DNA of 60,918 bases, the filler included, from Globobulimina sp. (taxonomy: Eukaryota), in NCBI GenBank assembly GCA_003354225.1. It is 11 parts of 11 records of this genome, joined end to end, with 100 filler letters (N's around TTAATTAATTAA, not from the genome) between each part and the next. Parts side by side here need not be neighbours in the genome. Positions count along the whole stretch, not along the records: positions 33,303 to 38,748 come from PIVH01000568.1; positions 38,849 to 44,291 come from PIVH01000569.1; 9 more parts are not named here. One strand, given 5' to 3'. This document shows positions 1 to 60,918 of this stretch, piece by piece. The notes below the pieces were generated by a model. It searched no databases. It saw only the letters and a list, made by a program, of their open reading frames with translations, and was not told the origin of the DNA. The translations under genes and the position numbers were made by a program. Numbering within the stretch: the stretch's first letter is position 1; every line of letters starts with the position of its first letter.

Positions 1-66
1 CTTATTTCGTCAAAATAGAGGAATTGAAGAGCACAAGAAATTAGATGTAGTATTTAAAGACTTTTA

Positions 67-1485
67 ATGAGCGTTACATTTAATGAGCGATTAGAGTATA
101 AATTATTAGGTGGTCGGCCCGGATTCACCATATACTTTTTTAATACGTGTAAGGATAATTCGAAATACTTACATGACCCGAGAAAGATTGACAAATTATT
201 TTCTAATCTGTGTCCAATTTGGGACAAATTAAAAGTATGGTGCGTCAACCAAGGAAATAAGCATAATTCCGGCGAGAAATATGCAGAGCTATCGTTTGCA
301 TGGGAAGCCGATGAGTATGCCATTGAAGAATCGGGTATTGATAGTTTTGAGATGCTGGTTCTGGCGAAGCGGCAGTTCATTGAGAAAATGGCAGAGTTAC
401 GGAACAGCACAAATCGTGCTTTTATACGTACATTAGGCAAAAACTATAGATTTTGGGTTGAGCGACGCAAATATGACTCCCCGAGATCATTCAAATATGT
501 TTGTAACAACGCGTTTATATCGACCAAATTTAGGGAATCGAAGGCGTTCGAGGATGATATCGCGAGCCAGGAAGCGCTTAGTAAGATCCTTAACGGTTAC
601 AAAGGATTTAAGATTACTTGTGACCGATTTGGGAATGTTACGAAGAATATTAGCGGTGCGCTATGCATTACGTCGTCGGGCAAAATTCCATTGGATTGGT
701 TCAAGAAATCAATTCGATCATTAGCTGGCCAGAGGGTGTATTGGACCGTATTTAAAGAGAAACGTGATATGGAAAAGCGTGAGGTTTGGACGAATGATAA
801 AAAATTGAAGATGTTCAAAGAAATTAAAGTCAACGCCGGTATTAATAGAGGCATTAAATGGTGCTTAGATGATGAAAAAATCAGCGATGAGGTAATGCAA
901 TCACCACGTAAGCAATACCCAACCGATGACGACGGAAACGTTTTTATCAAAACCGCAGCGGCAATGATGGCAGCGCTGAATGGGAATTTGGCGTCGTTTA
1001 CGGAGAGATTGCTGTGTGACACTCGTGAGTTATTACAGCACGAACAGGGAGTGATTAGTGACCAAAATTGCGACGCTGAGGATGTGGAAGACGCAGACTT
1101 GGAAATGGCCGCGCATTTAAACGAGGATCCGTTGGGTGTGAACACCAATGTTCCTGCTGCAAATAATTCAAACTGTAGTGGAGAAGTGATGGGGAGCCAA
1201 TTGAGCGATGATTCGGTGCTAGGTCTTAGCACAAACACTTTCGCCGACCATATTAAGAAAGATCAGGTGGAAAATCTGCAGCGTAGCATCGCTGCAAAAG
1301 GCGGCAAAATTAGCGAGAAAGAAGCCATCCAAATAATGAGTTATTGTAAGTGGAATGGCAATATTGTCGGTGAATTATGTGGAGACAATTCCATTGCGAG
1401 AGTCGATGGCAAAATTAAATTGACGGGGATTGAGAGGTTTAATATGGCTAAAACTCCACAAAAAATCTCATTTGATGGGAATTAG
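67..1485 (+). CDS. LINE ORF1 (472 aa), no recognisable domain
   Basis: Long ORF directly upstream of and overlapping ORF2. Basic N-terminal half, acidic patch later; no CCHC knuckle seen. Confidence 0.75.
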   Translation: MSVTFNERLEYKLLGGRPGFTIYFFNTCKDNSKYLHDPRKIDKLFSNLCPIWDKLKVWCVNQGNKHNSGEKYAELSFAWEADEYAIEESGIDSFEMLVLAKRQFIEKMAELRNSTNRAFIRTLGKNYRFWVERRKYDSPRSFKYVCNNAFISTKFRESKAFEDDIASQEALSKILNGYKGFKITCDRFGNVTKNISGALCITSSGKIPLDWFKKSIRSLAGQRVYWTVFKEKRDMEKREVWTNDKKLKMFKEIKVNAGINRGIKWCLDDEKISDEVMQSPRKQYPTDDDGNVFIKTAAAMMAALNGNLASFTERLLCDTRELLQHEQGVISDQNCDAEDVEDADLEMAAHLNEDPLGVNTNVPAANNSNCSGEVMGSQLSDDSVLGLSTNTFADHIKKDQVENLQRSIAAKGGKISEKEAIQIMSYCKWNGNIVGELCGDNSIARVDGKIKLTGIERFNMAKTPQKISFDGN

Positions 1486-4400
1486 GGGGGTTTCGCACAT
1501 ATTTTACACCAAACTGTTAAAAAATTATCATGAAGGATTGCCCCAAGCCCCCCATGATATTACGAATACGCTGTGTTGTGGAAATATCTCCTCAAATCCA
1601 AGCACAGTCACTGTTTCAGCAGAGGAGTATCATCAAAATAGCAATGTGGTTCGAAGTGAGATTGTTAACTCATTTCATACATCATGGGATAGTTCAAAAT
1701 CTGGCACAAATTCAAGTAGTGCCAATGGGAACGATGCCTGTGATATTGTTTTAAATCAAAATAACGATTCTATCAATGTTAAAAATGTTTTATTAGAAAA
1801 TGCGTCGAATAATGACATTGGAGCTATTATAAGCGATGAAAATGCCGTTACGAGACGTAATTATTTAAGTAATTACGACAACAATTTATTTTTAGAAGAT
1901 ATTGATGAGAATTGTATACATCGTACAAATTCGAATCAAAATCTGAATGTGAATATCAATTTAAATCATAATCTGAATGAGAATATCGATATTGATCAAA
2001 GTTTGAATGAGAATGAGCGGATTGTTCATAATCTGAATGAGAAAGTCGTTATCAATCATAATCTGAATGACATAATCGATATTAATCCCGCACTGAGCGA
2101 TAAATCCGATGACGCCTTGAGTAAAATTGAAAGTGACAATAAATTGAGAGATGAATACTTATTTGAACGTAAGAATGGTTTATTAATTTGTCAATGGAAT
2201 ATCGATGGATTTACAATGAATATACGCACGCATTTGCATTATATTATTTGTTCGAAGTGTCCAGACATTTTCGTGCTGCAAGAAGCGTATAAATTTTATG
2301 ACGAGAATTGTAGCGATTGGACTGTCCAAATTAAGGGATATAAGTCGATTGGAATGAAGCGGAATGGATACGGCAAGGTTTTAATATTAATACGGGACGG
2401 CATCCACCACGAACGAGTAAATATTAATTTTAGGCACAACAATGATATCGATAAAAGAATCAAGTTATTGCATGGATGTAGCAGTGATGCAGAGACCGAG
2501 AGAGTGAATTTGTTGATGTCTAAATTGTATACCGTCACAGTAAAGATCTATAATAATGACATGAAGCAAGCCTTTGTCATTAACACTTATTATCGCCCAC
2601 AAAATGGATTGCCAAATGGGTCGAATATTAGATTAATAACCCAATATTTTGAGTTATTAGCTAAGAAATCAGATATTCGTAGTCATCCGATCTGGACTGG
2701 CGGCGATTACAATGCTCATAATAATGCATGGTTTGATGGTGAAATTGGATATTCGAAGGCGCAGAAATGCGGCGATTGTTTAGCTGAATGGATATATAAA
2801 AACAAGTGGAATATACTCAACGATGGGCTGCCAACACGAATTAGAAAAGAACAGAGGACGGCGCCGGACGTTGTTATGGTTAATAATAATTCGGCAGCGA
2901 CAGACTGGAAGTACTGGTCAGAGGATTTTAGCGAATTCGATGAGAATCGCTACCTCTCGGATCATCTATGTCTGTTTTCGTATCACAGCGAGGGCGATTT
3001 GTTTGAGAAATCGCCGAATGAGTTTGTGATAAAAACCGGAGAGGATAGAGATTGGGAGAAATGGGAGAGAGAGCTTGGTAGAAATGTCGCAGAATGGAAT
3101 ATAAAATATGGCGACAACATAAATAAGATCATCGATCAGTACTTGGATGTCTATGGAAACGGTAACTGCGATATTAACCGACAGTATTTGTTGGAATATG
3201 GAGGGTTATCGGAGGAGGATATTCTGGAGGCGGTCGATGCTTATTTTAAACAAGTCATTATCGACACATCTATGGAGGTGTTGGGCTTAAGGAAGAGATC
3301 AAAGAGAAAGTCTATGTCATGGATGACGACAGAAATAAGAAACGCTATTTCAAGTTACAAATGTTATCGACAAAGATTTAATTTATTCTCGAAGAAGAAA
3401 AAGAAAATTTGTAAGACGATATTGGAGGAAAAGAAGGCGATTAGGAACAAACTGTGCGAAAATGGGAGAATTGCATGGTTGAGAGATGAAATTAGATCAA
3501 TGGGCAACGAAGGACGTATGCCATGGAAGAAAATAAATGACATCGTTAAGAATGACAAAGCCACCACGGATATGATACCGGTATGGTATAACAAGGATGG
3601 ATCATTAAATGCGATTAAATCCAGCGACAAAGCGAAGAATTATTTGAATTATATCCATAGATTTGATGATGACGAAATGGAGGAGGAAAGGGAGGAAATT
3701 GCAAATAAAAAGGTTGATAAAATTATAAATAAATATAATAAATCAAACAGAATCAAATTTGGGACAGAGAAACATAAACAAGAAGCAATAAAAATGAATT
3801 CGATAATGAGGAGAGAAGAAGTTAAGAAATTGATAATGTCATTTAACAGAAACAAAGCGAGTAACTCCGACAAATCCAACTATGTATTGTTGCAGAGAGG
3901 GATTGATATTTTGGAGGAAGGCCTATATCGTTGTTATAATATCCTCTTTATTATGGGCCTGAGGGTGAAGTCGATGAATGTAAGGGAGATATCATTAATA
4001 TTAAAGTCCGGGAAAGAGGCGAAATATATGGATAGCTATCGGCCCGTAGCGTTGCTGTCAAGTTGCAGCAATCCATTCGATAAATGGATGGCTGGGCGCT
4101 ATCTTACGGGTATTAGAATGCGAATAATTAGATTGAGACACTTTGGATTTATGAAAGGGATCGGTTGTGTGGACACCATCGCGTATTTGGTGGAACTCAT
4201 ATGGAATAACCGAGTTATTCGGAAAGAAATGCATGTCGTATTCATTGATTTTAAGGCTGCGTTTGATACATTACAGCACAAAGTGATTTTGGATTGCATG
4301 GAATTTGATATTGGGATTACAGGATTTGCGCTGAGATATTTGTTTGTGGCATTAGAATATCGATGGGGAAGAGTGAAAGTGTACGGATTTTACAGTGAGT

Positions 4401-5453
4401 GGCGTCAGGATATTTGTGGAGTGCCACAAGGCTGGCCACCGTCACCTGTGATTTTCATATTCTTCACAGTCGAATTCGATGTAATCAATGAGATGGACTT
4501 AGGTTTGGAGTTGATTGGCTATGCAGATGATAATAATTTGGTTTCCAATGGAAGCGTTTCTGGAAACGAGTTGCGGCTCAATTTACAGACTGCGATAGAT
4601 TTAATTACTTATATCGCGAAGAAAAAGAGGTTGTTTCTGCAGCCAAAGAAACAAAATTATATGGTGATTGACGACAAACTGAATAAGAAAAGTCACAAAC
4701 AAATGTACTTCGATCTGACGATGAATGAGAAAATAATCAAGAAGCAATATACGCCGGTTAGATATTTGGGAGTATGGATTGATTGGAATTTGAATTGGCA
4801 GCACCAATACGCGAGCACCATAAGCAACGGACGACGGACATTTATTAATATATATAACAGATACAAACATGCCTCAAGCATGTTAGCTAAGTATCTTATT
4901 AATATATATAAAGCGTTCGTGTTCCCGAAGATCTTATATGCGGCGGAAATATGGTATGCTGAGAAGCATCCATTATCGCCGAAGTTGCAGTCGCTGTATA
5001 ATGATATGATCAGACATTGTAATGGCTCGAATAGAACAAATCCGATCATATGGCAACATGTCCAAATCGGAGAAACGAGTTTGACGCAAATGGCGAAGCA
5101 GAAGAAGTCGACTCTGTGGTCGCGGCTTATCAGATCGCCAGAATCTAATATATTAAGTCAAATAATTAAGGATCGATATTGGTGTAAGTGGAATAAGGAG
5201 AGATTGAGCGACGAGGATCGTTGCTTTGCCGTCTCCCAAAGCACCAAAGGTATAGAAAAAACGCCGAATGAGTGGGATATTACCATTGCAAACGAGATCC
5301 ATAGGAATGGCACGAATGAAACGTGGATGTTCGCGGAGCACGGCCCCGGGGATCAAGGATACAAAAATAAGAACGAGATTGCGAGTAAGTATCGGAGAAA
5401 ATATAAAGGCCGATACCATATTTTTTATGAGTTGTTCGACGAAGCGAAGAGTT
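1475..5453 (+). CDS. LINE ORF2: APE endonuclease + reverse transcriptase (partial)
   Basis: APE motifs QWNIDG, LQEA, GGDYNAH, PTR..PDVVMV, SDH. RT motifs YRPVALL, FGFMKG, FIDFKAAFD, GVPQG, YADD, YLGVWID. First ATG is at 1475; the track start at 1430 is TTG. Confidence 0.95.
1934..2113 (+). repeat. Coding minisatellite, 5-6 x 30 bp (NHNLNENIDI-like decapeptide)
   Basis: Units resembling aatcataatctgaatgagaatatcgatatt start at 1934, 1964, 1994, 2024 and 2054, with a degenerate one at 2084. Confidence 0.9.
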
Positions 5454-5553
5454 NNNNNNNNNNNNNNNNNNNNNNNNNNNNNNNNNNNNNNNNNNNNTTA
5501 ATTAATTAANNNNNNNNNNNNNNNNNNNNNNNNNNNNNNNNNNNNNNNNNNNN
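5454..5553. other. Artificial contig-joining linker (first of 10)
   Basis: N44-TTAATTAATTAA-N44 puts stops in all six frames. Same linker at 11005-11104, 16555-16654, 22105-22204, 27654-27753, 33203-33302, 38749-38848, 44292-44391, 49835-49934 and 55378-55477. Contig lengths never increase along the window. Confidence 0.99.
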
Positions 5554-5945
5554 AATATTGGTGTTGATATAACCACTGTTTGTAATATATTCAATATATT
5601 ACTTGCTGTAGCAAAATTTGATGAATTTGAGGTTGATTGAACTATAAAATAACCAGTCGAATTCTGGTTAATTTCTAATTGCTTTGCTGAAGCTGAAAAA
5701 TCAAAATCTGATGATAATAATGTAAGCATTCCACTATTTTCTACTGTTTTTTTCATGAAATTGCAATTATTTGGTGTTGCAATTGGTTTTGTTGTTACAC
5801 ATAATGATAATAAAACCGTAGGTTCTTTTGTTTTTAATGGTGTCCAATTTAACGTTATATTTGTAGCAATAAACCAATTTTCATTGGACGTGGCGATATG
5901 AAATAATATGAGTATACTATACAATAAACAACAAGTGGACGCCAT
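5554..5945 (-). CDS. Hypothetical secreted protein, partial
   Basis: ATG plus hydrophobic signal-like N-terminus (MASTCCLLYSILILFHIATS); open to the contig end. Confidence 0.5.
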
Positions 5946-5972
5946 GTTAGTTAGTTAGTAAAGTTACTATAA

Positions 5973-6821
5973 AAAAAAACATTAAAATGGTTACGCCAAG
6001 TGTCAGAGGGCAATTCAAATCTGACACAGTCAACTTATTCCAATGTGATGCGTCATATTTTGAGAAATGAAGGTGTTTCTGGATCATTCCGTGGCGTGAC
6101 AGCAGCAGTAACGAGAAACATGCCGCATGCTGCATTAATCTATACATTGTTTCCAAAGATAAAAAATGAAATAACGTTGCACTCGAACGAGAGGTCAATT
6201 CATATAAATGATAGTTTAATTAATGCTTTGTCCGGAAGCATAGCTTCAATCATTGTCACTTGCATAACGCATCCGGGAGACACTATGCGTGTTCGTTTCA
6301 CAGTGCAATATTCCTCATCCATCCGATATTCATCCTATTCACAGCTATTTGCATCAATGTATGCAGAGGGAATTGGATCCTTTTATAGAGGCCTGTTTGT
6401 GTCATGCATTGGCACCACGATAAGGGGTGGTGTTGGTTTTGGTTTTTATGAAACATTAAAATCTGAAGACATCAAACATTGGCATGTCGAACATCCAGTG
6501 TTTGAAAGATTTGCTATTGGATTTGTGGCTGGCGGCGTCTCGACGTTTGCCTCCTATCCAGCGGATACAGTGAGGCGAAGGATGCAAGTTTGGGGAATGA
6601 ATAGGGAATTGACACGAAATGAGGCTAAAAATTTTGGTAACATATTGCCAGAATACATCAAAAACGCGCGGTCTTTGTTTGTTCATATTTTGCGGAATGA
6701 AGGAATGCGTGGAATGTTTAAAGGATTTGGGATTACAATGGTAAAAACACCAATTGCTACTGCTGTGAGTCTCACTTTGAATGATATTGCTAAGAAATAT
6801 ATATTTGATATCGATGCATGA
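5973..6821 (+). CDS. Mitochondrial carrier (SLC25) family protein, CoA-carrier-like, lacking its first helix
   Basis: Signature motifs PGDTMRVRF and PADTVRRRMQ; three EG..G/S.F/Y[RK]G repeats; no in-frame ATG before the first repeat. Confidence 0.85.
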   Translation, partial: KKTLKWLRQVSEGNSNLTQSTYSNVMRHILRNEGVSGSFRGVTAAVTRNMPHAALIYTLFPKIKNEITLHSNERSIHINDSLINALSGSIASIIVTCITHPGDTMRVRFTVQYSSSIRYSSYSQLFASMYAEGIGSFYRGLFVSCIGTTIRGGVGFGFYETLKSEDIKHWHVEHPVFERFAIGFVAGGVSTFASYPADTVRRRMQVWGMNRELTRNEAKNFGNILPEYIKNARSLFVHILRNEGMRGMFKGFGITMVKTPIATAVSLTLNDIAKKYIFDIDA

Positions 6822-6900
6822 GTTTTAAACGTTTGAGGATCGAGTGTCAAACTAAAGCTTAGTACCGCTAGCTAGATTTTTAATATCAATTAAAATAATC

Positions 6901-7902
6901 ATGTCGACGTTGTACAACAACCACAGCCGTTTTGGCAAACATCGGAAACAATTGTTGGTACAAGGATACATCAATAAAAATTGTAATGAATGGGGATTGC
7001 ATATACCAATAGATGTCGTAAATATGTTTTATATATATTTTGATGATATTTTCTATTGGCATTTGGAGGGAGATGAATTTGAAGAATTTAAATCAAAACC
7101 AAACACGCAATGTATGATATCATCGTTATTTAATTACAACCATCATTTATTCGAATGTGGTGTATTCCCAAATGGTCGATTGCTATCTCAATCAAATTAT
7201 GTCATTTTTTACATTTCAATGCCAAATATATCACAATTCTTTGATGCTAACGATAATATTCAACAATTAACTGTATATTTTCAATTATTTTGTGAAGAAA
7301 CACAGTCGCAATGGAAAGGTATTCGAGTTTATATAAATGATAATAAAAAATCCGCAGGCTGGTCTGCAAAAACATTGCCATTACAAATCTGCAAATCATT
7401 TAATTCTTTATGGCTTAGCTGTTATGTGCAGATTTTGCATGTAAAATATAAAAAAACAGAGACTTTAGCAATTACACACAATAAATACAATAATAGCAAA
7501 ATAACATATGAATGGAGGATTGATAAGCAATTATTAAATGATGTTAAAAATTGTAATTTTGGGAAAACGTTTTTTTCGAATGTTTTTGGTGGAATTGACG
7601 AATGTGAATGGATATTAATGATGGCACCACATTTAAATACAAACAGTGGAATAGTTCCTGGCAAATTTTTCCAGTGTGTTTTTACATGTTTACGATGCAT
7701 TAAATTACCAAAAGATATGGACAGTATAAAGGTAGAATATTTGATTGAATGTGATTCCAGCAATAAAAAACAAGATACAATGCAATGTGGGGATTTTTCA
7801 TATGTGAATAATCTGTCTGGATGGAAAAATCATGAGATATCGGCTAAAGCTTTTGACGCAAGATCATCAATGGTCATTTCTGTAGTCATTAACTTTCAAT
7901 AA
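6901..7902 (+). CDS. Hypothetical protein with an LLVQGYI..IP.D N-terminal motif and two MATH-like repeats
   Basis: Duplicated F/Y.W.L/I ... S..F ... PNG/APH beta-sandwich pattern. Confidence 0.6.
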   Translation: MSTLYNNHSRFGKHRKQLLVQGYINKNCNEWGLHIPIDVVNMFYIYFDDIFYWHLEGDEFEEFKSKPNTQCMISSLFNYNHHLFECGVFPNGRLLSQSNYVIFYISMPNISQFFDANDNIQQLTVYFQLFCEETQSQWKGIRVYINDNKKSAGWSAKTLPLQICKSFNSLWLSCYVQILHVKYKKTETLAITHNKYNNSKITYEWRIDKQLLNDVKNCNFGKTFFSNVFGGIDECEWILMMAPHLNTNSGIVPGKFFQCVFTCLRCIKLPKDMDSIKVEYLIECDSSNKKQDTMQCGDFSYVNNLSGWKNHEISAKAFDARSSMVISVVINFQ

Positions 7903-8127
7903 GCAATTAATTATATGTTCAATATTAATAAACTTCTCAACTTCCAAACTTCTTTAATTTTTCTATGTTAGCTCGATAACCAAAGCAGACTGTTTAAACG
8001 CCGTAGGGCTTGGTGGACGGTGGTAAAACTTACGATTATATTGGTATTCCGATGCAATTCAATAATGGATCAAAATACATAAGAAAAACAACAATAATAA
8101 TAACAAACCAACACAGAAAACAAACAA

Positions 8128-11004
8128 TTAAAATCCATAACGACCTAACGCACCAATTCTAACTTCAACAAATTCCTTTCGAGGTAATGAATAAACAAAA
8201 ACATTGCCATTTGCAGTTCCGACAAATAGAAAAGTTTCATTTTTTGATATATATATTGAAGTAATAGATTTTTTATAAACCTTTGCCTCTTTAAATTTCT
8301 TTTTGGTTTTAAATGATGGCAATTCCTTAATATTTACCACACAATTCTTTCCACCACAAACTATATAATTTCCTGATTTTGAGAATTGAATATCATTAAA
8401 AATGTCATCCTTTGATGAGGAACAATTTATCATTTTACCATTTGATGAATATAAAAATATATCCTTTGTTTGATTTGAATAACATAAAATATATCCAAAT
8501 ACCTCCGACACTCTCACTGTGGTCAAGGCACTGCATTCAATGCCATTTTTCAAAGGTTTCATATCTGGACTCGGTGACTCTGAATCAGTATCTTCCTTTT
8601 TTTCTTCTTTTTCCTTCCCATATAATTGTTTGTGTTTTTTTAATTCATTTTCTTTTCTTAACTTCATACATTTATCAACAAATGGCTGTAACATATGATA
8701 GTGATCACCGGTCGACGAGTTATAAATATTTACAATGCCATCCAAGGAGCAACATGCAATAATTCCAGATTTTAATGAAATATCAACACATTGGATAGCA
8801 GATAATTGATTTACTAAATGATGGATCGGTTCAATATCAACTAAATATTTACGAGTACTGTTATCTGTGCTGGATTTCATATTTATTCTCCAAACAATTA
8901 AGGATTGATCATATGATCCAGTCACTAAAATTGCTTTTTGTTTTTCTATGTTTTCGTCCAAAGCTAAACATGATACGACATCTTCGTGTTCCACAATTGA
9001 TTTAATCATTGTTGAATTCAGAACATCCCAAATTACAAACGAACAATCTTCGAAGCCACATACAAATGTAAATAAACCATCTTTCGTAGCTGCAAAGCAT
9101 GTGTTTCCATTATATATTTTTCCTGATAGGTCGCCACCAATTTTATTTTGTTTTTTTGCTTTCCCGAAACTTAAAAGAGTACAATGTGTAACACACAAAC
9201 GTTTCTCACAAAAACAAACCTTAACAATTTTGAAATATTGATTGATAAACTTTTCTGTTTCTCGATACATATTTTATTTGCATTCCAGTTATGAACATCC
9301 AAACAATAATCATTCCCAACACATATCACATTTTTATTAATAACATTCCTTGAAATTGATACAATTCCAATATTCTCATTGTCTGTCAGCGAATTACAAC
9401 TATAACACTGCACTTTCTTCGATTTAAATATTGTCTTCAACACTTCACTCTGTTTAAATCTTTGTGGATGAGCATCATTGAATAACTGCAACGGCGTCTG
9501 TCCAAATTCATCAATTTGGGATAAAATTGCTTTTTTTTGTGTTTCATCATTTACTTTATCAATATCTACATTCCCTTCATATGTATATGGATGAAACACA
9601 TTAAATGCCTTTTCAGCTTCAATTCCTTTTTGCTTATAACCAAATATTAAATCGACCCAATTATGTAAATTTGATGAAACATATTCCGATTCCAACGCAT
9701 CTCTCATTGTCTTAATAAACGTTTCCGATGAATTATTGGCCCATTCCGGCAACAAAACATCTGATACAACCACATTGTCACAGTTTCGTTTACCTAAATC
9801 CAGATTTTGTTTGTTACACAAAAAATCGGTCAAGTAATAAAACTCTGGTATTAACTCTTTAACATCGCCTGGGTTTTTCAAGCACCCTTTAAAAGTATCA
9901 GAAATGCTATGAAATAATCTCTCGGCACAGTCAAATTTGCCATCCTGGAACTTCAAATTGTAGGTTGTAAAGGGCTGCATTCTCAGCAAGTAATACAATA
10001 TGTAACCAATGGAGCTATAATGTGTGCCATACATGAAACAGTTGTCATCGTCATCTTCTTTCAGAGAGTCATAACGTTCCACTGTTTTCTGCAAACTTTC
10101 AGCATCCAAAGCACCAATAGGTTTGGATAAATCTCTATATATTTTGTTATCTGTTAAATCCAAAGTAGCCGAAACAAAATCCGTTATGACCCATGGAACC
10201 ACGGGATACTGCGTCAAATCATTAAATGTGCGGCCAGCCAAAGTATTTAATCCCATCAAATATTCGAAATTGGATATTTCTCGCTGGCACCATTTGTGAT
10301 GTATCTGTGATGTTTTTATGGCGGTTTTGGGGTTTTGGAAAAATTCTGCACTTTCAATCAAGTTTGGTGGGTCTAATGCGATAATTGCATCAAACACTTT
10401 GTTCCTACATTGGACATCAAAGAAGGAAAAGAGCCACGATGTCTCATCATTGAAAAACAGCTCAAATGCACAATTGCGAAGTTGATACCGTCGGTAATAG
10501 ATTTCATTTAATTGGTCTATGAACCAGAATCTATGAGCATTCATTAAACGGTATCGAGTGCCGCCAACCTGTTGATATGACGAACATACATTGGTTGCAA
10601 TCCAGTATTCATTCAGTTTGCTTTTATTGCTATTTGTATTATTCAGTACCATTGCTTCTAAAAGAGAGGAATTTGATTGCTTTTCATCACTGAGCTCGAG
10701 TGTTGTTGGTGTTATTGTTGACGGAGTGTTGTTGCTATCGAGTGGTGCAAAGTTAGATGTATTAATTGTTTTCGTTTCAATTCCTTTGTAGATTTGACAT
10801 GTGGGTGGTGTTGATTTTGATGCATATAAAGGAGGTGGGTGCATTGCTAAGTTGATTTCGTGTTGGTTGCATTTTTTATTTGGTTGATGCTGATCTGGTA
10901 CAAACGTGATTGAGGTTGAGGTTAATTTGAACTTACCGCGTATTCTCGTCATAGGTGCTATTAATTCACATGGTTCAATCAGTAACGTTGCATCGTCTTT
11001 GATA
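8128..11004 (-). CDS. PH-BEACH-WD40 protein (neurobeachin/LvsC-like), 5'-partial, 2 exons
   Basis: BEACH motifs ISNFEYLMGLNTLAGRTFNDLTQYPVVPW, YGTHYS, DVKELIPEFY, FGQTPLQLF, then WD40 repeats. A 50-nt phase-2 GT..AG intron (9219-9170) joins the two track ORFs in frame. Confidence 0.95.
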
Positions 11005-11104
11005 NNNNNNNNNNNNNNNNNNNNNNNNNNNNNNNNNNNNNNNNNNNNTTAATTAATTAANNNNNNNNNNNNNNNNNNNNNNNNNNNNNNNNNNNNNNNN
11101 NNNN

Positions 11105-14100
11105 TTATTATTATTATTATCGATATCATCATTGCAATGTACAGATACAGAGTCAGAGTCAGGCGAAGCGGACGTTTTTCTTAGCAATTTTTGAGTGATC
11201 GAATCATGAACGAAGGACCACTTAAATAATTGGAAGGTCTGTGGTAATAAAATGAGCGCCGTATCCACGAACTTGCACACTGATAATAACAATGCCTTAT
11301 CCGACGAGCTTTCGAATGCGCGAATTGTCTCAGTAATAATTAACGGCCAAATCGGGGACAAATTAGTGACATCGATGCGTGTCAACAACACACGCAAACA
11401 TACAAAAACTTGGCAATATAACTTTTCCGCATTTAGAATTTTCAGACTTTCCACCAATTTCTCTAAGATGGTATTCAAATATCTGCCATATTGGTCCCTC
11501 CGCCCTGCGTGGATCACAAACGCCAATCTCTTTAATTGCTTCGTTCTGTTCTCGACGTCGACGATGTGTTTATTGAATAATACGTTGATTGTATTGCTGG
11601 GATTGTTCAATAACTCGTATTTCAATTTGGATTTATCGCATTCGATGACGGAGCCAATGATCCATTGCCAATGATGTAAGGTCGAGATGTCGCAATAAAT
11701 AAAAAACTTATCACAGATAAAATAGTTCCATGCCTCGCGAATATATGTCTTATGGCAATGTGAGCGATATTGTTGGATGGATAACGAACTGAGAATGGAT
11801 CCGTATCCGTTCAAAAATAGTATATTATCTTTGGATAAGTTGCTCAAAATATGCGATAAGTGATTGATCACCGAATACAAGATATTATTAATCGAGTCAG
11901 TGTCGAATACGTTTTTATTATCCTTATCCTCGACGATGGTGCTTTCTTTCCTGAACACTTGATGCAAAAACAGAGATAACATGTTTGCCAAAACGCGGAT
12001 GGACGCCAGCGAGACACCTAAGGTCGGACTGGAATAAACACGCGGAATGTGACTGTTGTATACTTTCTGGGATAGGTTCTCTTGAGATATGGAGGCTGAC
12101 TCATCATTATTTAAAGCAGGCCCGCTCAGTACCAGCGGGGTCATATTATTGTTGTTGCGGTTCGTAGTGTGCTGGTTATGCGATAGTAATAATTGTTGGA
12201 TCCAGTCGGGTAAAGGAGGGAAGTCGTTGCTGTGATGCTGTCTGGAAGGGACAAAAAATAATATCGGCGGCAAACAGCTCGGATCGCTCACTTTGCTCTG
12301 GTTTTGTTGATATTTATCAGAATGGCCAGCCACATCTGCTATTTTCTGGCATATTAGTTTTGTAATGGAGATGAACGATTTCTTTCTCTGTTTGTCACTC
12401 ATTAATTTCACACCAAATCTTTGGATAATCCGCTGTAAAATGGACAATATCCACAAATAAGCCATCGGATGGGACGAGTTGGAATTTAATATTTGCTCAA
12501 AATACTTCCGAATGCAATACCAGACCGTCACAATGGAATCAATTTGTTGAGCTTGGTTTGGCAGCGAATGGATATAATAATACATAAAATGTAACGGCGT
12601 GCATTCATTCATACGAACCAACATTGAGGTGTTTCGAATTTCTGATTTGTTAATATTAGCAATGGCAATGTCGCAAATCGAAGGCAGGACAACCTGCGGC
12701 GGTACGACCTCAATCAACTGATTCAATAAATTTAACACATTTTCATGTGGCTCACATTCGCGAGATAGCACACTATGACCGCCATAATTTAATATTAAAT
12801 TATGCTCATTCTCAGCCTCATTTTCATGCGACGGGTTCACACCGGATCGCATTTCCAACGCCCACACTTTGGCGGTATTCAACTCCTTCTCCCAATTATT
12901 TAACACCGCCACAAAGACCAAAGTGTTATGGCGCTGAAAAAAGGGCGTCAGTAAACCAATAATTTGCTGTTGAATCTGACGAATATGTAACTCGTCCACT
13001 TCCTTTCTGAGTCGCCGCGACGTGGAATGCGACATTGTCCGATCAAATAAACTGTTCCTCCGCCCATTGTTTGATGAGAAGCTATTCGCTGAATGCAATG
13101 CACTCATATAATTATTCTGATTATTATCACAGACAAAAGAAGCAGTGGTTCGCCCCCAAGCTACACATAAACACTCCATTATCATTGGCCACGATCGAAA
13201 TAATTTCATTTCAGTCTCAATCAAAAAGGCTGGCCGTTCCATATTTTTCTCTTTCTGCTCCTCCTCGTTCAGATTTTTGTTATTATTCTTCTTCATGGCG
13301 GCTGTGGCCAATCCAAAGGTTAATATGTGAACCATCCACGTCCCGGCATTGAAATCCGTGTCTTCGTTGATTTGCATATTGCTCTGTGGATTGCGGGTCA
13401 GTTTCTTTAATAACACTGCCATGCCATCTAGCAAATGTTTCATGTGTTGGATGTTATTATTATTCGACACTTCCTTGCATAAAACATTGAATAATGTCAG
13501 AATAAAATGGGATAATCCTTTCTTAATATAATCACAGGAAAAGGTGCAAAATCGCAAGAAATGCTTCAAGGGATACAGTTGGATTTGCATGTCGCCTAAT
13601 TTCAATTTACAACTTTGCTGAATTCCATTTAAAATGGTGTTTGTAAAAAATTGGCTGCAAAAAATATCGGGTTCGCCAATAAATAAAATGTCAGCTTCGT
13701 TAGTCCCCGCAGTCGACTCTTGTTTGTCAGATTCTGTTTGGAACTGCTTTTTATGTTTATTCTCATTTGGATTTGGGTTCGGATCCACTCTCCGATAGCT
13801 CACAATTATTAACTCCTGCAACAGGGACAACAGTTCAATCTGAAATAGATATTGCTTTTCCTGAATCGCAATCGATAATTGATGGATAATGGTGGCTGTG
13901 ATGGACGACGCTAACTTGGCACAACGCAAATTATGCCCAAACTGTTGGAACAATCGACGCAAAAACTCAATGGCAATGGTCCGCACTCTCAAGCCAGAAT
14001 TTTGAACATCTCCACTGGTTTTTGGGTGGACATTGCCGCGAATATATTTCAAGCCAATCAATACCAACACATCCAAATAATCCCTGCATTCAAACGAAGG

Positions 14101-16554
14101 CAAATATAAACTGGACGTCCTGTTCACACTTAATTGCAATTTAATGTCTTGCTCAGTTTTGTCAGTGTCAACCACAGATTGTAGATGATTCTGTAAGTGA
14201 TTGGTAGACAAAGTGCAGCCGTGCAACAATAACTTATCGATTATATTGGTGGTCAATGCACAGTGCGTGCAGCTGCTGATCAGTTTATTCCCCATAGAAA
14301 TCACAATGGACAGCAACTTCTTCAACGTATCAGAGGCTAAACGGGGATCATACCATTGATTATATTGATAGATTTCGGGTCCAATGGGTATGGTTGTCGT
14401 GGAGCTCTCCAATAATTCCAACAACATTGGATCTAAGACCCGCGGCGGAATGGACAGCGACTCCGTCAGCCATTGCGTGGCTATGTTGTGTATCAAAGGT
14501 CTGTCGTCGGAACAGGCCGCCAACATAATATAAACAATCTCGTTCCAATAATATCTCAAACCGTGCTCGCCGTCTATTTCACCCATAATGCGGTACAAAG
14601 TACAGAAACGCTGATAAGTCTCTGCCAATATGTTGACATTGTATTTGTTGTTGGTATGGCGTAGGTTGACAATGGATGTGCTGATCACACGTTGCACGCA
14701 GCAATAATGAATATCTGCCATCGACATTAATAACTTGGCAATCTGATAGTTAATGGCAGAGGATTTGGACGGTTCGATGAGTTGCCATAACCGGCTGCTT
14801 ATATTCTTGCAGGAGGACTGTTCTTTGGGTAAGAAAGTATACGAATTGATTAGTTTCAACCAGATTTGCGCTCCACACAGCACCAACTGCTCACATTTGC
14901 AAACATACACACACTTCTCCGCAAATTCTAAATGTTGCGTGATGACACTGGTTAATTGTTGGCACATTTCAGGCTTCTCTTCGTTGTCCTTTTTAAAGTC
15001 ATCCACGCTGATATTTTGTGCGTTGATTACGATTTGTAACAATTGGAAATTTAGCTCAATCACTTCCAATTCCAATCGATTAAGCATTTCAGTTCTGGGC
15101 GACTGTGGCGACAATACCTTGCCATACTCACTAGTTTTTGAGTCAGTGTCTTTGAGGTTTTCCAAAGATGGGATGACGGCGACGGAATGACTCAGATAAG
15201 CGATGATGTGCTCGTTGGGAATATTTGCTGCTTTTTTGCCTAATCTTTGAAACAATTTTAAACAAAACCTGATGCCTTGAATTCGTGTATCGCCAATTAA
15301 CAATGTATGCAGTTTGGATAATACATCACCGACCAAACACGCCACGTCCTTATCAATGTCACTATATTTCTGTTGAGAGTCCATACTAATAATATCTGCC
15401 TGTTCTAACTGCGCAATGCTGTCAGCAATCTCATCTCTGCGACTTACGATTGGTATAAAATCTAAGGCAAAGTCAATTAATTCAATGGCTTTCAGCAAGG
15501 TAACATTGCATGCATCAGATCTATTGATCCAATGCGACTCAATAAATGATGAATGATGTCGGACATTATTCGGAATGTCAATCGTTAAAAGTGGCTTAAA
15601 TTTGCGTTTGGTCGGTGATATTTCGGCTAAATCTTCATCATTAATTATAATCTCCTCACCATCACGGTCACCATCACCGTCACCGCAATCATCTGGCATA
15701 TCATTCTCATCCTCGTTGCAGTCAGGCGTGCTTTGCACAAATTGATTATATTTTGACTGTACCATACCTCGCAGCCATTGCATGGTGTGATGAGTATCAA
15801 TCTGTGCATATATTAATTGCGTCGATTGTATGACCGCTTGAAAGCAAGTAATGGCCGCCAAATTGGTAGGGTCCGCCATGGAATTTGGTTCAAATGAATA
15901 TGCATATTGCAAGATCTTGGAATGTAAACGTTGGATCAATTTGGAGGACCGGATCTCATTCCGATCAATCAATATCTTCAACAAATTCAATGGCGAAGTC
16001 ATATATTGTTCCGCATTCACATTGTCGTCGTTATCAAAGTAAGTCAACTTTTTAAAGATAGCCAAGCCGGGAACAGGCAGTGAGTGATTAGTCTGATCCA
16101 TAAATGAGTGTTCACTCTGTATGCCCGAGTCTGCAGTACTTAATCCAACCAAATTAATATCGCCGCTTCTGTCCAAATACAACCTGAAAGCGTCCACAAT
16201 AATATTCTCAGAGTATTCTGACAATAAAGGCACCGTCATCTCACTCAACCCTTCATTGTTGCCGGTATTCTCTGTCAAAACATCATCAGACATATTATTG
16301 ATATGCTCCTCTGAGTCCATAGACGACGCAGATAACGACACATCAATTTTATTTGGGGACGAACTGGTGGTCGTAATGGGTTCCATATCATTGGTATTCA
16401 CATTCAACAGCCACGAATATATCCGTCTGTTCACCGAAACTTCGCGAAACAGCATAACCGGCAACAATCCGTGAACTAATAATAATATTTGCCGCGGCTC
16501 CAACTTGCTTAACAATACCTCATTGAGCTGGAAGTGCGCATTTAATAAATCTAA
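11105..16554 (-). CDS. DOP1: Dopey family protein, partial at both ends
   Basis: N-terminal SVNRRIYSWLL and C-terminal LKRLAFVIHAG..DQY..L..ILEKLVE..VFVCLRVLL.R....L..IWPLIITE match Dopey/Pad-1. Frame is open across the whole contig. Confidence 0.9.
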
Positions 16555-16667
16555 NNNNNNNNNNNNNNNNNNNNNNNNNNNNNNNNNNNNNNNNNNNNTT
16601 AATTAATTAANNNNNNNNNNNNNNNNNNNNNNNNNNNNNNNNNNNNNNNNNNNNGGGGAAAGTGATT

Positions 16668-16730
16668 AACATGTTCAACATGTTGTGGGTCAGCAACATG
16701 TTGAACATGTTGTGAATTTTGTTCAACATG
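16668..16730. repeat. Perfect 18-bp inverted repeat built from AACATGTT palindromes
   Basis: aacatgttcaacatgttg (16668-16685), 8-nt loop, caacatgttgaacatgtt (16694-16711); a further gttcaacatg at 16721-16730. Confidence 0.9.
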
Positions 16731-16825
16731 CAGTCATTTTGAGAGTTTCTATTGTACAGAATGAAAATCTCTTAGAAAGTGTCCACACTCTTTCCCTTTA
16801 ATTGAATACACTGTGTATTATACAG

Positions 16826-18308
16826 GTTGCAATATTGGTGATTGGTAATGCAGGCACTGGTAAATCATCACTCATTGGTTTACTTTCCGGACAAAAAACA
16901 ACTGCGGCGGATGGAGCAAAAAGAGGAACTGAGGCAACATCAACTTTCCATAGCAAATATAATAGTAATATATATTTTATTGATAGTGTTGGTCTTCAAG
17001 ATTACGATGTAAATTGTGGAGATGCTGAGTTATTGAAAAATACATTAAAATATATGCATTATCAAAGATTTTATCGAATTAAAATCATATTATGTGTTTC
17101 TGGTGATACTAATGCAAGACAAGGATTATTTGGAAATGTTTCAAGATTTATTGGTAAGTTAAGAGTATATGATGAAGCACCGCCGATATATGCATGCAAT
17201 CCAACTGATGATGAAGTGGAAATTGATAATATTTGGAACAGTGTCCTAATCATTAAGAAAGGTACAAGAAAGGGAATAGATCCTGAAGACATTGATGATT
17301 TTAGTGGTGTTATGTCTGCAGCAAAGGATAATGGAGCTACAAAGACATTCAATGATGTCAGGCATATATTTGCATTCACGTGTACTGATTGGATGCCCCT
17401 TGCAAAGCAACAGAAAGCATATAAGACTTCGCAGCCAGGAGAGTATGAAAAGTTTGGTGTATATATAGCTCTCTTTCTGTTGTGTGCTAATTATTAATTA
17501 TATAATATAAAAAAGAGAAGGATATTTTACCGAACAAGGCGCAAAAAAAGCCATTGAAAATAAATTAAATTCGTTACCATCATTTGAATTGAAATTTAGA
17601 AAAGAAGAGTGCGCTAAATGTGGAACCAAAGGTGACTCCCGATATGTTACAGCACCGTGTCACACCAAATCAGATTATTTTCATATTAAACCATTAGCAT
17701 TTTATCATTCTGGTGTACAAAGACCAAAGCATTCAGGAACACTGGGTGTTAAAACCGTTCATATTGGACAAGCGCATACTGGGCATACGATAAAAGCCCA
17801 CAAAGAGCAACAAGAAGCAGTCCATCCAGGTGAAATACAGACATCATCTGTTAGACGTGTTTCAGCTTTTGTTTTTACTTTGTCATTGTCAGACTGGTAC
17901 TTTTGGAAAGCAAAAGAATGGAAATGGTATGATTGTTGTAATTCATATGTTGGGAATGCAACACCGTGTGCAATGCGATGGTCGTGTTGTGGTCAACGTC
18001 CAGGTGTCCGCATATGTACATCGCCATATGCAAGAGAAATATGGACTTGTTGCGATGGAAGCAAATTATCGCGGGGATGTTCAAAGATTACAGAGGATAA
18101 ACTGAAATGGGATTGTTGTGATCAACCAGCCGGAACAAATGGATGTGAAATGTTATGGAATTGTTGCAATAAAAGAGGGTCAGATGGTGGATGTAAAGTA
18201 TCTCATCCTTGTTGTCATCGAAAAGCGAATAGTAAAGGATGTAAACGGAAATGTGTCAACTGTAAGATTGATTGGGGAAATGGTCCGGGATGTATTGATG
18301 CCGAATAA
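16826..18308 (+). CDS. AIG1/MMR_HSR1-like P-loop GTPase with His/Cys-rich C-terminal repeats
   Basis: GNAGTGKSS (G1), GT (G2), FIDSVG (G3). Phase-1 intron 17457-17520 joins the WxCC-repeat ORF in frame (EKFG|YFTEQG). Likely acceptor at 16824-16825; start codon not located. Confidence 0.8.
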
Positions 18309-18382
18309 TTGTGTATTCTTTGTATATTATAATTATAAATAAATATTGCACTGGGATCTAGTCCGCTACTTTAGTAGTCATC

Positions 18383-19553
18383 ATGTCTGAATATTCAAAA
18401 TTCCCGAAACTCCACCAATCCCTCAATTCAATTCCTCTCAACGTCTCATGGAATGAAGTGATTACAACCTATCCCTCATTATCTCATTACCAGTGGGCCA
18501 TATTTTTCTGCGTCATCTCGGCATCCATCCGGCTAATTTCCTACATAATATCCAAATTAATTGCACGCCGTCTCATCGGATACTCGCGATACCCGCCGTT
18601 ACCCTCCAAATTCAAGATATCCCTTTCATCCTATTATCTCAAATTGGGTCAACATGTCAACTACAAAAAACACATAAAAATACATAAATATCATATGGCA
18701 ACTCTATCAGAAAAATACTGTGATTCACAATTATCCCCAACCCAAATAACATCATGGTTTGTGGCCTGCAACTTATTCCATGCTCGCAATAGATTGCAAC
18801 GGAAGAAATTTCGAGAATATCTATTTCCCATTTTTATAAAAAGTATAGGTCTCTCCTTTGGCATTTATGCACTGCATGAAAAGCAATGGCTGTATGATCG
18901 TTCTCTATTTTACGATGGTTGGCCAAACCAACAAAATCTTAAACACATTCCTGATATCAAATTGTTATATCTTTTCAATTGCGGCTATTATATGTATCGC
19001 ATTATCAGGTTTGCACTCTGTACGTATTCATTTTGGCAAAATGCAAAAACAAAAACGTTAAATAAGCAGTTCGTTTTTGATTGATCGCAAAGTGAAGAAA
19101 TACTTTGTAGCTCAAGTCATCCATCATTGGGTCTCATTCATTTTGATAGTTTTGTCATATTATTATGGATTTATCCGCGTCGGTGCGGTCATTTTATTAT
19201 TGCACGACCCGGCTGACATTGTGTTGCAATCTGCCAAATTTTGTAAATTGATAAGGATTGAATGGCTTTGCAATTTTTTGTTTGCTTTGTTGTGTGTGAC
19301 ATGGTTATCGACGCGAATTATAATCTATCCATATCACTGCGTATTGTCGAGTTTTATTGATTTTTGGAGGCAACATGGTAATTGCAATGAGGATGTGAGG
19401 ATTACTGCCTATGTGCTGACGAGCTTAATGTGCATTTTATATGGTTTGCATTTGCATTGGTTCAAGTTGTTAATCCAAGCAATTATACGAATTATTAAAG
19501 GCGAAGGGGTGGTGGATGAAAGAAGTGACACTGATGAAGCCAAGAAAAAGTGA
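18383..19553 (+). CDS. Ceramide synthase (LAG1/TLC domain), 2 exons
   Basis: Lag1 motif IHHWVSFILIVLSY..RVGAVILLLHDPADIVLQSAK; C-terminal DERSD. Phase-2 intron 19009-19069 (or ending 19066). Confidence 0.92.
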
Positions 19554-19746
19554 TATTCATTTTTAGTTCTATTTATTTTAGTATTTGACTGTGAACAGCA
19601 TTATTTAGTGTAAAGGCTATATATGAATATCGTTTCTACAAAAATTATCGTTGTGTGCAAGGATACGAAACAATACAATCAGTCTGACACAAAATATGTG
19701 ACTCATAAAAAACTTTATCTGTCGGCTTGAGTCTGAGCATCAGAGC

Positions 19747-21912
19747 ATGTGGTTCATTGAAGGAACTCTCAACAATACACCATTCAGCAAGTTAATCCAA
19801 TTCCGCACCAAACGCGATCCAAAAGACTCCAATAAACAAATTGACGATCCATTTGTCATCGGACGTCGCGAAGGTGATTTGATTTATTCGTCCGATCGTC
19901 GAGTATCCCGAATCCATGCACATATTCATATAATTATAATTAACAACATTGAAAAACCAAAATTATATTTAACAGACTTATCAAAATTCGGTACCAAAAT
20001 AAACAACAAAGCCATAACAAAAAAGCAACGACATGAATTATTTGAAAACGACACCATTTGTGTGGGAATATCCACCTCCATATTCACCATCAAATGGGTG
20101 CCATTCATCGCTTTATTTTCGAAAATCCCTTCTGAACAACGCAAATCTATGAAAATAATCATACAAAAAATGGGTGGTCTGATCTCAAACAGCAATGCAA
20201 ATGAATGGAATAATAATGTCACACATTTGTTCGTACCACACAACACTGTAAATATTACACAAAAGGTAATCTCTGCCATCATAAATGAGAAATATATTGT
20301 AACCAATGAGTGGTTAAAATATGTTTTAAAAAATGGAGAATTTCCATCCGAATCCGCTACAAAAAAATATATCCCCTCCAATCTCATAGAATGGCTGCAA
20401 AAGGGACACAAAAATGAACTTAAATATGGTGTAAATCGTAAAGAGCTATTTAGTGGGAAATTGTTTATATTTATACACAGCAAATTGTTAACTACGCATA
20501 GTAATATTATACAGCAATGTGGTGGCAAATGTGTATTGTACAATGCACACGAATTACGAGACAAGATTGAGAGTGAGATATTTAACAATGATAATGGAGT
20601 GACTGCATTTTGTATATTCGACGATAGCAACGCAAGCAATGCCTCCATTGATGGGTATAAACGTTTTAATCCGTCGTGCATTGCCAATGCAATCTGTTGT
20701 TGCAATGTGAATGGATCAGAAATGGAACTGGAATGGAACTGTGCCGTCAAAAAAGCGGAGAAAAAGGAGCAATTAGAAGAGAGTGTGAGCGATGTATTGG
20801 ATTTGTTGATGATGGATTGCGATGAAAATGATGCAAATGAAGCAACTGTCACTGTTAAACACGAAAATAAAAAAAGAAAAAGGGATATGAGTGTCGGTGG
20901 GGATGACGAATTCGCGTCGCCTCCAATAAAAAGACACAAACCATCAACAAATGCGGTCGCAGCGCCAGTGCCCATTGCAAAGACACAGAGTGTATCGCCA
21001 CAAAAGGAGGTGGTTGCAGATGGTGGGAGGAGAGGGAGGAAATTAAATTGTTCGCAGTTTACATCGATAAAGAGATTAAAAGAAGCGAGGCGCACCGCTT
21101 CGTGCGTATATACTTCAGCGATTTATAGGAATTTAAGTATTATGATTGACAGAGACAGGGACAAAAACAAAGGAGAGATAAAAAAAGAAGTGAAGAGGAA
21201 GAGGAAGAACAAGAAGAGCAAGAAAAGTAAGTTGGGCTTTAAGGATTTGTGCGGCAGAAAGAATTTGCGCAATGAGTACGAAGATGAGGATGCGTACTAT
21301 GACGAGGATAAAATATTGGAGAAACAGAAGGAATTATATTCGAATGATAATATTTTAGGAATACAAAAGGAATTTATCGAAATGGAGTTGGTGGTGGATG
21401 ATAATGATGGGAATGAATCACGATTGCAATTAAATGATAGTAAGTTGCCACAGAAAGCATTGCAACAACCAAATTATAAGACATTTAAAGGAAATCCAAA
21501 TTATTTGGCTGCCATCGAGTCGCGGTTAAAGAATATGGTTGAATTTGACTATGATTTTAATAAAAATTCCAATGAAGAGAATGAATATGAGTTTGATGAT
21601 ACGGAGTTTAGGAAACAAAGGAAAAGAGAGGAGGAGCAAGAAGAGGAAATTCATCACTTGTTTGAGTCGAAAAAGAGAGCCAAAAAAGTAACACCAAAAC
21701 GTAGAATTGCGAGGGAAAAAACGAAAACGAAAACAAGTGCAAAGAAAAGCGCAGGGAGAGGAAGGAAAAGAAAAAGAAAAGAAAGTGATAGTGATCTCGA
21801 ACTTGACAGTGATGACATTGAAATATTGGATAATAATCATAATAAAAAAAAGAGGAAAAAGTTAGCTTTATCAAAAACTACAAAAAGTAGACGGCAAAGA
21901 TATGGTCGATGA
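19747..21912 (+). CDS. NBS1: Nibrin-like protein (FHA + tandem BRCT)
   Basis: FHA motifs IGR..SRIH..DLSKFGTKIN; BRCT motifs MGG..VTHL..IVTNEWL; NYKTFK resembles the Mre11-binding NFKxFxK motif. Confidence 0.85.
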   Translation: MWFIEGTLNNTPFSKLIQFRTKRDPKDSNKQIDDPFVIGRREGDLIYSSDRRVSRIHAHIHIIIINNIEKPKLYLTDLSKFGTKINNKAITKKQRHELFENDTICVGISTSIFTIKWVPFIALFSKIPSEQRKSMKIIIQKMGGLISNSNANEWNNNVTHLFVPHNTVNITQKVISAIINEKYIVTNEWLKYVLKNGEFPSESATKKYIPSNLIEWLQKGHKNELKYGVNRKELFSGKLFIFIHSKLLTTHSNIIQQCGGKCVLYNAHELRDKIESEIFNNDNGVTAFCIFDDSNASNASIDGYKRFNPSCIANAICCCNVNGSEMELEWNCAVKKAEKKEQLEESVSDVLDLLMMDCDENDANEATVTVKHENKKRKRDMSVGGDDEFASPPIKRHKPSTNAVAAPVPIAKTQSVSPQKEVVADGGRRGRKLNCSQFTSIKRLKEARRTASCVYTSAIYRNLSIMIDRDRDKNKGEIKKEVKRKRKNKKSKKSKLGFKDLCGRKNLRNEYEDEDAYYDEDKILEKQKELYSNDNILGIQKEFIEMELVVDDNDGNESRLQLNDSKLPQKALQQPNYKTFKGNPNYLAAIESRLKNMVEFDYDFNKNSNEENEYEFDDTEFRKQRKREEEQEEEIHHLFESKKRAKKVTPKRRIAREKTKTKTSAKKSAGRGRKRKRKESDSDLELDSDDIEILDNNHNKKKRKKLALSKTTKSRRQRYGR

Positions 21913-22204
21913 TGTGCTTGTTTTTTAACAATATTGTCAATAAATATTATACATTCCCACCTTTAATATTCTCAGCAATTCTGGTCACACTTAAACAACA
22001 TTTAAAGTGATCTAGCCATCATATTATTATATTTAGCTTGCTGAAATACAATTTAAACCTTTAGCAATGGAAATTTCACAAGTTCTTGCTATTACTGCAG
22101 TTACNNNNNNNNNNNNNNNNNNNNNNNNNNNNNNNNNNNNNNNNNNNNTTAATTAATTAANNNNNNNNNNNNNNNNNNNNNNNNNNNNNNNNNNNNNNNN
22201 NNNN

Positions 22205-22588
22205 ACGTTTTTTTTGGCGAGTTTGAGCAAACTCAGTTCGTTTGCTGTTGTTTGATTCATCCAAAATCCAAATCGGTTTCATATTACGCGTACCCCAATG
22301 GACAGACTTACATCCGAGTTTTCCGAATAATACGTGGAAGGACGATGTTCCTGCTTTCGGCAAACCCAACAAAATTATTTTTTTGCCATTGTTTTCATCA
22401 CAAACACATGGTTCATACGGATGCAGTATGGAATCATTGGATTCATTTAGCAGTGAATCGTCTGCAATATATGCATAGGAATGGCTTATCGGTTGTGATA
22501 ACCAAGAGTATGAAATGAAACCAATGTCGAGCAAACATATTACAATCATGATGACGATAAAAAGTGGTCGTTTGAGCGTTTCTGTCAT
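22205..22588 (-). CDS. Type II membrane sulfotransferase-like protein, partial
   Basis: N-terminal TM anchor, then KIILLGLPKAGTSSF (PAPS-binding-like) and SVHW. Confidence 0.7.
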
Positions 22589-22640
22589 TGTGACTCTAGT
22601 AATTTTACTAAGAAAATCTTAGTTAGCTCTGTGTAGCATA

Positions 22641-25600
22641 ATGTCAATCGCTGCTGCTCACCTTTGGCACAAACCATCGGAACGTGCAGCATGGATGAGA
22701 CGTTTCGTAATTGTCTCAGATTCAGCCATACGAATTTATGGCACACGCAATGATAACGAACAACATGCAGAAGCAATGTATTATATTGATCCAGAACAAA
22801 AACAAGGAATACGTTCCATCGATATCAGTAATGTCAAATTTATATTAGAAAAGAGTCGCAATCTGTATGTAATATATAATCATATCCTAGCACACATATA
22901 TTAATATATTAATATTCTTACATTAGAATCCAATGGAAAAACGATACAGGAGAATGGTTCCAATTTCGTTGTGATTCGCCCTCCATTCAAAGCAGATGGC
23001 ATAGCGAAATGTTAGAGATCCAAAAGAATTGCATCAAAATACGTATTGATTCAGAAACAAATCATTCCTTAAACAAAGAGCCGACTTTGTTTGCCTTCAT
23101 TGTGCGTAAAGCAGTGAATCGATTTGAAAAAACCATTTCCAATCTCAGCGATATCAAATCCAACAGATATCAGCAACATTATTTTTGTGCGGACAATGAT
23201 CAATATTTAGAAGGTTGGAAGAAATGTATTATTGAACAAATTGCTCATTGTAATGATGACAAAAATGCAGTCAATCAGCAGTCCAAATTCCTACGCAACA
23301 AATTAGCAGAACATCGCAAACGAAGTTATAACATCAACAGCAGCGAGAATACCTTGCGCGAGTACCATACGCCGAGGCTTTATCATAACAGCAAAGGAAG
23401 CATCACCTCCATAGCCACTGCGGCAGACAACGAGCAAAAGTATATTGGCCGCAGTAGGCAGATCTCATTGGACTGGATCGATTATAAAAAGATATCTGAC
23501 AAAGAAATCGATCATCGCATGCAAGAGTTGATGAACAATTTGAAAATACCCAAACATGCGAGGTCCAACATGCTGCGTTTGAATAAGAAACAAAAAATCA
23601 AAATGTTAGAACAGCATCATATAAAACAGCAATTGAAAAAACAACATGAAAGTGGCAGAATATGGAGCGACAAATTTGCAGCTCATAACTCTGAAGGCGG
23701 CACAAACAAAGTTAACATATCCACGCTGCAACAATTCAGTGTGGTGTTGCGAGATGAAACGGACCAATTTGTCAAGGATTTCATTCAAAATCTAGGCCTG
23801 AATCGCTTATGTAATTTAGCCACAAAATCATTGCAACACAATGGCTCCTCGCAACAAAGAGGGAAATCATATTTTGGTCAGTTTGATATCGAATTATTAC
23901 GTGTATTGAAGGCGATTATTGATGCAAATGAATATTCGCTGAAACAAATCGTGGAACATAACCTATGTATTCGTATTATTGCGGATAAGATCGACTCGCA
24001 AGATATTAAAATATCAGAATTGGCGCTGTCGTTATTAATCACTATGGTTGGCATTGAAAATGACGAAATTTCAATCTCAGCGTCCCAGAAAATATTATCT
24101 GCGCTGTCTGATTTAGCTCTGTCCAAAGGACAAAGGAACAAATACAAAGTATTGATATCTCACATGTCGGTCAAAGATGTTTTAAATGGCTCCTTTCAGT
24201 ATGATACGTATTCCATTTCGTTGCTAAATTATCTCATTATGTCCCTGCCACATTTACATTTACGAATGGATGAGCGGCGCTTATTAAATTCGTTGCAATT
24301 TGACAAAATATTGAATAAGTTACAGGATCGCATCAGAATACATTCAAATGAATATTATAACCATGCTCTACTGAATCAAATCGAAACTTATCGCAAATTG
24401 TACGAAACGGACAAACGCAATGCAAACCAAAATGAATTCGTCGATGCGGAGTGGGATATGATGAACGATTTCGATATCGATAATCCCAAGGATTTATTCA
24501 AACGATTACATGACCAATGTCTAAATGACGCATATATCAATGAATTGACTTCGATATTAAAAAATTTGGTAGTTTTGCCTTCCAGCGCCGAAAATGTGTG
24601 GTACAATGTCACCAAAATTGTGAATGCTGCATGCAAACCGATCCAAAACCAAATGTTATATCCACAGAAAGCAAAAGCAGCAGAAACGGAAACAGAAAGC
24701 AAGCTGAATTCTGTGGTTGAGGGCGAAATAAAAACACAAAATTTTGATGAAAATTATATCAAATTAGAATCGAGATTCGTATATCCAACGTATAAGGAAT
24801 TACGCACTATGCTGGAAATCAGGGAAGCTACAAACATGACGCTGTCTGATACCCGCTCCAATGCGAATGCGTCGTTGCAAAACGAATTGAACCAAGCCAG
24901 AGAAAAACAATTAAAACTGGAAGATGCTTTATTATGCGAAAAATCCAAGAGCTTAAACTTGGAGTCGCAGTTACAACATTTGTTCAAATATGGCACATCA
25001 TCGCAGACCAATCCGTTGGCCAAAACGCCCAGTAATAAGTCAAATAATTCAAACAGCTCAAACAGTTTAAGCAACTCGTCCTATATCGTGGTGGAAGCAG
25101 AAGCAGATAATGAGGATAAAAAAGAGGCAGAAATAGTAAAAACGAAACAGGAAATTGCAGCCAAAGTGGTGACAGTCACAGTCACAGTCACAGACTCTGC
25201 GCCATCCATTGCGAAGACTGTAGCCGTTGACGACGGATTGAATAAATATAGGAAAATGATCAAATTTAAAATGCCTAAAAATTCAATTGTGAATAGAATG
25301 CGGCAGGACGGCATCGACAAAAATATAATTGAACAGTATACAGAATTGGATACATTGCCGGGTGGCAATGCAAAGTCAAAGAAGCCGCAAACGGCGGGCA
25401 AGGATCCAAAGGCTGCCATGTTGGCAATGATTGCGAGTAAAAGTAAAAGTAAAACTGCTAAAATAAGCACGTCCTCCGACGACGAAGAAAAGCTCAAGAA
25501 ATATCGCAAAATGTTGAAAATAAACCTGCCGAAACAAAGTGTGATTAATAGGATGCGGCAGGACGAGATGGCACCGAATTTGATTGGTATTTTATTCCCC

Positions 25601-27190
25601 GACGCTGTGGAAGCAAAACAAAGTGAGGGTGACACTGGAAACAATGGCAATATTTTATCGGCGCTCAAACGCAAAAAGAAAAAGAAAGCCGCGCCGAAGT
25701 TGCCAAGCAATTTGAGGCCGAAAAAGCTGATTAAGCCTAAAAACAAAATGCGAAATCTGCACTGGACGACGGTGAACCCGTTCGATGTCGAAAAAACTAT
25801 CTGGAACAGCATCGACGATGAAGAAATCGAGTTTGATGTCTCCGATTTGGAGAGCAAGTTTTGTTGGAAACAGAGCGAAAAGGATAACAATGAAAAGATT
25901 GAAAAAAGCAAAGTGAAGCTGAAGATGAAAAGTGACATCGTGCGTGTTTTGGATACGCGGCGCTCGTACAATATTGAGATATTTCTGGGTCGCTTGAAGA
26001 GCGATCCGTGGACGTTGCGCGAAGCCATGTTGTCGTTAAACGAAAGCAGGCTGAATTTGGACACGGTGCACAAATTAATCAACTTCGTGCCCACAAAGGA
26101 TGAGTGTCTGCAATTGGACGGCTATGAAAACGAGAAGAATCTGGGCGTGGCGGAGAACTTTGTCAAAATCATCCGAAATGTCGACGGCGATTTGCGCGAA
26201 AGACTGATTTTGTGGGAGTTCAAGATGGAATTTAATGACTTGTACGAGCACGAAAAGCGGCAATTGATTTTCTTGCGAAAAGGACATGATTCCATCAAGA
26301 AATCTGGCGATTTGCGCCAGATCTTTTGCATCATTTTGTCGATTGGAAATTATATGAATGGCTCGACCAACAAAGGCCAGGCGTACGGCTTCAAACTGTC
26401 TTCGCTGTCTCAGTTAATGCGGTCGCGCACCGTGGATAACAGCTGCACTTTGATGGAGTATCTGTACCAATTCGTGTCGGCGTCGCAGCGCTACCGCCAT
26501 TGCCTGCAGTTTGTGGACGGTTTGGCCTGTTTGGAGGATACGTGCTGCGTCGACATAGCTGTGCTGCGGCAGAATATTGCGGGCATCGGGCACAAATTGA
26601 AGCGCATCAAAAAAAGAATGGATTCCTATTCGAATCCGGCCGGCTCTGCCATGCACCGAATGGGCGACAACTTTTATGCGGTGATGCAGCCGTTTTATGT
26701 GTGCGCCATTTTGAAGTTGGAGTTGTTGCAAAAAGTGCGCGACGAAATGTTCACTGATTTGAAGGATTTGGGGGTTTGGTTAAACGAAGCGAAGGACGCA
26801 AACTTTAAATATCTGAAAACGTTGAACCAGTTTCGGCTGAATTTTATTCAAATTATCAAAGTGTCCAAGATGAAAAAGGAGAAATTGGCGCGGATCGAAA
26901 AAAGAAAGAAATGGAAAGAAAACAAGTTGAAAATTAAAAACAAGAAAAACAAAAAAATCATCATCACGAAAAAGAAGAAAGAAAAAAAAGAAACAGAATT
27001 TTTAACAGAAAAAAAGGAAAAGAAAAAGAAAAAGAAAAAAGAAGAGAAAAATACAAATATTTCGGATGTCGTCATACAAACATTGGTCGATGGCACTTCT
27101 TATAATTTCATACAAAGACTGCAAGACCGAAACAAATCCGCTTCCAAAAGCTCGCATAGCCATAACCGCTCAAAGACGGCTTTGATGTAA
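22641..27190 (+). CDS. Formin with N-terminal PH domain(s), GBD/FH3 and FH2; 2 exons
   Basis: FH2 motifs MRNLHW, LDTRRSYNIEIFL, IGNYMNG..GQAYGFKLSSL. PH motifs WMRRFVIV and F.CDS..Q.RW. Phase-2 intron 22865-22926 (GTATGT..TAG) joins the two ORFs. Confidence 0.93.
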
Positions 27191-27874
27191 TAAATTTTTT
27201 GATTGCTTTTTTTTGTTTTTTAATTGTTTTAATATTAAATTGTTATGTTATTGTTTGTGTCACACGAAAGTGAGCGGAGCGAGCGTCTGTGTTGATTTGG
27301 CGAGCGAAGCGAGTGACGTCTTTTTCTGACGGTCTCCATTTTAAATGTGTCCCGTAAAAAAACTTCATCTTCTTTTTTCGAGTCGACATGGAATTAAATT
27401 ATTGTTCCGTCTATATTTAATCCCCACCGCATTCTGATTCTTCATGGTGAATTTTTATTATCCACATTTATTATGTAATATTAGTCATCATTCATTATAA
27501 ATTATAACAAAAATAACTAGATTAGAAGTTTGGGTAATTCCATATTCTTTTCTGTACAACTCGGTGTCTGACCGGTTTTCAATTCGGCTGAGGCTTCCTC
27601 GATAACGTTTATTTATTTTGTTTGGCTTTATTTTATTTTTATTATTGAACATANNNNNNNNNNNNNNNNNNNNNNNNNNNNNNNNNNNNNNNNNNNNTTA
27701 ATTAATTAANNNNNNNNNNNNNNNNNNNNNNNNNNNNNNNNNNNNNNNNNNNNTTATGCAGTTTATTGAGTAATTCTTAATTATCATTCTAAAAGATTTT
27801 CTATAATATGATTATATTGATGCAAACTATAAATTAGTTTGCATCCCCACCAACAACTATCCACTATCCACTGT

Positions 27875-27985
27875 AGGCACAACTATTGAGCTAATTTTCA
27901 TTGTGGTGATCGGACTTCAACTTTTGGAGTTAATCGCTCACCACAATAAATTAGCTCAATAGTTGTGTCTGTTTTTAAAAACAGA
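27875..27985. repeat. About 95-nt imperfect hairpin (MITE-like) plus adjacent palindrome
   Basis: cacaactattgagctaattt (27878-27897) pairs with aaattagctcaatagttgtg (27948-27967); inner attgtggtga/tcaccacaat; then tctgtttttaaaaacaga. Confidence 0.85.
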
Positions 27986-28130
27986 TTTTTACGACAAAGC
28001 AAAAATGTCTATTGTATTCCTACATACATTGAGTGCTACTTTTTTTTATATTTTCCTTCTTTCTTTGATCCCTAAGAAATTGCATGACATCGAAAAAAAA
28101 CTTCAACTAACTTTATATTAAGCAAACAAA

Positions 28131-31100
28131 ATGCCAAAGAGCATCAAAAGCATTCTGCGAAGAGCCACAGGAAGAAACGGCAAGTCTATCCGACGCAAAA
28201 AAAATAGCCGCAAACAAAAATCACGTTTTAAATCATCAAACAAACGTACACCACAACCACAACCACATAAACCTCAATCCGCCACTAATTCCTTCAAACT
28301 CCAACTAAAAAATCTCCGACGCAAACAAATAAATCGTCCGCTATTAAAATCCAAACAAGTAAAGCTCCGAAAAGAAAAACAGCGACAACGCAGACATGAA
28401 ATTGATAGAAATCGCAAACCAAAAACAATCGAATACCTAAAAGCGAAAAAAGCCGGCAATCCCCGACAAGTAAAAGGCAAGAAATCCCAGCTAGCCATCC
28501 TTCCAATTTCCTATTACAAGCAACAAGAACCCAATGAAGAAGAAGTGCCTTTTCGTGATTCATACTTCGCCGCAAAAATAAACTCAATATCATCCATTAA
28601 CCGCTCCTTAGAAATGCAAACATTGAAAGACAAATTAGGCCCATTATCCGCCTCCTTACCGCATGTATTATTGCATAAAAAGAAGATATTCGACCTCATC
28701 ATTGATTTTATAAACGAAGAGGCTCACAAACACATCTTACGCGATGCCGTTGGGTATGTCGATAACTTTGCATCCTTGCACTCCCTCTGCATTTTAACAT
28801 TATTGACACTGAATTGACAGATTATTGATACAATTGGCCAAGGACATACGTCAGGAATTCATGCCATTTGTGGACGATTTATTGGTGTTTTTGGTGGAGA
28901 TGTTTGAATGGAGAGAAACTAATTTAATTAATCTGCGTATTGTTTTTACAGCGTTTTCGTGGCTGTTTAAATATTTGCAGAAATATATGGAGATGGACGA
29001 TATAAAGAGATATTATAAGAGGCATTTTATGCGTTTTTTAGGGAATAATAAGTATTATGTACGCGATTTTATGGCGGAAGTATGTGGCAATATATTCAAA
29101 AGCAACTTGTTGTTGGCTGAAGGTGGTGAAAAGGAGAAAATACTGATTTTGAGAAATGATATTTTGAGTGTAAATGTTCGACAGTATTTATATGACAATG
29201 ATCTGTTGAGGGATACCAGTCAAACGAGGCGCAATTTGCAGATTGGATTAAGTATATTTCTATTTCAATTGATTCGAGGTATTTTGAAAGGATTTCACAG
29301 TAAAACTGCGGTAATGTTACCATTGATGTTAAGGGTATTGAAGCGGGACAGAACTGTCGTAAATAAACGAGAAAAGGAAGAGCGCCAACACCAAATGAGT
29401 GTATTTAGGCAATTTATTGATTTATCCGCTGTCTATACCAATAATGCACACTGTTTGACATTTTTTGCACCATTTTTCAGCACATTAAGGCAACATTTAT
29501 CACGCATGCAAAAGGAAAATGAATTAATGAGTATTGATGAGGATGCAAATGCATTTTTAAGTGATTTGGATTATTTGAATAGATTATTGTCGTTATTTAA
29601 TGTGTGGATATCGCACAACGTCGGCGAAGTTGTACCGGTCGCTGCTGGGCAAAATTTGATTGCTTTACTTATCGCCTTAACTGACGAAAAATGGATAAAT
29701 AGCATAAATACCAAAGATGCAGCACCGGAGCTGTACGTTTATATTCGTGCGGTGATGGAAGTCATTGTAAGTTGTTGGAAGATGCATAAATTTCAATCCA
29801 TTGTGAGATTTCGAAAAGTATCGCAAAATGGCATAAAGATATTGTTAGATCATTGTCATTCGGACACGAAAATGATCAGATTTATCATCGACAGGTTAGG
29901 CGCAACAAACATATTAGACACACAAATGAGAAAATATCTCATTCGGTGGATCGAAAAATGGGGCGATTCTCATGATAATAATCAAGCAATGTGGATTTTT
30001 TTGAAATTGATGCGGAAAAACGATAAAGGTTTCAATTTGGGCGAAGACAGTCATATTATTCACAAAGTAAAGCAGGTTATGGCGGTACCGGTGCGTGGTG
30101 GTCGCAGTAAGGAGAATGATGCGAAAATGAACGAGTTATGGAAATACAATGTTGGAAATGTATGGAAAATCAGTCTGGGACAAAGTCGCCAAATACAGCA
30201 ATATTTGCCAATGATACGACATTTTCCAGATAAGTTAGAATGGATTGAAGGCATTTACAATTTGGTCAATGTATTGCTGAATTTTATCATTGCGAGAGAC
30301 CGACAAAAGGCACACATTGAAGATTATAGATTGACATTTTTAAATAAATTGCATAATGTACTAATTCAGTTATTGATGGCGTATTTGATGCAACATAATG
30401 TGCACGACATTGCACTGCCACACATTTTAAACAATTTGCAAACACATTGGAACAAATGGTTTACATTAATCCAACGACACAGATATAACTCATTTATATT
30501 GAACGCATCATTGAATTTCATGGAATTTATACATTCATTTCATGCGTTTTTGAACACCGAATCACAGACAAAAGTCACTGGAAATATGATTGCTGTCAAA
30601 GACACTGTGGACAGAATATTAAATATGGACACATTCACGGTGTATTATCCGTTATTATTACCACATTTACACTCAGCAAATGCAAGCAATCGACGCCATG
30701 CCATTGATATTTTATGTTTATTCAACGCAGAAACCCGCTTTAATAATATTGACTATTACGGCTCGAAGATATTACGCAAGCCCATATTGCAGGAATTAAA
30801 GGACATATTGCACGATGATTGGGGGCCTTCCTTGGACCGTGTCCGCGAGACTAAAGTGATGAATATAATATCTTTTGCATCAGGCATTGAACCATTATTA
30901 TACTACAAACAAGACATTAAGATCCAATCCAAAGAGGATGGCATTAGATTAGGTAAACGGCCATGTTTGCACACACAACAAAGCTCCGCAGCCAACAAAT
31001 ACAACGCAGAAATTAATGATTATCAATTACAAATTGTCTGTCATGTTGTTTTTGGTTTTTTGCGCATTAATTACCGTCCTTTATGGAGTCACAGCATTGA

Positions 31101-33202
31101 ACTATTAAATGTATTAAGTACGCGTTTCCCGCGGATGTTATGGACGGTATATCACCAAATATTGCGTGATCTGATGCGTATTACGCATATTCGACGCGAT
31201 ATCGCCGAAAAATTAAGTGTTAGACAGAGCTTATTGGTGAATAGAAATAAATTTGCTGCGTCCCGACCTTTGCAAGTCTTGAATTTCTTATTTGAACATA
31301 TCAATAAAAACGCAGTATTCGCGGCAATGCACATCAAAGATATCGTAACTATGTTCCTTGCCTTTATGGACAGTCAATATCATTTAGCTTATCCTCATTC
31401 CGCTGCTGCAGGAAATTACGGATTAATTATGGACGAAGACGCCGACGATGCTGCGAATAAGAAACGAATCAAAAAATATGATTGGAGTAAAAAGGATGAA
31501 TGTTATACAAATACATCGAAAGTCAGAGTGCTCAGCAAATTGCGCAATTTTTTGGGCCTATTTAGTAGTGTAAGCGTGGATTATCACGGAACATTCGCTG
31601 AGGCCGTCGTGGTCAATTTACGTGATACGTTTTACAGATTATTATTACTGCGCGAGTTGGATATACAAAACATGACATTGGCGGCTTATGTGCGCTTTTA
31701 CCCTCAGATCGCGCAGTATTACTCCAACGAACTGCGGAAAGAAGCAAAGGCGATCTTGGACAAAAAGGGCATACGTATGAAAGCAGTAAAGTCGCGCAAG
31801 CGACATTACAGCGCTTCCTTCAGATCGCTGTTGAAGTTAACCAGATTGAAAGCGGGCTTGGTCAATTTCAATATGATAAAAGGGGACATTGGCTGCGTTG
31901 TCAATGACGAGCATCGCGTGTATGTGGTACCTGTTGTGATTCGGATTTTGTACAATAAGTTATATGAACGGCAGGCGCGCAAAATAAAAGGCACGGTGCC
32001 TCAGCGCAGAAAGAGGATACTAACTTATATTTCTCTGCTGGAGAAGCACGAAATCTTTGCATTTCTGGATATTTTGCATCACAATTTTGCTTCCTGGAAG
32101 CATACGGATGAGAGCTGCAGTCGCTCTGCGCCCGGTTTTGCCGCACAAGTCCAGCATTTGCGGATCATCGCCTTGTGGCTGCAATGTGCGCCAATGACAA
32201 TGGGTCCTTTTCTGGACGAATTTTGCAAGTATTTGACGCTTATATTCAAGCATAGTTATAAGTTTCTGACGTGTGCGCATTACCGGAAAGCGCGCAGTTT
32301 TACTGCGGTCGAACAGGATAAGTGTACGAGAAATTTTAATATGTGTTTGGACATTTTGCAGAAATTCGTTGAGTTTTACTGCGAGTCGATGGGCGTTCGC
32401 ATGGTATTGAAAGATTGGATGAGTTACATCAAGGACTATTTACAGAGCCAACTGCCAGAAATACGGCACGGCAATGCCTATGAAAATGTGGTGGCAATAT
32501 GGAGCTTATTGAAATCGGTCAGTCACAACGAGGAATGTTGCAATTTTTTCGACTTACGATGGCCGTTTGAATTGGTGTTGAGATGTCTAAACAGTGCAAA
32601 ACTGTCCAAATTTACACGCGGTGCGAGTTTGAAGATCATTATGAATTTAATGGACAATCAAGAAACTATGCGTCCGCTATTTATTAGGCACGGCAAAGGT
32701 ATCTTGCATTGCATGCTGCGTTTATTGCTAATTCAGCAGCAGAATGAGTTAAAAACAGAAACGGAAATGTCTGCGAAATCCAAAAGGAAACAAAATCCCA
32801 ACACCGAATTGAAAATCTTAGTGTATTTGGCGGATATTATTGAGGATAAAACTCAATTGCAACGCTTGACTGATTCATTGATGCCATATCTAATTAAATG
32901 CAAACGTTACAGCCGTATAATTATATCCTTGTTGGAGGTACTAACAAAATTAATGAAACAGGTGGCAAATTATCAAACGTGGGCGCAACCTTTGTGTGAT
33001 ATTTTAAACTCGGTCTATGATAAAGTCGGCCGGTCATTGTTGTGCCAGTTATTGGCCAATATCTCAAAGTTAGCAGTAAAAGAAAGTAAAAGTGGCGACA
33101 GAGAGAATACAGTGCGTTGGTTGCAATTGGTAGCGCCGCTATTATTGGATTTGAATTGTGTGTATATCGAAGAGATAACAGGCAATCCCGTGCCATTTGC
33201 GT
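28131..33202 (+). CDS. UTP20: SSU processome HEAT-repeat protein UTP20 (DRIM), 3'-partial
   Basis: SLPHVLLHKKKI..LAKDIRQEF and the DRIM-like HR..VVPVVIRILY.KL..RRK.IL. Phase-2 intron 28754-28820. Confidence 0.85.
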
Positions 33203-33390
33203 NNNNNNNNNNNNNNNNNNNNNNNNNNNNNNNNNNNNNNNNNNNNTTAATTAATTAANNNNNNNNNNNNNNNNNNNNNNNNNNNNNNNNNNNNNNNNNN
33301 NNTAGGTTTAACTCTTGTAATCGCTGTTCATAAGACATATTATTCATTCCAAATACCATTTTTGTTGCACGTTTCTGGATTTTTTCAATC

Positions 33391-33470
33391 ATTATTTCGG
33401 GAAATAATCCTAATTATTGGCTACTATTCGGTTAACAGTTTATTACAAGAGAGATTTATGACAGACCGGA
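33391..33470 (-). repeat. 80-bp direct repeat, terminal copy (B2)
   Basis: Identical to 36197-36276. Contains minus-strand AATAAA (33444-33439) and ends in the palindrome attatttc-gg-gaaataat. Confidence 0.97.
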
Positions 33471-33510
33471 GCATGAAACAAGCGGTTGCGTACAATAAAA
33501 TAAAAATATA

Positions 33511-34554
33511 TCAAGAAAAGTCTAAAAGCTGTTGTATTCGTTTCTCATATTCAGAAGATGTCTTGAGGTTTGATTGTTCGAGTGACTGTGGGGCTGTAGG
33601 TTTCCCTGGAAACATTTTTCGTGTAATATCGAATTTCGTGGATGAAGCAGGGTTGACATACGTCTGCACTGAATCCCTACTTCGCCATCGACCATGTCTT
33701 TGAATTAACTCCATGTTAACTCCTGAGCGAGCTGCATGTGTAGCTCCGCCCGCCCTCAAACTATGAAGGCCATATCGTTTGGGATCTTCCCCAACTACTT
33801 TAAGAAGCTGCTTCAAATATAGGGCAGTCCTTCTATAATTAATTTTGTTCCCCGTGTTTGAGAAGACGGGATCTTCAGGCTTATTAAAAAATGATACCAG
33901 TGACCATGCCTTTAGAGCTGCAACCGGACAACCAGTTGATCCAGTCTCGGCTAGATAAACCCGTTTTCCATCGCGCATTTGGTCGTTTTTTGCTTTCGGA
34001 ATTGTTATGATCAGTCCTTCTTCAGCATAGTACTCAATATCCTGCCATAACATGTCCCGGGCTTCTGCAAATCTTAGAAAAGCTGCATAGGATACTGTTA
34101 AATATGCGGTCCATAATTTCGTGATCTCGTCTCCTAACTTTTCCTTGTTCAAAAAAGTACAAATATGGAGCAATGTTTCGTGTGATAATTCTTGTTTACG
34201 TTGCAGCCCCTGACGAATCATTCTTCGCTGTGTTTGCAAAATGGCTGCAGTTGCACTGCCTTGTGTAGGGTCAGTTAGATTGCACTGCTTATGCCACCAC
34301 CTAATTGCTGCTACTCCTTGTTGCATAGATGCGGGCGATTTTGACTGCTGACCTCGTTCATACAAAAACTGCACTACGTTCACTTCTTCTGCCGGCAAAA
34401 CGGCGAATTGTCTCTGCTCTGCCCAGTCAATCCATCGTTTCAATTCTCTGACATAAGCTTTGATTGTGTTTTCTGACTTACTAGACCATACAGTATCTAA
34501 TAATTTATCTTTCATTTCCTGACCAAACTTCTGCCAATATGGTGTGAACTTCAT
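33511..34554 (-). CDS. DIRS-type tyrosine recombinase
   Basis: SAM-like N-terminus (SENTIKAY...W); catalytic residues in FLRFAE, KAKNDQ, HSLRAGGAT, HGRW and QTYV. Confidence 0.95.
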   Translation of the reverse strand: MKFTPYWQKFGQEMKDKLLDTVWSSKSENTIKAYVRELKRWIDWAEQRQFAVLPAEEVNVVQFLYERGQQSKSPASMQQGVAAIRWWHKQCNLTDPTQGSATAAILQTQRRMIRQGLQRKQELSHETLLHICTFLNKEKLGDEITKLWTAYLTVSYAAFLRFAEARDMLWQDIEYYAEEGLIITIPKAKNDQMRDGKRVYLAETGSTGCPVAALKAWSLVSFFNKPEDPVFSNTGNKINYRRTALYLKQLLKVVGEDPKRYGLHSLRAGGATHAARSGVNMELIQRHGRWRSRDSVQTYVNPASSTKFDITRKMFPGKPTAPQSLEQSNLKTSSEYEKRIQQLLDFS

Positions 34555-35203
34555 ATACTCTACAAAAAGATCAAAAGCGCCTTATGATATGGTAATTTGG
34601 TCGTATCAATATTATCTTGTTACTAGTATTCGCAATATTCACGTAAAAATTAACCATGTTACCCTCGCAGGCTATTGTGACGACAAAGTAGTAAGGATGT
34701 GATCGTGCTTATAAACAAAGTTTTGCTGTGCCAAAACAAACCTTTCTCCTCAGACAAACAACAATGGATGGAAAAAACAAACTGTCAAACTGTAATGCTT
34801 ATCAATTATTGCAAACATCCTTCATTTTCGGCATTTAATGTTTACATTCTATGAATATTCCATTAATGCTCCTATTCTCTATATTTTGTGTTTGTTCTAA
34901 ATCCAACAACAAGTGTTTTACTTGTCACAACATGATTTACTCATTAGTGCAATCTTCATAAAAGTTCAACATCAGTTATCAATTCAAAAAATTTTTTATG
35001 TCACAGTTTCATTCCTCTGCTCGTATCTCTCGACCCACTAATATATTGTCGCTATATATTAGTTTTGATCGATCCCTAGCTTGCTTTAATGCAAACATAT
35101 GCGACATTATGTTTACATCAAAACCGCAGAACATGCCTAATCGTGTAACATAAACAATTTTTTCCCTAAAACCCAACATTAAGCGATAACCATTTGATCT
35201 CAA

Positions 35204-35948
35204 TCATTTGTTATCGTCAGTCTTCTTCGGGCACTTCTTCGCTATGTGATCTCTTTCGCCGCAGCAGTAACATATGATGGGTCGCTCCGATTTGATTGTG
35301 CTTTCCACCAACTTCGGTCGTGTCAACATGGGCTTTTCTTTCTTTTTGAAGTTTAATCCAGCTCTTTCACGTTTCACAACAACCATCTCGGCTTCCCTGA
35401 CCAACTTTGCATCATTCTCCGACAATTGGCATGAACTATTCCCGAAAGCCAACTCTGCTACTTGAAAACTGTAAATAAAAGAGAGAATTTAGGCAAGTAT
35501 TTAATTACTCCTTGCCCATTTTGATAATTTCTAATCTACGCGATGCTACTAAGCAAGCATTGCCTATTACTTCTCTACTACTGCCAGCCTTGACCAACAC
35601 TAATCTGCGCTACTCGCCATAATATGTAAGTGCAGTGCCTATTGTGCATTCTGACTTTACTAATGCTAATTTGAGCAAGAACAGACCACTAAGTCGTCCA
35701 TATTTCATTATCATACTCCATTTGTTCTATTCTTGTTTGTTAACGCACTTACTTCCGTTCATTAGCTGTCCACAAAAACTTTTGTCTATTATTAATCTTC
35801 GTTTCCAAATTTCCCAAAACGGCATCCACTTTGGTTTGGTTCGTTGGCGTAGTGGTCTCGTTTGTGTTTCTCGCTTCTTGGACCATCTGGAACCATTCGT
35901 CATTACATTTCGCTTGCTGATGGACCGCATCCCAGCGCCAATTTACAC
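35204..35948 (-). CDS. Gag exons 2-3 of the YR retrotransposon (spliced, CCHC knuckle)
   Basis: Exon 35948-35753 (TTTCAG acceptor, GTAAGT donor) and exon 35468-35204 (TTTACAG acceptor) join in phase 2: RQKFLWTANER|NFQVAELAFG..AKLVREAE..CYCCGERDHIAKKC. Confidence 0.75.
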
Positions 35949-36196
35949 CTGAAATCAGCAAAACCATACATGTATGTACGTACGTACTGTATACATTGTA
36001 GTGCACTATGTACTATTATGGGTGGGTGGGATGGGTCAATTACAGCTTAATCTTCTTTCCAACCGCTTTCCAATCGCTCGCCTGTCCGAAGTGCCGACGA
36101 CTGCTTGAACGTAGCTTCAAGCCCCGCCTTCGCATAAATTACTACACCAGCGACCCCTGCCGCTGCTTACAACCTTCTATTACCCAATAATTGTAG

Positions 36197-36276
36197 ATTA
36201 TTTCGGGAAATAATCCTAATTATTGGCTACTATTCGGTTAACAGTTTATTACAAGAGAGATTTATGACAGACCGGA
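36197..36276 (-). repeat. 80-bp direct repeat, internal copy (B1), followed by a GC-rich putative A2 segment
   Basis: Starts 6 nt after the pol stop and is identical to 33391-33470. Region 36196-36050 is GC-rich with small hairpins (gcttgaa/ttcaagc). Confidence 0.95.
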
Positions 36277-36282
36277 AGTAAT

Positions 36283-38712
36283 TTAGCTAGCGTCCGAAAA
36301 ATCCAGTCTTAAAGCAATCATATCATTTTTCAATTTCCCATTTGAAAAAATTGACTGTGTATAAGCTCCTGCTATTACAGCTTCCCTCCCAGGTGAAAAA
36401 ATCCGAATATCTTTTACAAATGCTGCTGGCAATCGATTAGGCATCACCAATGGCCACACTGGATTTGACGGCCATTCAGCCATTACTACAGTGCCTTGTG
36501 CTTTACAACTTTGTAAAAGTCTCACTGCTTTAAGTAATAAATATGGAGGTGGTACGATCCAATTGTTATATCCAGCCCAGTTAAAACATAAAGCATTAAC
36601 ACCTTTTGAACCTTTTTCCCCGTTTAGTGAATTGAAATTCGTACACATCGCGTTGTCCGCGTCGGCAAATCTATCAAAATTGTGTGGACCAAAGGCTTCA
36701 TCCAACTCCTTAAATACTGCTGGATGAATCCTCCAGTCATCCTTGTCTACTGCTCTACTGTAACTGTCCGCTTTTTTATTTTCTTCCCGCGGAATCCATG
36801 TTAACCTTAATATAATTCTATGTTTGACACAAACCTGCAGCAACTGCCTAGTCAGCTCATTTAATTCTTCTTTCATACTTCCTTTTTTCACAATGTATGT
36901 GATAGCTTGATTATCAGTAAACCAAGTGACCGTTTTTCCCGCTAATATATCTGCCCAGCTGTCCACCGACAACTGGACTATCTTCAACTCCCGCCAAGTA
37001 GAACTCTTTTTCTTTTGATCGTCTGTAAAATTTCTTATAAACTTTATATTTGTCTTATCAATATAGGCCCCCGCTGCCACATTACTGGCATCAGAATAAG
37101 CTGTGACTGTCGCCGGTGGAATAGGAACTAACATTTTTGATATCTCAGGCTTTATCAAGACTCTTATCCAAAAAGCTATCTCTTCCCTTACTGTATCTGA
37201 CAGCTTGTAATAAAAATCCCACTGATTTGCTCCCTCTAAACAACTCACTGTGTATCGGCACAAGGCCTTTGTTGCTATAGTGGCTATGTCGCCTATGACT
37301 AATCGCATGCTAACAATATTTCCCGCCAACCTGGCCACTTGTCTCGGAGAGGCACGCTTTTTACTAATCAGATTTCGCGCCAAATTTAGTACTTTTTGCC
37401 TACGGCTCTCGGGGGTGGAAAGTATCCTTTTGTCCAGGTCGATGACTAAACCTAACCATGACAGCTGTTTTGTTGGTTCCCATACTGACTTTTTACAATT
37501 TATACAAAACCCTGCTTCCTGCAAGTCATTTTTTACCCTTTTGGAATGCTGTTTTGCTCGGTCAAAATTGGGCGCCAAACCCAACCCATCATCCAAATAA
37601 AGAATCAACTGAATTCCCTCGGCTCGCCACCTACGCACTAAGGGACGTAAAAATTTCGTAAAAACAAAAGGCCCGGTGTTAATACCAAAACATAATACAT
37701 TGAACTGAAACCATTCTCTCTGGCCATTAAAAGTCCAGCTAAAACCCAAGTATCTTACACTATCTGGATGAATTTCTATATGGTTATAAGCTGCTTCTAA
37801 ATCAAACGAAAAACAAAATTCCGCCGTCGTCAAGTACTCCTCGGCTACAGAATAGTCTTCCAATTTAAATTTTTGCTTATAAACAAACGGATTTATAGTT
37901 GAAGCATCTAGAATTAGTCTTTTCTTCCCTGATGCTTGCACTGCCACTGATAAGGGGTTGACTACTAAAGGGGCTACTGCCACCCTTTCTATTAGTCCAT
38001 TTTTCAACAATTTCAGAATTGCCCCTTCTACAAAATTTGGCTCATCTTTTGCCGAACGATTATTATTAAAGAACGCCCTGCTGGGCAACGTCTTGAATGG
38101 TATTCTATAACCATGCTGTACAATATTAGAAGACCAACCGGCCTTATCAATGGTAGCCCAAAAATCAATGGCTCGTCTTAGATTCCCTCTAATGGGCATA
38201 AGTGGGACGTCGCTCCACTTATCGTCGTCACATAAACCATCATATAGTTTAGTAATAGCAAAAACATGATAATTTGTTTGCAATTTAAACTTACGTCCAA
38301 CTCCTTGCAACCATCGCCGATCGTCTTTCGGAACTTGAGCCACACCTGACGCCTTTGTGAACTCCTTCAACATATTGGTCTTGAACGATTCCATAATCTC
38401 CAAAAAGTCTGTCGGCACACTAGCACGACTTTCTTCCAATGATTGAGTGGTTTTCTTTTTCTTTGGAGACGCTTCTGGGCTTGAGTCGTTTGAACTGGGC
38501 AAGAGATTGCGTTTTCTTGGGATTTTGTAACCAGCCAGGAATTCTGTCCTCTTCGGTGGTTGAGGCTTGCTTGTCTTCTGGGCTTCTTTGATAGGAGTAA
38601 TTTGCGATGTGACCAAAGTCCTTTGCCTCCTTTTCGTTGCCAACACATTGCGAAGCGTGACACCTGGAGAGAATTTCACCGTCTGTTTCCGACCTCGACC
38701 TCGACCTGACAT
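36283..38712 (-). CDS. DIRS-type Pol: RT + RNase H + methyltransferase-like domain
   Basis: RT motifs KKRLILD, FDLEAAYNHI, LCFG, YLDD. RNase H motifs YSDAS, SSTWREL, FTDNQ, WIPREENKKADSYSR. MT motifs DW..FGPH.FDRFA..NALCFNW..WIVPPP..WPS..WP. Confidence 0.96.
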   Translation of the reverse strand: MSGRGRGRKQTVKFSPGVTLRNVLATKRRQRTLVTSQITPIKEAQKTSKPQPPKRTEFLAGYKIPRKRNLLPSSNDSSPEASPKKKKTTQSLEESRASVPTDFLEIMESFKTNMLKEFTKASGVAQVPKDDRRWLQGVGRKFKLQTNYHVFAITKLYDGLCDDDKWSDVPLMPIRGNLRRAIDFWATIDKAGWSSNIVQHGYRIPFKTLPSRAFFNNNRSAKDEPNFVEGAILKLLKNGLIERVAVAPLVVNPLSVAVQASGKKRLILDASTINPFVYKQKFKLEDYSVAEEYLTTAEFCFSFDLEAAYNHIEIHPDSVRYLGFSWTFNGQREWFQFNVLCFGINTGPFVFTKFLRPLVRRWRAEGIQLILYLDDGLGLAPNFDRAKQHSKRVKNDLQEAGFCINCKKSVWEPTKQLSWLGLVIDLDKRILSTPESRRQKVLNLARNLISKKRASPRQVARLAGNIVSMRLVIGDIATIATKALCRYTVSCLEGANQWDFYYKLSDTVREEIAFWIRVLIKPEISKMLVPIPPATVTAYSDASNVAAGAYIDKTNIKFIRNFTDDQKKKSSTWRELKIVQLSVDSWADILAGKTVTWFTDNQAITYIVKKGSMKEELNELTRQLLQVCVKHRIILRLTWIPREENKKADSYSRAVDKDDWRIHPAVFKELDEAFGPHNFDRFADADNAMCTNFNSLNGEKGSKGVNALCFNWAGYNNWIVPPPYLLLKAVRLLQSCKAQGTVVMAEWPSNPVWPLVMPNRLPAAFVKDIRIFSPGREAVIAGAYTQSIFSNGKLKNDMIALRLDFSDAS

Positions 38713-39201
38713 CCTTGCAAAAACAATTTTTCTCGATAAAAATAATACNNNNNNNNNNNNNNNNNNNNNNNNNNNNNNNNNNNNNNNNNNNNTTAATTAA
38801 TTAANNNNNNNNNNNNNNNNNNNNNNNNNNNNNNNNNNNNNNNNNNNNATTTGCTAATTAATGTTGCAAGTTCTTCCTGACCCTTTTTGTTTTTTTGGTA
38901 AAATGCCTTGAGAATAAAAGTGATATGGCAATAACAACTTGTTACTATGTTGCAAATATGAATCCCAAAATATGCGGTTTTTCATGCACAACTGTGTGAA
39001 AGGAATGCATTTAAGTCAGAATCGTCGAGAAGTTGGTGGATAAAGTATCGTAGAATTGCAAAATTGGATTCTTACTTCATACGGAGCAACTTAATAATTC
39101 AACTTCTCAACGCATAAACTTCTGAACCTCTCAACCTCTCAAGCTTTCTTTCAATAAATCAACATGAAAAAACAGATTGCAAAGTCAGTAATGCTACGTA
39201 G

Positions 39202-40502
39202 TCACAACACAGTCTTCATTCCATCCAAACCAATCCACAAATCATTAATTCTTTGCTCATCACTCATTTTATAAAAATCTTTATGTTGTATCCTATAATA
39301 AATATTATACCGAATATCCATTGAATAATTAATACCTCCTTTATGACATAAAAACGGATGACATAATATAATGTCACCAACATCAACATTGCATTGTTTA
39401 TATTCAATGTCTTTCCATTTAGATCTGCCTTGTGGCCAATGGTTCTTTTCCCAAAATCTATCATAACCATCTCGTATTAATATCTTTTGAATTTCATAGT
39501 GAGTGCCTGGCCAAACAGTAAACTGTCCACAAAACGGCATCTTTTGTTGACTTATACCGCAGTCAAATGTTTATCTTTTTTGCCATTTGATACACGCATA
39601 TCGTAAATATTTGATTGTATTGAATGTATCAACTGTCAAAAGCCAAAACTGTGAGGCATTGCATACCTTAATGCTATGCCTAACAATACATTAAATTGCG
39701 GCAAAACTTTATTCTTCAAGCCATCAACATGCCAATTAACCTCATCCTCTTTGTACTCGCTTTTATTCGCAGGCGTTAACTGTGGATTATGTGGATATCG
39801 TAACGCCGGTTGGCAGCGAGTATTCTTTGCCGGAGCACTGCCAAACAAATCAGCACATAATGAATATGCGTCACTTTGCGTGAATAAATTCATCATTTCT
39901 GCACTTCGGACAAACTCATTGTTGAACAGCGGGATTCCAGTGTGGGGAGCAATATTTTCCAAATGAATGCCTTGTCCCAATGAATAGTTTATTTTGCGTA
40001 GCGATTTTTCAATCAAGTTGTTTGATGCACCATTTTTAATCACCACACAACCAATGTCTCTGAATTCGATTTTATTTTCTTTTGTTAAACTTCTGCCTGT
40101 TTGGTTTGGCGGTAAATAGTCATTGGACAATAACTGTGATCCACGGTTAATGATATCAACTCTGTGCATGCGTCCACCACAACTGCCTCTACCTCTGCCC
40201 ATTCCTCTGCCGCGTCCTCTGTCTCTTCCTCTGCCCCTTCGAATTCCACGTCCTCTTTGTCGATGGTGATTATTATGCGTGTGTTGATTGTGATTGATGT
40301 TATTTCCATGCATGTACATGTTGCCATTATTGTATCCATTAAATTGAGTGTCATGAAATATATTATTATTGTTGGTTATTGCACAGTTTCCATACATATT
40401 TCCTTGACTGTAAGGATCGACTTGCATTTGATTGTCTTGCTTGCTGTCTTGATGATATCCTCCCACATAATTGTGTGTCGAACCTGTGTGTTCTGTAGAC
40501 AT
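39202..40502 (-). CDS. PhyH-like Fe(II)/2OG dioxygenase with N/H/RG-rich N-terminus, 2 exons
   Basis: WHVDG, FTVWPGTH, GDIILCHPFLCH.G..N...RY. Phase-2 intron 39666-39551. Confidence 0.82.
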
Positions 40503-41168
40503 TCTACTTTCAAGTCAGTAGAAAACTAAATGTAGGTTATCTTGCATAGCAACTGGGTAAAATTCTGCTGTCTAACGAGTCCGACTCCGACCACTAAGGT
40601 TAATAACTAATACAGTCACTTGAAAAACAATAAATAAATTACAATTAGAAAAAATTAAAGACAAAATTAGCGAAAAAAGATAAAGGTATTGATTATTTTT
40701 GTTTTTTTTTGTTTTTTGTATTAATGATACATTTGATACAACAAACACAAGCCATTTATTGCTAATGATATCCTTTAATCCATTTCCCATTCAACATATT
40801 ATCGATATTTGTACCAGTAATTATCAGCAAATTAAATGTTGATTGTGAACGATTTCATTTGTGTTTTTCATATGTCAACAAAACAATCGTTAGATTATTT
40901 TATCAGAAGAAATGCGGTCAATTTATAATTTTATTTGCATTTCAAACACGTTGTGCATATTAAAAGTACATACTATATACATACGTGAAACATCACCAAT
41001 CGGACAAAAAATATCTCATAAAAACGGGTACAAAATAAAGTTAATATTTGATACAAGTTTAAATATATTATCTACAATAAATATTCTATATATTTGTAGA
41101 AAGTAGAAACGAAATATTATCCTAGCACACAAACCTTGCGCCAAATATACTTAACTAAATAATGACGA

Positions 41169-41840
41169 TTATATTCTATAAATGCCTTTTGATATTCCCT
41201 GGTATGCATCATTAATAATTTGTATTTTTCTGATCGCATTCCTTTGTCCTAACACTTTACATCGTTCTTTTACTAAATGTATTTGAATTCCATTCCAGCG
41301 AATAAATTTCTTGCCACATAAATCACAGCGAAATTTATATTCCTTCTTATAATGTATATCTGTTATATGTGCTGTACATTCATTCTCATCTGCAAATATT
41401 TTTGAATTATCACAATCTGGAAAACTGCACACGAATCCATGTGAAAAATGCAATGAAAATATATGTTTCTTCAAATGAAATCCCGATCCAAATGATGTAT
41501 TACATTGTTCAATGTTACATTTATTCATTTTTTCATCACATATTACTTGACCATTTTCTATCATTTTATTCAATATGAGATTTGCTTCAGGTTTTGCCAT
41601 TGATGGCTTTACATATTTTTTAATGTCATGCATGTTAATTCTTGGTTTCTTTTTTGTATTACCACCGTTACTAATTGTTTTCTTTGCAATTGTTCTGACT
41701 GTATACGATTTATGTTCGTCATCTTCAGCTGCAACGTTACCATCTGTTTCTTCACTTAATTTGCTCCGTTTTGATAATCTTATTGCGAATATAACAAATT
41801 TATTGATTTCATTTTGTGCTAGTGATCCTTTGTTGGCCAT
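41169..41840 (-). CDS. C2H2 zinc finger protein
   Basis: CNIEQC..HLKKHIFSLH, CSFPDC..HITDIH and CDLCGKKF..H. Confidence 0.85.
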   Translation of the reverse strand: MANKGSLAQNEINKFVIFAIRLSKRSKLSEETDGNVAAEDDEHKSYTVRTIAKKTISNGGNTKKKPRINMHDIKKYVKPSMAKPEANLILNKMIENGQVICDEKMNKCNIEQCNTSFGSGFHLKKHIFSLHFSHGFVCSFPDCDNSKIFADENECTAHITDIHYKKEYKFRCDLCGKKFIRWNGIQIHLVKERCKVLGQRNAIRKIQIINDAYQGISKGIYRI

Positions 41841-41918
41841 TTTTGATGTTATTTGGAGACTTTGGAGGTGTGAAGTGATGGAAGGGATTGGAATGTGTTG
41901 AATTGAGTGAAGTAGTAG

Positions 41919-42697
41919 TTAACTGACGGATTATTTGATGCAGAGGCAAATAACACGTATTATATACAATTTCCTTCCAAACAAGCTCATTCTGTCAGAA
42001 ATAATGAATCAAAACAGGATAATAAATATGGTACGTGTGGGTTATCTGCATAACAAGTCGCACAAACTAAGATATGTGACACATATTTAATAGCAGCAAA
42101 TGTTAATGTTAATGTTTCATTATTTCTTTCCGCCAACCAATAACTTGAATGTGTCTTTCCTTTCACACTTCCATTAAATAAATATTCCATATAATAATAA
42201 TTGCTGTTGTTATAAACAGGAACCGACGAATGAACCACTGTGCCATTTGGTGCTGTATACGTTTTTGATCCAGATTTACCACCTATTATTTTATTTTTTT
42301 TTGTCAAATTAAAAAGTATAATAATTATATGTCATACCTTGACCTCCTGTTAAATCAAATAATTTTGTAGTATTCCAATCAATTTTATTATCATCAACAT
42401 CTGTATGTTATTGATTCACACAAAGTTATGTTCATTGATTCACACTGCAATGTATACACATTACACATAGCAAATGATAGATGCTCAGATTACAGTGTTG
42501 ATGGATATGGATTGGATAATAAATGGAACAAAATATGTGATACAGTTAATACAAGCAATGATAAGCTTGGTGATACCCGTTGTCATATGGTTAGAAAACC
42601 AGTCTCAAAAATACGGTTTATTGTAAAGAAAAGTAAAGATTTGAATACGGTTTATTGTCTTTGTTTGAAGGAAATTGATATTTATGTTGCAAATTAG
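41919..42697 (+). pseudogene. Galactose-binding/discoidin-like domain gene with an inverted internal segment (42055-42424)
   Basis: Middle exons lie on the minus strand (42400-42338 and 42282-42055) and the last exon on the plus strand (42471-42697). All junctions are phase 1 after re-inversion. Confidence 0.65.
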
Positions 42698-42970
42698 TCA
42701 ACAACAGATTCAAAAACGATAAAATATTTTAAAATGCAAACCATGGTTACAGAGAATAATTTTCTTAACTTGTGTTCGATCAAACATTTTCTTCTTGATT
42801 GGTAATAAAATTAAAAAGAATAAGGACAGTAAGCAATCATTGTGATAACAAAACATAACACAAAGCTACAGCACCATATTGAGCAGCATGTGTGTTTCCT
42901 GCGAGTAACGACGACATTTGATCTTAATAGCGGTTTTGTATCTGTCTAAAAAAAAACTTTAATACTATTA

Positions 42971-43603
42971 ATGTCAAAAGTCACACTCACACACTACCGA
43001 ACATGCATATTTATGCTAATTTTGACCACAATATTCTCATTACTGGTATTCAATGCTAGATTCCAATCGCACATCGTATTAATATCATATACAAAAGAGC
43101 ATCAAATTTCAAATGAGAAATCATATGCATTGAAATCAACACTGCATCCATATAACGCAGCAACTTATGTATTTAGAAACAAATCAGAAATGAGCAAATT
43201 ACCACATGTCGATGTCAAAGATATATATCCATATTTGGATGAAAATATGAAATCAAATAATCTGAGAATCAGTGGCATGTCATATGTTTTTGCAGATAGG
43301 ATTAATAAAATATTATTTTGTTTAATTCCAAAGACTTCATGTTCAATGTTTAAATTGTTAGTACATTTTATCCATAATCACAATCCACAGCAGCTCAACG
43401 TTTGGGAAACTAAGTATAGGCCGGAAAGAATACATAAACATGTTGACACAGCTTTGTTTATCACACCCCATCAAAGTATAAATCAAAGTGTATCCAACAC
43501 ATATTTTGCGATTTTGCCTGACACGAAATTTTTGGCGATTTCGTACTCAGAGTTGAGTGAACAGTTACTGCTGAATTTTTGCACTGATATACCTGTTGTA
43601 TGA
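42971..43603 (+). pseudogene. Carbohydrate sulfotransferase (Sulfotransfer_2-like), truncated where repetitive DNA begins
   Basis: TM anchor and the 5'-PSB motif FCLIPKTSCSMFK; no 3'-PB motif; the ORF runs into an inverted-repeat element near 43500. Confidence 0.65.
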
Positions 43604-43651
43604 ACGTACCAACATGCAAAAATTCAGCGGTAACGGTTCACTCAACTCTGA
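43547..43651. repeat. 37-bp inverted repeat (2 mismatches, 31-nt spacer)
   Basis: tcagagttgagtgaacagttactgctgaatttttgca (43547-43583) versus 43615-43651. Confidence 0.92.
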
Positions 43652-43771
43652 ATAATTTACGGTAAAATAGGCGTTGGTGGCGCGTTAAACCATTTGCCGA
43701 ATTTTCGGTCACCCACACGAAAATTTTTAGTGTTATGTCTGGCGACCTAAATACTGACCTGCTTTTTCGAT

Positions 43772-44028
43772 ACATCCATTCCCTCGATAATTAAAGAACC
43801 AAGCACCAGCAAATGCATCAATGATACTATAAAATTTTCGTTTTTTCGATTACCAACACATCTCCACATCCATTTTCTCGATCCTGAAACAACCAAAGCA
43901 TCAGCAAAAGCATCAATAATACTATAAAATTTTCGTTTTTTCGATTACCAACATATCTCCACATCCATTTCCTTGATCCTGAAACAACCAAGCACCAGCA
44001 AAAGCATAAATAATAATATAAAAATTTA
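43772..44028. repeat. Tandem repeat, about 94-95 bp, about 2.7 copies
   Basis: aacca(a)agca.cagcaaa.gcat units at 43797, 43891 and 43986; looser ~50-bp T-rich repeats follow to about 44200. Confidence 0.9.
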
Positions 44029-44391
44029 TGTTACCGCAGCAATTTTTTGTTCCTTTCTTCTGATTCTTCTTTAATTGTCCGATAAAATCAATATTTTTGA
44101 TGTTTCGCTTTTGATTCTTCTTTACAGTTCAATAAATTCAATATATTCGGTGTTTTCTTTCCTATTATTCTATATTGTTTACTAAATTTGGTGTTTTCTT
44201 TTCGTAAAAAATTAAATTTTATTATTTTTAATAAAAAATTTTCAATACCGTACCTCTAAACATTAAACCATTCTAATAAAACGCTCACATGNNNNNNNNN
44301 NNNNNNNNNNNNNNNNNNNNNNNNNNNNNNNNNNNTTAATTAATTAANNNNNNNNNNNNNNNNNNNNNNNNNNNNNNNNNNNNNNNNNNNN

Positions 44392-44505
44392 TGTGGTATA
44401 TTAACATATTGTACCCCCCCTATTGTAAGCCCCTTATACTTAAGCTAGTCTTAGACCTTAATTTAGTACTTAGTCATTCCTACTAAGAAGTTACGCTATA
44501 CCATA
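44392..44505 (+). repeat. Putative short 5' LTR (114 bp)
   Basis: Starts TGTGGTATA and ends TATACCATA (8/9 inverted match), 2 nt before the PBS. The second LTR is not in the contig. Confidence 0.65.
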
Positions 44506-44507
44506 TT

Positions 44508-44521
44508 TGGTGCGTCGACCG
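44508..44521 (+). promoter_or_regulatory. tRNA primer-binding site, probably tRNA-Gly
   Basis: TGGTGCGTCGACCG is complementary to a tRNA 3' end CGGTCGACGCACCA; eukaryotic Gly tRNAs typically end in GCA-CCA. Confidence 0.7.
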
Positions 44522-45040
44522 TTCTTAATTGAAACGAACGGAGAGAGAGAGAGCATAACAGCAGACATGAGTAGTAATTGGAGCAAACGCTTCAATATGA
44601 AAGTACTTGTATGTAATAAAATTTGTTTTCTGTCTCAAATTCTGCACCACGAGCTTACGCTCACCAAAAACGAACTATCGACAAACATGACCTTTTTAAC
44701 TGGCCAAGTGCTATTATAGCATGTTAAAATTGGTTGTGTATATCTTACAACACGCGGATAACTTTTGTTAACGTATGAAGCTGTTGATATGCTACCTAGT
44801 GGCAATATTTTTGACAACACATGTCATGTACTATAACTGTACGACGTTAAAGTGTTGAAGGTACCGAACGGATTTAAAACCGTTACTACGAAGCGCGTGT
44901 TATTGAAAATAATGTTGCTATGCTGACTATCAATGTTGCTATGTTGCTATGCTGACTACTAAACGATTAACAACGTTTCCACATATTAAAATTAAAATTA
45001 AAGTGGTCAAAATAAACAAATTACAATATGTATACAGGAT

Positions 45041-46573
45041 ATGATTGGCGAGCAACGAAAACAAACAAAATTACTTAGTGATGCAATCTTAGACATTCAC
45101 AAAAACACAAAAACAGAAAAATCAGATTATGCACAACTAATATATGAAAAAAGCATAACAGAAAAATTCGAGGTGCACTTTCCCGCCGAAACCGCGGATG
45201 TCTTTGAATATTTCACCCGAATCGACCTTTATAAGGCCAAAAATCCGAATGTAATGAATAAACATTTGTTCCAGAATGTGATCAAATCATTACCGCGATC
45301 GAGGTTGGCGGAATGGACAAATTACCGCAATGCGCAGCTATCCGATAAAATTAGTATGCATTTGCACTTTGATGTATTGCCCGAAGCAGAGCGGAATGAA
45401 TATCGTGCCATGTATTTGCTTCGTGTGTCAAACTTTGATGTATATAAAAATTGGATTTTGTCCATATTCACCATAACCGCCGACCATACCACATTCGATT
45501 CGCTATTCCAAAATATTAACATTCGATACCATGAGGACCCCTCGGCGTTGTTCCGTCGGCTCCAACAATATTTCGCCCAAATTACTAATATAATCAAATT
45601 ATTGAATCGCACAACGTATCGCGACTCCAATTATAAGGCAGCTGACCTTACTCCGCGCGAAAAATTCAAAATATTGTATCGGATCTATGTGACTAATAAT
45701 TGGGATAAAAATAATAATAATTACGGCAAACATAATGAGAAAATGCGCATAAATATTTTGAAGGGATTGAAGGAGGATGGATATGAATATGATGTCATCG
45801 TAGCCCTCATCAAAAAACAAGATACCAAAATCATACCACTTGAAATACGCGATGATAAAATCAAAAAATACCATTGGCAAAAATATCCATATAATCACAA
45901 TGAATCCTCCATATTCCTCATCAGCCGTAATCCAGCCACATCGAAACGAAAACGGTATTATGAGACCGATGATGGCAGTCCGCCGATAAAAAAGCAACGC
46001 TTTACATCGAAACCACAGTGCAACAACGGATTAAATTGCAGCCGCTACATTGAAAGTGGTCGCTGTACATTCTTCCATCCACCAAACGAAATGCGTAGTC
46101 TTTACCTACAACGCAAGAAATATTTATCCAATCAAACAAAAACGTACACAACGGATAAATATAAAAACAGAAATAGAACCAAACCGGAACAGAAACGCGA
46201 GTTTAAACCGGATTGCAAATATGGAACAGAATGTAGAATGTACCAAGAAGGGCGCTGCAAATTTTATCATAAATATAAAGAAATGAAATGTGGCAAATGT
46301 GGCAAATCCGGCCACGCGAAATTTAAATGCTATGTCAAATCCATGGAAGCCAATGATAAAAGTGATAAAATCCCGCATTATGATCCGAAAAACACTGTGA
46401 ATGCAACCAAATCATTGCAGGAGTTGCAAAAATACCGTACTAATAATAAATTGTCGGACGCCCAGAACCAAAAACTGCTCACATTGGTTCATGACATCAC
46501 CGGACAGCGTCCCCGGCCTCGTACGAAGTGGAGAAAATGGAGAGGAGGCAAAGGCAGAGCCCGACGCGGATAA
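45041..46573 (+). CDS. Gag with two CCCH fingers and one CCHC knuckle
   Basis: CNNGLNC-x8-C-x3-H, CKYGTEC-x7-C-x3-H and CGKCGKSGHAKFKC. Confidence 0.85.
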   Translation: MIGEQRKQTKLLSDAILDIHKNTKTEKSDYAQLIYEKSITEKFEVHFPAETADVFEYFTRIDLYKAKNPNVMNKHLFQNVIKSLPRSRLAEWTNYRNAQLSDKISMHLHFDVLPEAERNEYRAMYLLRVSNFDVYKNWILSIFTITADHTTFDSLFQNINIRYHEDPSALFRRLQQYFAQITNIIKLLNRTTYRDSNYKAADLTPREKFKILYRIYVTNNWDKNNNNYGKHNEKMRINILKGLKEDGYEYDVIVALIKKQDTKIIPLEIRDDKIKKYHWQKYPYNHNESSIFLISRNPATSKRKRYYETDDGSPPIKKQRFTSKPQCNNGLNCSRYIESGRCTFFHPPNEMRSLYLQRKKYLSNQTKTYTTDKYKNRNRTKPEQKREFKPDCKYGTECRMYQEGRCKFYHKYKEMKCGKCGKSGHAKFKCYVKSMEANDKSDKIPHYDPKNTVNATKSLQELQKYRTNNKLSDAQNQKLLTLVHDITGQRPRPRTKWRKWRGGKGRARRG

Positions 46574-49500
46574 AAACCAATTATTTCCCCTCGAACTCGC
46601 GACTCCCAACAAAACTAATATGCAATCTCCTCGCCGCGACGCCAAAATCAATCTAAATCCACATTTGATTGGTTGCGGTGCTGCGATACCAACCACCACG
46701 ATCTCCGAAAGCAATATGAGTAATAAAATAGATTATTTTGAGGCAAATACCGCATTGTTAATACCTGGTGCCTATAAATTCAAATCTAATGACGTTGGCA
46801 CTCAATCGGACAATGATATTGATATGGAATTCGATGAAAAGTCCGATACCGACGATGTCAATGCATTTCTCGACAGTGATTTCATTGTCTCCGATGACGA
46901 TGATTATAAAATTAATATGGAGGATACCCGAATGCCAGAACCATATGATTTAACTCCATCAATTTCGAATATATTTATGACCCATCCCGCATTCAATACG
47001 AATAATAAATTGTATCAGGAAGCGCTTGATTATCATTTTAAGCGCAACCCAATTGATCGCCTATTAATAAATGATGATATTATTGATGTGGATAATATCC
47101 ATTTGCCAGTCCGCGAGGTTACAGTCAACGTCGCATCCTTTGATATTGGCAAAATCCCCGCATTCGCCGATACCGGCTCAAAAATACAAGCCATTGGGCC
47201 CAAAATCGCAGCAAAATATGCAAAATATCTCCAAAAATCACGTAAAGGCAAAACCTTACAGACCGGCAATGGCATACTCACAACGCATCGATATTTGCCC
47301 TTAATTATCAAAGCAAAGAGGAAACAAAAACATAAGACAAAGAATGAAAAGGATAAATATAAATACCTATATTCAAAATTTTGGGTCATTGAGGATTTAC
47401 CGAAGCAGCATGATTGGTTGATTGGTGATAATATGTTGAATGAATTAGGCTATAATTTGACGCATAAGTATGAAATATATGAGCACAAACCGCAACCACT
47501 CGACCTGCTATCCGAGGACCTCGATGACATCGCATGTATGCGGTATCCCAATATAAATCCGCCCAAAATAGATCTGAATAAGGTACACGTACAAAATAAA
47601 GAATTGGAGCAATTTATAAGAAATACCCTGCTCAAATACCAAGAGGTCATAGCCAAAGATGAATGGGATAGTGGCATGATACCAGACGCTGAATTTGTTA
47701 TAAATTTCATTGAAGGCGATGATCCGAGGAAGGATGGCTTTGTCTGTACGGAATATCCAATGCGCCACACATTACGTACGGAGGCTACGCGCCAAATCAA
47801 AGGCATGGTACAGAAAAAAGTCATATCGCGCTGTACCTCCAAGTATGTCTCGCCGATATTCCTAATACCGAAGAAAACGGGCGACGTACGGATCGTATTT
47901 GATTATCGTATCTTGAATATGATAACGGAGAAATTATTCCATCCCATACCTCGCAGAGACCGCCTATTGCATCGATTCAAAGATAAAAAATTCATCACAT
48001 CATTGGATATGAAAGGTGGATACTGGCATATCCCAATAAAGCCAGAACACCGCAAACGGACTGCATTTGTATTTGATGGTGATGTATATTGTTGGAATGT
48101 GATGCCATTTGGCCCCAAAAACGCTCCGATGTATTTTCAGGCCGTAATGCAAAATATATTTGATGGTCTCGACTATGTCTTGGTGTACATCGACGACATA
48201 TCCATTGTGTCCGAGACGCTCGCCGAACATAAGCAGCATTTGAAGGAGGTTTTTGATCGTATTCAGGCGCATGGCATCAAACTCCGACTCGATAAATGTA
48301 TATGGGGCGCCACGGAAACTGAATATTTAGGATTTGTGGTGAATAAAATTGGTGTATATACCAAGGATAGCTATAAAAAGAAGGTATTGGCCGTACCTGA
48401 GCCTACCAATAAGAAGGAGCTATTGCGCTTCCTCGGCCTCGTCCAGTTTCTCGGTGATTTCATACCGCAGCTAGGCGCCAATACCGCTCATTTGTCCACA
48501 TTGCTACATAAAGATAAGGCGCAATCATTCACATTTACGCCTCACCAACGCTCCATATTCGACAATATCAAATCAAAAATTCAAAATATTGATTATTTGG
48601 CACATCCAGACCCACGTAAACCATTCCATGTATTTACGGATGCATCGATATATGGCATTGGCGGGATGTTGGCCCAAAAGGATGATAATGGCAAATTCCA
48701 TCCAGTCGCATATTGCTCGAAAACGTTTAATCAAACACAACAGAATTGGCACGTTTCGGAGCAGGAAATCTTCGCAGTGATCCATTGTGTTGAAAAATGG
48801 CAATATTTGCTTAATTATGCGAAATTTACGATACATACCGACCACAGCAACTTAGAGAATCTATTTAATAAAGCACGAGATTTCCGCGCCGGTAAATTGT
48901 ATCGATGGGCTGTGCGATTACAGGATTTCCATTTTGACTGCAAATTTATTAAAGGAAAGGATAACAAGGCAGCGGATTACCTAAGTCGCGACGCATTGGA
49001 CCTACCATCAAATATAAAAATTCGCCAATTCTATCGCGCCAAACCAAAATCAGCCGACATCGATGGTATTAATATCATAGCATCGTACCATCAATGCTTA
49101 ATCCGCGAAATATTATCATTGGACACAAATTGTAATTATTTTTGTCCATTCCAACCAACGCCGACACCAAAAACGTATCCAAATCAACCGACGCCCATTG
49201 GCGAATCGCTTAATTGCATCATCCCACTCAAACCATTGGATACTACGCCGTACGCCGCGCCGTTTTATCCCAATTCATTCATCGATGATGTATCGAGCGC
49301 CACCACCGACGACGACGGACCTCAACGTCACAAAGCACCGCCACCTGAGCTCGCCGACTATGATATTACCACTGAGTCCGATGACGACGCCGCATATTTA
49401 CCACCATATGCCACTGTACCGTCAGACTCTGAACATCAGAAAATACCCACTCGCTCATCACGTCGCCATAATAAAAATAAAAATCCATCGGATTACATTG

Positions 49501-49834
49501 ATCATACACCATTGGTACCTACGATTGGCACCGTTTACGATGCAAAATTATTGAAAGAATCCGTGGAATTGCGACAAAAACGTGCTCTGAATAGGTGCAA
49601 ACAAAAAGAAATGAATCAAAGAATAATAAATAAAAAAGCCTCATACCCGGTGTACAATAAACAGATATTTTATCCATTTTATAGTACACCAATCCAGGAT
49701 TATTATACTTCGATAATAAATCCGAACAACGCAGAAACCCAGAAATTGATCGTCGAGAAGCAAACCGCAGACTGCTGTACAGTAGTGTTCCCGATAAGAG
49801 GTACGCATATTAGTACTAATATTATATATTATAC
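46401..49834 (+). CDS. Gypsy Pol (protease, RT, RNase H), partial
   Basis: FADTGS (protease); DYRILN, SLDMKGGYWHI, MPFG, YIDDI (RT); TDAS, TDHSNL, N.AADYLSR (RNase H). Lies in the +1 frame relative to gag. Confidence 0.96.
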
Positions 49835-50168
49835 NNNNNNNNNNNNNNNNNNNNNNNNNNNNNNNNNNNNNNNNNNNNTTAATTAATTAANNNNNNNNNN
49901 NNNNNNNNNNNNNNNNNNNNNNNNNNNNNNNNNNATTTTTTCGTTTAATTATTCTGATAATCTATTCCGTGCAAAAGTAGTTTCAATCAAAACGCATTTT
50001 AAGTTTTTTGATGATACGAAAAACGGAGCATTTATGTGTTTGCAGAAATTATCCTTGCACAATGAAAAAAGATCAAAATCTCTAATAATCGCACTCAAAA
50101 AAAATAACCATGCCACTTATTATATACACACCACAAAAATGTTTATTACATTATAATTACAGGCATGT

Positions 50169-50789
50169 TTAACATACACAATAAACTGCTAAAAACAAGA
50201 AAATCATAGCAATGATATCCAAAATCATAGAATAACCAAGTGTTGGATCCACTAAATCCGATTCATGTGCATAACAAGTTGGAGATGCAAAACAAAACCA
50301 TAAAATAGCTCCAAGTAAACACAATCCAGCAATTATATATCCAAATTTTGCAAATTGTTTACCTTTTTTCAATACCACAGCCAACGCCGCACCAACACAG
50401 GCCACTAAAGCTAAAATATTCAACACCAACCATGCATATCCAGCCGTGGCCTGATTACAAGGGTCTGCACAATCAATTAGAGCCTCGGGACACGCATCGC
50501 AAAGATCTTGAAAGGTTAACGCATCACACAGAGCATCAGCTGTATCATTCTCAGAACCACAGTTTTGAAAACCACACCAATTTGCACTGTCTCCATCTGG
50601 AAATGTAATTTGATTCAATGCCAATGCTACAATCTATATATATTATTATATAATGAACCGTATCTATAAAAAATACATAAATATAATATCACTCTAAACT
50701 ATAATCACACCACAGAAAAATCCACAACATCCTCCTCCTTTTTCCTTTGCTTTCTCTTGTTTTGATTGTTTTGTTTGTTTCTGTCCCAT
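50169..50789 (-). CDS. Four-TM claudin/PMP22-like membrane protein, probably 2 exons
   Basis: Cys-rich first loop and three C-terminal TM segments. Candidate first exon MGQKQ..GFFCGVII (50789-50700) and a phase-0 intron 50699-50634 supply TM1. Confidence 0.6.
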
Positions 50790-50844
50790 GATTGTTACGC
50801 TTTTTCTTTACTTTTATCAAGGTTTTTTGTGTAATAAATATTAC

Positions 50845-53039
50845 ATGGCATTGCAATCAAAGTTATCAAACCCTGCAGTGTCTATTGAAGAGAAGTATGA
50901 CGAGTCGCAATGCATAACGAAGACATTCGCAGATCCACCATCTGATCATTCTGACAATTTAAAACGCACAGCTGACTGTCTATATTTTGAAGGGAAAAAT
51001 GGTCGCATCGCATATTCGTTCCCCATCAGTTTATTCAGTCTGCATTATGACTGCGACAAAGAACAAAATCCGTCCTGTCACACTGGCTTCAATATCGTTG
51101 TCTGTTATTCCTCAAAAGAAGTACGACCAATATTTGTATCCATAAACAATAGAATTTGTGAAGCTGTGCTATGTGCTGACATTATTGGCGATTTCTCCAT
51201 AAATACTGCACAGAATAGATTGTATGGTCCATTTGTGATTGATATCAATGACGAAGCACAATTTATAAATATATCGTTTTCCAGCTCTGGATTTTTCCCT
51301 CACATCAAAGAATTTAAATTTATCCCAATTGCAACCTATAACATATCCTTAGAGCAATCGTATCGCGCTATAAATTGGGAGAAATTAATGAAACAAAACG
51401 ATTGCGAGCATCACGAGTTAGACATTCGAATCGTAGATGCCATAAAAAGGCGCAGTTTACATAAAACCAAATCGTATCAAAACTTCACATCCAATATTTT
51501 ATTCTACGCAGATTCAAGCAATAAATTGGTAAAACCATATCGAATGAGCAAAAACATGACATTCGATAATAAATATATCAAATCCGAGGGGAAAAACGCC
51601 TTTATCGAATATAAGGCGGTAATAAAAAGAAAAGACGAACCGTCTCTTATTAAAACCTATGATCACGAATTTAAATTAACATTTGGTGTCGAATATGCTT
51701 CGCCGAATCCAAGACCTTTGCAACTAGTTATTTCTATATATTTTGCTTTGTTTTTTGTAGCAACCAAACATGTGTCAATCATACGCAGTTTATCAATGAC
51801 AAATGTGTGCTCAAAGACATTTGCAACGAAACCATCAAAACATCGTATGACGAAGCAGCCGCGTGGAGGATTTATAGCATATCCATCGACTCTAAAACCT
51901 GTGTACTGCGCTTAAATTGTGGCGCCGCGGTGGATGGCTACCAATTTACATTACGATTGCAAACCGATGGCGAGTTCCCCAGCATCAAATCAATAATGTT
52001 GATGGAGGACGAGCCCATTAAGGACGCGGTGGAAACCTCGCAGTCAAACAGCTCGATGTTGGATGAAAAGGAGAAAAAAGACATCGTTTCTGACGAGAAA
52101 AGCGAAGCCACTGCGGCTGACAAATCGGCTTCGTTTTTAAAATTAGCTACACATTATCGAGAGTTTATAACTCCACCTTCGGATTTCATCGCATTTGAGC
52201 CATTTATATCGTCAGTCAAAAATATCTGTTTTGACACATATTTTATTGGTTTGCCACACAATGAAATGGAACACAAATCCAACGACGATGATGCAGCATA
52301 TCCTGAGCTTGGCATTACATTAAATAACGAGGCCTTTATACCGGATGCAAAATTTTACCATTCGCGCAATGTGGATGGTTTATGGATTTGTGTCAGTAAA
52401 AAGTGCGAGCAGTCTCAGCAAATATTGAAGGAAGCAACGTTTTTGGTGAAATCTTTCATTCCCATCGAGGTTCGAAGGTTGTTTTTAAAATATAAACATG
52501 GCCGATATCGACCAAAGTATGTAGGCCCGATGAGGCTAATTATATTATCACAGAAACACAATGAGTCCGCGGGCTGTATCCCGGAATTGAACACCAAAGA
52601 AACGGGACGCAATGGCACTGCACAACCATTTGTGTTCTCTTCCTCTGACGATTATGACCGCGGCTTTTTTAATCATGAATGGTTCAATGGGCGCTTGACT
52701 GCGCACGAATTGGTGCATGCCGTTGATATGGTTTTGAGGCAGTTGGTCGATCCGTGTTTTATGATTGAGACGGATGAGGTTTATAATTTAGCGAAGGCTG
52801 CGGGTCAATATCCGGAAAACGCATATGCAATGACATCGAGACATGAATATATTGCAGAGATTTTGACGGTGTTTTTAAATATTCCACCGTATGATTTGTA
52901 TGTTGCTGGGTTTAAAAACAAGGATGATTTGAAGGAGAAAGATGTTGCAGGCTTTGAGTTTTTGCAACGGTGGTTTTTAGAATTAAATCATACATTGCCT
53001 GTTTTGGATGTTTATAAAAAGTTCTCTGGGACGTTATGA
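50845..53039 (+). CDS. Two CBM6/35-like modules plus HExxH zincin metallopeptidase (lethal-factor/MtfA-like), 2 exons
   Basis: Repeated Y.S...RP....IN modules; TAHELVHAVD and YAMTSRHEYIAE. Phase-0 intron 51727-51788 joins the ORFs (RPLQL|FINDK). Confidence 0.75.
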
Positions 53040-53088
53040 TGACTTTGAGTCAGTTGTTGATAATTATTATTAGTTCTTTTTTTTAATT

Positions 53089-54177
53089 TCAATTAATCTG
53101 AAAGACAACCAACACACCAAAATGGTCAGACAAATATGGTTTTGTTGTAGAAGTCAATTGAGAGTGAGTCACAGTCCAGTTCTGATTTTTAATATGCCTA
53201 TAAAAAATATAATCGCATCGTTGATTTGGTTCCTTCCAAAGTCCATTTGCTGCGAGTTCATTCTCATTGGACCACGTATAACCGATATCATTTGGATTAC
53301 AATCCTTCCAACAATCTATAAATTTCATTTTATTTTCAATATATTGGATTTCTGGTTGATCACAATGAGCATTACAATCGCAACCAATGATAATCTGATA
53401 AACATCATTTATAATTAAATATTGATTGATTTTCGTATACATTTCAGCCATTTGCTTCATTCGTTTGTCATTAACAACACCCGTCGCAAAGTGAGCATTT
53501 ATAATTAGCATATTATTATACTTTACAATCATATATCCATATCTTACAAAACTATATAGTATCCATGTCAGAGGCCATCGCAACATATCTTTGCATGCAA
53601 ATGTATGTCCTAAGTCATCGAATGGCTTTGCTAGTAATATTTTGGGAGGTTCAACGTTACCGTTTCTGCCATTTATAAGTAAATTCTTTTTAACTCCAAT
53701 TGACAAGGCCTGCGAGTCTAAAGTGTGATTATTTATTTGTTTACATGCTGGCAAACGAAAACAACTTAAAATTTTCACAAATAAAAAAGGTAATAATATT
53801 ATTGCAAGTAGTTGTAGTAAAATGAATGTCAGTAATATATAATCTGATTGATTGTCATACAAATATAGTGCTAATAATATTGCATCAATAAATGTTATGC
53901 CTGCGAATGGTACAAATGATTTCCAGCCATATATAACATGTGTGTGATTCGAAAACAATAAATGATATTTTGAGGAGAAATGTTTTCGCAAAGAATTTCG
54001 ATGTTGTATTAATGCAGCTTCTTGCAAGAAAAATATATCTGGTGAATGACAATCGATTGATGATTCCAATAATTTGATACGTTGTGTTGCTCTGTCGTCA
54101 AAATCTGTACACACGTTTTGTGTCAACACTTTGAATTCGTTCGACTTGGTTTTGGTTAAAAGTTCATGTTCTGTCAT
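53089..54177 (-). CDS. Endonuclease/exonuclease/phosphatase family protein with an internal two-TM insertion
   Basis: LTQNV, FFLQEA, NAHF, GCDCNA, RCDYIF and SDHFGV. Confidence 0.88.
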   Translation of the reverse strand: MTEHELLTKTKSNEFKVLTQNVCTDFDDRATQRIKLLESSIDCHSPDIFFLQEAALIQHRNSLRKHFSSKYHLLFSNHTHVIYGWKSFVPFAGITFIDAILLALYLYDNQSDYILLTFILLQLLAIILLPFLFVKILSCFRLPACKQINNHTLDSQALSIGVKKNLLINGRNGNVEPPKILLAKPFDDLGHTFACKDMLRWPLTWILYSFVRYGYMIVKYNNMLIINAHFATGVVNDKRMKQMAEMYTKINQYLIINDVYQIIIGCDCNAHCDQPEIQYIENKMKFIDCWKDCNPNDIGYTWSNENELAANGLWKEPNQRCDYIFYRHIKNQNWTVTHSQLTSTTKPYLSDHFGVLVVFQIN

Positions 54178-54230
54178 AACGATTTCACCAAAAACTTTCT
54201 TAACAACTACATTTTTGTGGAATATTAATT

Positions 54231-55037
54231 ATGGGTAACACTTTGTCAGAACTTGCACATTTTGGTAATTATAATTCAGAATCAAAGACTGTGAAGGTTA
54301 AATGTGAAAATTGCGAGCAAACATATTGTGAAATAGATGGTAAATTGTGGTCACAGTGGGGTAATGTTTATCAAAAAGTGGGACGTTGCAAACAATGTGC
54401 AGGATATGGTGCTTTTGAAATGCATCCTGGTGACGCAGGTGGCGACCCATGGCGGAATAAAAAAGGTGAAGCGAAATTACAATGTATTGTTTGTAACCGA
54501 ACATATGGTGCTATTACGTGGACGCGTTGGTACAAGCGAGGCACTCCAGAATCTGACTATTTTCATGGATATTGCGTGGCATGCAACCATACTCCGTCTC
54601 CATGTCAATCAAAACATTATGAGCAAGAAACCAAACATGAAATTAAAGAAAAACATGGTGATGAAACAGTCAAATCATTATTATTAATGGGATTCGACGA
54701 ATCATTGTGTTTGGAAGCTGTGGATCAATGCAATAATGATTTAAATTCCTGTGTTGATTATATTGTATCGCCAACGAGCCAGACTCCTAAAAATGATGAA
54801 GCCAAAAATGGTGAGTCCAAAGTTGGAGCTTGGTTGAAATCCATAGATATGATGCTGTATTTTCGTCATTTTGTGGAGAATGGATATGATAAATTGTTCA
54901 TTGTTGCTACAATGAATGATACAGATTTAATTGAAATTGGTGTTGATAAAAAAGGTCATAGAAAACAAATTCTATTGAAAATTCAGAAGATGTTTGAAGG
55001 TAAAGATGCTGAACAGACAATTTTGCTCTACAAATAG
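54231..55037 (+). CDS. CxxC zinc-ribbon + UBA + SAM domain protein
   Basis: MGNTLS (myristoylation-like); four CxxC pairs; LLLMGF..C.EA...NNDL...VDYI (UBA); WLKSI...Y...F..NGYD...DL.EIGV.K.GHRKQIL (SAM). Confidence 0.85.
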   Translation: MGNTLSELAHFGNYNSESKTVKVKCENCEQTYCEIDGKLWSQWGNVYQKVGRCKQCAGYGAFEMHPGDAGGDPWRNKKGEAKLQCIVCNRTYGAITWTRWYKRGTPESDYFHGYCVACNHTPSPCQSKHYEQETKHEIKEKHGDETVKSLLLMGFDESLCLEAVDQCNNDLNSCVDYIVSPTSQTPKNDEAKNGESKVGAWLKSIDMMLYFRHFVENGYDKLFIVATMNDTDLIEIGVDKKGHRKQILLKIQKMFEGKDAEQTILLYK

Positions 55038-56123
55038 ATAGTGATGAAACAAAGTGACTGGGATGTCATATAAGTATTGATCGAGCATTGTATTTGTAAA
55101 CAATGTCAATTAATTTATTATATCCTTGCACTTTCAAAGTACAGATCTTAAAAAAGTTGTATCAACAGCAAGCCAGTGAATTGGGCAAAACCTACAATAC
55201 GTTTTTGATACATAAGTCACATAACCCATCACCCGTTGTATACATATCGATCAATATAAAGTTTGCATTTAACTTTTTTGGCTTAGTTTCGTTTCATTTC
55301 ATTTCAACGATTAGCAAAGTTTTTGGTTAGCTAGAGTGGTTTTCAACCTAGTATTCGAAGTTGACCTAGGTCATCCANNNNNNNNNNNNNNNNNNNNNNN
55401 NNNNNNNNNNNNNNNNNNNNNTTAATTAATTAANNNNNNNNNNNNNNNNNNNNNNNNNNNNNNNNNNNNNNNNNNNNATTTAAATAATGGGTGTACAACA
55501 TTTAAAATAATATTGAACCAATCAGTAAATTTTGTCAGGTATATTATCTGAAAAGTGCTACTAAAACCTCTTGTTCTTCAATCTCTTGATCCTAGACGGC
55601 CATTATTTTGTCGCTTTGAATATTGTGAAATTTGTGATGAACTTTCGTCGGAATTTTGCGATTTGGGGCAATTTCATATTTTTACCATACCGTTTTTCAT
55701 GATTTCCATACATTTTAATATTTCAGAATTTTTTTACTTTTACAACTTTTACTACAAAAAAAAAGGGTGCATCAATTCGAAATCCGTAATAAATATTATC
55801 CACAAACAACGGTTTAGAGCAGGAGACAGATCAGATGCAAATTAAACAAATACCCATTAATAAAAAAAAACATATTCTTTAATAATACCAAAAAAGAACA
55901 GAAACCCAAATACCAAAAACAAACAAATCATTAAACAAGTAATATAAAGGAAGAAAAAAGTATAATAAAACAACAAACGTGACATATAAACAAACACAAA
56001 AGACGAGAATAAAAAAAAATAAAAATATTAAATCACCAAAAAAAAAAACTTGAGGAAACTAAACATAAACAAAATTGTATATTTATTTATATTACAATTG
56101 GTAAACAATAAAAAACATGCAAG

Positions 56124-59100
56124 TCATAATTTTACCGAATATTCTCCATTCCACCCAATGTGTAACGATACATTATCATCATCATCGTTGGAGGATAAAT
56201 TTGAAATTGATGATCCATCGTCATCCTCATCCTCCATTTTGTTATCAATAATTTCATTTTGTTCTTCAATAATTGGTGATAATGACAATATATTATCCAC
56301 ACTTTCGTCTTCTGATTCTTCTTTTTGTTCAACAAAGAATATTCGTGGATGTTGATGCAACTTCGCATTTAACTGTCTATGTTGCGAATTCTTTTCATTA
56401 TTCTCATATAATTGTTTCATAAATAATTCTTCGATTTGATGGATTAAACTTGCTTCATTTTTTGGATATGTTCCATCAATCATTTTAGTTTTATTTTTAT
56501 AGTATTTGTGATAAATAAGTATGCAAAAACAAACAAGAATTGCAATAAATCCTAAAATAACACTCCCATTATTAAACATTGAATATGATATTTTTTCATC
56601 TGCTGCAGTATACGTATTAAATTCTGCTATTTCTTTAATCACAAAATTATTACATTTTAAATTAATATCATTAGCGCCTGAAATTGAAATAATATCAGAA
56701 GACATTGCATTTTGTGCTTCGATTTTCTCATTTGTTTCAAATTCAAATTCAGATTTTAATTTCACAACTTTCGAATTATTTATTTTATGTTGATCCACTA
56801 TAATATCAACTTCAAATGCAAATTCATTTAATTTTTCATCTTTTCCTTCGTAACCTTTAACAATAGAAACATTGCAAAATTTAATATAATCTCGATTTAT
56901 ATCTATAATTTTGATCCAATCATTACATATAAATGCATTGTTATCTTCAATCCATTGTTTAGCAATAAATAAATCATTTCCTTGCATCATTCTCCTCCTC
57001 GTACCGCCTGCTTCAATTAAAAACACCCATTGTAAATACCAATCTGTCTCCAGATTTGTATTTATATCATAATCATTTATTTGCATCGCATGACAAATAT
57101 CAGGCACTTGAACCTTATTCGAACTACATCGCGCATGTCGATTACCACCAAAAAACCAATAATCGCCATTGATTAAAGTCATATTCCCTTTAAACGTAAC
57201 AAAAAACATTCCAGTTTTCCCCTTTCTCAAACCAATATTGTCCCATTGTATCCCATTTACAGTGCCATCATCATTTGAAATAATTTCAAAATCACCATCA
57301 TCTGACACACATTCACTAATTTGCATAAAAGGTGCCAACTCCACTACATTGGCACAACATTTATTAAATCGAATTAATACTCTTTTTAATCTCTCGGGAA
57401 AATTCCAATGTCCTGCAAAACTCTGCGGAAAACACCAATCATCCACACTCCAACTGTCTGCTTCGACGGTCACTGACCAGGCCAAGGTCGTAGTGGCTGA
57501 TAATGAGTTATATAACGTCGACATGTGTGCCATTTTCCATTCTACATGTTCTGTATCCACACAATATTGTTCACAGTCACTTTCTAAATCGGGCCAGCCT
57601 AAATCTGGGCAGCCATCGTCAGTGCTTGTGGTCATAACGCTGGTGCTACTAATACTGGTGCTGGTGGTCGGTGTGGATGTAGTCATCGCAGCAACGGTCG
57701 TGGTTATACTTGTCATATTATTTGTAGGCTCAATTGTAGGTTGGTTTGTAGGTGATTTGCTTTCAAAGCCGCAAATATCTGGTACAACAATATCGTGCAA
57801 CGCGCAACGATAATTTGGGCGCGACCCATCAAACCATGATTTTTGGGATGCCACATATGAGCCTTGGGTGGTGATATATTCTCCGGATAATTGCAAACTA
57901 AATTCACTGGTGCTGCCCCGAGATAATTTAAATGGATAAAATATCCAATGATTACCATTGATGCCCCATAATGAGATCTCGTTGTTGTTATCATGCCCCG
58001 TTGACGTGATATTTCTGAGTTTTTCGGGATGTATTAATGTCTCACAACAGGTACTAATATAAAGGAATATAATAGTCATCGCTTGTGTGTTTTTATTGTT
58101 ACTGCGACACCATTCCTCTGTTGGTGGCGGGAGTGCTGAAACGGATGCTTGGTAATTAAATGTTGTTACGTCTGTTAATGTGTTATAATCATAGGATGTA
58201 AATTGAACCTCCCATTCTGTTTCGTTGCCGATATTCTCATTACAGGTTATTGTGCATAATGAATCGGGCTCTCTGTCTGGGCATTTTGTATCCAATGATG
58301 GTCTCAAGGTGGCGGTGCTTGTTGGAGCTTTACTTGGTGTTTGTGACGGATTTTCAGAGGGAGTGATTGTTGGACTTTCGGAAGGAATATGGCTGGGGCC
58401 ATTTGTTGGACTATGCGTTGGCTTTTTTGAGGGAAAATGTGATGGGTTGCCAGTTGGTTCAGCGGTCGGTGATGTGGATGGATTATTTGTTGGTTCTGTG
58501 GTGGGAGTGTATGATGGTGTGTGTGATGGGATATATGTTGGTTCCACTGTAGGTATTTCTGACGGGTTATTTGTGGGGTCCATAGTCGGTGTGCTTGCGT
58601 GCGGCTGAGCTGGAATATTGGTAGGTTCAATCGTAGGTTGATTGGTAGGTGTTTTTGATGGAATATATGTTGGTTCATTGGTTGGAATTTGCGATGGATG
58701 GTTTGTAGCGCCAATGATGGTTGGTTCGTTGGTTGGAGTTGTTGATGGAATATAGGTTGGTTCATTGGTGGGTTGATTACTTGGAATGAGAGATGGAATA
58801 TTTGTTGGTTTAACTGTAGGTGGATTGGTGGGTATTTGTGATGGAATATCTGTGGGCTCAGTGGTGGGGTCACTGCTTGGAATTGCTGTTGGGAAATCTG
58901 TAGGACTCACTGTTGCCGTTTGTGAAGGTATTTGGGTGGTTGGTGGCAATGGAATCATATCATCTTCGCCAACTATAATAACAGTTAATTACAATACAAA
59001 AAACAGTATGAAAATATATATAGACAATAATAACATACCACAAACAACGCATATATTTCCAAACGGTGTATATTGAGAAACTGCGTTATATGCAACATTG

Positions 59101-60918
59101 AATGGGGAGAAATCATAATAAACAAATAATAATCCATTTATACTTGCAAAATGTTGACTTGCTTGAGGTTGATAGTATATATTATCACTAACATTTTGCA
59201 ATGCAATTTCTATGTTTTTAACATCTTTTTTGGAGACATTATACAATTGGATGTTTATATGATATTCATGGTTTGGTAACAGATAATTATATTCACCATT
59301 TTTATTGCGGACAGGTAATTGTACATCATATCTATTGTTGGCTATCTCTCCATTATATTTATTAGATTTTGCAATATATTTATCAGCAGCATAATCATAT
59401 ACAGATATTTGAATGTGATTATACGTTTTTAGTCCATAAATATAAACTTGAATGGATTGGATAATTTCTTGAAAACTTAATTCCGAAGTAGTCAGATTCC
59501 AACCCGCAGTCATTGGTTTATTGACTACCCAATTTGCTTTGAACACGGTAGTGTGGAGATTTTTGGTCTCATCATACAGCGGTAAATCACAGTCATAACA
59601 TTGTTGCGGACAGTATTTGTGTGTTATTTCAATATTTAATTGTTTTATCAATATATCCGTTTCATACGCTGCTGTAATTACTAACCCTGTATCTTGTTGA
59701 TGAAGCTCATCAAACGTACCATTTATACATTTAATATCATACAATGGGTACAAATTATTGTATATTAATGATTGATAATCATGAATTAAATATGATTCAT
59801 AAATATCATCTGTTGCAGTACATATGTCCTGATATGACATATTCTGATTAATAACATACATTTCATCGATAAATATTAATGTTTGTAACGCACCGTGCAT
59901 TGATTTATATGGATACACATTTTCTTTTATGTGTCGCATCGCAGCATCTAACAACGAGTGTGAATTTTCATTTGATGTTGGTTCAAGAGATTGAAGCAAT
60001 GATAATATTTGCGACAGTTGTGGATAATCATTGATTGGTTCGTCATTTAGATTATAATACGTATTTATATTGTTGCCATCAAAGGTGACAATTGCAATAT
60101 GTAACGAGGAGGATACAAATGGTATAATACTATCCTGTACTAAATTAAATGTGGACATTATTACGGAGGAAATTGTATCAATCCAACAATTAAAACACTG
60201 CGTATTATTATTTTTTGCAGTTAAATCGATAACAAATACCAAATCCATATCACTGGTAACACACTGATCCATTGGTAGATATTCATCCACCTGTGGCCAT
60301 GTTATATTTATCAACGAATCACATGCATTTTGATTCACATTTAAATTGTTTATATCAATATCATCAATAAAATCATAAAAAGAATGAAAAGATGAGGACG
60401 GAATAACAGACGAATTCGTTTGAATCACAGAGTAATTTTGTGAATAATTGTTTATCAAACAATGGATTGATTGTTCAAACAATGGTAACAGTGTATCATC
60501 ACCAAATTCATCAATAAATACTGCACCAAATATAGGATTATATGAATTAAATTCATTTACTGTTTCCATATCAGAACATGGTGACTCTTCATTCTCTGGA
60601 ACTTCGTCGGTAATTACTAACGTAAATAACATATCATTTGGTTTATTCTCTGGGAAAATAACCATTGTAGCTACACTCAATGCGCCTTCTACATATATAT
60701 AAAAAGCAAAATAGAATAAATTAAACAACAAATATAAAACAGAGAACATATCATAACTGAGATGTGCGGTTGTAGTTCGATTGGGATTTTTAATAATAAT
60801 ATCATTAATATCATATAATAAATTATGTTTTAATACCATTTGATTGCCCCAATTATAGACATCTAATGATTGTAGAATATCAAAGGAACAATTTGCATCA
60901 CAAAAGGTAATACAAATA
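56124..60918 (-). CDS. Large type-I cell-surface protein: VWA-like domain, PT-repeat stalk, two Cys-rich repeat domains, TM; 5'-partial
   Basis: MDLVFVIDLT..IAIVTFD (VWA-like). Phase-1 intron 59038-58973 joins the ORFs; a probable in-frame 69-nt intron at 60757-60689. TM segment VILGFIAILVCFCILIY. Confidence 0.8.
58300..58950 (-). repeat. Coding 12-bp repeat array (P[TS]xx, PT repeat)
   Basis: About 50 PTxx/PSxx tetrapeptides. Confidence 0.9.

Follow-up and report, generated by a model that had tools for sequence, protein, structure and literature searches.

A PAT-like retrotransposon of Globobulimina sp. with an intron-split Gag gene downstream of pol, and the possibility of retrovirus-style splicing from one first exon

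In DIRS-order elements generally, gag is followed by pol and then by the tyrosine recombinase (YR), as laid out in two accounts (PMC9210276; PMC3266345). The Pat1-like (PAT) elements, in the "nematode form" described by Szitenberg et al. 2014 (PMC4157794), belong to the DIRS order and have RT, RNase H and a methyltransferase (MT) together with a YR; that description gives them neither a protease nor a DDE integrase, a Gag with a zinc knuckle, and split direct repeats of the form A1-B1-A2-B2, the internal B1-A2 junction of which lies between the MT and the recombinase. Kangaroo, from Volvox, and Toc3, both of the PAT group, likewise carry split direct repeats, and the internal repeat of Kangaroo also falls between MT and YR, but the same source describes both as having no zinc finger and the Kangaroo recombinase as inverted (PMC4157794).

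The element considered here occupies the whole of a 5446-bp contig (PIVH01000568.1, positions 33303-38748, minus strand) in a window of 60,918 nt from Globobulimina sp., which joins 11 unrelated contigs of approximately 5.45 kb each through linkers of the form N44-TTAATTAATTAA-N44; as the element is a whole contig among joined ones, the neighbouring ORFs are not its genomic context. The contig is a complete or nearly complete PAT-like retrotransposon of the DIRS order, intact, of the tyrosine-recombinase (PAT/DIRS) type, with split direct repeats, and probably young. It agrees with the Pat1-like description in all the features named above, including the internal repeat between methyltransferase and recombinase, and differs from Kangaroo in its co-oriented recombinase and from both Kangaroo and Toc3 in its CCHC knuckle. 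Its order is A1, 5'UTR, a 139-aa N-terminal region joined to RT-RNase H-Dam-like methyltransferase, B1-A2, Gag, spacer, YR and B2. In that, it departs from the general gene order of DIRS elements, since the N-terminal region alone precedes the RT and the zinc-knuckle Gag core stands downstream of pol, after the internal repeat; it also departs from the Pat1-like elements, as far as their description goes, in that Gag is interrupted by a spliceosomal intron. The original PAT element may have been reported with a gag-like ORF between its repeats and a short gag transcript, in which case the gene order itself would not be new. The features, in the direction of reading, are as follows.

38713-38748, minus strand: 5' untranslated stretch; the contig begins some 10 nt past the point where A1 ends
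36283-38712, minus strand: Pol ORF, 809 aa (ATG at 38712, stop at 36285-36283; domains from Pfam)
38295-38712, minus strand: candidate exon 1, the N-terminus of Pol, 139 codons plus 1 base
37836-37444, minus strand: RT, with YLDD at 37599-37588 (RVT_1, E 2.9e-17)
37098-36754, minus strand: RNase H (Pfam RT_RNaseH, E 7.6e-5)
36753-36541, minus strand: Dam-like methyltransferase (Pfam Dam-type methyltransferase, E 6.9e-8)
36197-36276, minus strand: B1, internal copy of the 3' terminal repeat (AATAAA at 36250-36245)
36035-36196, minus strand: A2, internal copy of the 5' terminal repeat, a possible internal promoter
36020-36034, minus strand: C-rich 15-nt motif CCATCCCACCCACCC, directly after A2
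35965-35967, minus strand: in-frame ATG, rival candidate for the gag start, 6 codons upstream of the acceptor and the third ATG after A2
35753-35948, minus strand: predicted Gag exon 2, 196 nt (acceptor TTTCAG/G at 35949/35948, followed at its 3' end by a GTAAGT donor)
35469-35752, minus strand: Gag intron, GTAAGT...TTTACAG, 284 nt, recognized by comparison with L001, P0006 and P0151
35204-35468, minus strand: Gag exon 3, CCHC zinc knuckle (Pfam zf-CCHC), then stop
34560-35203, minus strand: 644-nt spacer lacking any ORF, unconserved over the final ~300 nt
33511-34559, minus strand: tyrosine recombinase exon (predicted acceptor TTTTTGTAG/A at 34560/34559)
33391-33470, minus strand: B2, 3' terminal repeat and end of the element (AATAAA at 33444-33439)
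33303-33390, minus strand: flank, an open frame reading as the C-terminal fragment of a non-LTR (LINE-type) RT

The initial annotation had called this a YR retrotransposon with its Gag core downstream of pol, and both statements are borne out. The recombinase matches Phage_integrase (E 3.1e-13) and Phage_int_SAM_1 (E 6.6e-8) as Pol matches RVT_1, and it contains the catalytic-type motifs AEARD, HSLRAGG, HGRWRS and VQTYV, the putative catalytic positions. The gene order recurs in a second, independent element from another assembly (L001), which is collinear over its full length at 76% nucleotide identity, with saturated synonymous sites, and reads A1, N-terminal region-RT-RNase H-MT, B1-A2, gag exon, intron, CCHC gag exon, spacer, YR, B2. 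Because L001 shares layout and sites and lies in other flanks, the layout is not an artefact of nesting or tandem insertion, and the earlier worry that the gag exons might belong to a second element falls away. As judged from the substitution pattern between the two (dN/dS 0.11-0.27, dS 1.1-1.5, that is, saturated), all five coding blocks are under purifying selection, with dN/dS at 0.11 for Pol (79% amino acid identity), 0.135 for YR and 0.27 for exon 1. Saturation of dS also makes conserved non-coding letters meaningful.

B1 and B2 form an 80-nt direct repeat, 100% identical (33391-33470 vs 36197-36276), and correspond to the B half in an A1-B1-A2-B2 system of PAT type, which the initial annotation had missed, as it had the joining of contigs in the window. 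B1 begins 6 nt past the pol stop, and, as had been noted, an AATAAA-bearing 80-nt repeat directly follows both pol and YR; the AATAAA is conserved. What had been recorded as a GC-rich segment at 36196-36050 is the A2 half of the split direct repeat and duplicates the 5' terminal repeat. The present contig stops short of A1: in run X1, a contig reaches beyond 38748, where 10 different letters are followed by ~30 nt that match 36064-36035, the end of A2, without a difference. In L001, A1 (1-120) equals A2 (2752-2871) at 99% and B1 (2583-2671) equals B2 (5256-5344) at 100%, with AATAAA kept. Identity between the two elements is 77-90% across the B-A junction and the initial part of A, at least as high as in the coding DNA, and CCATCCCACCCACCC is identical in both while being absent after A1.

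The gag intron, likewise claimed from the start, is upheld by comparison with L001, P0006 and P0151. Its length is 284 nt in this element and 96 nt in L001, both of which retain GTAAGT and YAG, and the two introns are not alignable, with 188 gap columns and 45% identity where aligned, against 66-70% in the flanking exons; exon 2 has 196 nt in both elements (69% amino acid identity), exon 3 has 70% amino acid identity, and in the present element the two exons lie in different frames (284 mod 3 = 2). In the distant relatives P0006 (173 aa) and P0151 (180 aa) the two exons are contiguous, a single residue standing where the split codon is predicted. The zf-CCHC match is E 1.2e-3 here (19.3 bits, under the 20.8 cut-off), E 1.7e-6 in P0006 and E 4.9e-5 in P0151. 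Together, these comparisons make a genuine spliceosomal intron well supported, and with such an intron inside gag the RNA that is copied, the genomic RNA, must be unspliced.

How Gag and the recombinase are expressed is less certain. A first exon common to Pol, Gag and YR is a plausible if tentative reading, and the best explanation of the locus as a whole, held with a probability of about 0.42, is a PAT-like layout combined with alternative splicing from that exon. In this model, a full-length RNA running from A1 to a poly(A) site in B2 would also serve as the Pol mRNA, and in part of it the GTAAGT donor that follows codon 139 would be joined to either of two acceptors of matching phase. Joining to the gag acceptor, with removal of the gag intron, would yield a 292-aa Gag, and joining to the recombinase acceptor an N-terminally extended recombinase of 488 aa, so that pol would be nested within a gag intron. 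Use of the AATAAA in B1 would produce a Pol-only mRNA, the common N-terminal region could tether Pol and recombinase to Gag assemblies like the Gag part of retroviral Gag-Pol, and the internal B1-A2 junction would be the template restoring the missing ends of the RNA, as in the published split-direct-repeat model.

All donors, acceptors, phases and joined frames on which the initial annotation had based this proposal are found in the minus-strand sequence. Exon 1 has 418 nt and thus ends in phase 1, at the donor GAC/GTAAGT (38295/38294), across which the Pol frame stays open into RT-RNase H-MT; the three predicted joins (exon 1 to gag, gag exon 2 to exon 3, exon 1 to YR) are all open, the first two giving a 292-aa frame that ends in CCHC and the third a 488-aa fusion. 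The phase of the first donor matches both acceptors, for which the chance is 1 in 9. The splice sites of this element by themselves are not beyond chance, as the sense strand has 3 GTAAGT against roughly 2 expected (a rough estimate from base composition); they are beyond chance because all five are at homologous positions in L001, with both phases kept. GTRAGT occurs only twice in the 5400 nt of L001, at the two predicted donors, and in a crude ranking the donors come 3rd and 2nd among the 306 GT sites of this element and 4th and 2nd among the 301 of L001, although the Arg-Lys that it encodes in Pol explains in part why the first donor is conserved. Precisely at the acceptors, nucleotide identity to L001 jumps from ~0.4 to 0.83 (gag) and from ~0.33 to 0.83 (YR), and gag exon 2 of L001 lacks an in-frame Met; the spacer is 51% identical in aligned columns and ~0.3 just before the YR acceptor, and the 9 nt preceding the gag exon are identical in L001 within otherwise random-looking sequence. 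The exon 1 product is basic and Ser/Pro-rich with a conserved, helix-like C-terminal part. It matches no Pfam family and has no homologue among longer proteins, and a word-based search of the protein collection, which is weak evidence, returned no exon-1-like sequence attached to Gag, Pol or recombinase. None of the listed holders of element sequence is recorded as being of RNA origin, and no spliced element contig was seen among the X1 and X2 contigs.

Several of the observations that speak against a shared exon are also those that favor two transcription units with the same layout and gag intron, a less likely alternative. Here, gag would be transcribed from a promoter in A2 and a Gag of ~160 aa would start at its own ATG (35967-35965), Pol would come from an A1-driven RNA ending at B1 or B2, and YR would start at ATG 34554-34552 through reinitiation, leaky scanning, a further promoter or a splice. 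Consistent with that, A2 lies directly 5' of gag and is the same in kind as the 5' terminal repeat, the presumed site of the element promoter, and the C-rich motif is kept just after A2 and not after A1. An in-frame ATG, with no stop between, lies 6 codons (here) or 7 codons (L001) 5' of the gag acceptor, the chance of which is estimated at ~0.05-0.2. But the two ATGs are at non-homologous positions in the alignment, each is the third after A2 and sits behind short upstream ORFs, and the ~60 nt 5' of the acceptor, ATGs included, are only 39-45% identical. The N-terminal extensions would moreover be unconserved in sequence and length in 4/4 sequences (the element, L001, P0006 and P0151), even between P0006 and P0151, the proteins of which are 79% identical and yet differ in this way upstream of the conserved block. 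For the recombinase, the perfectly conserved ATG lies where conservation begins, 5 nt downstream of the acceptor, and the enzyme would be a complete two-domain protein even without exon 1; the two-unit model nevertheless offers no clean recombinase route, and a join of the phase-2 gag donor to the YR acceptor breaks the frame. The proposed introns are long (2346 and 3735 nt), whereas host introns seem short: the host contigs in the window have long ORFs that run without a break and a single intron, of ~67 nt.

That same position of the YR acceptor, 5 nt before a conserved ATG, invites a further and quite improbable reading, in which both acceptors are used without the pol first exon, through either a trans-spliced leader (operon-like processing) or a weak upstream donor. 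An acceptor shortly before an ATG is the geometry typical of trans-spliced genes, and trans-splicing is common in several intron-poor, compact lineages; the host fits that description and has an animal-like formin. However, since L001 gag exon 2 has no in-frame Met, trans-splicing at its acceptor would deprive the conserved gag frame of a start. An alternative donor, CAG/GTG, is present 51 nt upstream of GTAAGT, in phase 1 and conserved here and in L001, but its use would be a minor change of the shared-exon model. Least probable is a dead end or co-integrate, in which recombination at the B-A junction fused an A-pol-B and an A-gag-YR-B unit (two circles or partial elements) and the resemblance to splice sites arose by coincidence. 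The sequence does read as two tandem A...B units, and X1 depth is flat at ~7-8 across the two halves, as a single-copy or low-copy element would suggest. But the order, the sites and the intact ORFs, which are under purifying selection, recur in L001 at saturated synonymous divergence, which means that the arrangement has been propagated as a single unit; each element has a B1 and a B2 that are 100% identical, as expected of recently copied ones; and the gag half has no RT while the pol half has neither Gag nor recombinase.

If splicing from a common first exon is accepted, the element would be like, in mechanism and not by membership, the Ty1/Copia "shGAG" (Oberlin et al. 2017, PMC5580714) and the subgenomic Gag RNAs of BARE (Chang et al. 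2013, PMC3735527), where alternative splicing coupled to poly(A) choice turns part of the full-length RNA into a dedicated Gag mRNA and leaves unspliced RNA for Pol and for replication. In those LTR elements gag precedes pol, and splicing removes part of pol (PMC5580714, PMC3735527). Here, by contrast, pol would itself be intronic to gag, and the recombinase would be supplied through a second splice. In simple retroviruses the splice donor lies within gag and Env shares the first Gag codons. The present element may use a similar retrovirus-style scheme, with one 5' donor, alternative downstream acceptors, a common first coding exon and an unspliced genome; it would differ in that the shared part comprises 139 codons carried by all three proteins, and it differs in having no env, no LTRs and integration by a tyrosine recombinase.

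The flanks past B2 are unlike between the element and L001. That at 33303-33390, into which the element is inserted, presumably belongs to a LINE-type family and shows extra depth and variant contigs in X1; contigs of this flanking LINE in X1 and X2 reach 33393 and then go on without the element, an empty-site-like form.

The element fills one entire contig of the window (33303-38748, 5446 bp, minus strand), and its layout is A1, N-terminal region-RT-RNase H-methyltransferase, B1-A2, gag, YR, B2, in which A1 and A2 are the copies of the 5' terminal repeat, B1 and B2 those of the 3' terminal repeat, and YR is the tyrosine recombinase. The initial annotation had proposed one first exon for Pol, Gag and recombinase, with pol inside a gag intron, and its start codon, donors, acceptors, phases and joined frames were all found at the following positions (a slash within a sequence marks the predicted splice junction).

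Predicted coding and splicing features of the element
38712, minus strand: start ATG
38712-38295, minus strand: exon 1, 418 nt, to the donor GAC/GTAAGT at 38295/38294, phase 1
from 38712, minus strand: Pol ORF, continuing the exon-1 frame, 809 codons, with RT, RNase H and Dam-like methyltransferase
35949/35948, minus strand: gag acceptor, TTTCAG/G
35752 to 35469, minus strand: second (gag) intron, GTAAGT to TTTACAG
34560/34559, minus strand: recombinase acceptor, TTTTTGTAG/A

Pfam matches on Pol comprise RVT_1 (2.9e-17), RT_RNaseH (7.6e-5) and, following the RNase H, Dam (PF05869, 6.9e-8, 32.8 bits against a cut-off of 28.1, residues 654-724). The spliced Gag join is open and gives 292 aa with a CCHC knuckle at its end, which scores just under the zf-CCHC cut-off (E 1.2e-3, 19.3 versus 20.8 bits), and the join of exon 1 to the recombinase is an open 488-aa fusion with Phage_integrase (3.1e-13) and a SAM-like domain, SAM_1 (6.6e-8).

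The 80-nt repeat noticed earlier corresponds to B and is present at 36197-36276 and 33391-33470 with 80/80 letters identical (100%) and AATAAA in both copies, while the segment that had been described as GC-rich (36196-36035) is A2. A contig of the sequencing run X1 extends past the contig start at 38748, first by 10 letters of other sequence and next by ~30 nt that match the end of A2 exactly, from which it follows that A1 is present and that the assembly broke at the repeat; of A1 just these last ~30 nt are visible in the window element. On its 3' side the element stops with B2, as flanking LINE-type contigs from X1 and from a second run, X2, match up to 33393 and continue without the element. 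X1 depth over the element is flat at ~7-8 and about twofold over A2, with zero variant letters inside the element; the insertion may exist in one or very few copies, with repeats that do not differ.

The window (1-60918) is made up of 11 contigs of 5441-5453 nt each (~5.45 kb), with N44-TTAATTAATTAA-N44 linkers between them, and the apparent linker-crossing ORFs (e.g. 28813-33258) are artefacts of N being read as X. The long ORFs that adjoin the element in the window lie on other contigs and are therefore not its neighbours.

Features on other contigs of the window
1-5453: LINE-like element, ORFs of 475 and 1361 aa, RVT_1 2.3e-17
11107-16554: DOP1 homologue, uninterrupted over 4-5 kb
22913-27190: Diaphanous-type formin, 1425 aa, without interruption over 4-5 kb
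28754-28820: one GTATGT..ACAG intron, ~67 nt, in a UTP20 homologue on its own contig
44392-49834: gypsy-like element, ORFs of 523 and 1161 aa, RVT_1 and RT_RNaseH at 1e-33

Because the formin and the DOP1 homologue run uninterrupted over 4-5 kb, the host is taken to be intron-poor, and retention of the UTP20 intron indicates that the assembly is genomic DNA of such a eukaryote; the same intron rules out a transcriptome as the origin of the window. As a lead, animal clusters are the nearest Atlas neighbours of the formin. The gypsy-like element gives a weak tblastn match to the element's Pol (47802-48989, 21% identity).

Defining features, rather than an RT tree, place the element in the DIRS order as a PAT-like member. 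RT and RNase H are encoded on the strand of the recombinase, no aspartic protease or DDE integrase is found among the Pfam matches of the four ORF products at E up to 0.1, and no further ORF of at least 60 aa with coding conservation was found in the element. The PAT-like assignment rests on the Dam-like methyltransferase after RNase H, the zinc knuckle in Gag that Pat1-like forms carry, and the split direct repeats in the order A1-B1-A2-B2 that define the PAT group. DIRS1-like inverted terminal repeats were not seen, none of the seven inverted pairs being terminal (the longest measures 23 nt at 78%), and Ngaro-like features are likewise absent, with the methyltransferase present and the internal repeat lying upstream of gag and YR. 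In place of a contiguous gag ORF upstream of pol, 139 codons without recognisable domain precede the RT. According to the part of PMC4157794 that was available, the Pat1-like 'nematode form' and Kangaroo carry the internal repeat between methyltransferase and recombinase, placed as it is in this element. The general DIRS gene order, as it appears in the available parts of PMC9210276 and PMC3266345, is gag, pol, YR, and the present element departs from it in that the Gag core stands behind the internal repeat, gag contains an intron, and splicing-based expression is possible. Again as a lead, the look-alikes in the Atlas belong to DIRS-type Pol clusters, part of which contain Dam.

A scan of metagenome contigs with part of Pol returned one relative, L001, from 39 candidate stretches, and no further relative was found in genome contigs and viral contigs with the Pol alignment or a back-translated gag pattern as query. 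L001 is 5400 nt long and collinear with the window element end to end at ~76% nucleotide identity, its Pol being 79% identical. Both of its repeat pairs are complete: A1 comprises the first 120 nt and recurs as A2 at 2752-2871 (99%), and B1 (89 nt, 2583-2671) recurs as B2 at 5256-5344 (100%). In both elements the CCHC Gag core lies downstream of pol, after B1-A2, in agreement with the relocation that had been claimed for it. A nested or tandem second element is ruled out by the collinearity of L001, and misassembly falls with the same anatomy in L001.

Comparison with L001 shows purifying selection on each of the five coding blocks, and that the element is a non-functional co-integrate is accordingly very hard to believe. 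The dN/dS values are 0.27 for exon 1, 0.11 for the rest of Pol and 0.135 for the recombinase, while Gag exons 2 and 3 are 70% identical in amino acids with synonymous sites too saturated for dS. With dS at 1.1-1.5, conservation of non-coding letters is informative. The B-A junction together with the first part of A (36118-36237) is 77-90% identical to L001, at least as high as coding DNA, and is likely a recombination or replication core; the stretches directly upstream of both acceptors show 30-45% identity, which is random level.

The best-supported splicing event is that of the gag intron. Gag exon 2 measures 196 nt in both elements, and the intron has 284 nt in the window element and 96 nt in L001 (188 gap columns, 45% identity where aligned), with its GTAAGT and YAG conserved in both. 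Splicing alone yields a continuous Gag in the window element because exons 2 and 3 are in different frames. An exon-3 profile, searched exhaustively, and a gag profile, searched by words, brought up two more distant relatives. Both of them, P0006 of 173 aa and P0151 of 180 aa, contain the homologues of exons 2 and 3 in one uninterrupted protein, and the predicted split codon corresponds to a single residue in each; the predicted gag junction is thereby validated, whether these relatives lack the intron or are cDNA-derived. Their zf-CCHC matches reach 28.3 and 23.7 bits, respectively. The exhaustive search gave 190 proteins at E up to 1e-3, of which seven were read; among these seven the profile is spanned by two, P0002 (L001's own ORF) and P0006, and P0036 is a short related fragment. 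The remaining matches listed look like CCHC-repeat proteins, with repeated short matches at profile positions 50-88. When the gag profile was compared with near-length proteins, four of 1575 candidates scored (P0006, P0151 and L001's P0002 and P0152), and the exon-2 profile against longer proteins had 0/65 candidates scored. A fold prediction for P0006 that used the gag alignment reached a mean pLDDT of 51, which does not suffice for a fold search, and shows helices at 13-41, 45-74 and 93-111.

As judged from these sequence comparisons, the gag intron is a real spliceosomal intron, from which it follows that RNA of this family is processed by the host spliceosome and that the copied RNA must be unspliced. 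With a conserved gag intron, such elements must keep their spliced mRNAs apart from the unspliced RNAs that serve as genomes, a separation that retroviruses and Ty1/Copia elements make too. The solid part of the picture is a PAT-like element with a spliceosomal gag intron and with gag behind the internal repeat, kept across deep divergence.

A more far-reaching reading, to which we assign a probability of about 0.4, is that Pol, Gag and recombinase would be made from one promoter and one common 5' coding exon by alternative splicing to gag or YR; pol would then lie inside the gag intron and be read from the unspliced genomic RNA alone, and the 139-residue N-terminus would act as a handle into Gag particles. 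Chance could account for the splice sites in the window element by themselves; the sense strand has three GTAAGT, near the expectation from base composition, and a donor phase that fits two acceptors is a 1-in-9 chance event. L001 speaks for the shared exon, as the splice sites and phases proposed for the window element recur there, with the first donor (AAC/GTAAGT) in phase 1, both acceptors kept and both joins open. GTRAGT occurs twice in its 5400 nt, both times as a predicted donor. In a crude position-weight ranking, whose frequencies serve for ranking only, the donors stand 3rd and 2nd of 306 GT sites in the window element and 4th and 2nd of 301 in L001. Nucleotide identity to L001 rises to 0.83 exactly at each acceptor, and both elements have the same nine letters in front of the gag exon amid unalignable surroundings, which again favours the shared exon. 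The third sense-strand GTAAGT (34476-34481), inside the recombinase ORF, is not kept in L001 and is probably due to chance. Both elements also have a donor-like CAG/GTG site 51 nt upstream of the GTAAGT donor (38346/38345; L001 513/514), which is in phase 1 too and so compatible with the same acceptors.

It has to be noted that several observations argue against the shared exon, and the strongest competitor, itself rather doubtful, is that gag is expressed from an internal promoter with its own ATG. A2, which directly precedes gag, is a copy of the repeat that presumably bears the promoter, and in both elements an in-frame ATG, the third after A2 in each case, precedes the gag acceptor by 6-7 codons that contain no stop. 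These ATGs stand at non-aligning positions. On the side of the shared exon, the conserved Gag frame begins at the acceptor without a conserved start codon, exon 2 of L001 is without Met, and P0006 and P0151, although 79% identical, have different residues and different lengths upstream of the conserved block. For the recombinase, an ATG 5 nt after the acceptor is perfectly conserved, and the protein without exon 1 is a complete two-domain enzyme, which also weighs against the shared exon. Two further points count against the shared exon: the Arg-Lys that the first donor encodes in Pol explains part of its conservation, and introns of 2346 and 3735 nt, as proposed, would be very long beside the one intron of 67 nt visible in the host. 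Among the runs listed with this contig none is RNA, and contigs from the four runs X1-X4 gave no joints, which says nothing about expression. Set against each other, the odds from phase (1 in 9) and from the ATGs (~1 in 5 to 1 in 20) almost balance out. A less probable alternative still is that the acceptors are used together with a spliced leader or a different donor. Exon 1 (139 aa) compared with longer proteins had 0/400 candidates scored, and a complex prediction of its C-terminal part with gag exon 2 scored 0.02.

The element most likely works as follows. Following the published split-direct-repeat model, in the part of PMC6681497 that was available, the RNA would start inside A1 and end inside B2. 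As AATAAA lies ~50 nt before the end of B, the transcript would be without the element's extreme end; the internal B1-A2 junction would supply the missing ends in reverse transcription, and the recombinase would insert a circular or equivalent intermediate (PMC6681497). The unspliced RNA would serve as both genome and Pol mRNA, and the spliced RNA would give Gag and perhaps the recombinase. The N-terminal region, if all three products share it, would tie Pol and recombinase to Gag, much like retroviral Gag-Pol. A functional parallel to the proposed spliced Gag RNA is offered by Ty1/Copia elements and BARE, in which splicing coupled to early termination produces a Gag-only RNA, as described in the available portions of PMC5580714 and PMC3735527.

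The shared-exon model, if true, would mean that retrovirus-style genome expression was invented independently in a recombinase-integrating retroelement, and it would provide a concrete idea of how Pol and recombinase are packaged. To our knowledge, RNA production in the DIRS order and its balance of structural versus catalytic proteins are largely unknown. The literature in scope, in its available parts, describes overlapping ORFs for DIRS-order elements and is silent on splicing. No description of their introns or splicing, and none of the position of gag in PAT, was found in the literature searched, which covers PAT and Kangaroo through papers later than the primary ones.

The original PAT report may have placed a gag-like ORF between the repeats and described a short transcript of gag; in that case the gene order would be an old, half-forgotten observation, and what is new would be the intron and the splicing hypothesis. 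In practical terms, ORF-based annotation pipelines will miss Gag in such elements.

Some further observations concern the ends and the repeats of the element. X1 contigs match it up to 35038, 36977 and 37009 and then pass into unrelated sequence, and these loose ends may come from further copies that are truncated or rearranged, or from chimeric assembly. The 9-mer TGAAAAAAT is common to both elements 3-4 nt past the end of B2 (33379-33390; L001 5345-5360), with unrelated flanks outside it; the window copy is part of the LINE-type target, and the 9-mer may mark a target preference of the recombinase. Directly 3' of A2, and not after A1, a 15-nt C-rich stretch, CCATCCCACCCACCC (36020-36034; L001 2872-2886), is identical in both elements in spite of the saturated divergence, and may act as a promoter element or as a signal for replication.

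Follow-up and report, generated by a model that had tools for sequence, protein, structure and literature searches.

A recently rearranged, inactive copy of a conserved galactose-binding-domain gene in the foraminiferan Globobulimina sp.

The locus at positions 41919-42697 of the window, the whole stretch of 60,918 nucleotides under analysis, is a dead and recently rearranged copy of a conserved foraminiferan gene for a galactose-binding-domain protein. As evidenced by spliced contigs from three separate studies that show the gene in its normal order, a central block is inverted in the genomic sequence, and at a further junction the 5' end of the gene is cut off. The explanation that we favor, and to which we assign an even chance, is a one-off accident in the cell, in which a normal gene was broken and its ends were joined anew.

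Results

Sequence data and genomic context

The locus lies on contig G000:C569 (PIVH01000569.1, window positions 38849-44291), one of the 11 short contigs that make up the window, with N-run spacers between them. The parent Globobulimina sp. assembly of 70 Mb in 48,370 contigs is incomplete and fragmented, and the sample was polymorphic. Contigs from four (X1, X2, X5 and X6) of nine associated sequencing runs were aligned to positions 40900-43700. Those of X1 are DNA-like, retaining introns and spacers, and this run probably constitutes the source data of the assembly. Runs X2, X5 and X6 belong to three separate studies; none is recorded as RNA, and the fact that GT-AG introns are spliced out of their contigs is our sole ground for reading them as such. 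The sequence of 41800-42900 has a single occurrence in the assembly, besides a 75% match to its 3' flank. Elsewhere in the window, a reverse-transcriptase-like frame (36283-38748, minus strand), which by eye we take to be of the DIRS type, shares its contig with an identical 80-nt direct repeat (33391-33470 and 36197-36276), and a Ty3/gypsy-like gag-pol pair is found at 45002-49834.

The gene and its relatives

The closest protein located is P0001, an orthologue assigned by its source to the foraminiferan Bolivina argentea. In a tblastn alignment it matches the window in four pieces, with residues 73-109 on the plus strand, 103-131 and 131-213 on the minus strand and 215-281 again on the plus strand, in agreement with the first-pass annotation, which had placed the two halves of the domain on opposite strands. 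P0001 is colinear with the gene in mRNA order, and the frame reconstructed from the RNA-like contigs aligns with it as one domain, as had been proposed, with a score of 791, identity in 150 of 207 residues and no gap at the site of inversion. This frame contains neither a stop codon nor a frameshift, and the event is therefore recent. Two paralogues in the same assembly, L002 (G000:C4855) and L003 (G000:C21790), encode the domain on a single strand and in a single frame and are likewise colinear. In L002 it is preceded by a hydrophobic leader, in L003 by a zinc-ribbon-bearing N-terminus, and an apparent acceptor in L003 matches the place of exon 2 of the present gene.

A Pfam search with the two domain halves of the window returned no family except for one match at E 0.079, and L002 matched PF22633 with E 2.6e-04, below the cut-off. 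A model of P0001 built from a 4-sequence alignment had a mean pLDDT of 57.6, with residues 1-112 unmodelled. In Foldseek it gave 175 matches at E<=0.001, the best of them to the CBM32 structure 4a42 (E 9.9e-07), and matched CBM32, F5/8 and APC10 sandwiches, showing the beta-sandwich that marks the galactose-binding domain-like fold. The gene product is predicted to be a galactose-binding-domain protein with a sandwich of the CBM32/F5-8/APC10 type that is conserved in foraminifera.

The coding region also shows variation among the sources. The last exon contains a perfect direct repeat of 15 nt (42610-42624 and 42644-42658). It is present in X2, X6 is without the 15 nt and P0001 without the five residues; it is a real, in-frame templated insertion, variable among alleles or species. 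The contigs of X2 and X6 share a 6-nt insertion at 42097-42098, inside a short tandem unit, that is found neither in the window nor in X5. A stretch of 33 nt (42170-42202) is common to another transcript in X2, X5 and X6, which is a further paralogue with no match in the assembly.

Structure of the inversion

X2, X5 and X6 each provide one contig that traces the plus strand from 41920 to 42029, continues on the minus strand from 42401 to 42336, skips an intron of 55 nt, runs on along the minus strand to 42038 and resumes on the plus strand at 42473, with two bases ambiguous. The joints are thus 42029>42401 and 42038>42473, the latter being equal to 42040 -> 42471 if the two ambiguous bases are allowed for. 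Each of the three differs allelically from the window, X2 by 7 substitutions and a 6-nt insertion over ~790 nt, and the RNA contigs therefore derive from other alleles or close species.

We listed all clean flips whose left end falls at 42031-42061 and whose right end falls at 42401-42481. Eight of these reproduce the RNA, and three of the eight are one event in three notations, a flip of 42040-42470 with a 2-base TG/CA overlap. No other RNA-reproducing flip dispenses with an additional intron or has an overlap, and this one yields a single GT-AG intron 1 of 79 nt and an uninterrupted last exon. We regard it as the best-fitting description of the true event. The remaining five flips, from 42040 to 42402, 42406, 42424, 42429 or 42451, have no overlap and divide the intron sequence into 11+68, 15+64, 33+46, 38+41 and 60+19 nt, respectively. 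They require a break exactly at the exon end. The versions with introns of 33+46 or 38+41 nt could still apply but are less economical; they leave the 2-base match unexplained, invoke introns below the lengths proven by RNA (55 and 70 nt) and insert an intron at a site that is intron-free in L002 and L003.

With the flip of 42040-42470, the gene reads as follows. What is left of an upstream coding exon, its 3' part (41920-42030, plus strand), identified from the RNA-like contigs and the alignment to P0001 residues 73-109, is followed by the first 9 nt of intron 1 with its GT donor (42031-42039, plus strand), up to junction J1 at 42039/42040, or 42037/42038 with the overlap, as placed by the RNA joints and the flip enumeration. 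The inverted block of 431 bp (42040-42470, minus strand; 42038-42472 including the 2-bp TG/CA overlap) is defined by the enumeration and by X1 contigs bridging both of its junctions. On parsimony, it would begin in mRNA order with the 3' 70 nt of intron 1 (42401-42470, minus strand), ending in the genomic sequence at junction J2 (42470/42471). Spliced contigs delimit exon 2 of 63 nt (42338-42400, minus strand), and the GT-AG intron 2 of 55 nt (42283-42337, minus strand) is the one skipped in X2, X5 and X6. The RNA-like contigs and the P0001 alignment (residues 131-213) place the 5' part of the last exon at 42040-42282 on the minus strand; its 3' part with the stop codon (42471-42697, plus strand) is covered by the RNA-like contigs, with a 3' UTR reaching to at least 42847.

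The two inversion junctions show exact reciprocity on the exon side, where zero bases were lost or gained relative to the RNA. No eliminated spacer is needed at the exon breakpoint, where the flip involves no deletion. A long inverted repeat flanking the block was not found, and the breakpoints are also free of k-mer-length inverted repeats. Random flips show an overlap of two or more bases in 17.6% of cases, and the overlaps of 1-2 bases observed here are at chance level.

The first-pass annotation had recognized the exon 42400-42338, the 55-nt GT-AG intron 42337-42283 and the donor at 42031, all of which the spliced contigs confirm. It had set the breakpoints, however, by a 6-bp inverted pair, CATAAC (42049-42054, plus strand) and GTTATG (42425-42430), and proposed a flip of 42055-42424. 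The pair exists, but the RNA runs through it to 42040, so that 42040-42054 with the left member is coding sequence inside the inverted block, and such matches also turn up in 32% of shuffles (n = 5000) and, for real window pairs, in 43% (2051 of 4752), which leaves a chance match in place of a pointer mechanism. The proposed flip is not among the eight that reproduce the RNA, drops 15 nt present there and aligns to P0001 with a 5-residue gap and a score of 760, as compared to 791 for the RNA-based frame. In place of its 48-nt intron the RNA supports, in the best flip, the single 79-nt intron 1 with the donor at 42031, and its third intron of 46 nt is probably a mirage, the far part of intron 1 read backwards, which looked real because the reverse complement happens to offer a GT and an AG. 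The near-duplication of 18-19 bp that was said to flank the right breakpoint (42404-42421 and 42427-42445) was recovered in a repeat search as an intronic tandem repeat at 42404-42445 on the plus strand, but it lies within one intron, 25 nt from the best right breakpoint.

A third junction at position 41920

At J0 (41919-41921), the 5' flank of a zinc-finger gene is fused mid-codon to the galactose-binding-domain gene with an overlap of one base, as evidenced by contigs of X1, X2, X5 and X6. The contigs of X2, X5 and X6 extend upstream of 41920 by 176-255 letters that are absent from the window, and the last 30 of these translate like residues ~63-71 of P0001. The genomic sequence upstream of 41920 bears no likeness to residues 1-75 (scores 16-23). 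An X1 contig (41150-41920, depth 7.9) tracks the window up to 41920 and then continues in different letters, so that both sides of 41920 have another partner at that same base, the RNA upstream and X1 downstream. A splice acceptor at 41920 would require a base change relative to all three RNA contigs and an intron of >3 kb that holds other genes, and because X1 branches at this very base, we favor a junction. In the incomplete assembly, no match was found for the first ~72 codons of the gene (P0001 residues 1-71) and the upstream RNA letters, nor for the alternative X1 continuation or the flank of a close paralogue. J0 had been missed before, and it explains the earlier failure to find a start codon for the upstream exon; as the 5' end is missing too, undoing the inversion would not restore a working gene.

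The neighboring C2H2 zinc-finger reading frame occupies 41169-41918 on the minus strand (Pfam zf-C2H2, E 2.5e-05), and its transcript starts near J0, with an X2 contig beginning at 41913. X1 holds two haplotypes of the 5' end of this gene (41837-41920), differing by 9 substitutions and a 10-nt gap in ~85 bases, and in one X2 contig positions 41786-41828 are replaced. On the other side of the locus, a sulfotransferase-like frame (42950-43515, plus strand; PF03567, E 4e-04) is followed by the RNA-like X5 and X6 contigs as far as 43512-43515, where they diverge and no GT donor is found. A repeat starts at this point (region 43516-44291) that has an X1 depth of 297 and matches on 11 other contigs, with 40-nt inverted arms (43544-43583/43615-43654) and ~94-nt tandem units from 43772. 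The RNA's continuation of the sulfotransferase has no match in the incomplete assembly, and the break may be due to an insertion, to a long intron of unusual kind or to yet another junction, the fourth on this contig.

DNA support for the junctions

Separately built X1 contigs bridge J1 (41988-42176, depth 3.6) and J2 (42156-42880, depth 6.55) with 0 differences. For J0 a depth of ~3.2 is inferred, and no bridging piece is present among the X1 pieces listed. These contigs make misassembly unlikely, but X1, as the probable source of the assembly, does not provide independent support. The un-inverted joint is absent from the X1 pieces listed, in contigs that drop rare forms, and 504 of 648 base-depth units over 41934-42027 fall outside those pieces, a weak hint of a second copy. 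In scans of metagenomes for independent carriers, none of 97 candidates qualified, and among 416 there were five distant relatives and no close one.

Isolation of the event in the sequence scanned

The event is isolated in every set scanned. No strand switch was found in 24 myosin contigs (12 multi-piece, 30 kb), in 103 kinesin contigs (22 multi-piece, 71 kb) or in 137 kinase rows, with six two-row contigs inspected by eye and 132 of 885 candidates scored, a set biased to intact genes. A background tblastn of 647 open frames against 111 contigs (100 sampled plus the 11 of the window, 710 kb) reached 78 kb of sequence, distributed over 49 contigs, and revealed no strand switch besides this locus, which was recovered with both paralogue queries (2/2). 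The same 710 kb in 111 contigs contained one near-perfect inverted repeat, a 48-nt palindrome. This isolation counts against genome-wide scrambling and also shows that retained fold-backs from multiple displacement amplification (MDA) are uncommon. Further genes with inverted exon blocks, for which a scan had been suggested, did not turn up in these sets, whereas the unscrambled mRNA that was likewise to be sought is present in the spliced contigs of three of the four runs.

The 48-nt palindrome is perfect and lies at L066:6779-6826 (G000:C228), 23 nt from a contig end. In the myosin set, G000:C6212:214-2493 matches head residues 232-679 and then, weakly and on the same strand, residues 34-222, possibly a tandem degenerate myosin head.

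Discussion

Origin of the rearrangement

Small complex structural variants that combine deletion and inversion arise by non-homologous or microhomology-mediated end joining. For the present locus, we infer that the joins have a cellular origin and that end joining produced them. The DNA would have broken at three places within 550 bp, with the promoter and the first ~72 codons lost or separated at 41920, a 120-bp piece keeping its direction and the 431-bp piece being reinserted backwards; the rearranged copy would be dead, and intact copies would supply the mRNA. Such a copy could have been inherited as an allele or have arisen somatically in a polyploid nucleus. This is consistent with the mRNA-like contigs in normal order in three of four runs and with the colinearity of the orthologue, L002 and L003. 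As in inversions made by end joining, the junctions are reciprocal, on the exon side, their overlaps fall within 0-3 bases and no inverted repeat flanks the block. Exact exon-side reciprocity would be predicted by breaking and rejoining, but not by two independent polymerase jumps, near-perfect fold-backs are rare in the assembly, and overlaps of 1-2 bases stay below the 5-8 nt usual in MDA chimeras according to PMC4595205. On the other hand, the junctions are known from the single DNA-like run X1, the probable assembly source, in shallow contigs (3.6 and 6.55, with an inferred ~3.2 for J0), a cluster of three junctions within 550 bp also resembles multi-level MDA chimeras, and about 23% of MDA junctions are reported to have overlaps of 0-1 base (PMC1855051). 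A chimera made in the laboratory is accordingly a serious, if somewhat less probable, contender: three early template switches during phi29 amplification, or a ligation before it, would have produced the molecule if the DNA was amplified at all, and low coverage would have admitted it to the assembly. The occurrence in one DNA-like run at low depth, the different X1 continuation at 41920 (depth 7.9), the unexplained cover of the first exon and the undecayed reading frame all suit such an origin, 85% of MDA chimeras are inversions (PMC1855051), and 2- and 3-level chimeras exist, with a commonest jump of 250-300 nt (PMC4595205). Yet the exon breakpoint is exactly reciprocal, all three joins have overlaps of 1-2 bases as against 2-21, mostly 5-8 and peaking at 6 nt, in MDA chimeras (PMC4595205), the X1 pieces listed contain no un-inverted joint, and strand switches as well as fold-backs are rare in the assembly. 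Polymerase jumping would fit less well because take-off and landing are independent and because MDA inversions carry an intervening deletion (PMC1855051). The inversion within one gene that the first-pass annotation had described thus stands, and of the causes it had offered, amplification chimera and inactivating mutation lead, whereas the ciliate-like option gained no positive support.

That option, a germline form unscrambled in development as in spirotrich ciliates, is very improbable. A clean reciprocal inversion with a 2-bp overlap and a correctly ordered mRNA would be in keeping with it, a pointer in ciliates may consist of no more than TA (PMC10901763), and genome remodelling and a division into germline and somatic nuclei are known from some foraminifera (PMC11606643, PMC10936158). 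Coding segments are indeed re-oriented with respect to the mRNA, but pointer repeats above chance level do not mark the junctions, as the 6-bp pair lies off the junction and the true overlaps are two bases, at most a minimal candidate pointer, and, at J0, one. The gene lacks its 5' end too, the block is not bordered by an eliminated spacer at the exon breakpoint, the X1 pieces listed hold no unscrambled joint, and orthologue and paralogues are colinear. In place of the many genes affected in ciliates, with 4.2-28.6% scrambled segments in four species (PMC10901763), no further case emerged in 127 myosin and kinesin contigs (34 multi-piece, 101 kb), 137 kinase rows and 78 kb of paralogue-covered sequence. 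An assembler that walked a repeat the wrong way is less credible still; the assembly is fragmented into its 48,370 contigs and the sample polymorphic, but the breakpoints hold no inverted repeat of k-mer length and X1 contigs bridge J1 and J2 with 0 differences. Trans-splicing, by which the inverted DNA would be a working gene whose sense and antisense transcripts are joined, has next to nothing to commend it. The first join does have a plus-strand GT donor and a minus-strand AG acceptor, and an AG precedes 42471, but the minus strand beyond 42040 reads CA and not GT, leaving the second join donorless, the join at 41920 is mid-codon, and none of the three RNA contigs represents the window allele.

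Significance and relation to known systems

As it stands, one broken gene copy is of little consequence. The case does call for caution with this assembly, whose contigs can be rearranged, and shows that a short intron may pass for a normal one when inverted. Foraminifera have polyploid nuclei, undergo Zerfall and in some groups possess germline and somatic nuclei (PMC11606643, PMC10936158), and the contig could sample a nucleus with developmental DNA cutting and rejoining, be it germline scrambling or polyploid somatic shuffling around Zerfall, although we consider this very improbable. In that event, such truncating joins and clean inversions would be expected repeatedly at fixed sites, and the locus would be the first sequence-level evidence for ciliate-like rearrangement in Rhizaria. 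Junctions that proved reproducible and stage-specific would be important in view of the germline and soma differences and the dramatic genome cycles of foraminifera. The string 'scrambl' does not occur in the main text of PMC10936158, and a literature search, with subscription journals mostly outside its reach, returned no reports of gene scrambling in foraminifera.

The locus is a new instance of a known phenomenon, a small complex rearrangement or a chimera. In its protein, the P0001 model shares the sandwich of the galactose-binding domain-like fold (CBM32, F5/8 type C, APC10/DOC, IFT25), but with only 8-18% identity to the solved structures. With the scrambled genes of spirotrichs, built from MDS, IES and pointers (PMC10901763), it has in common an inverted coding segment and a colinear mRNA, whereas here there is no IES at the exon breakpoint, no pointer above chance, the 5' end is lost, the case is isolated and no somatic DNA form is seen. 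Low depth, more than one join per molecule and inverted joins spaced by a few hundred bases are shared with phi29 chimeras, in which, however, a deletion and overlaps of 5-8 nt are typical, as opposed to exact exon reciprocity and two bases here. Although known here from a single DNA source, the locus shares with small complex variants made by end joining the clustering of breaks, overlaps of 0-2 bases, a reciprocal inversion and the inactivation of a gene.
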